Source: a virus
Taxonomy: Duplodnaviria > Caudoviricetes
Strand: one strand, 5' to 3'
Virus record (IMG/VR): IMGVR_UViG_3300025101_000050
Coordinates: 1 to 43,295 of that record
Length of the DNA stretch: 43,295 nucleotides
Part shown: in pieces, positions 1-43,295 of the stretch
Position numbering within the stretch: the stretch's first letter is position 1
Layout of the letters: each line of letters opens with the position of its first letter
Program-made: the position numbers and the translations under genes
Notes under the pieces: model-generated
Database searches by the model: none
The model's input: only the letters and a program-made list of their open reading frames with translations
What the model was told of the DNA's origin: nothing

Positions 1-50
1 TTATTTTTTCCTGCGAAAAGAATAGGTCCTGTAAAATGTACTCCTGCCAT
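1..50 (-). CDS. 5' part of a virion structural protein gene following the capsid gene (runs off the window)
   Basis: ATG at 50-48 preceded by AGGAG; translates MAGVHFTGPILFAGKN... Confidence 0.7.
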   Translation of the reverse strand, partial: MAGVHFTGPILFAGKN

Positions 51-55
51 TTTTT

Positions 56-128
56 CTCCTAGTTAAAAGATATAGTCCTCTAGGGTGTCTGCCAAGTCAG
101 TCTATATCCAGTTTATATTGTCTTGGTT
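56..128 (-). ncRNA. Structured RNA leader, candidate Mu-gpT-DE-like motif
   Basis: Stem GAUAUAG/CUAUAUC (108-102/75-69), CCAAG/CUUGG pairing (126-122/96-92), CCUAG/CUAGG pairing onto the SD (84-80/62-58); lies downstream of a Mu-gpT-like capsid gene. Confidence 0.5.
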
Positions 129-133
129 ATTTA

Positions 134-161
134 ATTGTACTCTTAATAAAAAAAAAGTAAA
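134..161 (-). promoter_or_regulatory. Putative sigma70 promoter for the post-capsid genes
   Basis: TTTACT-N16-TACAAT just upstream of the structured leader. Confidence 0.4.
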
Positions 162-168
162 TATTGTG

Positions 169-196
169 TTGACATCACATCTAAATGTGATATAAA
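169..196 (+). promoter_or_regulatory. Sigma70 promoter with overlapping ATCACAT-N4-ATGTGAT palindrome
   Basis: TTGACA-N16-TATAAA with TGTG extended -10; same TTG-N13-ATGTGATA layout at 12232-12259 and 23950-23977. Confidence 0.6.
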
Positions 197-217
197 TAAG
201 ATAATAAGGATAAAAAA

Positions 218-286
218 ATGGAAATAGTTTTAATTTATATGATCTTAGGTTTAATTATTTATTTTTGGGAAAGTAAACAAAAATAA
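218..286 (+). CDS. 22-aa single-TM peptide MEIVLIYMILGLIIYFWESKQK
   Basis: AAGGA SD 7 nt before ATG, promoter upstream, terminator downstream, hydrophobic core with basic tail. Confidence 0.55.
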   Translation: MEIVLIYMILGLIIYFWESKQK

Positions 287-313
287 AAAAGGGGACTTTC
301 GTCCCCTTTTTTT
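285..313. terminator. Bidirectional intrinsic terminator after the capsid gene
   Basis: AAAAAAGGGGAC-TTTC-GTCCCCTTTTTTT hairpin with A/T tracts on both sides. Confidence 0.9.
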
Positions 314-330
314 AACGAAGAAAAATAAAT

Positions 331-1242
331 TTAAGCTGCACCAGGCGAGCCAAAAATTCCTCTTGGATCAGAGAACCCAAAAGAATATCTCTCTCTTGCC
401 TTAAACCTAACATTACCAGTATCAAAGTCTCCTTCAATAGCAGTTTTGATAGGACTTCTAACGAATTGTTTCATTCCGTTAGGTGCATCCGTCATAATAA
501 AGAAAGCGTCAGTATCTGTCAAGTAATGATTAACTCTATAACCTTGTGGCATCATTCCCATGGAAGCCATAGCGTTAATATCATTATCAGCAGTACCCAC
601 TCTCTGAGGTGATCTTAAAATTCTCTCAGCAGTGAACTGAAGTTCTTTTGGAATAATCAGTTTAACACCTTGCATCGCAATTTTTAGACCTCTCTCATCA
701 ACAAATGCAGCAATGTCAATTAGAGATTGCTCCAATGAAGTTTCTGATAAATCTGCTGCTGTTGATAATTCGTTTGCGAATGTACCACCAGTAGCGATTG
801 GATGAGCAGTTGAACAAAGTTCTACACCATCACCACCAGCAAAGCTTGAATTAAATGCATTGTTAAGTACATTTGCAGCTTTCACTTGTTTAGTGTTTGC
901 CATAGAACGAGCCAAAGCTCTTGTGTATCTTGCAGCTAATCTATCATAAAGATTATCTTCAATTGCTTCCTCAGTGATAGCAAACGCCATAGCGATTGTT
1001 TCATGAGTGTATCTCGCAGTGAAAGATTCTGTAGCTTGGTCAAAAGTGACTGCACTACCTTCTTCTTTTACTGGAGCACTACCGAAACCACTAAGCATTA
1101 CTTCTTCTTCGAAAGCTCTATCAGATGCTTCAGATGTAAAGATTTCTGCGTGTTCGTTTTCATAACGATTGTATTCTAAGCCAAAGAGAGCATTTAAACC
1201 AGGCTCTAGCTCTTTGACCAGTTGTGATCTTGAAATAGCCAT
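331..1242 (-). CDS. Major capsid protein (Mu-like gpT family)
   Basis: 303 aa, MAISRSQLVKELEPGLNALFGLEY start and KARERYSFGFSDPRG end; last gene of head module, followed by a strong terminator. Confidence 0.9.
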   Translation of the reverse strand: MAISRSQLVKELEPGLNALFGLEYNRYENEHAEIFTSEASDRAFEEEVMLSGFGSAPVKEEGSAVTFDQATESFTARYTHETIAMAFAITEEAIEDNLYDRLAARYTRALARSMANTKQVKAANVLNNAFNSSFAGGDGVELCSTAHPIATGGTFANELSTAADLSETSLEQSLIDIAAFVDERGLKIAMQGVKLIIPKELQFTAERILRSPQRVGTADNDINAMASMGMMPQGYRVNHYLTDTDAFFIMTDAPNGMKQFVRSPIKTAIEGDFDTGNVRFKARERYSFGFSDPRGIFGSPGAA

Positions 1243-1254
1243 ATAATATCTCCC

Positions 1255-1854
1255 TTATACCCCTGTATCCCCAGCAGCAGCTGGTGGATTCAGAAAATGG
1301 TTTTGTATACGAACAATAATGTTTGCGTTTGCAGCACTAGTGTCCTCGTTATTAACATCCTGACATATATCTACAGCTTGCAATGGAATTGCATTCGTAG
1401 AATCTGCAGAGCTCGTATCTAATTGCACTTTAGATATGCCAGTTGTTGTGTTACCAGTTACATTTGTTGTTTTATAACCAATAAACAGACCTGCTCTTGT
1501 AAAAGCGTCATCTGAATCAACTAAAAACAATGTATTTGGATCATCAATTACATTTGCAACAATATCACTGGCAACAATGCTACCAGGATAAAAATTACTA
1601 AATGTGGGTTTCTTCGTGGTTGGATCCGTATAGAAAACACCATTGAAAACTCCTATGGGTTTTACAGCACCACTACTTGCTGTAACATCGTATCTCTCAA
1701 TGTTACCAGCAGCTACTGGAACAACCAAGTCTCCTTGGAAAATTGCTGTACCATAATTGCTTGCAATAGTATACCTATTTTGGGCGTTATTCCACGGAGC
1801 ACCATTGAGCGATTTATAAGGTCTAAGACCAAACTTTTCACTTACATTAGCCAT
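1255..1854 (-). CDS. Head structural/decoration protein
   Basis: 199 aa, small-residue-rich, between scaffold and capsid, AGGAG SD. Confidence 0.6.
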   Translation of the reverse strand: MANVSEKFGLRPYKSLNGAPWNNAQNRYTIASNYGTAIFQGDLVVPVAAGNIERYDVTASSGAVKPIGVFNGVFYTDPTTKKPTFSNFYPGSIVASDIVANVIDDPNTLFLVDSDDAFTRAGLFIGYKTTNVTGNTTTGISKVQLDTSSADSTNAIPLQAVDICQDVNNEDTSAANANIIVRIQNHFLNPPAAAGDTGV

Positions 1855-1924
1855 AATAAGTTTCTCCTTTTAATTAGGCATTAATATTAAACAATTACTT
1901 ACAGAGATGGCTTTAATCAAAAAA

Positions 1925-2395
1925 TTATGATTTACGACCACCACCAAAAGTTACACGAGATTGTCTGTTAATGTTAACAGGCATCTCAGGTCGTTGTTCC
2001 CTTAAAATATCGTTGTCAACGGCTTTTACTTGATCAGCAGTTTTATTTTGAAAATACTGCTTGCGTTGTTCGACTATTTCTTCAGGTATTCTTGCCAACA
2101 CAAGACCACCAACCCCAATTAACCCCTGATACTGTCCCTTTTGGATTACTGGATAATCATGATCACCGAGATTGTTTTTAATTTCTTCAGCTCTCACAAA
2201 TTCCCATCCTTCTCTGAGTTTTTTAGATACATTACCTGTATCTTCTTGACCCATGAATTCAGTTCTTATCCATCTATGTACATATCCTTTAGGTGCAGGA
2301 GGTGCATCTAGACTTGATGGGGGAGTCCAAGGTTTGTTTCTGACGCTTTTTGTTTCACTTGAACTGCGTGAGGTTCTTTTAATAGTTTCATTCAT
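1925..2395 (-). CDS. Conserved head-module hypothetical protein
   Basis: 156 aa, WTPPSSLDAP...HRWIR...REGWE motifs; operon position. Confidence 0.6.
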   Translation of the reverse strand: MNETIKRTSRSSSETKSVRNKPWTPPSSLDAPPAPKGYVHRWIRTEFMGQEDTGNVSKKLREGWEFVRAEEIKNNLGDHDYPVIQKGQYQGLIGVGGLVLARIPEEIVEQRKQYFQNKTADQVKAVDNDILREQRPEMPVNINRQSRVTFGGGRKS

Positions 2396-2399
2396 AGTT

Positions 2400-3356
2400 T
2401 TACTCCTTCACGAATTTTGCGTATTCTTCTAGTGGCACTCCTAATTTTTTGGCTATAGCCACCTGTGATCGAGTGAGTGTCACAGTTTTGCGACCTAACT
2501 GTTTTCTTCCAGCAGAAGCCACAGTTTGAATCGGTTTGTTATCATTAATAAACTTTTGAGGGAAATAACCCCTCATCTGTTTATCTACTTCATTGTAATA
2601 CTCCTCAGACTCAAGGTCAAACCCTTGCTCAACTAAGTCTGCGTGAATACCGAAAGCAGCGTTTGTCATTGCTTTGTCCTGACCAAACCATGTGTTCTTT
2701 GTTGCCCACGCTTGAGCTTTAGGACTAGCTTGTGGTTTTTCAACAGGTTGTTGTTCAGGTTGTTGAATTTTTTGCTCAACAGGTTGTTCTTTTTTTTGCT
2801 CTTCTTCTTGTTTTCTTTGTTCTTGAAGTATTCTTGCTTTTTCTTTTTCAACAGACAACTGAGTTAATTTATCATTTGCCTCCATGATTGCCTTTGAATC
2901 GTTAGCTTCAATAGCAACTTGTAAATTATGTTTTACTTGTTCTCTTTGAGCATCAATCCTAGCATCAAATTCTTTTGCATAATTGTCATCAATTACAGAT
3001 GATCTTTTTTCTACATCAGAATATTTTTTTTGTAAACCTTTCGCATAATCAAGAGCAGCCTTTTCTCTTCTTTCCGATTCTCTAAACTTTCGAGTCAGTT
3101 GGTCAATTCTTTTTTGAACATTCTCAGTGACTTGATTAAGATTTTCTTGTTCAGGTTTTTCTTCTGTTTCGTTATCTGTTTTTTCTTCTTCTTTATCGAC
3201 TACTTTTGATTTAGTGCTTGCTTTTATAGGGTCACTATACCCCAAATCAACTTCACCTATTTCAGGTTTAGTATCTGTTTTTTCTTTTTCTTCGATTGCA
3301 ATATCTGTTTCGTTAACATCATCTGTGTCAAGTTCAACTTTATTGTTTTCAGCCAT
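2400..3356 (-). CDS. Capsid scaffolding protein
   Basis: 318 aa acidic coiled coil with short C-terminal helix (SQVAIAKKLGVPLEEYAK), upstream of capsid. Confidence 0.7.
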   Translation of the reverse strand: MAENNKVELDTDDVNETDIAIEEKEKTDTKPEIGEVDLGYSDPIKASTKSKVVDKEEEKTDNETEEKPEQENLNQVTENVQKRIDQLTRKFRESERREKAALDYAKGLQKKYSDVEKRSSVIDDNYAKEFDARIDAQREQVKHNLQVAIEANDSKAIMEANDKLTQLSVEKEKARILQEQRKQEEEQKKEQPVEQKIQQPEQQPVEKPQASPKAQAWATKNTWFGQDKAMTNAAFGIHADLVEQGFDLESEEYYNEVDKQMRGYFPQKFINDNKPIQTVASAGRKQLGRKTVTLTRSQVAIAKKLGVPLEEYAKFVKE

Positions 3357-3365
3357 AAATTACTC

Positions 3366-3797
3366 CTAGAATAATGCGAGGATGTCCTCTGGTTTGTTAA
3401 TAGTTCCAATGATTTCATCATCGTTCAAAATACGATGTTCACCATATCTTGTTTTAAATCGAGCTCCAGTATATCGTCCATAAACAACAAACTGTCCCTC
3501 TTTACACCAAGGTCCTGTAGGAAATTTATTTTTATCCTTATAACAAAGGTCACCCATCTTTACAACAAAACCAACGACAGTGGTAAGTTGTTGCGTTTCA
3601 AGAGTTTTCTCTGTTAAATAAAGACCACCTTTAGTTTTTTCTTTTGGTTGATAAGGTCTAACTAAAAGTCTATAGCCTACTGGTTTGGGTAATACTTTAA
3701 GATATTGTTCCACTTCTTTTGCACCTTTTGGAACTAAAGGTTCGTCCTCATCATTCGGTGGAACGACAAGTTTTTTTTCAGGTTTGATCAATGTCAT
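3366..3797 (-). CDS. groES: Co-chaperonin GroES (Cpn10)
   Basis: PVGYRLLV...KTKGGLYL...G..V.YGRYTG...ILNDDEIIG matches Cpn10 pattern. Confidence 0.9.
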   Translation of the reverse strand: MTLIKPEKKLVVPPNDEDEPLVPKGAKEVEQYLKVLPKPVGYRLLVRPYQPKEKTKGGLYLTEKTLETQQLTTVVGFVVKMGDLCYKDKNKFPTGPWCKEGQFVVYGRYTGARFKTRYGEHRILNDDEIIGTINKPEDILALF

Positions 3798-3984
3798 CTA
3801 CATCATCCTCTCTATTTTGCAGGTCTTTAAGATCCTGAAGCACAGCTTCTAAAGCTGCGAGCTTGCCCTTAGCATAATGTAGATTGTCTAACTTGTCTAC
3901 ACCATAACAAATATGGTCTTTAGTTTTATCAATTTCTTTTCTAACGTAATGTCTAATTGTTTGTATTGTTTCAATATCAAGCAT
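3778..3984 (-). CDS. Hypothetical protein (68 aa)
   Basis: AGGAG upstream, helical, coupled to groES. Confidence 0.65.
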   Translation of the reverse strand: MLDIETIQTIRHYVRKEIDKTKDHICYGVDKLDNLHYAKGKLAALEAVLQDLKDLQNREDDVDDIDQT

Positions 3985-4099
3985 GTCTTAAATGTGACTT
4001 AGCTCCTAATTTTTTTCTATGCGTAAGTCCATTTTTGTTATACCTTCTTTTTTTTCTTTTTACAAATATTACTTCTACTTTATGAAATTTTTTTACCAT
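3977..4099 (-). CDS. Small basic protein, 40 aa (MVKKFHKVEVIFVKRKKRRYNKNGLTHRKKLGAKSHLRHA)
   Basis: Manually translated; fills gap and overlaps next start; no clear SD. Confidence 0.4.
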   Translation of the reverse strand: MVKKFHKVEVIFVKRKKRRYNKNGLTHRKKLGAKSHLRHA

Positions 4100-4177
4100 A
4101 ATATATTACTGGACTTTTATATCCCATCTTTCTAATTTTTTGTTTTGGAAATCGTTCACCACTACAATCTTTCAAAC

Positions 4178-4459
4178 TTAATATTTTAATCTGTTTCGCC
4201 AATCTCTTTTTTCTCCCCTCGGACTCGCTATTTGTCTTTCGCATACATGATCACTATGTGTTGTAACAACCATAATCTCTTTATCTGTGCATGTGTAAAA
4301 ACATTTTACGGAGTCTTCGCCAAAAAAAGGATCAACTCTTTTTTCTTTTGTTAATCTACAACTTACATGATATTGATTTCTATCGTCATACAATTGACCT
4401 TTACCTGACCATTTGTAATTTTTTGTAAAAGCAGAATCGCAAAAAAATAATGGGAGCAT
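4178..4459 (-). CDS. Cys-containing hypothetical protein, possibly exported (start revised from 4495)
   Basis: GGGAG SD before ATG at 4459; the 4495 start lies inside pqqA. Confidence 0.5.
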   Translation of the reverse strand: MLPLFFCDSAFTKNYKWSGKGQLYDDRNQYHVSCRLTKEKRVDPFFGEDSVKCFYTCTDKEIMVVTTHSDHVCERQIASPRGEKRDWRNRLKY

Positions 4460-4470
4460 AAGAGCTCCCA
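4441..4470 (-). terminator. Intrinsic terminator/stabilising hairpin after pqqA
   Basis: TGGGAGC-TCTTAT-GCTCCCA followed by TTATTTTTTT on the minus strand. Confidence 0.75.
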
Positions 4471-4475
4471 CTAAA

Positions 4476-4550
4476 TTATTTTTCAGCACAGGCATAACTG
4501 TTAATCTCTAGACCAACAGAAATTTCTGTAATTATTGGTTTTGACCACAT
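4476..4550 (-). CDS. pqqA: PQQ precursor peptide PqqA, MWSKPIITEISVGLEINSYACAEK
   Basis: 24 aa with W-x-x-P...E...G-L-E-x-x-x-Y (EINSY) signature; GGGAG SD. Confidence 0.9.
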   Translation of the reverse strand: MWSKPIITEISVGLEINSYACAEK

Positions 4551-4569
4551 AATTATCTCCCTTTGTTAG

Positions 4570-4636
4570 AAGTGCTGGTTGTCATTGTGACCGCAGTCCA
4601 CTTAAAACATTTTAAATTATTTTCTAATCTTGGCAA
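4570..4636 (-). promoter_or_regulatory. pqqA promoter and 5' hairpin leader
   Basis: TTGCCA-N16-TAAAAT (4636-4609) followed by interrupted hairpin AAGTG..CTG..GTCA-CAA-TGAC..CAG-CACTT (4603-4570). Confidence 0.55.
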
Positions 4637-4985
4637 TACCTTTGAGTCCAAAAGATCCTGCTATCGAAGCTAACATGCCATAGGATATCCAATCAGGACA
4701 ATCGTTTTTTAAAAATAAAAACCCTTGTTGCATATAAGGTTGAAGAGCAGGAAAAAATGAAGCAAAAAGAATAAAAATAAAGGTAAGCGTCCAGGCTTCG
4801 TCTTTCCATGAATTGTCTGATGCTCTCATAGCTGACTCATCCCAATTACCATCTTTTTCAATTTTGGTTTTTGTCGCTTCTAATTTAGTTAGCTCAACTT
4901 GACTTTTAAGTTGTGCTTTTTTTTGTTTGCCCTCTATCCATGTTTTTGCCAAACTTGCAACAGGACCTAAAATTGCTGTAAACAT
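4617..4985 (-). CDS. Holin-like membrane protein (3TM holin type)
   Basis: 122 aa, N-terminal amphipathic helix, SWKDE motif, two C-terminal hydrophobic segments, basic tail. Confidence 0.6.
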   Translation of the reverse strand: MFTAILGPVASLAKTWIEGKQKKAQLKSQVELTKLEATKTKIEKDGNWDESAMRASDNSWKDEAWTLTFIFILFASFFPALQPYMQQGFLFLKNDCPDWISYGMLASIAGSFGLKGIAKIRK

Positions 4986-5584
4986 TATATCTCCTTTTGA
5001 TAAATAATTTTATTTTCGCCTTTTTCAGCTTCTTTAAAATTATAAGTCTTTAAGAGCATATCGACAATACCCATCTGTAGGTCTTTATAATCATCAATAA
5101 TAAATATAGCTTTTGAATCTGAACGAGGTATAAAAAAATTTAATTCATCAATAATAACTTTAGTCGTATGAGGTCCGTCAAAGTGCACCACCTTGTACAA
5201 ACCATATAACATTAAATTATTTTCGACATTAAATTGATGTCCATCATACATAGTCTTAAAATAGTAATCATCAGTCATATGATAAAAATCAAACTCAGGA
5301 TAATTTTTGTATAATTCAGAAACAGTTTGTTGTTTCATTTCTTCAGTGTAACCAGCTACAACAATAGCTTTGTCATCATAATGTTGGTAACTCAAATTGT
5401 TGTAAGGATCAATAGCAATATGTTTATATAGCTGTGGTTTGTGTTCACGAACTGCGTCCATGATCACTTTTGATCCCAACCCTTCCCTTAACCCAATTTC
5501 ACAAGTCATAGTAACTTGTTCAATGTCTAAACTTTTTATGTGTTTTGTTATCAGATCGTACTCTGATGAATCACCTTTTATCAC
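4985..5584 (-). CDS. Class I SAM-dependent methyltransferase (Methyltransf_24-like)
   Basis: EIGLREG, IDPY, HFDGPH, IIDD motifs. Confidence 0.8.
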   Translation of the reverse strand: MIKGDSSEYDLITKHIKSLDIEQVTMTCEIGLREGLGSKVIMDAVREHKPQLYKHIAIDPYNNLSYQHYDDKAIVVAGYTEEMKQQTVSELYKNYPEFDFYHMTDDYYFKTMYDGHQFNVENNLMLYGLYKVVHFDGPHTTKVIIDELNFFIPRSDSKAIFIIDDYKDLQMGIVDMLLKTYNFKEAEKGENKIIYQKEI

Positions 5585-6006
5585 TTAATTCCTATAAATT
5601 TTTTGCCTTTAACCTGAATGTCAGATATTCCTTTTATATCACTTTTTATACCATTTTCTCTATGAGGGCAACCTGTTCCACCTTTTTTTAAACCCATAGT
5701 TTCTTTAGTTGAAATACCTGTCTCTTCTTTTTTAGGGTTGTAAGCAACAAAATTCATTTTGTAAGGAGTGGTTCCTTCTTGTTGATAAAAATCACTTTGA
5801 GCCTGATTTATAATATTTTTAAAACGAGCATCTAAGTCTCCTTTGAACATTCCTGTAACAGTTTCTCTAAGAATTGACTTTTTATTTTTATTAAACTGAT
5901 TACCTAAATAATTTACAAACTTTTCACCTTGACTTTGACCTCCTTCTTGCATTCCTTGTGGCTGAGGTCCTTTTTTTGGTGGAGCTCCAAAGCGTTTACC
6001 CTTCAT
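5581..6006 (-). CDS. Hypothetical virion-associated protein
   Basis: 141 aa coupled to portal; GAPPKKGP and KKGG motifs. Confidence 0.6.
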   Translation of the reverse strand: MKGKRFGAPPKKGPQPQGMQEGGQSQGEKFVNYLGNQFNKNKKSILRETVTGMFKGDLDARFKNIINQAQSDFYQQEGTTPYKMNFVAYNPKKEETGISTKETMGLKKGGTGCPHRENGIKSDIKGISDIQVKGKKFIGIK

Positions 6007-8383
6007 TTTTTGGCTCCTGTTCTAATTCTTTAAGAACCTTGGCTCGTGCAACGTCAAGCTTCTCATCAGCAACACGGATTCTTTGTTGTGAGGATACTTC
6101 AGCGTCTTCTCTTTTCATTTTTTCTAAATCTATTTTTTGTTCAAACTCATTTGATTTTCTGTCGCTTTCACTTACAAACTCACCAACTTTTCGTTGCATA
6201 TCCATAGCTTTTAAATCAATCTCTTGTTGTTTTAATTGAATTAATGGGTCTTGTTTATCATCGTCATTGACTTTTTCAAGTTCCTGTAGCTCGACAGTCA
6301 ATGCGGCTACTCTTTCTGCAACCATAGACTCCGTATAAGTTTGATACGCTTCCATATTAACTTTAGCTAGTTCCTGAAACTCAGGCATTTTTTCCATAAT
6401 CTGTAATACCTGACCACGAGCCTTGAACGATAAGTGTTCAGAAATATGAGCTTGTAATAAAGCATAAACCATAGGATTAATTTGTACCATGCGTGTGCGA
6501 ATAAATGCAGAATGAGCCATTATATGAGCATCATGACTTTGTAAAGGAAAGGCTTTTGGTACTTTCATCTGTAAAGCTCTTGCATTTTCAATCGCTGGAT
6601 CTAAAGGTTGTGGTACTTCATCAGGTTTTAACAACGCATCAACCTGTTTTGTACCTAAAGCCTCATAAACTCGTCTATACGCCTCTCGAACATTGTGAAT
6701 TTGAGGATTTGACTGTGCAATCTGTAATTGTGTCTGTGCAAGCGTGACTTTTTGTGCCATAGAAAAAACATTAGGGTCAGCAACAGGTATAACATCAACT
6801 TCATCACCAAAATCAGCAACTTTTACAAAGCGATTACCTCCATAAACAGCATAGGGATACAAAGGTGGTAAATATGTCGAGAAAACTTTGGCTAATAACC
6901 TAAATTCTTGTCTCATAGCATAGTAACAACGCTTATGAATGGCACTCATGACCCTTGAGCCACGTTCCATGAGAGCAATTGTAGTGCCCACGGCTCTATT
7001 TTGTGTATCATTGCCTATTGCCATGTCAGCAATTGACGCAAAACGCTGTCCTGCAGTTACGCAATACTGCAATAAACTAAATAATGTAGCATCTGGACCT
7101 TTAAATGGTAAAAATTGAAACTGATCTTTGATATTTCCACCAGGTGCATCAACATCTCTGAACTCACCAGGTTGAAATGGTTGATCTTCATCCCTAATTC
7201 TTATACCACGAGACTTAAATCCAGCAGGAAGATTGCTTAAAGTTCCTGCATCAAGCAATTGTCTCAACGCTGCAGTGGCAGTTTTACTTAAACCACCTAT
7301 CATATGAATTAAACCAAAGCCATAAAACCCTAAACCTGGTAAAAATTTGAAATGTACAAAATATTCTTTACGTTTATAGGTTTCATCAAAAGGTTGATAG
7401 TTTCTATAGATACTTAAAATCTGTGAAGAGCCTTCATCAACTGTAACAATGTAAGGAACTTTAACATTTTTTGGTGCATCTTCAATTTCATACTCTTCTA
7501 AATCTAAATCAACATGCATTTCTAAAATATTAAATTGATAATCTTTATCTGCTGATGGACTTACACCTTCTATTTCTTGATATTTAGATTCAATTTGGTC
7601 ATCATCCATTTGGGACGGAGCAATTTCTACATCTCTATAAAAACCACTGCGTTGTTTTTTCAACAATTCATTCTCACTCATCTTAATTACATGAGTTATT
7701 CGCTCACAGTCTTTTAAATCGGTAGCGTAATAAGGCACCACTAAATCTTCAGCGTGTACAAATTTACTTACAGGTCTTTGCATAACGTCATCAAAGTAAA
7801 TCTTTTTAAATGCTGAACCTGTCAAGGGTAAATAAAATAATAACTGATCAAAGTCAGGTGTGTATTCTTCCATTTGATCCATGAGCATATAATTCATAAA
7901 CTCTTTTACTCTTTGTGCTTGTTCTTCTCTTTGAAAATTTATTTCTCCAACAACTTGAGTTCTAACAGGACCATCACTTGGTAATAATTCTTTGTAAGCT
8001 TGTGCTTGAAATTGTGTTACAGCTTCTGATAACAACGGATGAGTTACACCACTTGCACCTTTAAAAGGTTGTCCTTCATCATTGTATTTAAATCCTAGTA
8101 AATCTAATCCTGAAGTATAACCTTTTTCCCAATCAGCTCTAGACTCTTTATCTTTTTTGTAATCAGTGACTAATTCATTTGCAATTCGAGACAAAACTGT
8201 CTCATCAAGGTCAGTGGCTACATTCTTATAGAATGTTTCCATAAGTTGATCTTCTAAATTGACCACTTGTTTTGGAACTACCTCTTCATCAGTCTCAACA
8301 ACTTCGACTTCAAGGTCTTGCTTTTCTTCTTCGTTAGCCTCTTCCTGATTTTCTTCAGATTGATTGTTTTTTTCTACAGCCAT
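5996..8383 (-). CDS. Portal protein
   Basis: 795 aa downstream of terL; HPLLSEAVTQFQ, GSAFKK, GFYGFGL motifs, C-terminal coiled coil. Confidence 0.85.
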   Translation of the reverse strand: MAVEKNNQSEENQEEANEEEKQDLEVEVVETDEEVVPKQVVNLEDQLMETFYKNVATDLDETVLSRIANELVTDYKKDKESRADWEKGYTSGLDLLGFKYNDEGQPFKGASGVTHPLLSEAVTQFQAQAYKELLPSDGPVRTQVVGEINFQREEQAQRVKEFMNYMLMDQMEEYTPDFDQLLFYLPLTGSAFKKIYFDDVMQRPVSKFVHAEDLVVPYYATDLKDCERITHVIKMSENELLKKQRSGFYRDVEIAPSQMDDDQIESKYQEIEGVSPSADKDYQFNILEMHVDLDLEEYEIEDAPKNVKVPYIVTVDEGSSQILSIYRNYQPFDETYKRKEYFVHFKFLPGLGFYGFGLIHMIGGLSKTATAALRQLLDAGTLSNLPAGFKSRGIRIRDEDQPFQPGEFRDVDAPGGNIKDQFQFLPFKGPDATLFSLLQYCVTAGQRFASIADMAIGNDTQNRAVGTTIALMERGSRVMSAIHKRCYYAMRQEFRLLAKVFSTYLPPLYPYAVYGGNRFVKVADFGDEVDVIPVADPNVFSMAQKVTLAQTQLQIAQSNPQIHNVREAYRRVYEALGTKQVDALLKPDEVPQPLDPAIENARALQMKVPKAFPLQSHDAHIMAHSAFIRTRMVQINPMVYALLQAHISEHLSFKARGQVLQIMEKMPEFQELAKVNMEAYQTYTESMVAERVAALTVELQELEKVNDDDKQDPLIQLKQQEIDLKAMDMQRKVGEFVSESDRKSNEFEQKIDLEKMKREDAEVSSQQRIRVADEKLDVARAKVLKELEQEPKNEG

Positions 8384-8835
8384 TAATAAATCCTTGTTTT
8401 TTTATTTTTTCCTAGTTTACATTTAGACTTTACAAACGTCCCTTGTTTAGCTCCGATTTTTTCATAATACATAGGAAACATTTTTTGAGAGGCACCACTT
8501 CTTCTTAGTGATTCATTTTTTTCTTTAATCTCACCAATTAAATCACGACTTTGAAAAACAGGAGCTGGCGGTGCTTTAAAAAAAGCAAAAGGATCACCAC
8601 CCATGGTCTCATATATTTTTAATAATTTTTCACCTTTACTAGATCCTTGATCCGTGGTCGTTGAGTCACTAGCCGAGGCATCAGCAACACGCCTATCTTC
8701 CTCATCTCTTTTTTGTCTTTGTGTCTTATATTTAAGAACCTCGCTTTGTCTTTTCTTTTTTTCTCTTTCTTCCTCGTTGGATTTATATTTATCCATAAGA
8801 AATTTAGAAAATCTATTTGCTGGGTTAATCATCAA
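8383..8835 (-). CDS. Hypothetical protein (150 aa)
   Basis: Translationally coupled between terL and portal. Confidence 0.6.
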   Translation of the reverse strand: MMINPANRFSKFLMDKYKSNEEEREKKKRQSEVLKYKTQRQKRDEEDRRVADASASDSTTTDQGSSKGEKLLKIYETMGGDPFAFFKAPPAPVFQSRDLIGEIKEKNESLRRSGASQKMFPMYYEKIGAKQGTFVKSKCKLGKNKKTRIY

Positions 8836-10304
8836 TAATACCTATATACCTTCTCTGGTAAATCTTCAAGTTCTTTGTAATCTGAGTATAACTCAATAAA
8901 ATTACCTTGCCTATACCTTAACACAGCTTGGGTGGTTGAATCAACATAATCATCGTTAGCTCCGTTAGGAAAAGCAGCACATTCATCCATAACTTCATCA
9001 GCAAACATTTCACCATACGGAAACCAAACTTGACCACTTTCAAATATAGGAGCAACTGAATTGACTCTGGTATGTTTGTCATTACCTTTACTGGGAACAA
9101 AAGGCACAACAGGAATACCCATGCGTCTGAATTCTTGAGTCAAAGGTTCACCACTCGCTTTTTGTTCTATAATTACAGTTTCAGGTTCCCAATACTTATA
9201 CGCATCCATTGCCACAACTTTTAATTCAGGAAAATCATATTTGCCTCGAATAGCATCTAATAAAATTAACGCTGGCGTAGCTTCATCAGGATGAAATATT
9301 CCCCATGTTGTAATAGCAGAATAATCTGCTGTTTCTTTTTTACTAAACGCTGTGTCATAACTTTGTATAACATGAATTAGATTAGGTACAGTTTGACCCT
9401 TCCAAGGTTGCCACCATTCTCGTTTTAAAATTGCACCTTCTTCAGACGTAGGGTTTTGCATATATTGAGCTGACCAATTACGAATAGGTAATGATGCTTT
9501 TATTTTTTCGAGCTCCTCTAAAGCCCAATATTCTTTCCAAACAGGATTCCCACTCGGTAAAATTGCAGGGAAAGATATTTGTCTCCATTGATCGGCTTTG
9601 ACCTCAGACTGATTTTTTATGAGCCTTCCTGTTAAATCATCTTCTGCCCACCTTGTCATAACTAATAAAATTGAACCACCAGGTTGTAACCTTTGTCGAG
9701 GTCCTGAAGTATACCAATCAAACGCTCTCTCCATTGCCATGTCTGACAATGAATCTTGTTCCGTGTGTGGATCATCAATAATCAATAAATCTGCACCACG
9801 ACCAGTGATGGACGCACCAACACCTGCTGCGTAATACTCTCCACCATGATTTGTTTCCCATCTACCTTTTGCTTTGGAGTCCTCACGAAGTTTCACATCA
9901 CCAAAAATTTGTTTGTACTGTGGTGAGTCAATAATGTTTCGAACCTTAGAACCGAACCTTACTGCAAGTTCTGTATTATGTGATACTTGCATAATTTTTA
10001 ATTTAGGATTCTTACCGATCATCCATGCAGGAAAATAAATTGATGCAAATTCTGATTTAGTATGCCTTGGAGGCATGTTTATTATGAGCCTTCCTTTTTT
10101 TTCATGAGCAATATCAGTAAACTCTTTTGCTATGATTTGATGATGTCCCCATTGACTCGGATCTTTTTCTTTACGACATATAAAATCTTGCCACATCTCT
10201 TGAACAAAATATAAAAAATTATCCTGACAAAGCTTGATGTGTTGTATCCATAACTTCTCTACTTCGAGCCTCAGTTTATCCGTTGTTAAAAAATCTTTTT
10301 TCAT
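8832..10304 (-). CDS. terL: Terminase large subunit
   Basis: Walker A INMPPRHTKSE, Walker B LIIDD, coupling motif MTRW, nuclease SYDTA...DDYVDS. Confidence 0.95.
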   Translation of the reverse strand: MKKDFLTTDKLRLEVEKLWIQHIKLCQDNFLYFVQEMWQDFICRKEKDPSQWGHHQIIAKEFTDIAHEKKGRLIINMPPRHTKSEFASIYFPAWMIGKNPKLKIMQVSHNTELAVRFGSKVRNIIDSPQYKQIFGDVKLREDSKAKGRWETNHGGEYYAAGVGASITGRGADLLIIDDPHTEQDSLSDMAMERAFDWYTSGPRQRLQPGGSILLVMTRWAEDDLTGRLIKNQSEVKADQWRQISFPAILPSGNPVWKEYWALEELEKIKASLPIRNWSAQYMQNPTSEEGAILKREWWQPWKGQTVPNLIHVIQSYDTAFSKKETADYSAITTWGIFHPDEATPALILLDAIRGKYDFPELKVVAMDAYKYWEPETVIIEQKASGEPLTQEFRRMGIPVVPFVPSKGNDKHTRVNSVAPIFESGQVWFPYGEMFADEVMDECAAFPNGANDDYVDSTTQAVLRYRQGNFIELYSDYKELEDLPEKVYRYY

Positions 10305-10474
10305 GCTAGACTTTTACTTCCTATATGTTAGTATTCAACTTAACCTATACTGTCAACCGACAGTAACATTTTTTTTCTGACCTGAGAAAAAATAAAAAAA
10401 AAAATCACCAAAAACCAAAAAATATATGAGCCTTCTAAACCAAGCAGCTTGTACCCATTGACGCATAATATACA

Positions 10475-10879
10475 TTATGTTAAATTTTGCCATTTTATCA
10501 CATCCAGGAGCAATTGCTCCAAGTTTTTTTCGCTAAATTTACATGATCCAAGGAGCTCGAACTTTATTTCTTGACTCAAGATGAACGCCTGATGAACAAG
10601 CCTGAGAATTTTCAAGCTTTTAAGCTTAGGGGTGAAAAGCAAGATAAATACATTACCACCACAGGATAGTCTTTCGATATGCCAATTGATCTGATATTTT
10701 GACAGACCATAATTCTTGCTCTCTCCTGATTTTAATTCTAACCAAATCTCAACGCCATTCACACATCCGTTAACATCAGGTATTCCGTTGATTGTACTAG
10801 ATTCTATTCTGAAAAAATGCCAGTTTCTTTTGGTCTTTTGAATCGAGGCAAGATGCCTCCACAATTGTGATTCTCTCAT
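10475..10879 (-). CDS. VRR-NUC / Holliday-junction-resolvase-like PD-(D/E)xK nuclease
   Basis: RIES...GIPD...WLELK...Q..W pattern. Confidence 0.8.
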   Translation of the reverse strand: MRESQLWRHLASIQKTKRNWHFFRIESSTINGIPDVNGCVNGVEIWLELKSGESKNYGLSKYQINWHIERLSCGGNVFILLFTPKLKSLKILRLVHQAFILSQEIKFELLGSCKFSEKNLEQLLLDVIKWQNLT

Positions 10880-10923
10880 GCCTAATCTTTTTACAATAGA
10901 TTAAGCAAGAAAGCAAGATTGAC

Positions 10924-11106
10924 CTAGGGTTTATTATCTTCTAAGTAATCGTAAATAAGATCTTCAATTAAATCTTGTGAGTGAAATATAATATCTCTCT
11001 TATAAACATTATGTAAAATTTCTTGTCGAGAATCTCCACCCTCTTCAATTGTTTTTTGAATATATTCTTCTTCTTGTTCAAATGCCATTTGTTTTACCTT
11101 GCCCAT
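10924..11106 (-). CDS. Hypothetical acidic protein (60 aa)
   Basis: GGGGAG SD, coupled to upstream gene. Confidence 0.65.
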   Translation of the reverse strand: MGKVKQMAFEQEEEYIQKTIEEGGDSRQEILHNVYKRDIIFHSQDLIEDLIYDYLEDNKP

Positions 11107-11327
11107 TATAGATACTCCCCATGATACAAATTAAACTTTGGTAATGTTCTTTTCAAAAAACATAATTCTAATTCAGAAAAATCCTCAAAGTAAGTTACCA
11201 TTTCATATTTGTTGTTAATAGTGTCTAAATAATAAAGATCGCCATCTTCAACTTTGTAAGCAATGCCATTTACTACTGAGTAAGCAATACCATTTACCAC
11301 TGTTTTTGTTATTTTATTTTTTTTCAT
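11106..11327 (-). CDS. Hypothetical protein with internal 8-aa duplication
   Basis: Preceded by pseudoknot leader copy A and ACGGAG SD. Confidence 0.7.
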   Translation of the reverse strand: MKKNKITKTVVNGIAYSVVNGIAYKVEDGDLYYLDTINNKYEMVTYFEDFSELELCFLKRTLPKFNLYHGEYL

Positions 11328-11378
11328 ATTTTACTCCGTGTTAATTGAGGGAGATTTGTGGTACTCCCTCTTAACCAT
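11325..11378 (-). repeat. Pseudoknot-SD leader, copy A
   Basis: UGGU-UAA-GAGGGAG-U-ACCA-CAAAU-CUCCCUC-19 nt-AUG. Confidence 0.85.
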
Positions 11379-11786
11379 TTATTTGTCTGCTTTCCAAATG
11401 TTAATATAATTTTTCCATTCAGAACCAAGAGCTTTTTTTAATTTGTTTTTGCAACAAGTCCCTAAAAAATGACATCCAGTTAGTTCAACCTTTTTCTCAT
11501 TTTCATCAGTACAATCATCTAAATGAGCAGCAATATCGGAACAACCCTCAACAGTTACTATTGCCCATCTATCTCTGCTAGACTCAAGACTAATATCAAC
11601 TGGTCTGCCACAAATTTGACAAGGTTCAGTATCTTTACCATCAAATCTAGAATGATGCACATATAAGTCATATATAGCATGAGGTCCTCTGTAACCTTTC
11701 CAATCAACATCTGCACTTATGTTAGCCACTCTAACACAGTCAATCTTGTCAAAACTAACCTCTACTTTGTTTACTTTACTTACCAT
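11379..11786 (-). CDS. Cys-rich hypothetical protein (CxxC; start revised from 11837)
   Basis: ACGGAG SD before ATG at 11786; CQICG and further Cys/His residues. Confidence 0.7.
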   Translation of the reverse strand: MVSKVNKVEVSFDKIDCVRVANISADVDWKGYRGPHAIYDLYVHHSRFDGKDTEPCQICGRPVDISLESSRDRWAIVTVEGCSDIAAHLDDCTDENEKKVELTGCHFLGTCCKNKLKKALGSEWKNYINIWKADK

Positions 11787-11837
11787 TTTTTTCTCCGTTA
11801 AAATTGGGGGAGACTTTTGGTACTCCCCCTTGACCAT
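11784..11837 (-). repeat. Pseudoknot-SD leader, copy B
   Basis: UGGU-CAA-GGGGGAG-U-ACCA-AAAGU-CUCCCCC-19 nt-AUG. Confidence 0.85.
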
Positions 11838-11842
11838 TTAGT

Positions 11843-12187
11843 CTATATATGTTTTTCAAGAGTGCCCTTTTCTAAGCAATGAAGTATAAGGCATCTTATA
11901 CCCAACTCTTGAAGGAACCAGCCTTCACAGCCCCACTGTATTATGCCTTTTTGTTTTAAAGAAGACAAAGCACCTCTTTCTCTATTAGCATCTTCAAGTA
12001 ACTCTTTTTCACCCCAATCGTGAGAACACCAAAGAGCATTATCTATAGATTCTGATAAATCATACTCATATTTTGAAAGTATTTTTTTTTCAAGATCAGT
12101 AAGGTTTATCTTAGAAGCATCTTCCCAAGAAAGGTTACCTGGATCGTAAGAGTATATTTCGTTTATTTGTTCTAGTATTTTATTCAT
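11843..12187 (-). CDS. Hypothetical protein, possible winged helix (start revised from 12259)
   Basis: ACGGAG SD before ATG at 12187; GALSSLKQKGII motif. Confidence 0.65.
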   Translation of the reverse strand: MNKILEQINEIYSYDPGNLSWEDASKINLTDLEKKILSKYEYDLSESIDNALWCSHDWGEKELLEDANRERGALSSLKQKGIIQWGCEGWFLQELGIRCLILHCLEKGTLEKHI

Positions 12188-12259
12188 TTTTTTCTCCGTG
12201 TAAGTGTGAAAATTAATTTTCTCACACTTATATACTATCACATCTAATAAGTGATGCAA
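12185..12259 (-). promoter_or_regulatory. Early promoter + palindrome + 5' hairpin + SD leader, copy 1
   Basis: TTGCAT-N16-TAGTAT, ATCAC-N9-GTGAT, hairpin TAAGTGTGA/TCACACTTA; 12188-12228 is 40/41 identical to 23981-24021 (inverted). Confidence 0.8.
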
Positions 12260-12278
12260 GTCTTTTTTTTATTTTTAT

Positions 12279-12794
12279 TTATTTTTTTTCAGGAGTTACA
12301 TCAATAATATTTGATGCGTCTTTAATTTTTCCTTCGAGCTCTTCCAATCTTTTTTCTAACTGCTCTCGATTCATTCCCTCTAAAGTATTATGAGTGATTT
12401 CTTTCTTATCAACAAACATGCCTGCCATTTGACCAGCTCTATACTCTGCATTAATAGCTCCTGTGTATTGACCTTTTACCTCTGCTCCGTTCCTTAACCT
12501 CTCAAAGATCTTAAAACGCCTTAATTTATCTTTGTCATATTTTTCTTGCTCTTTTGACATTCTTTTTTCAAAGTACCTACACACATGAGGATTTAAGTCA
12601 GGGTTCAATAATCTACTAGCCTGTTCATATGGTTTACCTCTTTCTGATGTATATCCAGCTTTTGCGGCAGCATCAACTTTTGTTATGTTTCCCCAATTTT
12701 CTACTAATATATCTACAAATTGTCTTTGTTGAACTGTTAATTCAGTAGTAGATTTTAACTGATTTGGTTTTCTTGGCATTCCCAATTTTACCAT
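12279..12794 (-). CDS. terS: Terminase small subunit
   Basis: LTVQQRQFV...AAAKAGY...ASRLL N-terminal HTH, G.Y..AI.AE...G...GMF motif. Confidence 0.8.
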   Translation of the reverse strand: MVKLGMPRKPNQLKSTTELTVQQRQFVDILVENWGNITKVDAAAKAGYTSERGKPYEQASRLLNPDLNPHVCRYFEKRMSKEQEKYDKDKLRRFKIFERLRNGAEVKGQYTGAINAEYRAGQMAGMFVDKKEITHNTLEGMNREQLEKRLEELEGKIKDASNIIDVTPEKK

Positions 12795-12854
12795 AATATA
12801 TTTACTTAGAAATAAAAAAAAATAAAAAAAAATGCATATTTCACCTCAAAAATT

Positions 12855-12965
12855 TTAATTTTTCCTATTTTTTAGGAATTTTTCCTAAAACTTTCCTAAA
12901 ACTTTTTGTCTTTTTTCCTTATTTTCTGGTATTTTTCCTAGTTTTCCCAAAATATAGTCCTATTT
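12855..12965. repeat. Cluster of TTTCCTA repeats in an AT-rich non-coding region (candidate origin or pac region)
   Basis: TTTCCTA at 12861, 12881, 12892, 12934; inverted TAGGAA at 12873; variants at 12914, 12943. Confidence 0.6.
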
Positions 12966-13042
12966 TACCTTTTTACTTTTTTATTTTTTTTTGTAAGGAA
13001 GTGTATTATAGAAAACTGTCAAAAATCATGTATGATTAATTT

Positions 13043-13297
13043 ATGGATTTATATTGGCTCGAGTTCCTTGCAGCGTGTACCGCTATCATTAGTATCTATG
13101 TCTATGGTAATGGATCACATTATGCACCAATCGTGGGTCTTGGCTCTCAGGTTATTTGGATATGGTGGTGTATCGAGATGGAGCTGACAACGATGTTTTT
13201 ACTCTGCCTGGCAATGATATTGACACATTTAAGAAATTTAAAGGTCATGGGAACAATTACAAAACTTCAAGAATTATGGAATCGGTATAAGAAGTAG
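13043..13297 (+). CDS. Small multi-pass membrane protein
   Basis: 84 aa with about three hydrophobic segments; opposite to neighbours. Confidence 0.65.
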   Translation: MDLYWLEFLAACTAIISIYVYGNGSHYAPIVGLGSQVIWIWWCIEMELTTMFLLCLAMILTHLRNLKVMGTITKLQELWNRYKK

Positions 13298-13721
13298 TTG
13301 TATCATGAATTTCTTTTCTGAGCTCATCTAATCGTCTTCTAATTAATCTTTTTTGATCTACACTAATATCACAGGACAAAACTTTATAGATTTTATTATA
13401 CTCTGCCCAACGCACTTGTTTTTTAGTAAAGGCAATTACTTTTCGTTTGAGTGCACTGATGTAATGTTCTCTCATTTCTTCAGGATCGAGTAAAGCCCAT
13501 TCACAAACTTCTCTATAGTCTCGTGATTCTTGGAGAATCCAATTATGAGCTTCGATCTTTTGCACTGCTGACTTTCTATCAGAGAGCGTGATCATTGTAT
13601 CATCGAAGGCGTTTATAACGACAGCACGCCATAATTTATGTTCAGGATTCAGTCTTTTATCGATCACGGATCGAGTAAAGCTTAGTCCCATTAGTTTATA
13701 TAGATAAGGAGAAGAGCTCAT
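13257..13721 (-). CDS. Conserved phage hypothetical protein
   Basis: PEHKLWRAVV..A..D...NW...DY.EVC..A..DP pattern. Confidence 0.65.
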   Translation of the reverse strand: MSSSPYLYKLMGLSFTRSVIDKRLNPEHKLWRAVVINAFDDTMITLSDRKSAVQKIEAHNWILQESRDYREVCEWALLDPEEMREHYISALKRKVIAFTKKQVRWAEYNKIYKVLSCDISVDQKRLIRRRLDELRKEIHDTTTSYTDSIILEVL

Positions 13722-13945
13722 TAGTGAGCAAAGTTTTTGACTAACTCCCTCAAAATCTTTTTATAATTAGCAAGAATGTTTTTGTCAGTTTTTTTCGTTG
13801 CTCGTAGTTTTAGATAATCGACATATAAACTTTCGATTAATTCGTGTTTTTCGTCAGGTGTCATACCATTGGGATCAACAAGAAAAGATACATCTTCATG
13901 TTCAAGAAGATTTTCCCATTCAAATTTATTACTAGACATAACCAT
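13721..13945 (-). CDS. Hypothetical protein (74 aa)
   Basis: GAGG SD; coupled to downstream gene. Confidence 0.6.
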   Translation of the reverse strand: MVMSSNKFEWENLLEHEDVSFLVDPNGMTPDEKHELIESLYVDYLKLRATKKTDKNILANYKKILRELVKNFAH

Positions 13946-13984
13946 AGTATACCTCAGTCAAAAACTACTTACTATTCACACTCT

Positions 13985-14335
13985 TTACTTTTTTTTATAG
14001 ATAGTGGGATCGTAGCCGTTTAAATTAAAGTTAAAATTATTGTTGTCTCGTTGATATCTGATGTTCTTGGATTTGAATGTTGGTAATTGACTATCGCAAT
14101 TAGGACAAACAAATCGAAGATTTTCAAGCCTGTTATCTTTTTTTACCCCATTTATATGGTCAAGTACAAGCGATAATTTTTTTTTCTTCCATTCACCTTT
14201 ATTTTCACAGATAGCACACTCATAAGGAATAAGCTTTTCTTGAATAATTCTGCTCTTTAAATGCGAATAATTTTTGTAGCTAGAGTCTTTAACAAACAAT
14301 TTTTCGTTAGGTATTCGTGTGTATTTGTTAGCCAT
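13985..14335 (-). CDS. HNH endonuclease
   Basis: CAIC...LDHING...DNRLENLRFVCPNC. Confidence 0.9.
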   Translation of the reverse strand: MANKYTRIPNEKLFVKDSSYKNYSHLKSRIIQEKLIPYECAICENKGEWKKKKLSLVLDHINGVKKDNRLENLRFVCPNCDSQLPTFKSKNIRYQRDNNNFNFNLNGYDPTIYKKK

Positions 14336-14386
14336 ACCAATTTCCCCCTTATTATAAGATAAAGGTTCGTGGTTCGTGTGTCTAGG

Positions 14387-14539
14387 TCAGTGCCTTTTAA
14401 TTTTTTTAAATACAATACTGCAATAAGGGCATCTAACCTCATCAACTCCTTCAAGTGATAAATAAATTAGAGGATGACCTCCAGAGTCTTCACCCCTGCA
14501 ACATACTGTTTTTTCATTAAAGACTTGAATAGTTTTCAT
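14387..14539 (-). CDS. zf-CHCC zinc-finger protein, 50 aa (not in ORF track)
   Basis: MKTIQVFNEKTVCCRGEDSGGHPLIYLSLEGVDEVRCPYCSIVFKKIKRH; C-x-G...GHP.IY...CPYC; ATGA-coupled to upstream gene. Confidence 0.8.
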   Translation of the reverse strand: MKTIQVFNEKTVCCRGEDSGGHPLIYLSLEGVDEVRCPYCSIVFKKIKRH

Positions 14540-14697
14540 AGCTTAGTTCGAGCTCCTGAGTGACCTGAGCCACGGCAGGCGTTGCAAACATAAGTGGTGT
14601 CTATTCCTTTATCTTTGAATCTGTCAGGACGGATAAAACCATTGCCGTGACATTCTTCACAGACTTCATAAATTAAAATTTTTTTTTTTAAATTCAT
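14536..14697 (-). CDS. DnaJ-type zinc-finger mini-protein (start revised from 14718)
   Basis: CEECHGNG and CNACRGSG (two CxxCxGxG); ATGA overlap with upstream stop. Confidence 0.75.
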   Translation of the reverse strand: MNLKKKILIYEVCEECHGNGFIRPDRFKDKGIDTTYVCNACRGSGHSGARTKL

Positions 14698-14900
14698 TCT
14701 TTTTCCTTCATTACACATTGCTGTTTATATTTTGTATATCCAAATATATCTAATGATGGGTTCTTTGGATCTGCTTTCGACCACCCTTTATCAATCCATA
14801 CACAAGTATATTCTCTTTCATTGTTTTTTCTTTGCACAAAAAAATCGGCATTGCTCCAGGTATATAGATTTATTACTAAGCCTACAATTAGCGTTTCCAT
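14694..14900 (-). CDS. Hypothetical protein with N-terminal hydrophobic segment
   Basis: AGGAG SD, 68 aa. Confidence 0.6.
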   Translation of the reverse strand: METLIVGLVINLYTWSNADFFVQRKNNEREYTCVWIDKGWSKADPKNPSLDIFGYTKYKQQCVMKEKE

Positions 14901-15139
14901 AATTTCTCCTTATCTTTTAGTTCATCCCATTTGTTTAACTTATATTTTTTAAACCAAGTGACAGGATCGTTACACTTAGCTGCTTTTATTTTTTTATTTG
15001 GATTTTTATCTTCAAAATCCTCGATGAGTTTTGTTACGGCTGTTTGACACTCACTATATTCAAAATTGGGAATATGTTTAATTGTCAATTTATTATTATA
15101 TTCTATCCAAATAGTTAGGATAAACCACTTAAACATCAA
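14888..15139 (-). CDS. Hypothetical protein with N-terminal hydrophobic segment
   Basis: 83 aa, KWFILTIW, two Cys. Confidence 0.6.
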   Translation of the reverse strand: MMFKWFILTIWIEYNNKLTIKHIPNFEYSECQTAVTKLIEDFEDKNPNKKIKAAKCNDPVTWFKKYKLNKWDELKDKEKLWKR

Positions 15140-15335
15140 TACCTAATCCTTCTCTTGCTTTTTGTCTTATAAGAAAAGTTTTTTCGTCATAACATCCCCA
15201 CCCTTGAATATCGATGTCGTTTTCTTGCTCATATGTTTGAACTTTATTCCAAATTTTATCTACATTACAAGCTTCAATCTCACCATAAACAATTTCTTCG
15301 CCAGTATAAAGAAACAATATTAAAATCCACTTCAT
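15129..15335 (-). CDS. Hypothetical protein with N-terminal hydrophobic segment
   Basis: 68 aa, MKWILILFL, two Cys, GGGAG SD. Confidence 0.6.
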   Translation of the reverse strand: MKWILILFLYTGEEIVYGEIEACNVDKIWNKVQTYEQENDIDIQGWGCYDEKTFLIRQKAREGLGIDV

Positions 15336-15586
15336 TTTATCTCCCTACAAAAAACTCTAAAATGATTATCGAAATGGTCACACTTAGTTACTACAAGAGC
15401 TTTCATTTTATGACCACCATATTCAAAAGTAGTATCTGTTCTTACAGGGATTCTTGTAGGTATAGAGACATAAATACCTTTTTCATAATCTTCATGAGGT
15501 TGCCCATCATCTCTATAACCTGGAGCATAATTTTTATTATCCATGTAAACTAAAAATTCTGCCCATTTGGGTTTAGTCTCTGACAT
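15332..15586 (-). CDS. Hypothetical protein (84 aa)
   Basis: Coupled ORF in operon. Confidence 0.6.
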   Translation of the reverse strand: MSETKPKWAEFLVYMDNKNYAPGYRDDGQPHEDYEKGIYVSIPTRIPVRTDTTFEYGGHKMKALVVTKCDHFDNHFRVFCREIK

Positions 15587-15788
15587 TAGATTTTTTTCCT
15601 TTTTCTAAAAGTTGTTCTGAAAAGGCTTCATAACTTGTTCCTTCTTTTTTAGCTTGATAGCGAATTGTTTCATCAATCATTTTGCTAAGCATGTTATTAG
15701 GTCTTCTATATTTTACTGAGCATAGACCCTTTAATTTGTAGTAACAATCTTTTCTTATAGCAACTGTGTGCCATTTTGTAGTATCCAT
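15573..15788 (-). CDS. Putative ribbon-helix-helix DNA-binding regulator
   Basis: N-terminal strand (WHTVAI) followed by two helices; AAGGA SD; hairpin leader upstream. Confidence 0.55.
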   Translation of the reverse strand: MDTTKWHTVAIRKDCYYKLKGLCSVKYRRPNNMLSKMIDETIRYQAKKEGTSYEAFSEQLLEKGKKSNVRD

Positions 15789-15808
15789 AATTTTTTCCTT
15801 ATGTATGT

Positions 15809-15856
15809 GGGTGTGAAAATATGAAAATTATTCTCACACCCTATATTAATATTATA
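15809..15856 (-). promoter_or_regulatory. TATAAT box and variant GTGTGA/TCACAC 5' hairpin
   Basis: GGGTGTGA/TCACACCC stem with GAATAATTTT loop start, homologous to the hairpins at 12201 and 23981. Confidence 0.6.
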
Positions 15857-16130
15857 AAATTGGTCTGTTGGTATTTAAATGATCAGGTATGGATGCTTTA
15901 TTTAGATCATTATAATCTTGTATATCCATGTCTAACCAAGCAACTGTGTTTTCACTTGTTGCAATTTGTGTTCTGATTTCTACATCATTGTGTAACATAT
16001 TAAACAGAACAGGCAACTTAGCATCTGCAATAGTATCATATTCAGTTCTTTCAATAGACCTATTTTTATTTAGCTTAATTGCTTTTTCGTTCAAATCAAT
16101 GAACTGTTTTTTTGTTAAGTATGATATCAT
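15852..16130 (-). CDS. Hypothetical protein (92 aa)
   Basis: AAGG SD; upstream TTGCAT-N17-TATATT promoter containing ATCACAT. Confidence 0.65.
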   Translation of the reverse strand: MISYLTKKQFIDLNEKAIKLNKNRSIERTEYDTIADAKLPVLFNMLHNDVEIRTQIATSENTVAWLDMDIQDYNDLNKASIPDHLNTNRPIL

Positions 16131-16201
16131 GTTAAACCTTTCTTCGTATTAATTAATATCAATTACAAATATATATGTTTAAATGTGATAATGCAAGCTA
16201 A

Positions 16202-16230
16202 TTGACATCTTTTATAATCTTTTTTATACT
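16202..16230 (+). promoter_or_regulatory. Near-consensus sigma70 promoter
   Basis: TTGACA-N17-TATACT. Confidence 0.75.
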
Positions 16231-16251
16231 TTAGTATGAAAGGAAGTGAAA

Positions 16252-16425
16252 ATGGCAATAGCTGAATTGTTAAATGCTAAGATGTCTTTGGAATCCAAGT
16301 GGAATGCCATGTATAATGAAAGTGGTGTTTACTCTGTTGAGATGAAAGATATTGAAAAAAAAATTGACGCTATAAAGCAAGCTTTGGTTCTAGCGGATAT
16401 AAGAGAAGCAAAAGCGAAATACTAG
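16252..16425 (+). CDS. 57-aa coiled-coil protein (not in ORF track)
   Basis: MAIAELLNAKMSLESKWNAMYNESGVYSVEMKDIEKKIDAIKQALVLADIREAKAKY; AAGGA SD and consensus promoter. Confidence 0.75.
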   Translation: MAIAELLNAKMSLESKWNAMYNESGVYSVEMKDIEKKIDAIKQALVLADIREAKAKY

Positions 16426-18293
16426 CTCGCTTCACCGAAGTCTTTGCCTAAAGCAACATCTACTACACTTGGAACTCTAAGTTGTACGCCACCCTCCATC
16501 ACTGTCTTTATTTTCTTAGCATGCTCTTCAGAAGAAATATTAAAACATAATTCATCATGTATTTGTAAGAGAGCCAAATCACCTTGCTCATAACAATCAA
16601 CAATGGCTTTTTTTGTTTGGTCAGCTCCTGATCCTTGAATCAATCTATTTAGAGCTTTATAAGTAAAAGCTCTTTTAATATTACTAGCACCATATTTTGC
16701 AGAAGCATTTTCAAACTTTTCAGGAGTATGAATACCAAAATCTTTTGTTTCCCACATATCAAAACGACATTTTCTTCCAAGTTTAGTTCGAATGACTCCT
16801 TCGCTGTTAGCCTTCTTCATGCATCTATCTGATAATAATTTTACAAAAGGTGCCTTGCGATTAAACTTAGCAATGAGTGCACTGGCTTCATCAAAACCTA
16901 AACCCAACATATTAGCTAATTTATTCTTACCCATTCCGTACATCAAACCTAAACCAATTGTTTTTGCCTGCTTTCTATCTATACCAACTAAGTCAGCTAC
17001 AGTCTGATGAAAGTCAGCGTCAGCTTTTGTGTAAGCTTCGACAAGCTCTTGTGATCCCTCATAACCTTCACCAATACTCGAAGCATAATGCACCACCAAA
17101 CGAGGTTCTTGTTGTGAATAATCAAAAGAACCCCATTGATGGTTTTCTTCAGGAAGAAAAAGTCCTCTGATTATCGGTCCAAATTCTTTATTGCGTGCAG
17201 GTAATTGTTGAAGATTGGGACTTGACATACTAAGACGACCACTTACAGTGCCTCCTGTATCAGAGCGTAATTGATTTATTTCGGCATGAATTCTACCTTT
17301 ATGTTCAAACTTCATTATTGAATTTAAAAATGTATTGTGAAATTTATTTATTTCTCTAGCTTGTACAATTAATTTAGAAATATCTTGATCAGAATTTATT
17401 AACCAATTCTGTGTGAAGCTTGGTTCACCACTTTTAGGAGTTTTAGGATATGAAATACCTAACTTATCAAAACCAAAAGCGATTTGTCTTGCTGCCCAAA
17501 TATCTATATCTTTCCCAACAAGTTTTTTTATTTTAAGTAAAATATCTTTTTCTTTTTCAATAAATTTTTTTTGCAAAGAAGATGCCCTTTCAACATCAAC
17601 TCGAATACCTGTTCTTCTCATCTTAATTAGTATTGGCAATAAGCGTTTTTCAAGATCCCATACAGTCTCTAAACTTTGTGAATGTATTTCATGTTTAAAC
17701 CTTTGCCATAAAAGGTAAGTGAGCCGTGCATCTTGTTCAGCGTAGTATCCAACATGTTCTGCTGGCAACATCCACATTTCAGCTTTTGGATCAACGCCAT
17801 GAGCCTGAGCTGCTTCTTTTAAATCTGTCTCTGCTTTTAACTCTCCTAAATAATCCTTAGCCAAAGCGTTTAATTTATAAGTGTATCTATTCTCATCAAT
17901 TAAAGCTCCTGCAATCATGGTATCGACAATTTCTCCTTTAACTTCGATACCATAAGCGTTAAGCCATCCAACATCATACTGGGCATTATGAAAAATTTTT
18001 CGGCAAGGTAACGAACAAATGTCATTCATATATTTCAACACTTGTTCCTTTATTAAGTTACCTCCACCGAAATGACCGAAAGGATAATAACCTTGCCATC
18101 CCTCTGTAGCGATAGCAAAGCCGATTATCTCTCCTTGGTTTGTTGCCCAACCAGCTCCTAATCCATTATTAATTCCATCATCTCTAGTTTCTAAATCTAT
18201 TGCAATTTCCTGTGCCTCGGACAAATCCTTATATTCACACGGAGCTGACCACATATGTTTTTTAAAGTTAAATGTAAGTTGCAGGCTAGTCAT
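16422..18293 (-). CDS. polA: DNA polymerase family A with 3'-5' exonuclease
   Basis: Exo motifs DLET, HNAQYD, YAEQD; pol motifs DYSQQEPR, KTIGLGLMYG, QIHDEL. Confidence 0.95.
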   Translation of the reverse strand: MTSLQLTFNFKKHMWSAPCEYKDLSEAQEIAIDLETRDDGINNGLGAGWATNQGEIIGFAIATEGWQGYYPFGHFGGGNLIKEQVLKYMNDICSLPCRKIFHNAQYDVGWLNAYGIEVKGEIVDTMIAGALIDENRYTYKLNALAKDYLGELKAETDLKEAAQAHGVDPKAEMWMLPAEHVGYYAEQDARLTYLLWQRFKHEIHSQSLETVWDLEKRLLPILIKMRRTGIRVDVERASSLQKKFIEKEKDILLKIKKLVGKDIDIWAARQIAFGFDKLGISYPKTPKSGEPSFTQNWLINSDQDISKLIVQAREINKFHNTFLNSIMKFEHKGRIHAEINQLRSDTGGTVSGRLSMSSPNLQQLPARNKEFGPIIRGLFLPEENHQWGSFDYSQQEPRLVVHYASSIGEGYEGSQELVEAYTKADADFHQTVADLVGIDRKQAKTIGLGLMYGMGKNKLANMLGLGFDEASALIAKFNRKAPFVKLLSDRCMKKANSEGVIRTKLGRKCRFDMWETKDFGIHTPEKFENASAKYGASNIKRAFTYKALNRLIQGSGADQTKKAIVDCYEQGDLALLQIHDELCFNISSEEHAKKIKTVMEGGVQLRVPSVVDVALGKDFGEAS

Positions 18294-18474
18294 TAGCAGT
18301 CTCTATTTTTTTTTTGCCAAGTTCGTCAGTTGGAACTGTTGGTAAATACACTTCGACATAGGTACCACAATTAGGACAAGATAAATTTGTAACCATGCAA
18401 AATTGATCATTCTCTTCTTCAATATCATGATCCCCACCCCAAATTAATTCTGTATCACAGTGCCAACATTTCAT
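18286..18474 (-). CDS. Zinc-ribbon protein
   Basis: CWHC...CPNC. Confidence 0.7.
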   Translation of the reverse strand: MKCWHCDTELIWGGDHDIEEENDQFCMVTNLSCPNCGTYVEVYLPTVPTDELGKKKIETAND

Positions 18475-18800
18475 TCGTAATCTCTTTCTTTTATCATCTC
18501 TAAATAGTGAATAGCTTTCTCAATGTCTTTTTTACCACCACCACCTTCTTGATTATGTCTCGATGTGTACTTAATAACATTACCTTCAGGAAATTTTAAA
18601 TTATTAACCAATATAAATTGACCAGGTTGTATGTGAAAATTTTTGTAATGCTTACTTCCTTTTTTCCAAACATCATCCTCAACAACTGTTTCATAAAAAC
18701 CTTTCCATAAATTACCAAACTTATCTAAATCGTCTGGGTCTAGTTGATCTTTATATTTTTTAAAAAAGCGTGAGAGCATGTTTGATATATCAGTTTTCAT
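18471..18800 (-). CDS. DUF3310/SaV-like protein
   Basis: HY...IQP...EGNVIKY.SR...KDIEKAIHY. Confidence 0.75.
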   Translation of the reverse strand: MKTDISNMLSRFFKKYKDQLDPDDLDKFGNLWKGFYETVVEDDVWKKGSKHYKNFHIQPGQFILVNNLKFPEGNVIKYTSRHNQEGGGGKKDIEKAIHYLEMIKERDYE

Positions 18801-19293
18801 AATAATCCCTTTCTATCTCCTCCAATAAATCTTCAAAGCGTAATTCATTTTTATCTTGTAAAAATTCCACAGTTAAAACCATTCTGATTCCATTATAATT
18901 TAAAACCATATGATCTTGTTGATTGTTTAGTAAAAACCTACTGCCAGGAAAATATTGCAGTTCAATAATCGGATGGTTTACATCAAACTCTTTTCTGAAA
19001 AAAGTGTATGAAGTATTAGGTGTATTGATCAAACAGTTTACTGTAACACCTCTATTTGAATCTTTGTGCCAGTTGTACATTGTCTGATGTTCCATTTTTA
19101 AAACACCAGCTTTATAGGGATGTCTATCATATAGCCACTTATAAAAATGATCTCTAAATAAAACTTCTTTCTCAATAGGACAAGCTGTAAAGTTAAAGTA
19201 GTTTACCCATTCAGTTTCAGGATTAAAAATTATGTCATGTAGCTCAGGACTGTAAAATTGACCCACTCGAAGTTCTTGAAAAAAAGGTTTCAT
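18790..19293 (-). CDS. Putative 2OG-Fe(II) oxygenase / cupin-fold protein
   Basis: WHKD...DHMVLN...R (HxD...H...R). Confidence 0.6.
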   Translation of the reverse strand: MKPFFQELRVGQFYSPELHDIIFNPETEWVNYFNFTACPIEKEVLFRDHFYKWLYDRHPYKAGVLKMEHQTMYNWHKDSNRGVTVNCLINTPNTSYTFFRKEFDVNHPIIELQYFPGSRFLLNNQQDHMVLNYNGIRMVLTVEFLQDKNELRFEDLLEEIERDYYEN

Positions 19294-20912
19294 TATTGCT
19301 CCTGTAAATAAATTAAATAGTCTTTTCCGATGGGATAATTAAATCGGAAATCGGTTGATAAAATATGTAAAGTATCTTTGGCTCTTGTGACGGCTGTATA
19401 ATAAACTCTTTTCTCATCTGACTTTTCTTCTTTACTTTTTTTATCATAGGTCGATGCATAGTTAGTTTTTGAATAAATCAAAACATTATTAGCTTCACCA
19501 CCTTTGACTGAATGTATTGTATCAATAATTATATTGGGATCACTTGATAATATTTTTTGACCATAATTTTTCAATAACTGAACAAAATAAGTTACCTGAT
19601 TATCTTTAAAATTTCTTTTCAAAACTTCCCACCATTTTTTCTTTAAAAAAGAATTATCCATGTCTAAGCCACACCATTCTCTCAAATCTTTTAAATCGAA
19701 CATCTGAGTCTCAGGTATATTCTGCCAAAACTTTTGTGTCCTAAAATTAAAATCTTTTAGTTCTCTTAGGTATTTATACATATTTTCTGCACTATTCCTA
19801 CTAATTTTTTTATTATTAGTAATTTTTGTCCAAGCTTTAATAGCCTCCCATTGTTTTACGTCAAAACTTTTATTACCTTTATTATCAGAAAAATATAAGC
19901 CAACATCTTTCGCACACATTCTTAATTCATTTACAGTCGAATGAATTCTACCCAAAATATACCAAGTGCCTTCTAGGCTATGAAAAGGTATTTCACTAAA
20001 ATTAAGGTATCTTTTTACGCTGCCTTTTTTAGGTAAGCAGTCATAATCTTTCTCAACACTATCAAAAATTCCTCGTCTAATGATTTGAGAAAAACGATAA
20101 ATCTCTTCACCAAACCTTCTTGTTTGTCTCAAGATAACTTTGCGACCAGGAAAATAAGTAGTAAAGTATTTTGGATCTGCTCCATTCCATTTATAGATAC
20201 CTTGGTCATCATCACCTGCTAAATAAATTTTTTTCACATTGTCCGCCATCTTATAAATTACTGACCATTGCAAAGGTGTAAAGTCCTGAGCTTCATCTAA
20301 GATTAAAATTTCAAGTGGAGGAAAATTAACTTCGTCAATTGATCTTTCAATCATATCTGTGAAGTCAATAAATGAATCTTTTTTATAGTGCTCGTAAGTG
20401 TCAATCTTTCTGAGAAAAATTTCAAGACTATCTTTTTTATAACTCTCTTTCTTATAAATTAGCTGAGGTTCTTGGAGCGTGTTCCGTGCTTTATCATACA
20501 CGCCTAATGACCAATCTTTATAATGAAAATTATCATCAGACAAACGATTATCGGATGTTTTAATTATCTTAGCTTGTAATGCATAATCAAGCATACAGTT
20601 CTTAGGATCAAAAACCTCTTCTTCAAAATAACGCCTGCAATATTTATGAAGCGTTTTAAATCGTTGAAAGTCATCTGTGGTGTATTGTGTAAAAGTTGCC
20701 AAGGCTCTGTCTCTTGCTGTATCCACTGCCTTGTTTGTAAATGAAATAAAAGCAATGTCTTTTGGGTGTATGCCTCTAGCTAAATGTTTCTTTAAAATTC
20801 TCTCAATTAAAGTGTGCGTTTTTCCAGTGCCAGGAGGACCAAAAATCTTTACTGTTTTTTTATATAAGTTCTTATGCTTTTGTATCCCTGAACTTGTCAT
20901 GATGTTCTTCAT
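19293..20912 (-). CDS. Superfamily 1 (UvrD/Rep-like) helicase
   Basis: GPPGTGKT, LDEAQD, GDDDQ.IY, TIHSVKGGE, YTAVTRAK. Confidence 0.9.
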   Translation of the reverse strand: MKNIMTSSGIQKHKNLYKKTVKIFGPPGTGKTHTLIERILKKHLARGIHPKDIAFISFTNKAVDTARDRALATFTQYTTDDFQRFKTLHKYCRRYFEEEVFDPKNCMLDYALQAKIIKTSDNRLSDDNFHYKDWSLGVYDKARNTLQEPQLIYKKESYKKDSLEIFLRKIDTYEHYKKDSFIDFTDMIERSIDEVNFPPLEILILDEAQDFTPLQWSVIYKMADNVKKIYLAGDDDQGIYKWNGADPKYFTTYFPGRKVILRQTRRFGEEIYRFSQIIRRGIFDSVEKDYDCLPKKGSVKRYLNFSEIPFHSLEGTWYILGRIHSTVNELRMCAKDVGLYFSDNKGNKSFDVKQWEAIKAWTKITNNKKISRNSAENMYKYLRELKDFNFRTQKFWQNIPETQMFDLKDLREWCGLDMDNSFLKKKWWEVLKRNFKDNQVTYFVQLLKNYGQKILSSDPNIIIDTIHSVKGGEANNVLIYSKTNYASTYDKKSKEEKSDEKRVYYTAVTRAKDTLHILSTDFRFNYPIGKDYLIYLQEQ

Positions 20913-22425
20913 CCATTTCTGTAGAATTTTTATCTTTAGGTTTTATACTTTGATGACTCACAAAATCAGGCATATCAACAAACCATACATTTTTTTCACC
21001 TTCTTTATAATCGGCTCTTTTACATCCTAACATTCGTAAAGCGTCAGCCGTGGTATTAAATGTTCGAGCTGCATTCTTTTTCAAAAATCTATCAAGAGTT
21101 AGTTTTTTAAAATAACAAGTGTTTGTCTTTGAGTCTAAGACCACATAGCCATCTTTTAATTTTTCAAACTTATCCTGTTCAATATGTGACTCAAAGAAAT
21201 CTTTCAGGACAGAATAGCGTTCCTCTTCGACAGTGTCCGTGTATTGATGGTCTGTGGATTCTTCTGATTTATCGACAATAGTTTTCATAAGTAATTCAAA
21301 GGGACTAGGACCTTTTCTTGGTTTCGGTAAAGTCAACCAATATACTCTGTGTCGAAGTAGCTTTACTCTAAATGCTTTTTCATCTTTCATATCCTCAGGA
21401 GTAACACTAATTCTTTGACCTTTATAATCAAACTCATACCAAATGTTTTTTGTATCTTGTATGTAATTAATGTTCTCAAAAAATTCTATGATCTCAGGAA
21501 CAGCCTCACCAATTCCTAAGCGTCTTGTTTTACATAATTCTTTATTACAGATTGGATTATACTCAGGATGTTTTGGAGGGCATTGAAATTCATAACCACC
21601 TTTATGCACTGATTTTGTTAATTGAGATACTTCGTTTTTGCCTAAAGGTTTTGTAAAAATATTTGTGTTTCTATGCTGAGCAATTTCTTCAAGTTGTTGT
21701 AATGTTAATGCAGAATTCTTTTTCATCTCTAAAACAAGTACATTAAACAGAAAATTGTTTCTGTTATTACCACTCCATCCCTCTTGTATTAATTTTTGTA
21801 CACAAGGAGGATAATGTTTCCACTCACTTTCAGCTTCATACTCTTCAACTTTTAATTCAAAAAATTTCTTAGGTTCTATCATTTGCTTTTTAGCAAGTTG
21901 AATAAATCTACCAATCATTACAGGAGTATTGTTTTCATCAAAAGCAAATTCCATAGAAGCATTCATATTATGATAAGGCATATTCACTGCTTTATTACAT
22001 GGAAAAATTTCTTGAGCTAAAAAATATTGTTCGTTTATTTCAGATAATTTATCAGTGACTTTTTTTACATCAGCCATTTCTGTAAAAAAAATAAAAATGT
22101 GCAAGCCCCCTGATTTTGATTTTACTGGCACAAAAGGCAATTTATATTTCTTAATTATTTGTACATACTTTTTTTCTGAATAATCTTTATAATTGTTGGG
22201 ATCAACATCGATGCAACCCCATTTACATTTATCATCAATTTCAGGTTTTAAACCTAATCTTATTTTTCCATCAAGGTGTTGACTCCAAATATCAGCCGTC
22301 ACTGATTCGTGGATCGTGGCGTAGTGAGCTTGTTTCTTGCCTCTCTCATCGTCCTCCCCTGTAAGGGAGGACTTGAGGTAGCGAGAATTGTCACTAGTAA
22401 ACAATTCAAGAAGTTGTTCCTTCAT
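20872..22425 (-). CDS. AEP-superfamily primase-like protein
   Basis: IDVD, SKSGGLH, PPC...RNN.LF helical domain, Cys cluster; no P-loop. Confidence 0.75.
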   Translation of the reverse strand: MKEQLLELFTSDNSRYLKSSLTGEDDERGKKQAHYATIHESVTADIWSQHLDGKIRLGLKPEIDDKCKWGCIDVDPNNYKDYSEKKYVQIIKKYKLPFVPVKSKSGGLHIFIFFTEMADVKKVTDKLSEINEQYFLAQEIFPCNKAVNMPYHNMNASMEFAFDENNTPVMIGRFIQLAKKQMIEPKKFFELKVEEYEAESEWKHYPPCVQKLIQEGWSGNNRNNFLFNVLVLEMKKNSALTLQQLEEIAQHRNTNIFTKPLGKNEVSQLTKSVHKGGYEFQCPPKHPEYNPICNKELCKTRRLGIGEAVPEIIEFFENINYIQDTKNIWYEFDYKGQRISVTPEDMKDEKAFRVKLLRHRVYWLTLPKPRKGPSPFELLMKTIVDKSEESTDHQYTDTVEEERYSVLKDFFESHIEQDKFEKLKDGYVVLDSKTNTCYFKKLTLDRFLKKNAARTFNTTADALRMLGCKRADYKEGEKNVWFVDMPDFVSHQSIKPKDKNSTEMDEEHHDKFRDTKA

Positions 22426-23252
22426 TAGAAAGGAACATCTGAATTAGCATCAGCTTGTTGAGCTGGTTGCTGAACAGATTCTGTGCTTGTTTTTTTATTT
22501 TCTTCTTCAAATGCAACAGTCCCAAAAATATCAGAAGTCTTCGCACTTTTATAAAAAGCATTTAACACCTCTAAAGTATTAAGGTTGCTGTCAGGACTCA
22601 ACATTTTTTCAAACTCGACAACCCATCCGTACCATGAGTTTTGAGAGTTTGATTCTTTGGTTGTTGTTAATTTATAAACTTGACTCCAAGAAGGTGGGCA
22701 GTAAAATCCGTTAGATCCTTTTACTCTTCTTGATTGAAGCATTGAATTCCACAACTTAGATTTCTTTTTTTGTGTAGACTTCATTGTAATCAACGCTGTC
22801 TCAACAGGTGCATAATTTTTATCAAGTATGTAAACAAAATGATTTCCTGTATCCTCAACATAATTACCATTTTCTAATCTATCTTTTCCATCATCGGATC
22901 GAGATGTTTTTCTCATGATGTCATAGTCTCTATGAATAGCAATCGGTCTGCCAGGTGAATCACCTCTGTCTTTCCACTCATTAAAAGTATTTACATAGAG
23001 ACAAGGTACAACTAATACACCATCTTTACCTTTATATAAATTTCCAGTGATCTCATTATAAATATCACCTTGTCTTGCTTTATCATTAAACTTACCATCA
23101 CTCTCATCGAGGACTGGTGAATTAGAATAAAGTATTTTTAAAATTGGTAATTTAGTGTCACGAGCTGTAACAAATTCATTACCTTGATCGGCATGTTCCT
23201 CTAGATTAAATTTTTGTGGAACATTATTTTTTTTTTCTGTAACTTGGTTCAT
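22425..23252 (-). CDS. Putative single-stranded DNA-binding protein
   Basis: Replication module position; aromatic beta-rich core and C-terminal DVPF tail. Confidence 0.6.
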   Translation of the reverse strand: MNQVTEKKNNVPQKFNLEEHADQGNEFVTARDTKLPILKILYSNSPVLDESDGKFNDKARQGDIYNEITGNLYKGKDGVLVVPCLYVNTFNEWKDRGDSPGRPIAIHRDYDIMRKTSRSDDGKDRLENGNYVEDTGNHFVYILDKNYAPVETALITMKSTQKKKSKLWNSMLQSRRVKGSNGFYCPPSWSQVYKLTTTKESNSQNSWYGWVVEFEKMLSPDSNLNTLEVLNAFYKSAKTSDIFGTVAFEEENKKTSTESVQQPAQQADANSDVPF

Positions 23253-23254
23253 GA

Positions 23255-23806
23255 TTACTCCTTCTTTTTAATTGTTGTTTGGTTAGTTACAAATACTGAA
23301 AACAAATCAGTTGGAACATTTTGACCTCTTTGTAATTTTTCTCTCACAAAAGCTTTCAACGTGTTTGGTTCAACTTTTTCGTTTTGGCTCACATTGTATC
23401 CTTGTTCTTGTAAATTTTCAAAAAGTTTTTTAGCATCGCTGTCTTCTGCTCTGCCAAAATTCAAAGACACAATATTTTTAATCAGATCACCTGCACCATT
23501 TTCTCGAAGCCATTCAAACGCTTCTTGCTTTCGAGTATCGCTTGGCATGCGAGCTGAATAAATTGGTTTTACATCAACAGTTGAACCATCGGATAATTTT
23601 AACATGGTCACACCTGCCTCTGCCATAGCCTTCGGAATTTCATTTGTTGCTAAGATTTTCTCGTCCTTTTTTAGATTAGCAAGATTCGCTTCGCATTTTT
23701 CAATTTGTTTCCGAGTGGCTAATAACTCATTGCACTTACTAGCTATGTCAACTGTAAGGCTCGTATCTACATTTACTGTAGCTTCTTTTTCTAAGTCCAT
23801 AAGCAC
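23255..23806 (-). CDS. Conserved replication-module hypothetical protein
   Basis: AFEWLRENG.GDLIKN...VEPNTLKAFVRE; AGGAG SD. Confidence 0.65.
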   Translation of the reverse strand: MLMDLEKEATVNVDTSLTVDIASKCNELLATRKQIEKCEANLANLKKDEKILATNEIPKAMAEAGVTMLKLSDGSTVDVKPIYSARMPSDTRKQEAFEWLRENGAGDLIKNIVSLNFGRAEDSDAKKLFENLQEQGYNVSQNEKVEPNTLKAFVREKLQRGQNVPTDLFSVFVTNQTTIKKKE

Positions 23807-23949
23807 TCCTTATTTTTAAAAGTTATACCTACACTTACATCAGATAATTATTTCCGTCAAGAAAAAATGTGATTAGCAATTAATTTATAAAAAAAATAAA
23901 AAAAGAAAGCAATAAAATCAATGACTTATAAAAAAATGAAAAAAAGGTG

Positions 23950-24025
23950 TTGTATCACATGTTGGATGTGATATTGTATTAGTGTGAGAAAATAAATTTT
24001 CACACTTACACGGAGAAAAAATATG
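23950..24025 (+). promoter_or_regulatory. Early promoter + palindrome + 5' hairpin + SD leader, copy 2
   Basis: TTGTAT-N16-TATTGT, ATCACAT-N5-ATGTGAT, AGTGTGA/TCACACT hairpin, ACGGAG SD. Confidence 0.8.
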
Positions 24026-24550
24026 CATTTAGATTTATTATTTAAAGTAACTGTTGAAACATCCAAGAGAGTAGTGACAACCAAGGATGACAGCAGATTA
24101 ATTACACCAACTAAAATATTTTATTTTATAAATAGTGAGTATGCAGCTCACTTTGTAACTAGGCTTAGTCACAAGGTTAAGTATTACAATGAAGTTAAAA
24201 AAGTATCTATGGATACTGTTTGGAAATTTGATGTTAAAGATCATATGAAAGATTGGATCAGAGTTAACACTAGCCAGGCAGTAGCTGAGTGGTGTGTTCA
24301 TTATGGTCTTGAGAACTATGGAGATAAATCTGCGTTCTCTATCTTCGTAGATAAATTAATTGATAAGTATTCTCGTGTGATCAAGTTAAGACAGGGATAC
24401 AAAAATGTATCTAAAAGAAAATGGTACACTTGGTTCTTACAGAAGAGATTACCAAGGTCTTTGTATGGATCTAGGTCAGAGTTGTTTAGTGAAAACTCTA
24501 GGGCTAAGGTTGAAGAACTTAAATCTTGGGCAACAAGTTTGCAGAGATAA
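24023..24550 (+). CDS. Hypothetical early protein (175 aa)
   Basis: First gene after promoter leader. Confidence 0.7.
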   Translation: MHLDLLFKVTVETSKRVVTTKDDSRLITPTKIFYFINSEYAAHFVTRLSHKVKYYNEVKKVSMDTVWKFDVKDHMKDWIRVNTSQAVAEWCVHYGLENYGDKSAFSIFVDKLIDKYSRVIKLRQGYKNVSKRKWYTWFLQKRLPRSLYGSRSELFSENSRAKVEELKSWATSLQR

Positions 24551-24564
24551 TACTAACCAATCAG

Positions 24565-24618
24565 ATGGTCAAGAGGGAGTACCAAAAATCTCCCTCAACT
24601 TTTACGGAGAAAAAAATG
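24565..24618 (+). repeat. Pseudoknot-SD leader, copy C
   Basis: UGGU-CAA-GAGGGAG-U-ACCA-AAAAU-CUCCCUC-19 nt-AUG. Confidence 0.85.
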
Positions 24619-25500
24619 AAACTTACTTATACACAAAAAGAACTTAATTCAGTGCTTGATGAAATTCTTAATCTTATGAAAACTGAAGGCACTAATTGGG
24701 TCAAAGGTTGGTCATCAAAAATTGCAAGTGGCTTTCCTGTAAATGCAAAAACTAAAAAAACTTATCAAGGTATAAATTTACTTAGTTTGTCTTTGACTGC
24801 TTACAAAGAAGGTTACACTTCTAACGAGTGGGCAACTTACAATCAATGGAAATCTATCAATGAAGATTTCAAAATTAAAAAGGGTGCTGTCACTATTTTC
24901 TTTTGGGGTCAGAAAGATGTCGAGTCAGAAATTCTTGATGACAATGGTAAGCCAAAAAGAAAAACAATTTGGTTTTTAAAAGCTAGTAAAGTTTTTAATG
25001 CCGATTTAGTTGAAGGCTATCAATCAAAAAAAGTTGAGACTGTTAAGAAAACACCTTTACAAATTTCTGAGTCTTTTAACTCTTTTGTCAAAAATACAAA
25101 CGCTGATATTAGACATCTTGGTGGTCGTGCTTTTTATCATACAACTGCCGACTATATTCAAGTGCCAAATTTAAGTGACTTCAATACAGCCGAAGATTAT
25201 TATGGAACTGTTTTACATGAATTGGTTCATTGGACAGGACATAAAAATCGTTTAGAAAGAAATTTCAAATCTGACAAAGAGAGTTATGCTTTTGAAGAAT
25301 TAGTAGCTGAGACAGGTTCTGCATTATTAATGAGTGTTTTAGGTTTATCACCAAGACCAAGAAAAGATCACGCTCAATATCTTAATGGTTGGATGAAAGC
25401 AATTAAGAATGAACCTAAAGCAATCTTTAAAGCTTTTTCAAAAGCAACTCAAGCTCTAGACTTTATATTAAACCTACAAGAAAAAAAGGAGGTGGCGTAA
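24616..25500 (+). CDS. ardC: ArdC-family antirestriction protein (ssDNA-binding domain + zincin-like domain; start revised from 24526)
   Basis: W...W...P.N..T...YQGIN..L...WATYNQW; AFY...D.I..P; YYGTVLHELVHWTGH..RL.R; YAFEELVAE.GSA. Confidence 0.9.
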   Translation: MKLTYTQKELNSVLDEILNLMKTEGTNWVKGWSSKIASGFPVNAKTKKTYQGINLLSLSLTAYKEGYTSNEWATYNQWKSINEDFKIKKGAVTIFFWGQKDVESEILDDNGKPKRKTIWFLKASKVFNADLVEGYQSKKVETVKKTPLQISESFNSFVKNTNADIRHLGGRAFYHTTADYIQVPNLSDFNTAEDYYGTVLHELVHWTGHKNRLERNFKSDKESYAFEELVAETGSALLMSVLGLSPRPRKDHAQYLNGWMKAIKNEPKAIFKAFSKATQALDFILNLQEKKEVA

Positions 25501-25510
25501 TTTATTTATG

Positions 25511-25563
25511 AGCCGAAGGGGACACGGCTAAAGTTGTCCCCAACTTTTACGGAGAAAAAAATG
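25511..25563 (+). repeat. Pseudoknot-SD leader, copy D (diverged, covarying)
   Basis: AGCCG-AA-GGGGACA-CGGCU-AAAGU-UGUCCCC-19 nt-AUG; SD tail identical to copy C. Confidence 0.8.
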
Positions 25564-25860
25564 AAACTAAAAACTCTTAAACAAATGTTAACAAAAATAA
25601 TAGATGAAGTTCGAGATAACACAAATATAGAGAACTTATCTGACAAAGATATAGTTAAGTTAATTGAACATGCTTTATACGAAATATTAAATCCACCAAA
25701 AAAATCGGTTAAAGATAGAATAATACCAAAAGTATCTTCACAAATTGTGGATTCAAAAGACTTGCCATTTAAAAGTCCATTTAAGAATTCTCATTGTATA
25801 GCTATTACTGATGACAGAGATAAACCTGATAATATAATAAGGGTGGATTTCGATGAGTAA
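25561..25860 (+). CDS. Hypothetical protein (start revised from 25534)
   Basis: ACGGAG SD before ATG at 25561. Confidence 0.7.
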   Translation: MKLKTLKQMLTKIIDEVRDNTNIENLSDKDIVKLIEHALYEILNPPKKSVKDRIIPKVSSQIVDSKDLPFKSPFKNSHCIAITDDRDKPDNIIRVDFDE

Positions 25861-26104
25861 AATTAGATTAACAGAAACTTTCAAACAAAGACTTTGTTCA
25901 GATATATATATGCATATTAAAAATGGTCATAATACTTTTTACAAATTAAAAAAAGTATTGGCTGAGCAAAATCCAAAATTAGGTGCAAGAGAAATTCGTT
26001 CAGCACTTAGGTATGGATGTAGCAGATGGACTCTTTTTAATTTTAAAGGTAATCAGTACAAGTTTTTTCTTGAAGGAAAAACTTATTCATATAAGATTGT
26101 GTGA
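25853..26104 (+). CDS. Small basic hypothetical protein, possibly DNA-binding
   Basis: 83 aa, overlaps upstream stop. Confidence 0.6.
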   Translation: MSKIRLTETFKQRLCSDIYMHIKNGHNTFYKLKKVLAEQNPKLGAREIRSALRYGCSRWTLFNFKGNQYKFFLEGKTYSYKIV

Positions 26105-26105
26105 A

Positions 26106-27509
26106 ATGACAAAGTATAATTACAAAACACAACCTTATGAACATCAACGACAAGCTCTCATTCAGGGAGCTTGTCAAAATAACTATGCTTACTTCATGGA
26201 AATGGGTACAGGTAAAACAAAAGTAAGTATTGATAATGTTGCATACTTACATCAACAAAATAAAATTGACGCTGTTTTAGTTGTCGCACCAAACTCAGTT
26301 TATAGAAATTGGATCAATGAAATTGAAACACATTGTCCTGTAAAAACTAATATTGGTGTTCACAAATTAAGTAAAAGTTTTGAAGTAAAAGATAATTGTT
26401 TAAATTTTTTTTTAATAAATGTTGAAGCGTTTTCGCATGATAGTGGAAAAAAAGCAGTTAAAGATTTAATTGCTTATAACAAATCAAGAATGTGTGCCAT
26501 TGTTGATGAAGCAACGACAATTAAGAACCGACAAGCCAAACGCACAAAAAGAATAATAGAACTATGCCGACAGATAACTTACAAAAGAATTCTAACAGGC
26601 TCTCCAATTACTAAATCTCCCTTAGATTTATTTAGCCAATGTGAGTTTTTAAGCTCATCATTGTTAGGCTATGATAATTATTATGTCTTTCGTGCTCGAT
26701 ATTCTGTTATGAAACAAATACAAACAAACGGCAGACATATTCAAATACCTATATATTACCAAAATTTAGAGGAGCTTGAAAACAAATTAAAAAAATTTTC
26801 ATACAGAGTTAGAAAAAAAGATTGTTTGGATTTACCTGATAAAATTTATCAAAAAAGATACGTTGATCTTTCGACAGAACAAAAAAAATTTTACAACGAT
26901 TTAAAACAATATGCTCGAACAATTATAGAAGATAATAGCGTTAGCTATAACAATAAGCTCACTGAAATTATAAAATTGCAGCAAGTTTGTAATGGTCACA
27001 TTGTGACAAACTCAGGAGAAAAAAAAATAATAAAAGACTCTAAGTTAGATGAACTTATGAATATTCTTGAAGAGACTGATGGTAAAATAATTATTTGGGC
27101 AAGATTTGTTTATAACATTGAAAGCATAATAAAAAAAATAAAAGAGACCTATGGTTCTAATTCTGTTGTAGCCATTTACGGAAGTGTGTCAGTGGATCAA
27201 AGAACAGAGAACGTAAAAAAATTTCAAGAGGATGAAAAGGTAAGGTTTTTTGTAGGTAACCCTGTTACTGGTGGTTATGGTCTTAATTTAACAAAAGCAA
27301 ATACAGTTATTTACTATAATAATTCTTTTGATTTAGAAGTAAGAGTGCAATCCGAAGATAGAGCTCACCGACTTGGTCAAAAGAAAAGTGTGACCTATAT
27401 AGATATTATTGCAAGAGGAACAATTGATGAGTTTGTTATCAAAGCTTTAAACAATAAATTAAGAATCAGTGCCGATACTTTAGGTGAAGAGGTTATGGAG
27501 TTTCTTTAG
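26106..27509 (+). CDS. SF2 (SNF2-like) helicase (start revised from 25983)
   Basis: PYEHQ, MEMGTGKT, DEAT, LTGSP, GYGLNLT, QSEDRAHRLGQ. Confidence 0.92.
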   Translation: MTKYNYKTQPYEHQRQALIQGACQNNYAYFMEMGTGKTKVSIDNVAYLHQQNKIDAVLVVAPNSVYRNWINEIETHCPVKTNIGVHKLSKSFEVKDNCLNFFLINVEAFSHDSGKKAVKDLIAYNKSRMCAIVDEATTIKNRQAKRTKRIIELCRQITYKRILTGSPITKSPLDLFSQCEFLSSSLLGYDNYYVFRARYSVMKQIQTNGRHIQIPIYYQNLEELENKLKKFSYRVRKKDCLDLPDKIYQKRYVDLSTEQKKFYNDLKQYARTIIEDNSVSYNNKLTEIIKLQQVCNGHIVTNSGEKKIIKDSKLDELMNILEETDGKIIIWARFVYNIESIIKKIKETYGSNSVVAIYGSVSVDQRTENVKKFQEDEKVRFFVGNPVTGGYGLNLTKANTVIYYNNSFDLEVRVQSEDRAHRLGQKKSVTYIDIIARGTIDEFVIKALNNKLRISADTLGEEVMEFL

Positions 27510-28233
27510 TTCTTTCTCCGAGAGATTGTAGAGCATGAAAGTGCTCTACTCTCTCTAACCATTTTTTCTTTAATTCCTCTAAACGATCTCCTGACAAAAT
27601 AAATTTTTGAAACACTAAATCAACAGTACAAATTAATACAACGCCTTGTTCTATTTTTCCGTACATTGATTCGTGAGCCATGATATATGCACATAGTTGA
27701 TAAAAATAATCTTCGATCCATTCTTCTCTCTTTGGTCTATTTGATTGTTTAAAATCAAGAATAGATGGTTTACCATCATATACACCAATTAAATCAGCAC
27801 TTCCTGCCCATCTGTCTTTATAAGATAAAGTGACCTCTGTTCCCCATACCTGACTAAATCGGTCAAGATTAGAAACGATTGTATGAGCCATCATTCGTGG
27901 TAATGCTCCGTCCTTTGATAAGTTTAAGTAACCAACACCTTTTAGGTATTGTTCTAGGACATGGTGCATTTCTGTTCCTCGTGTTGAGGCTTGGTTCGTG
28001 ATCCGTGCAGCTTCTTCATAGCCTATTCTTTCACGCCACCTGTTTAAGGACTCTCGTTTTTCTTTGCTTTGAGTTTTAGATAATATAGATGTTACTGAAG
28101 GTACTTTCTTTTCGGCAACATTATAGACTCTACCTGAGTCAAGGTCACTTCGTGTGTAATCTTTATAATTATATTTATTAACTATAGAAAAATCAGTAAT
28201 TGAAAAAGATTTATCTTTTCTTATAAAACGCAT
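27493..28233 (-). CDS. PD-(D/E)xK exonuclease (start probably 28233)
   Basis: PSVTSIL, RGTEMH, AGSADL, ILDFKQS, YFYQLCAY. Confidence 0.85.
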   Translation of the reverse strand: MRFIRKDKSFSITDFSIVNKYNYKDYTRSDLDSGRVYNVAEKKVPSVTSILSKTQSKEKRESLNRWRERIGYEEAARITNQASTRGTEMHHVLEQYLKGVGYLNLSKDGALPRMMAHTIVSNLDRFSQVWGTEVTLSYKDRWAGSADLIGVYDGKPSILDFKQSNRPKREEWIEDYFYQLCAYIMAHESMYGKIEQGVVLICTVDLVFQKFILSGDRLEELKKKWLERVEHFHALQSLGERTKETP

Positions 28234-28341
28234 AATATTTTCTATAATCTTTAGGTACAAACACAGGAACTCCACTTGCTTCAGTGTAAATCAAGTGTCC
28301 TTTTTCATTTACTAAAAAGAATTTGTCATTTAAATATTCTG

Positions 28342-28896
28342 TCATCTTATCCAGGTTATTAAACTATATCGAGTTCCTTTAACAACTGGCATTATACCAT
28401 GAGGAAATAAAAAATTACTAGGAAAAATTATTACATCCCCTTTTTTTAATTCATATATTTTGTAAACTTTCGTTGTGTCTTGAGAGGTAAAGTAAAGTTC
28501 ACCTCCTACATAATCATCATTAAGATTTATGATTATAGATAAATTTCTTGGGGTAGTTAAGGAATAATCAACATGAGGTTTATAATAATGTCCTTCAGGA
28601 TATTTTAAAAGATCAACATCTAGTATTTCACAATCAGAAATCATTTTGAATGTTTTAAAATATTCTTTTAAAACTTCACTTGTTGTTGTGTAAATGATTG
28701 TTTTGTATAACTCGTCTTGATTACCCTTTTTTAAACCATAGGCTAGGACTTCTCTCGAGGATTCGTCTTCAGGTTGAATAGTTTTACCTTTTTGTCTACA
28801 AACTAAATCCGCATACTTTTTTATATTATCGCAAAAGTCATGACCAAATTTATTTTTATATATTTGAATAGCGTCAAGAATCTTTATCATCGGCAT
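28342..28896 (-). CDS. 2OG-Fe(II) oxygenase, prolyl-hydroxylase-like (start revised from 28986)
   Basis: PHVD...LNDDYVGGEL...FPS...HG..PV..GTRYS. Confidence 0.85.
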   Translation of the reverse strand: MPMIKILDAIQIYKNKFGHDFCDNIKKYADLVCRQKGKTIQPEDESSREVLAYGLKKGNQDELYKTIIYTTTSEVLKEYFKTFKMISDCEILDVDLLKYPEGHYYKPHVDYSLTTPRNLSIIINLNDDYVGGELYFTSQDTTKVYKIYELKKGDVIIFPSNFLFPHGIMPVVKGTRYSLITWIR

Positions 28897-29551
28897 ACAA
28901 ATTGTTAAAGGTTGTTTCCCAATCCATATAGCTATCATGTTCTTCAGCACTGTGTGTCCATTGACTCGGTATAAAATCAGGTGCACCTTTTCCTGTGACC
29001 CACATAGCTGGTGAGGTAACTCTTACTCTGTTATTAGGTAATGCAACGACACATCCTTCCCAAGGACCACTTGTTAATCTTATAACATGTGATTGTTTAT
29101 GTTGAGCTGCATCATCAGCAATTTCTGATCCTGTATAATCTACTGTAAAATAATATTTACCAGTATAAAATTCGCCATCTATTTTACATAGCCACGGACT
29201 AGAAGAAGTTCTGTCAAATTTAATTACTTCAAAGTTTCGTGCTGAACAATCCCATGGTTGTGCCAGATGAGTCTGTATAGGGGGAGGGAAGGTATCAAGA
29301 GGCTCATCTGCCACAAGAGCTGTTATGGGTAATCGTGCCCACATTGCTCCACCATGAGGATTTTCAAGTCTATTCTCTTCATCTTCACAGCCAGTGAATA
29401 TAACTTGAAAGCTTAAACATCTATCAGGAATGCTTGTAATTGCTGTTGCTAAACCATGGATATATTCTCCATGATATTTTCTGTGATTGTGTGTGAATTC
29501 TTTTCTGACCCAAACTTTAAAATAGGGTATGTTACTTATTAAATGTGCCAT
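28874..29551 (-). CDS. Conserved phage hypothetical protein (225 aa)
   Basis: Long ORF; upstream TTGTCA-N16-TATTAT ends 5 nt before ATG (possibly leaderless). Confidence 0.7.
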   Translation of the reverse strand: MAHLISNIPYFKVWVRKEFTHNHRKYHGEYIHGLATAITSIPDRCLSFQVIFTGCEDEENRLENPHGGAMWARLPITALVADEPLDTFPPPIQTHLAQPWDCSARNFEVIKFDRTSSSPWLCKIDGEFYTGKYYFTVDYTGSEIADDAAQHKQSHVIRLTSGPWEGCVVALPNNRVRVTSPAMWVTGKGAPDFIPSQWTHSAEEHDSYMDWETTFNNLYADDKDS

Positions 29552-29589
29552 ACCCTATAATAGTGTCTAACTAAAAAATGACAAGTAAA

Positions 29590-29805
29590 TTATACTTTTA
29601 CTGCCTTCATATTGTTTTGTTTTAATACTTTTTTAGCTTGTGCTAAAGTCATGGTTGGTTTGTTTGCCATATTACCTTTTTTGGCTTTCATCATTTTAGC
29701 TCCACCTTTGGCGTAACCTTTACTTTTCATCATTCGACCACCCATGGCTTTCATCATTTTAGCTCCACCTTTGGCGTAACCTTTAGTTTTCATTTTCTTT
29801 TTCAT
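29590..29805 (-). CDS. Small Lys/Met-rich basic protein with internal repeat
   Basis: KGYAKGGAKMMKA twice; exact 41-nt repeat 29682-29722 / 29745-29785; AGGAG SD. Confidence 0.75.
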   Translation of the reverse strand: MKKKMKTKGYAKGGAKMMKAMGGRMMKSKGYAKGGAKMMKAKKGNMANKPTMTLAQAKKVLKQNNMKAVKV

Positions 29806-29939
29806 AGTATCTCCTTATAAGAATTAAATAGTTAACTGTCCTCATTTTAATAGATTTTTACAAGGTAGTAAACCATTAGAACACTTAAAAGTTTTCGTGT
29901 AGGGCTCTTAAAATTGATTGTTTTTTGCCTGTTTTTAGC

Positions 29940-30371
29940 TTAATTTAACATCATTACTAAAAATACAATTAAACCAATAAGTGTTACTGCAAGTAAACCA
30001 TAGGCACAATTTACCATACGTTGTTCTCTTTCAGCTTTACGTTTTGCCTCTGCTGCAACTTTTTTTTTCCTAATATCAGTTCTGATTGCAACAAATTCAC
30101 TCCAAGCACCTGGTGCTCCATGCCAAGTAAATATTTCTCTCAACTGGTTTTCCATGTCGTGAACTTGTTTTAAATTAAAATATGTATGTAAGGCTTCTTC
30201 GTTTGAAGAAGTAAACCATTTGCTTTTTTCTTTTTTATGTTCTTCTTCAACATCACTCATTTGTTTCACAAATTTAATGATGTGACCAGATAGGCTGTTT
30301 AATTCTTTTCCTACCTCGATTCCAGATTTGATTGCCCCAAAGGCAGCCGTTGCAATACTTATTGGATCCAT
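29940..30371 (-). CDS. Hypothetical protein with C-terminal TM anchor
   Basis: 143 aa, coiled coil then hydrophobic tail. Confidence 0.65.
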   Translation of the reverse strand: MDPISIATAAFGAIKSGIEVGKELNSLSGHIIKFVKQMSDVEEEHKKEKSKWFTSSNEEALHTYFNLKQVHDMENQLREIFTWHGAPGAWSEFVAIRTDIRKKKVAAEAKRKAEREQRMVNCAYGLLAVTLIGLIVFLVMMLN

Positions 30372-30378
30372 AACAGTT

Positions 30379-33300
30379 TTATATTATCCTATAATGATCG
30401 TAATTACTACTCTCTACGAAACCACCAAAGGCTTTTTTATCTATGGGTGGGGTATCTTCAATTATTTCAACGACTTCTTCGTTGGGAGTTTTTACTCCTT
30501 GGGCGTCTCTGATTTTTTGTCGGAAGAAGTCCGTAAGTTCTTGCCTGTCAAAATCGAAATCCCTGACACTTTTAGAGGTCTCAGAGGCATCCCTTCGAGC
30601 ACTATATTCTTTTCTATAAGCTTTGCCATCTTTATTTTTTCTCCAATTGTTTCCTAATATATCTAAATCAGCCTCAAGTATATCATAACTAAATTTAAAG
30701 TCATAGTCTTTTGTTAATTTTTCAAAATCTAAATTTTTTATTTCTTCTTGTACTTTTTTTAAATTCATTTTTTTACTTTTACCATAATTTTTCATAGCAT
30801 CTTTAGTAATAATAATTCTGATACCTGTTTGATTCTCTAAAGTTTCTATTGGTTGAAAACCTTCAACTAAGCCGTCAGTTCTTTCAAAAAGATCTGTAAA
30901 CAATTTATTAATATATTTCGAATCTTTAAAATTAGTGCTATCTAGTTCAATTATGTCTATTGCAATGTTTTGTGGATTTTTAGTTAATCCTTTTGTTGAA
31001 TTTACCCACACTTCATCTTGATTTAACAACATTCCAAGTTTTGCAGCAGCCCTTTTAGCCTTATCTCTAGTTAATAAAGTTTGCTGTATTGTGCTAGGAT
31101 TTACAAAAGATTGCCAACCTCCTGTGCCAAAAACAGTGGAACTTAAATCAATATTTTCGCTTTTAGCAACCATTTTAATGGCTTCTTCAGTGACCTCATT
31201 GTTTATTTGTGTTTGTTTTTCGACAGGTAATTCAGAAAAATCTTTTCCGAACATAGAATCCCAAGGTGAACCTTTACCAGGAGCAGCCTCCATTGATATT
31301 CTTTGAATATTAATATTTAAAGCATCGGTGATATTTCCTGCTGTGTTTACACCTCCATAAAAGTTTGTTAAACCTGTCCAACCTATTGCTTGAATCTCCG
31401 TTGGCTCCCAATCACTTCTACCTTTCCAATTAACACTATTTAAATATTCTGTTAATTCATTACCAAAAACTGATCTGTTTTCATATTTAGCAGAGGGAAC
31501 ACCTGCATCAAAATCTGTTTTTATATTTTTAGGTATCTTGTAACCTTTCTTTTCAAGAAAGTTTAGAAGAGTTTTGTCTACTAGACCTGTATCTCTGCCT
31601 GTGTGTATGTCAACAACAAAAGGTTGACCTCCTACAACATCATCACCCATAAATGATCGAACATTTTTGTTGTCTAAAGCATCTCTAAAGTCAGATATTT
31701 TTTGTCCAACACCTTTAACTTCAGTATCTGTAAGCACAGAAAGTATTGCACGATTTGCACCCTCTAAACCACCATAAGGAATTTTTTCCATGTTTAAAAT
31801 TTCATCAGGTGTTTTTCCTTCTTTTAACAATTGTCTTATTGATAAAACATTTTTTAACGCTTCAGATGGTGATGCATTTTGTTGACCAGCAAACCAAGCT
31901 TGAGCTAAAGTTTTTGCTTCTTCATCATTTTTTACACCTGGTATTTTGTTAAAATATTCGTAAACTTCTTTATACCATTTAGAAGCTCTATTTATTTGTT
32001 CGTCACTTAAAAGTTTTTCTGTTCTTTCTTGCCAATCTTTCGGTTTAATTTTACCAACAACAAAGTTTGGAAGATTACTTCCTTCAGGTGCTTTTATTTC
32101 AATTCTTTTATTGAGGGGTTCTCCAGCAGGTGTCTTACCTTCCTTCATTTTAGTAATTCTTACTTTTTGTAACTGCACATTTTGTTTTATTTTTTCAGGA
32201 GCAAATTTAAATCCTCCTTCACTTCTTATCTCAGTTTTAGGTTTTAACATATTTTCAACTTTAGTTGCACCTTGTTTCGTGGGCAGTGCAGCTATGCCCT
32301 CTTGAGTTTTAACAGCTCCTTGCATTTGAATTGGTGCTTGCCCTTTCATAGGCTCTATCTTTTGAGGTTCAGAATATTTTTTTACATTATCTACTTCCCA
32401 AACATAAGTTTGTTTTCTATTTCCAAAATCAAACGGAGAACCTTCTTCAACTAAATGTTGATTTCGTAAGCTATCAAATTCTTCTTTTGTTTCTATCTTT
32501 CTAGATCCTTTAAAAGTCACCTCTCCTACTGCTTCGTTTTTTTCATTCTTCATTACCAGAGGCTTACCTATATATTTTTCAGGCAAGCGATTTCCTCTAG
32601 TTTCAAGAGTCTTTTTTCCTGAAGCAATTAATCTATCAAACGGACCTTTAATAAAAATTTTATTGAAAGGTTCCGTGGGCAATGAAGCTATGCCTTTTTC
32701 TTTTTCATATTCAGCTTTTTCTTTAGCTCGCATTTTTTTACCTGCAAAATTAAATTCATCATACAACTTTTGGTGTTGTACTAAGTCTGCCTCAGTTAAG
32801 GGGTTTTCATCAATTAATTTTTGAGGATTTAACGGACCATCAGCTCTATATCCTGTTGTTAAGTATTTTATATCAACGGCTATTGTTGGTCTGCCACTAT
32901 CAATTGCTTCTTGAATACGATGATTACCTTCTAAGACAAAAGGCTCACCTTTGTGATTTACAATAATATTTGGATTGCTATATGGTTTGTATCCTTCTTT
33001 AGCGATACTATCTTTTAAATTTTTTAATTTTTTAGAATCTTTACCTGTTGGAGTTTTAACCCTCTTTTCTTCTCCTTGAAATCCTTTTATTCCTTTTAAT
33101 TCTTCAGGTTTTACCACTATATTTCTTGTATACATAGTAACACCATCAAATTTTCCAACATTAAATTCATCAAGATCAACACCAGGTTTTTGATTACCTT
33201 CTTTATCTGTCACCGACTTATATTTCTTTCTTGCTTTTTGCATAATTTTATCAGCTTCTGTTTGTTCTAATTTATAATCAGAGTATCTTACATTTTTCAT

Positions 33301-33873
33301 CTCCTTTCCTTTAACAACATAATCACCCTTTCTATCATCTAAACCAACTGCAGCGGATAGTCCTCTTTGTTTTTGTTTATTTATTTTATCTCCAATCTCT
33401 GGTAAATTTACTTCTTTTTTAGGCATCACTTTTTTAATTAAAGATTTACCAACACTAGAAACTGTTTTAGCACCCACTGCTACAGGTAATGCAACTGGTG
33501 CAAATGGAGAAGCAGCTAAAGCGACATCACCTACCCCACCTAAACCTTGCAAGCCACCAAATATACCTTGAACTGCTGCTTGTTTGTAATTACCCTCTTG
33601 AAAAGATCGTTTTGCCTGTTGAAAATTAACCAACATACTCGGTTCATAGCCACCTTCAACATCAGGAAATACACCTACAACATCAGCAGCACCTGCTCCA
33701 GGCAAAACTCCTACTCCTAATTGAGTTGCAAATTTTCCAATACCACTAGCTGCATTGTCTTCTCTTCTTTTTTCTTTTTTTTTTCTGAGGTCTAAAAGAT
33801 ATTCTTTATTTTGTTGTCTAAGCTGTTCTTCTTTTGTAGAACCACCCATGAATGATGCAATACCCTGAGCCAT
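30379..33873 (-). CDS. Large internal virion / polyvalent protein (ParB-like, ASCH and glycosylase-like domains)
   Basis: VLEGNHR (ParB-like); IASGKKTLETR (ASCH); WY...SP...K..F...VDIH...QA..W block. Confidence 0.65.
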   Translation of the reverse strand: MAQGIASFMGGSTKEEQLRQQNKEYLLDLRKKKEKRREDNAASGIGKFATQLGVGVLPGAGAADVVGVFPDVEGGYEPSMLVNFQQAKRSFQEGNYKQAAVQGIFGGLQGLGGVGDVALAASPFAPVALPVAVGAKTVSSVGKSLIKKVMPKKEVNLPEIGDKINKQKQRGLSAAVGLDDRKGDYVVKGKEMKNVRYSDYKLEQTEADKIMQKARKKYKSVTDKEGNQKPGVDLDEFNVGKFDGVTMYTRNIVVKPEELKGIKGFQGEEKRVKTPTGKDSKKLKNLKDSIAKEGYKPYSNPNIIVNHKGEPFVLEGNHRIQEAIDSGRPTIAVDIKYLTTGYRADGPLNPQKLIDENPLTEADLVQHQKLYDEFNFAGKKMRAKEKAEYEKEKGIASLPTEPFNKIFIKGPFDRLIASGKKTLETRGNRLPEKYIGKPLVMKNEKNEAVGEVTFKGSRKIETKEEFDSLRNQHLVEEGSPFDFGNRKQTYVWEVDNVKKYSEPQKIEPMKGQAPIQMQGAVKTQEGIAALPTKQGATKVENMLKPKTEIRSEGGFKFAPEKIKQNVQLQKVRITKMKEGKTPAGEPLNKRIEIKAPEGSNLPNFVVGKIKPKDWQERTEKLLSDEQINRASKWYKEVYEYFNKIPGVKNDEEAKTLAQAWFAGQQNASPSEALKNVLSIRQLLKEGKTPDEILNMEKIPYGGLEGANRAILSVLTDTEVKGVGQKISDFRDALDNKNVRSFMGDDVVGGQPFVVDIHTGRDTGLVDKTLLNFLEKKGYKIPKNIKTDFDAGVPSAKYENRSVFGNELTEYLNSVNWKGRSDWEPTEIQAIGWTGLTNFYGGVNTAGNITDALNINIQRISMEAAPGKGSPWDSMFGKDFSELPVEKQTQINNEVTEEAIKMVAKSENIDLSSTVFGTGGWQSFVNPSTIQQTLLTRDKAKRAAAKLGMLLNQDEVWVNSTKGLTKNPQNIAIDIIELDSTNFKDSKYINKLFTDLFERTDGLVEGFQPIETLENQTGIRIIITKDAMKNYGKSKKMNLKKVQEEIKNLDFEKLTKDYDFKFSYDILEADLDILGNNWRKNKDGKAYRKEYSARRDASETSKSVRDFDFDRQELTDFFRQKIRDAQGVKTPNEEVVEIIEDTPPIDKKAFGGFVESSNYDHYRII

Positions 33874-33875
33874 AA

Positions 33876-34103
33876 TTAACCACCATATAAAATACTAGCA
33901 ACTAAAGTTGCTATAACTGTTAGCAAACCTCCTAGTAACCAAAACATTAATTTATCTATTTTACCATCAATTTTATCAATATCCTGATGTATGTGATGAA
34001 GATGATTGTCTTTAATATTAGTGACTTCTTTCTTAACTCCTTCTACATGTCCGTACAAAGAAATAATATGTTCTTTCGTTGTTTTAGGATTAACTTTAGA
34101 CAT
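33876..34103 (-). CDS. Small coiled-coil + TM protein
   Basis: NHLHHIHQDI...FWLLGGLLTVIATLV. Confidence 0.65.
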   Translation of the reverse strand: MSKVNPKTTKEHIISLYGHVEGVKKEVTNIKDNHLHHIHQDIDKIDGKIDKLMFWLLGGLLTVIATLVASILYGG

Positions 34104-36459
34104 TAGGTTTTCCCTGAGCTATGAGTTGTCCCATAGAGTCTTGAGGAAACAATGCTCCAAATTGTTGTGCTTGTTGTAAGTTTGCAAGACCACCTTGTGG
34201 AGGCATAGGTGCTTGAGCCGTGGGCATTGGTGCAGGAGGCATAGCAGGCATTCCCATGTCTTTTGCTCCTTGAGCCATGGCTTGTTGTGCCTTGTCACTT
34301 TGTAACAATATATTTACATCTGGTGCTGTTGGACTTGTAGCAACTTGCATTGGTTTTTGAACGGCTGATATTTTATCTTCATCAAATCTTTCAGTATCTT
34401 TAGGAAGAGCAGGTTCTTTTTCTGTTTGATTTCTTATAATTGATTGTGTTGATACTGAAAATAAAGGCATTTGTTTTCTTTTAATATACTGTTTAACAGA
34501 ATTTTCAGCAGCCGATATATCTGCCATTTCACCAGCACCAATTTTAATGTCTCTTAAAAAAGGAACGGCTCTTGTAAAACTAAAAAGACCACTTTGTTGT
34601 AGTGCAGAAATCATTGTATAAGCACTACCTGACGGATTCTGTCTCAATTCAGCATCTAAGGAAGGAACGACTTTATCTCTAAATGCTTTAATACGAGCTA
34701 TTTCTTCTTTAGAAAATAACTCATCAATTACAAATTTATTTTTTTCAAAGACTTGTTTGTAGTTGTCAATAATATTTTTTCTTGTGACTTGACCAGTTCT
34801 TGGGTTGGTAAAAGCTTTTTCAAGCACAGCATCTTTTAAAAGAGTCATTACTTCTTTTGCCTCTTCTTTTGGAAGACCTCTTTTGAGAATATTTATAACT
34901 TGTTTCATCTCACTTTTTGTGTTGAATTTTGCGTGTCCAAACAAGGCAGTGGCAACATCTTGTGGACTATAATCAGGGTTAGTAATTTTTTGTAAAATTT
35001 TATTTGCTGATTTACCTAAAGCATCTTTTGTTGTAGCCTTACCAGTAAGACCTAAATATTGTCTATATAGTCCTGTTGCATCTTTTAATTTATCTAAATA
35101 TACAAGGTCACCTGTTAAAAAAGCATTATCTACATTTTCATAAACAGCATTATCTAAATCATTTTTTATAATACCTAGTATTCTTTTTTCATCTGAACCT
35201 GCTTCTGCTTTTCGTATAAGAATGTTAAGATTTTTTTGAAATCTCCATACATCATTTAAATCTTGAACACCTTGTTTATCAGCATTCCATTTTCCTGTTT
35301 TAACCACTCTTTCTAACCTTGATAACTCTTTACTAAGTAAAGGCATTTCTTGTAAGATATCTGAATCAATCTGTTCTTTTCTGACATTATTTATAATGTT
35401 TACAGCTACATCTTTAGATCCTTCTTCATCTGCAACCACAAAAGGAGTACCTGTATCTACATCAACAGCTTCTTTTACTTCTGTGTACCCTTCTTTTGAT
35501 TGTTTTTTTAATTGTTTAGCTCGTGAAGACGCAATATCCTGAATAGTTTCAGCAGAAGCAGCTACTGGATCACCTGAATCTAAAATTTCTTTTTGACCTG
35601 TACCAAATTCTTCTTGTAAATTTCTTGACATTTTTTTTACTTGATTAAGTTGAATCTCATCAAAATTTACGAGTATGTCTTTTGCCTTTGAAGAAACAGA
35701 AGAACCTCTGATAATATCCTCTTTAGTTAATATTTCAGGATCTCTTGTTTCTTGACCTAATGTTAAAGGTACTTCATCCTCAACTAAATCAACCTTTTCA
35801 AATTTAGGAAATGTTAATTTTTCAGATATGCCTTTTGCTATTGGGTCTATAGCTTTTCTCAACCCTTTACCAACAATTCTAACTGCTGGTGGCAAAGCGA
35901 CATCAGTAGCCACACCCACACCCACACTTTTTGCAACATCCTCGGCTCTGCCTTTAAGCATACTTTCTTCGCTTTTCTTTTTTGCTGATTCAGGAGCCAC
36001 TGCTTTTTCAATTGCTTGAGAGGCTACTTCTGTTCCTGTATAACCAGCTACGCCTCTTGCTATTGTTCCAGCTATAGTTTTTGCTCCTCCTACATATTTA
36101 CTTGCAGGTAAAAATTTAATTACTTCACCAGCAAATGTACCAATATCTGTTCCTGAAATACCTGGTTTGTTTACATAGTAGGGTTCATCATTCCATACAA
36201 TTATAGGATTATCATATTTATCTGAAAATACGCCTCCAAATCTTTTGTCATCACCAAAATTTCTTTTTATAACTTCTGCTTTGGTGTTATCATCTCTGAC
36301 CATCATTAGTTTTACATTAGGTATTAAACCTTCAAAAAAACCAACATCGCCAATTTCTGAAGTTTCTTTAAACTCAGGAAACTCATAACCAATTTCTTTT
36401 TCTACCTCTTCCTTAATAGTCTCTTCGGTAACTTGAGGTTCATCAGAAAATTCAACCAT
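34096..36459 (-). CDS. Internal virion (ejection) protein, 787 aa
   Basis: Helical, Cys-free, Gly/Ala-rich segment; in cluster of large core genes. Confidence 0.6.
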   Translation of the reverse strand: MVEFSDEPQVTEETIKEEVEKEIGYEFPEFKETSEIGDVGFFEGLIPNVKLMMVRDDNTKAEVIKRNFGDDKRFGGVFSDKYDNPIIVWNDEPYYVNKPGISGTDIGTFAGEVIKFLPASKYVGGAKTIAGTIARGVAGYTGTEVASQAIEKAVAPESAKKKSEESMLKGRAEDVAKSVGVGVATDVALPPAVRIVGKGLRKAIDPIAKGISEKLTFPKFEKVDLVEDEVPLTLGQETRDPEILTKEDIIRGSSVSSKAKDILVNFDEIQLNQVKKMSRNLQEEFGTGQKEILDSGDPVAASAETIQDIASSRAKQLKKQSKEGYTEVKEAVDVDTGTPFVVADEEGSKDVAVNIINNVRKEQIDSDILQEMPLLSKELSRLERVVKTGKWNADKQGVQDLNDVWRFQKNLNILIRKAEAGSDEKRILGIIKNDLDNAVYENVDNAFLTGDLVYLDKLKDATGLYRQYLGLTGKATTKDALGKSANKILQKITNPDYSPQDVATALFGHAKFNTKSEMKQVINILKRGLPKEEAKEVMTLLKDAVLEKAFTNPRTGQVTRKNIIDNYKQVFEKNKFVIDELFSKEEIARIKAFRDKVVPSLDAELRQNPSGSAYTMISALQQSGLFSFTRAVPFLRDIKIGAGEMADISAAENSVKQYIKRKQMPLFSVSTQSIIRNQTEKEPALPKDTERFDEDKISAVQKPMQVATSPTAPDVNILLQSDKAQQAMAQGAKDMGMPAMPPAPMPTAQAPMPPQGGLANLQQAQQFGALFPQDSMGQLIAQGKPNV

Positions 36460-38210
36460 TAGTTTCCTCCTTTCCAGCCTTTAATTATAAAGGTTTTTTT
36501 ATTTGGAACTCCTTTATCCGTAAAAGGATAAACTATTTCTCCTGCCTCGTTTTTAAATTTATCTAACTGTGCAGGGTCTTGATAAACAATAGTTCCTGGT
36601 GCCAAACTATCGAGAAAGTCTGACTTGGCTTTGCTATCATTTGGGTCTCCTTTATAAGTTGCAAATATACCTGTATCTAATTTTTTTAATTCTGTTTTTA
36701 TTTTTTCGCCTGAAGCACCTTGTTCTAAAAGTTCTCTTTCTCTTTGTGCTCTGTTCATGCTTAATTCTTTTAAAGCTTTGAAGGTGTATAAAGTTAAATA
36801 GTTTGTTCTTTCGGTAGCACCTAAATCAACAATTGCTCTTTGATAAGCTCTAAATTCCATATCTGAAGTAGAACCTGAACCAGTTGCTCTCATAACAGGA
36901 GCTAAAGCAAAAGACGCAGACGCAATTAATTCTTGATAGCCAAGTTTTTCTGCTGCCTCTTCACTTAAAAAACCAACACTACGAAATAATTGTCTTAATC
37001 CTACAGTTGCTGAATCTAACTTACCTGTTTTAGCTTCACCACTTAAAAACAAAGGTAATAATGTCTCAACTCTTTGAACTGCTTCATCTTGACCCCTCAT
37101 CTCTTCTAATGTTTTTGCCAGTTTTTTTATTCTTTCTTCTCGTGAAACAACAACATTAGGCTTCACACCTTTAAAAGGAACAAGATTAGCATTAATTACT
37201 TGCTCGCCTTTTATGTCTTTATTTAAAGTAACAAAACTGTTGCCCTCAACTACCTCAGTACCAACTAAACTAGGAGAAGGTGCTACTAAAGAATCAACAA
37301 GCAGTTCATAATTAGGTAAATTAGGATTAATTCCATTAGCAGTAAGGTAAGCTTTTGCTTCTTCTTCAGACTCTACATATTTGGCAAAACTTCCTGTGCT
37401 TTGTATAGGCTCTTGAGGTTTGACACTTGTTGGAACAAGAGACTTTCTAACAACATCTGTTCCTTGAAAAAATTCTTTATACTGTAAAGGTTGTCCGTTG
37501 GGTGCTACAATAGGTTTTCCCACTAAATCAGGAGTGGGTGCAACTAAATTTTTGTAAAAATCACCAAATGTTCCAACTGGATTTTGTTTTAATGCTTCAT
37601 CTTCAGTTAGATAAGTTGCAATTCCTGTTTTTTCAGCTTTAATACTAGCACTTGTTGATTTAGGGTCTTTGTAAGGTACAATCGCTGATGGGTCAACTTG
37701 TGATATTGCATTTATTTCCGATGCTGAGAGTTGAGCTCTTTGGTCTGGTTGAAATGTTTTACCATCAAGTGTAAAAGGTTTTGTAAATTGTATGTCTGAT
37801 CTTTTTGTGACTTTTGTATCTAAGCCTTTTGCTTCAAGCTGTTTAATAGCCATAATCTGTTGAGGAACTCTTGCTAAACCTCTGCCTGCTGCTTGTAAAA
37901 AACTTTGAAAATTGCTTGCTCCCATTGGTGTTCGTGCGTTTAATAATTCAGCAGCCATCGGTAATAAAAACATAGACAACTTTTCTTGATTTGTTAAAAC
38001 TGGCTGTGTCTGCGTGCTAACAGTTGTTGTTACACTTGGTGGTGTTTCAATATCTTCTGTTACACCTTTTACTTCAGGTAAAGTTTCAACTACTGTTGCC
38101 TCTCCTTCTATAGGAGGTGCCTCTTCATTAGATGCTTCAGCAAACATTTGTCTGTTTAAAACAGAATCATTTGCATTTAAATTATTTATACCACCTTGAG
38201 CTTTAGCCAT
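36459..38210 (-). CDS. Internal virion (ejection) protein, 583 aa
   Basis: GSGSTSDMEF motif, Cys-free, cluster position. Confidence 0.55.
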   Translation of the reverse strand: MAKAQGGINNLNANDSVLNRQMFAEASNEEAPPIEGEATVVETLPEVKGVTEDIETPPSVTTTVSTQTQPVLTNQEKLSMFLLPMAAELLNARTPMGASNFQSFLQAAGRGLARVPQQIMAIKQLEAKGLDTKVTKRSDIQFTKPFTLDGKTFQPDQRAQLSASEINAISQVDPSAIVPYKDPKSTSASIKAEKTGIATYLTEDEALKQNPVGTFGDFYKNLVAPTPDLVGKPIVAPNGQPLQYKEFFQGTDVVRKSLVPTSVKPQEPIQSTGSFAKYVESEEEAKAYLTANGINPNLPNYELLVDSLVAPSPSLVGTEVVEGNSFVTLNKDIKGEQVINANLVPFKGVKPNVVVSREERIKKLAKTLEEMRGQDEAVQRVETLLPLFLSGEAKTGKLDSATVGLRQLFRSVGFLSEEAAEKLGYQELIASASFALAPVMRATGSGSTSDMEFRAYQRAIVDLGATERTNYLTLYTFKALKELSMNRAQRERELLEQGASGEKIKTELKKLDTGIFATYKGDPNDSKAKSDFLDSLAPGTIVYQDPAQLDKFKNEAGEIVYPFTDKGVPNKKTFIIKGWKGGN

Positions 38211-39295
38211 TAACCACCTCCTGCTTTACTACCACCCATATTACCTAACAGGTTATAAGCTGCATATGCACCAATACCTGCTCCGACAGCCTGAGCAAAC
38301 GGATTAGCACCTGGTGAAGTTGTTTGTGTAACCTGACTTGCTGCAGTTGGTAGCTGAGTCATAATACCTTTTTGAAATTCTATTCTTTGATATGGTTCGT
38401 AAGCTCTCGCTAGTTCAGTCGCTCTTTGTGCCTCTAATGATTTTTGTGCAATATCCCTTTGAATCTGACCTGCCTGTAACGCTTGTTGAACATCAGCCTG
38501 TTGCATTTGCTGTTCTCTTTGTGCTTGGTTAGCTAGTTGTGAACCAACATTTAAAGCTGTTTGTGTCTGAAATTGTTGCTGTTGTTGAGCTGCTTGTAAA
38601 GCTGTGCCAAATCCTGCAGCTTGTGCTTGACCAACTTGTGCTAAACGAGCTCGTTCTTGTTCGCCTCTTTCTACACCTTCTCTACCACCACCAAACGCAC
38701 CTGCACTAACAGCTTGTGCTGATAATTCGTTTCTTCTCATATCGGCTTGTCTATTTATTTCATCAATTACAAATCGTTGATAAGGGTTCATAAAGGCATC
38801 TATATTAGGTCCTGTGCTTGCTAACTGACTAGCTTGTAATGTTGAACCAATACCACTTGTTAGAGTATTTCTACCAACACCTGCTGTGCCAGCAATAGTA
38901 AATCCTTGTCTTTCTAAGGGAGCAGGTCCTGCAACTTGATATTCAGGAACGGCAATTGGCTGTGTGGCTAAATCAATAGCTTCATCATATAAAGCTAACT
39001 TTCGAGATTCTACTTCAGGAGCTTCTCTTGATATTTGTGTTTGTACGGCAGGAGCTGCAGGAGCTGGAGCTGGAGCTGGACCGCCACCTCCACCACCCCC
39101 CATATAACTAGGTAAACCTGTGGCAGGATTTTTTACACCTTTACCACCAATGCTTTTCAATAAAGCCTCTTCAAATTTATTAATATGAGCTAGTTCTGTA
39201 TCGTCTTCCTGACCCTTGTCAGAAATATCATTATACAAAAGTTTGTAAAGCCATATTTTAAGTTGTATTGGTAATAATTTAAGTAACCACTTCAT
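38210..39295 (-). CDS. DNA pilot / ejection protein, Gln/Ala-rich
   Basis: FMNPYQ..VID...AGAFGG.R motif, hydrophobic Gly/Ala C-terminus. Confidence 0.65.
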   Translation of the reverse strand: MKWLLKLLPIQLKIWLYKLLYNDISDKGQEDDTELAHINKFEEALLKSIGGKGVKNPATGLPSYMGGGGGGGPAPAPAPAAPAVQTQISREAPEVESRKLALYDEAIDLATQPIAVPEYQVAGPAPLERQGFTIAGTAGVGRNTLTSGIGSTLQASQLASTGPNIDAFMNPYQRFVIDEINRQADMRRNELSAQAVSAGAFGGGREGVERGEQERARLAQVGQAQAAGFGTALQAAQQQQQFQTQTALNVGSQLANQAQREQQMQQADVQQALQAGQIQRDIAQKSLEAQRATELARAYEPYQRIEFQKGIMTQLPTAASQVTQTTSPGANPFAQAVGAGIGAYAAYNLLGNMGGSKAGGG

Positions 39296-39695
39296 AAAAA
39301 TATCCTGTTGTTTTAAATAGTAATTTATTATTCTTAATTATTTTATCCCAACCTTTTCTTCCTATAATTTCTAAACCACTGCAAAGATTATCTTTTGCAT
39401 AATTTATAAAAAATTTTTCAATAGGTTTTACATTTTTAATTATTTTACTGCCTCCACAAAACAAAATACCTAAAACAACTTTTGCAGGATAATAGACTTT
39501 TTGAACCACATAAACTGCACAAATCTTATTTGCTTTTAAAACTAAAAACATCGTCATTGTGCCTTCTTTAAGTAATTTATATGTCGTGTCTAGAGTGTGC
39601 CTACCATTTGACTGTATGACTACTTTTTGTATCCAATTTTTTACTTCATTCCAAAACACATCAATACACTCTATACTAACTTGTTTTATTACCAT
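39279..39695 (-). CDS. GNAT-like hypothetical protein
   Basis: CGG...YAK...C..LEIIGRKGW pattern. Confidence 0.5.
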   Translation of the reverse strand: MVIKQVSIECIDVFWNEVKNWIQKVVIQSNGRHTLDTTYKLLKEGTMTMFLVLKANKICAVYVVQKVYYPAKVVLGILFCGGSKIIKNVKPIEKFFINYAKDNLCSGLEIIGRKGWDKIIKNNKLLFKTTGYFYEVVT

Positions 39696-40683
39696 TACTT
39701 ACAATATCATAAATTCTTTTTAATTGATCTTGTTGATTATAAAAATATTGAGCTCCTTTTCTTCGCATTTCTTTAAAATCTTTTGGACTAGCTCCTGACA
39801 TAATACCAGCACCTAAAATTGCGTCAGCACGAGATACAAATTCTCCATCAGCTAATTGAGCTAACATAGTGTCTTCATCCTTATCACCATTGCCTGAACC
39901 ATCTTCTACATAACCTTCGGCTCTGGTATAATTATTAAGGTCATTTTCATCATGATCCATTTTACTTGGTAGATAATTTATACCACCATTTTTAAATCTT
40001 ACTATTTCAGCTAAACCACCTTCTTTTGCTCTGTACATATCAGGTTGATTAAAATCATAAACTGATGCTTCTTGTACTTGTTGTTGAGCTGGTGGTGGTG
40101 AATAATACTGACCTGACACATAACCAGGTTGAGAATAATCAAATCTATCACCTAATCCTTCTGCTTGTTCATCGGCTCTAGATTGAGACATAGCATATTG
40201 TTCTTGACTAAAAGGTTGTCCTGCTTGCATACCTGATTCTGCCTGTGATGGTTGAGGAGCAAAGGCTGCTGATGCCAATGAGCCTGCTGTGATACCTCCA
40301 CCTATCATTGAAGCTTTAGACATTCCTGCAAATAAACTGCCTGATGCAGCACCCTGTGCTAAATTTTGCAAACCAAATCCACCCAATGCACCAATACCAC
40401 CTGCTAATAAAGCTCTACCTGTTGATGCTCCTGATGCTTTAGCCATTAAAAAACTTCCCACACCTGCAACTACAGGAACCCAAAAAGGATATTGTTTTAA
40501 ACCTGTTCGGTGATTTATCGTGCCGCTACCACCAATTGTTTTTAAAAAGAAAGCCTCGCCTTTTGATAAAAAACGAAGTTGAGTGTCTCCCCAATTACCT
40601 TTGCTTGCTATATCTTTATCAAGAATATTTAATAGCCATTTTTTCAAGACTTTAGGAAAAAGTCCTAAAATGAATTTTAACAT
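39676..40683 (-). CDS. Internal virion (ejection) protein, 335 aa
   Basis: Gly/Ala-rich membrane-active region; D...AQLADGEFV..A motif; N-terminus homologous to the 361-aa protein. Confidence 0.6.
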   Translation of the reverse strand: MLKFILGLFPKVLKKWLLNILDKDIASKGNWGDTQLRFLSKGEAFFLKTIGGSGTINHRTGLKQYPFWVPVVAGVGSFLMAKASGASTGRALLAGGIGALGGFGLQNLAQGAASGSLFAGMSKASMIGGGITAGSLASAAFAPQPSQAESGMQAGQPFSQEQYAMSQSRADEQAEGLGDRFDYSQPGYVSGQYYSPPPAQQQVQEASVYDFNQPDMYRAKEGGLAEIVRFKNGGINYLPSKMDHDENDLNNYTRAEGYVEDGSGNGDKDEDTMLAQLADGEFVSRADAILGAGIMSGASPKDFKEMRRKGAQYFYNQQDQLKRIYDIVSNGNKTS

Positions 40684-40710
40684 GTTATCTCCAATTTTCT
40701 AAACTACATT

Positions 40711-41526
40711 TTACTCTGATTTGCTAGTCTTTTCAACTCCCTCGTCAGCCATTTCATCATAAAGTCTACCTGTATACTGAAATTCACCGACATGAGTTAT
40801 ATAACTCATAATATAACAATAAAGTTTTCCACCAATTTCTGACCACAATCTGCAAAAAGCAAAGTCTTCACCAAGGTATCTTTTTGTTTTAGGATCATAG
40901 TAAGTATCAAAAAAATTATAAAAATGAGGTCTGTCCATATACTTACCATCGATTGTAGTTTTCTGAATTATCTCTCTATCAGGATAGGCTTCAATTAATT
41001 TACTAAACACATCTCTTTTGATAAGCATACATCCTGTTGGACAATGTGTAGCTTCTATAACACCTTTGGTTACTTTAATATCAGTGTTGTCATCTTTTAT
41101 TAATAAGGGATATTGAAGTATATGATGTTGAAATTGCTCAGAGTCAGTAATAACTCCACTGTCAATTTTTTTTAATAAAGTATCCCATTGAGCTGTTTTC
41201 ATAGGATAGGGTATTGAAATAATATCTTTATCCTGTTCTATCAATCTAAAAATTGCATGAGGATCAAAAGCAATGTCAGAGTCAACAAACAACATATGTG
41301 TAAAGTCAGTATTCAAAAAATAACTAACACAAAGATTTCTACCTTGAGTAATTAAAGAAGACTTCATCATTTGAAACATAACTCGCATATTGCGTTTCAT
41401 ACATTCTTTTTGTAACTCAAGCATCGTTTGAGCATAGTGCATAGACACATCACTATGTACAGGAGTAGCTACAAACAAACTTACAGGGCGTTCATTTTTT
41501 AGCCATATTGGTTTATTGTTTTGCAT
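40711..41526 (-). CDS. GT-A fold glycosyltransferase-like protein
   Basis: VATP, GRN, FVDSDI (DxD), TGCMLIKR, GEDFAFC. Confidence 0.8.
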   Translation of the reverse strand: MQNNKPIWLKNERPVSLFVATPVHSDVSMHYAQTMLELQKECMKRNMRVMFQMMKSSLITQGRNLCVSYFLNTDFTHMLFVDSDIAFDPHAIFRLIEQDKDIISIPYPMKTAQWDTLLKKIDSGVITDSEQFQHHILQYPLLIKDDNTDIKVTKGVIEATHCPTGCMLIKRDVFSKLIEAYPDREIIQKTTIDGKYMDRPHFYNFFDTYYDPKTKRYLGEDFAFCRLWSEIGGKLYCYIMSYITHVGEFQYTGRLYDEMADEGVEKTSKSE

Positions 41527-42442
41527 CGAGTATACCTTGAAGAAAATTTGTCCACTCTAAACCTTTTTTATCCCAAGAATAAAATCGTTTAACATATTTT
41601 TGTTGTTCATCTAAATGTTCTTGAATCATTGGTTCGTGAAGCGTGTCTCGGCATATCTTGATACCTTCTGCAAATTGATGTGCCAAGTTTACTAAATTAG
41701 TTTCATAATTTACATAAACAGGAAACTCGGCTCCTGTTTCATATAATGCTCCATAATTAGTAACCATACAATATAATCCTGCAGCCATCGACTCAAGTAA
41801 AGATATACAGGATGTTTCTTCCCATATACTTGGATAAGGAAACATATGATAGTAAGGCAATTTACTTAAAATAAATTCATTAGGTCTATAGCCTAGATAA
41901 TTTACATTCGGTAAAGTCTTTGCTTGATCATACAAATCTTGATATTGCTCATCGTTATCTTTTGCAAAATCTGCACCATAAATTTGACAACTACTATATA
42001 CATCTAATTCAATATTCTCGCCTTCAAGTAACTGCATAGTGGCTAATAAAACATTTAAACCACGCCAGGGTGTTGGGTGAAATACCATTCGCAACCTATC
42101 ACCTTTTTTATAAACAGGTCTTTCAGGAAAGTTTGTTACACCATTTTTTATGACATGACATCTATCAGTTGGTAAATCATAAAGGTCTCTATATTTTTCA
42201 TAATTCCAACTTGAGTTAAAAACATACCAATCATATTTAGTGTGGTTAGATTTATCTTTAAACCACGGAGCTATGTTTGGTTGATTGGGAGCATTTTTTT
42301 GCCAAAGAATATTTGTTTTGTTTTGATATAGTGGTATTTTTTCAGGAACGGATGTACAAATAGAAAAATTACTAAGTAAATCATTATCAACATAATTATT
42401 TAAAAAATTATGTTGAAGTTCAGTCCCACCTAATGGAGTCAA
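41513..42442 (-). CDS. GT-B fold (GT4-like) glycosyltransferase
   Basis: GGTE, VIKNG, PWRGL, YPSIWEETSCISLLESMAAG. Confidence 0.85.
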   Translation of the reverse strand: MTPLGGTELQHNFLNNYVDNDLLSNFSICTSVPEKIPLYQNKTNILWQKNAPNQPNIAPWFKDKSNHTKYDWYVFNSSWNYEKYRDLYDLPTDRCHVIKNGVTNFPERPVYKKGDRLRMVFHPTPWRGLNVLLATMQLLEGENIELDVYSSCQIYGADFAKDNDEQYQDLYDQAKTLPNVNYLGYRPNEFILSKLPYYHMFPYPSIWEETSCISLLESMAAGLYCMVTNYGALYETGAEFPVYVNYETNLVNLAHQFAEGIKICRDTLHEPMIQEHLDEQQKYVKRFYSWDKKGLEWTNFLQGILDAKQ

Positions 42443-42639
42443 TCCGTTTCTCCATCCAATGATAACTCAGGGACGATAATATTAACATCCCTTTGTATGT
42501 CACTTTCGTTTGTGTCAGTGGTTGCATCTTGGATGTCTTTTTGTGCTTCATCTTCATTTTTATAAACTTTACCAGTTTTTTTATTTTTGATGGTAACTTC
42601 TGATTTGCAGTGTATTATATCCATAGTTCTAAATACCAA
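42439..42639 (-). CDS. Hypothetical protein (about 61-66 aa)
   Basis: Coupled ORF; start uncertain. Confidence 0.55.
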   Translation of the reverse strand: MVFRTMDIIHCKSEVTIKNKKTGKVYKNEDEAQKDIQDATTDTNESDIQRDVNIIVPELSLDGETD

Positions 42640-42663
42640 TTTTTTTAAGTGATTGCAAACAAA

Positions 42664-43008
42664 TTATCCGTTTTCTTGTGAGCGATCAAGTAGTGCATAT
42701 GACACTATACCTTGTATTTCGTTAGCTGTGTCTGCCGTCATTTTTAAAATATCACCCTCTTCTAAAACAAGTGTTTGTGATATTATTTGTCGTGTTGTAT
42801 TTGAGGCAATAGCAGCATTATCAATTCTAAATGTAGCTGATGCACTTGTGTCTGTAATTTGTGTCACTAAACTTACTGCACCACTAGATGAACCATTATG
42901 AACTTGTATTTGTTTTACTAAACAACGACCATTAGATGGTGCCGTCAAAACACTTGTTGTGCCTGTGGTGGTTAGTGAAAAACCTTGATTTTTGTATTGT
43001 ATTGTCAT
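42664..43008 (-). CDS. Putative tail-associated structural protein
   Basis: Thr/Ser-rich beta protein, LVLEEGDILK motif. Confidence 0.55.
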   Translation of the reverse strand: MTIQYKNQGFSLTTTGTTSVLTAPSNGRCLVKQIQVHNGSSSGAVSLVTQITDTSASATFRIDNAAIASNTTRQIISQTLVLEEGDILKMTADTANEIQGIVSYALLDRSQENG

Positions 43009-43172
43009 TAGCTCATAAAAAAGTTAAAGGCATCTTGTTCATTTTTTAAATCATTTTGATAAGCAAAGTTTAATTGATTTACCAATGTTTCAATACCATA
43101 AGTTATTTGTCTTTGGTTTTGTACCACATAATCATCATTAAGTTCAGGTATAAGTATATTTATTTTAGCCAT
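43008..43172 (-). CDS. 54-aa hypothetical protein (not in ORF track)
   Basis: MAKINILIPELNDDY...EQDAFNFFMS; TAATG coupling on both sides. Confidence 0.7.
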   Translation of the reverse strand: MAKINILIPELNDDYVVQNQRQITYGIETLVNQLNFAYQNDLKNEQDAFNFFMS

Positions 43173-43294
43173 TATTTTGTTTTCTTTTTATATCTAAGTC
43201 TTTGATCTTTTTCAATGCCTTCTAAAATCTTTGCCTGTTGTGCATGTAGTTTAGTTGCCTTTTTAAGACCTTTAATAACTTTTTTTAGTCTTGC
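43172..43294 (-). CDS. 3' end of a small basic protein (truncated by window)
   Basis: ...ARLKKVIKGLKKATKLHAQQAKILEGIEKDQRLRYKKKTK, TAATG-coupled. Confidence 0.6.
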   Translation of the reverse strand, partial: ARLKKVIKGLKKATKLHAQQAKILEGIEKDQRLRYKKKTK

Positions 43295-43295
43295 T

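Follow-up and report, generated by a model that had tools for sequence, protein, structure and literature searches.

The described RNA closest to the element analysed here is the DUF2815 RNA motif (RF03084), which is said to have been described by Weinberg in 2017. It is an H-type pseudoknot of phage contigs with a first stem (S1, NGGG/CCCN) of 4 bp and a second stem (S2) of 7 bp, loops L1 and L3 of 5 nt (UAGAC) and 8 nt, one C after S2, a loop end AAGU and an A before S1, and it is followed by an unstructured spacer (19-25 nt), a Shine-Dalgarno sequence (SD) and an AUG. DUF2815 RNAs lie at promoters, before genes for Enc34-type SSBs (7/7 tested, Pfam PF10991).

More distant parallels are functional. 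The T4/T2 gene 32 pseudoknot, as outlined in PMC3014915, is a compact two-stem structure that precedes an initiation region rich in A and devoid of structure. It occurs once, 67 nt upstream of the gene, whose SSB product controls its own synthesis, and cleavage by RNase E at -71, a few bases before the knot, yields T4's most stable mRNA. According to the parts of PMC7708055 that concern pseudoknots, S1 protein binds H-type pseudoknots (SELEX, rpsO, tmRNA), and standby translation of tisB requires a pseudoknot, which in the +42 transcript forms the 5' end of the processed mRNA upstream of the start, with the RBS sequestered about 100 nt away. The PeSL cassettes of T4-like phages are repeated intergenic leaders in hypervariable regions, each with a promoter, a terminator stem-loop, an SD and a start codon, at which genes are gained, lost and swapped (PMC2839356, PMC4122927). 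STAXI RNA (RF01728) is summarized as tandem pseudoknots (2-3 repeats, UUCG loops) near ssb, integrase and antirestriction genes (PMC2864571). Viral xrRNAs, known from eukaryotic viruses, are small pseudoknots at which 5'-3' exonucleases, among them RNase J1 in vitro, come to a halt; the block depends on a ring that encircles the 5' end (10.1101/262683).

The window, i.e., the whole stretch of 43,295 nt analysed here (IMG/VR record IMGVR_UViG_3300025101_000050), comes from an HTVC023P-type phage. The initial annotation had reported four intergenic copies of a 31-nt H-type pseudoknot (A to D), and all four were recovered in place, each separated from its ATG by 19 nt that contain ACGGAG. They fall into two islands of accessory genes with the following features:

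11106..11327, minus strand: 73-aa accessory ORF after copy A, no function assigned
11328..11346, minus strand: spacer after copy A, 19 nt, A-rich, SD GGAG
11347..11377, minus strand: pseudoknot copy A; S1 4 bp, L1 3 nt, S2 7 bp plus the pair 15:23, bulged U, L3 3 nt
11379..11786, minus strand: accessory ORF of 135 aa behind copy B; no family reached the cut-off
11806..11836, minus strand: pseudoknot copy B; U.G wobble at 15:23, upstream stop codon 6 nt away
11843..12187, minus strand: first gene of island 1, 114 aa
12204..12227, minus strand: hairpin where the island 1 transcript is predicted to begin, then the common spacer/SD
12232..12259, minus strand: sigma-70-like promoter of island 1 (-35 12259-12254, -10 12237-12232), placed by eye and alignment
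22425..23252, minus strand: Pam3 gp34-like protein with a C-terminal DVPF tail
23950..23977, plus strand: sigma-70-like promoter of island 2 (-35 23950-23955, -10 23972-23977)
23982..24005, plus strand: hairpin where the island 2 transcript is predicted to begin; -9.9 kcal/mol, z -3.5
24023..24550, plus strand: first gene of island 2, 175 aa, no function assigned
24566..24596, plus strand: pseudoknot copy C, 15 nt past the upstream stop codon, ardC 19 nt downstream
24616..25500, plus strand: ardC anti-restriction gene (Pfam ArdcN + MPTase-PolyVal, zincin-like; PHROG anti-restriction)
25511..25541, plus strand: pseudoknot copy D, in which three pairs of S1 are changed in a compensatory way
25561..25860, plus strand: 99-aa accessory ORF after copy D

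Island 1 lies between the likely small and the large terminase subunit genes, and its copy A starts 1 nt past the upstream stop codon. That ardC is among the downstream genes is borne out by its domains. Both promoters contain a palindrome (12255-12237 and 23954-23972), and neither was listed by a consensus promoter scan; from their sigma-70-like character, co-regulation of the island genes as early genes, which the initial annotation had proposed, may be supposed. Two further copies of the spacer/SD motif, without a pseudoknot (12205-12189, minus strand; 24004-24020, plus strand), head the two pseudoknot operons, behind promoter and plain hairpin. The motif thus has six matches in the window vs 0.57 expected, a count reached by 0/100 shuffles. 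A covariance model built from the four copies and related ones scores only A to D above 10.4 bits in the window. In contrast, a generic H-type scan of the window gave 14 rows (about 10 distinct sites) vs 3-15 in 8 shuffles, and H-type geometry as such was dropped as proof of the element, since shuffles give as many.

The fold is maintained in public contigs, where 42 distinct versions of the pseudoknot were collected: 97.6% of the cells are paired and 11/12 pairs covary, in agreement with the claim that both stems covary. The two stems and the H-type arrangement hold; the originally reported 5-2-7-5-5-7 geometry does not in its details. S1 has 4 bp and a five-pair S1 was rejected, because the fifth pair is a mismatch in copies A, B and C and in 36/42 versions, and positions 15:23 form an additional, eighth S2 pair across a bulged U in 38/42. 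The junction with the loop ending AAGU takes a C-G form in 19/42 and a U-A form in 18/42 versions. Against the 5 and 8 nt of DUF2815 RNA, L1 has 3 nt and L3 5 nt, with L3 variants of 4, 6 and 9 nt, and adenosines in the loops vary little or not at all. The molecule would be expected to adopt this fold in the cell as RNA. The strand signal from wobbles is weak (4 G.U vs 2 A.C in alignment A1, which leaves out L340, a chance match in coding sequence, and includes the added L142 and L344). Contigs L297 and L325 were left out because they match the window's own contig in length and sequence, and L300, L319, L257 and L260 were left out of the core context set; a reversed-sequence control was set aside, since the complement keeps Watson-Crick pairs and is not independent.

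Several regulatory designs were rejected. The complementarity of CUCC and GGAG in copies A to C is gone in most S2 variants, which argues against an anti-SD switch. SAM-II/V and preQ1 riboswitches hold the SD inside a stem and have a metabolic gene downstream; here the SD begins 5-12 nt beyond S2, the complementarity is lost in most variants and no Rfam family matches, so that such a switch does not fit. A leader peptide begun at the AUG that overlaps S1 was likewise rejected: in 26/68 contexts its frame runs through to the downstream start, in 33 the two are not in frame, and in 9 an in-frame stop intervenes; in copy D it ends inside the knot. The gap between the upstream stop codon and the knot ranges from 0 to 15 nt, and a read-through or frameshift signal was discarded on this ground.

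The description of the element as apparently undescribed needs a qualifier, because DUF2815 RNA shares its architecture and its model gives 28.8 bits on one copy. In an Rfam search no family reached its gathering score, and no literature description was found. On 20 loci, the RF03084 model scored at best 28.8 bits (L305) and 21.6 bits (L315) vs a cut-off of 41.2, did not match the window copies, and gave 58-76 bits for true members (8/8 tested), while the model of the 31-nt element had no match at 12 DUF2815 loci. Membership fails on this score, on the different loops and on the different genes: the marine element occurs in multiple copies between accessory genes, and PF10991 is absent from the window's genes downstream of copies. 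Moreover, the junction C of DUF2815 RNA is invariant (0/71 non-C matches with S2 paired), so that the likeness falls short of demonstrated homology. No match to STAXI RNA was found in the window or in 5 contigs.

The window and 32 contigs, the latter picked for carrying a copy, contain 31 distinct leaders of the form ACGGAG-A-rich-ATG: 17 follow a pseudoknot, 11 a promoter with hairpin and three a promoter without any 5' structure; none is bare and internal. Thus all internal uses (17/17) have the pseudoknot, and the remaining 14 lie behind a promoter. The internal copies have no promoters of their own: a -10 hexamer precedes 6/54 copies vs 5.6 in shuffles, a full promoter occurs in 1/54 upstream regions, and internal promoters at copies were accordingly rejected. 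In one contig (L342), the pseudoknot takes the place of the hairpin at the post-terminase promoter, with one A before S1 and 7 nt past the -10 hexamer, i.e., at the predicted +1. DUF2815 RNAs are placed alike, with a -10 hexamer 5-9 nt before S1 in 25/64 upstream regions vs 6.2 in shuffles and an A before S1 in 62/64; this A is also kept in 51/54 upstream regions of the 31-nt element. The 10 nt upstream of the element are 82% AU vs 66% farther up (loose set of 93, including about 12 chance rows), and a stop codon lies 0-15 nt upstream of the knot in 74/90 contexts. Downstream, the spacer is 56% A, and spacer and first codons are unstructured in 67/76 contexts. The spacer of exactly 19 nt noted originally applies to all four window copies; across contigs its length is 17-24 nt in 64/67 contexts and 19 nt in 29/67, and it is never shorter.

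RNase E has a cleavage consensus, and RNase J may act in SAR11. RNase E is present in Pelagibacterales (PMC5436854), and 5' structure blocks the access of RNase E and RppH (PMC3997798). By analogy with T4 gene 32, we infer with a probability of about 45% that the 31-nt pseudoknot serves as a 5'-end protector for internal cistrons. The host's RNase E would cut the island transcript in the AU-rich linker just 5' of the knot, which would then shield the new 5' end and keep the downstream start site open, so that each internal gene of a long message would gain its own protected start and, presumably, higher expression. Speaking for this role are the equivalence of the slots, with pseudoknots internally and promoter and hairpin at operon heads, the replacement of the promoter hairpin in L342 and the DUF2815 RNAs likewise at promoters, as well as the AU-rich upstream 10 nt, the open spacer and a broken S2 in L277, the one case in which the downstream gene is missing. 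Several observations speak against it. The pseudoknot variant goes more with the gene before it than with the gene after it, and stop and start codons are equally near, which fits a 3' role too; L267 carries an intact copy though the downstream gene is absent; three promoter leaders lack 5' structure; and the HTVC023P and HTVC027P genomes lack the element. In L277 the internal slot is taken by a plain hairpin, which would likewise shield a 5' end, and therefore protection alone leaves the conserved loop bases unexplained. Descent and stop codons may account for the A in front of S1 and for the AU-rich linker.

Of the roles originally proposed, the 5'-end or nuclease role is thus best supported, followed by S1-type enhancement and then by a repressor operator. 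A ribosome-loading enhancer that works without processing, in which the knot binds S1 protein or 30S outside the initiation footprint, insulates the start and raises initiation for each internal gene, is a tentative second possibility. The knot's end never comes nearer to the AUG than the spacer lengths given above, the open A-rich spacer and near-invariant loop adenosines fit, binding of pseudoknots by S1 protein and tisB provide precedents (PMC7708055), and sharing across unrelated phages would point to a host partner; moreover, both enhancement and 5'-end protection can operate together. However, standby loading seems unneeded because the start sites are already open, with an SD (unlike in tisB, the RBS is adjacent), and the start one A past the predicted +1 in L342 and DUF2815 RNAs is left unexplained. 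An operator of the T4 gene 32 type is unlikely. Here the knot would be the nucleation site from which phage SSB, ArdC or host SSB coats the A-rich spacer, and the accessory genes would be switched off once free protein builds up, much as gp32 represses via a pseudoknot and an unstructured A+U tract; the Enc34-type SSB genes behind DUF2815 RNAs and the STAXI pseudoknots near ssb and antirestriction genes are in line with this. But no SSB is among the annotated downstream genes, which cover a minority of the 42 downstream families, the element is repeated rather than placed singly before an SSB gene, and it is common to phages that differ in replication modules, only some of which encode ardC. 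The window's Pam3 gp34-like protein is possibly a phage SSB, judging from its tail (its structure model has pLDDT 30 and no usable fold), yet the covariance-model search of the window placed no copy near 22425-23806.

Rather less probable still is a 3' protector of the upstream gene, whose GC-rich S2 would stop 3'-5' exonucleases past the stop codon in a REP-like manner, the AUG gap merely clearing the ribosome. The nearby stop codons, the intact copy in L267 and the linkage of variant to upstream gene (z 8.1 vs 2.3 for the downstream gene; the copy D variant lies directly 3' of ardC in 6/6 contexts) agree with it. In L342 and DUF2815 RNAs, however, the knot lies at a promoter and no gene precedes it on the transcript, the last genes of islands usually lack a copy, and the linkage would be explained by crossovers in spacer/SD, as L278 and L247 have ardC right after the promoter hairpin. 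Highly improbable is an attC-like site acting as folded single-stranded DNA without RNA function: consecutive intergenic copies, gene reassortment, an extrahelical base, serine or tyrosine recombinases in some carriers and the weak wobble signal would suit it, but orientation and SD/AUG distance are fixed, and crossovers apparently occur mainly in the spacer and also between hairpin and pseudoknot leaders. Integron attC in particular was rejected, as a scan of 60 ORFs of the window (contig about 72% complete) turned up no integrase.

A bolder extension of 5'-end protection is doubtful: the knot would be a phage counterpart of xrRNAs that halts host 5'-3' decay, splits the island transcript into long-lived mRNAs and serves as a plug-in leader by which unrelated marine phages trade anti-defence and further accessory genes together with the expression signal. 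It and the orphan DUF2815 RNA would then belong to a single structural class. That orphan motif gains a testable idea in either case, as a 5'-end element or an SSB operator. The element itself is a very small RNA part backed by covariation and directly testable in reporters; should it load ribosomes or shield internal 5' ends, polycistronic constructs would gain a ready expression part.

The portability ascribed to the module before unrelated accessory genes was confirmed and reaches farther than the window showed, as the promoter-led accessory islands that carry copies belong to at least five phage architectures, with 33 upstream and 42 downstream gene families (67 contexts). The hosts of these phages are likely SAR11. 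In GTDB, 15 pattern matches were obtained, none with both stems; blastn with two queries gave no match in cultured phages; and a scan for the S1 variant GGC/GCC found a full S2 in 2/75, both previously found copies. Genes reassort at the leaders: the first gene of island 2 has 7 different next genes across 8 related contexts, the 73-aa ORF family follows four different upstream genes and also occurs in HK97-protease-type contigs, and ardC or gene 1 is absent in L263, L278 and L247. The leader is thus likely an exchange point among different kinds of ocean phages and a route for small accessory genes, including ardC, between unrelated phages. Because it is a repeat, copies likely recombine, mostly in spacer/SD, and units of ORF and pseudoknot would be added, dropped or swapped between co-infecting phages, probably as a by-product of the repeated leader, as with PeSLs, from which the internal marine copies differ in having no promoter excess, no sense-strand terminator (none at copies in the window) and a spread across unrelated phage types. 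As for excised mini-circles, a further PeSL feature, the joints seen here are short contig joints from mixed samples, and the weak joint X3 (24021-24600) has only 23 nt on one side. A small share of RNA run X1 yielded no RNA ends and a single 190-nt contig, which lies inside ardC.

The knot (a 31-nt H-type pseudoknot with stems S1 and S2, followed by a spacer, SD and ATG) is a real, well-supported structured leader. A covariance-model search recovers the four copies of the initial annotation, each 19 nt before an ATG, and no others in the window:

11377-11347 (-): knot, copy A
11836-11806 (-): knot, copy B
24566-24596 (+): knot, copy C
25511-25541 (+): knot, copy D

Generic H-type geometry is by itself not above chance in this genome; what exceeds chance is the shared spacer/SD (6 matches in the window vs 0.57 expected).

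Support for the fold comes from searches in which part of the pattern was left free, although all of these counts contain near-duplicate rows: when S1 was fixed but S2 left free on its 3' side, S2 was fully paired (G.U counted) in 30/86 IMG/VR matches; with S1 free, 4/4 S1 pairs formed in 27/45 matches with the inner S2 paired vs 1/65 others; in metagenomes, with S1 partly degenerate, S1 was complete in 63/65 matches with the inner S2 paired (two of these rows are the window's own contig); and with S2 wholly free, 18/118 were fully paired among the matches listed (27/64 parts covered). In the alignment of 42 distinct versions, pairing extends to 97.6% of cells, a figure flattered by alignment members having been picked partly by pairing; 11/12 pairs vary on both sides, and 0/500 shuffles attain this level. 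The claim that both stems covary holds for every pair of S2 and for S1 pairs 1 (U-A in 35 versions, A-U in 5), 3 (one change) and 4 (four changes), but not for pair 2, which never changes, and S1 draws its support from fewer lineages than S2. The fifth S1 pair has to be dropped, being unpaired in 36/42 versions. Position 15 has position 23 as its partner instead: at 15:23, the 42 versions have C-G (19), U-A (18), U.G (1) or other combinations (4), both C-G and U-A occur inside one S2 type, and the position is canonical in 17/18 true vs 13/92 chance matches among the matches listed. Judging from sequence, S2 may continue past a bulged U by one more pair; alternatively, the junction may be a triple. 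Copies B and C have an AUG that overlaps S1 and shares the reading frame of the gene that follows, so gene callers may lengthen such ORFs by 17 codons across the knot; this concerns window 11379-11837 (-) and similar ORFs of related contigs.

The window, a full virus contig of 43,295 nt (~72% complete), belongs to an HTVC023P-type phage, as its DNA polymerase (72% identity) and capsid protein (82%) are close to those of Pelagibacter phage HTVC023P; SAR11 is the probable host. The element is confined to two accessory-gene islands, listed here with a palindrome, ATCAC-9 nt-GTGAT, that lies between -35 and -10 of the island promoters:

island 1: flanked by the probable small-subunit and the large-subunit terminase genes
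island 2: divergent from the replication genes, holds ardC
12255-12237 (-): promoter palindrome
23954-23972 (+): promoter palindrome

Two of the 6 spacer/SD matches have no knot; they head the same two islands as the knot copies, and each is preceded by a sigma-70-like promoter whose predicted start carries a hairpin. Each island therefore opens with promoter and hairpin, followed by three genes with a knot between each pair of neighbours. An alignment of 10 related promoters revealed these promoters, which are absent from the listing of a consensus promoter scan of the window. Pairing in the start-site hairpin reaches 97.8%, and one of its pairs varies between A-U, U-A and C-G. The palindrome recurs in related contigs (L246, L248, L249, L263, L269, L275, L279, L342), some island promoters retaining its first half only, and looks like a candidate operator for a regulator of the islands. 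Similar islands in unrelated phages (L248 10487-11786, L250 8573-10404, L265 15-1121) occupy differing places in the genome, adjoining capsid, head protease or head morphogenesis genes, and have small gene families in common.

Beyond the window, the 19-nt distance is relaxed: in 64/67 core contexts, 17-24 nt separate the end of the knot from an SD-led ATG (19 nt in 29 of them). A stop codon lies 0-15 nt before the knot in 74/90 contexts of a looser set. The 67 contexts combine 33 gene families on the upstream side with 42 on the downstream side; the 175-aa gene opening island 2 (24023..24550, +) has 7 different next genes in 8 contexts, and ardC 3 in 6. Contig L263 lacks ardC, and L278 and L247 lack gene 1 and its knot, which would place most crossovers in the spacer/SD. 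Recombination at the leaders is probable, and there is a precedent for gene shuffling in PeSLs (PMC2839356, PMC4122927).

Our preferred reading, a tentative one with a probability of roughly 0.45, is that the knot would protect the 5' ends of internal cistrons. The window and fetched contigs have 31 distinct ACGGAG-type leaders, each preceded either by a knot (17) or by a promoter (14); bare internal starts do not occur among them. In L342, a knot takes the place of the hairpin at the post-terminase promoter. T4 gene 32 is a functional precedent: RNase E cuts just 5' of the pseudoknot and the mRNA is very stable (PMC3014915). The same gene is the source of a rival, an operator for an SSB-type repressor, which we consider improbable; a protein like gp34 of Pam3 (window 22425-23252, -), encoded before the primase and helicase genes and ending in DVPF, a candidate SSB C-terminal motif, may serve this phage group as its SSB or annealing protein.

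Ribosome loading would suit the spacing to the SD-led ATG and is more probable than the operator, though still unlikely. Two findings speak against a purely downstream role: L267 keeps an intact knot with its downstream gene absent, and the knot variant tracks the upstream gene (z 8.1) more than the downstream one (z 2.3). Protection of the upstream 3' end, for which the nearby stop codons and this tracking would speak, is slightly less probable still than the operator; crossovers in the spacer/SD would explain the same linkage. A site acting as DNA is very improbable; the strand signal from wobble pairs is weak (4 G.U vs 2 A.C). The cleavage consensus of RNase E, RNase J in SAR11 and the ribosome footprint size are general background to protection of the 5' ends and its alternatives, as riboswitch and attC features are to the comparisons.

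The proposal of a portable module is supported by public contigs of several phage types, among them HTVC023P-type, HK97-protease-type, serine-recombinase/RecE phages, one tyrosine-integrase phage and one O-like replicator phage, a few carriers (L142, L210, L319, L385) being GC-richer. The cultured phages searched, HTVC023P and HTVC027P included, gave no copy, and GTDB gave 15 pattern matches, 0 with both stems.

As to novelty, the sequence family is new, and so is its use in multiple copies by several phage types; in design, however, the element is kin to the DUF2815 RNA (RF03084) and the gene 32 pseudoknot. There is no Rfam match in the window; weak hits stem from a strong, bidirectional terminator-like hairpin (278-319) 3' of the major capsid gene. 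STAXI (PMC2864571) gave no match. The literature searched, which covers few subscription journals and whose supplements might list it, contained no description of the element and no paper joining a pseudoknot with a pelagiphage; a term search of 10.64898/2026.09.15.751765 gave no match, and in the available text of PMC9599517, the terms tried gave no mention of ardC, of promoters or of hypervariable regions. Related copies match DUF2815 RNA below cut-off (28.8 vs 41.2 bits), and both families keep an A before S1. DUF2815 RNAs, however, are located at promoters and differ in loop lengths, gene context and score, and the element's covariance model does not find their loci; the element is therefore built like DUF2815 RNA, not a member. 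The DUF2815 consensus pattern gave 120 matches, with S2 full in 115; 8/8 tested exceed the Rfam cut-off, and an Enc34-type SSB gene lies downstream in 7/7 tested. The first base of these RNAs (L486-L605) comes one A after the start predicted for sigma-70, and a 4-bp pseudoknot stem is possible in them, its outer pair varying between A-U, C-G and U-A; the printed Rfam model shows a hairpin only. In other phages (L006, L007, L010, L015, L277), plain hairpins occupy the knot's slot ~20 nt before AUG. The pOXA-48 leading region (L677 22320-30290) repeats a promoter-plus-leader with an SD-abutting hairpin before several genes, in a fold unlike that of the element.
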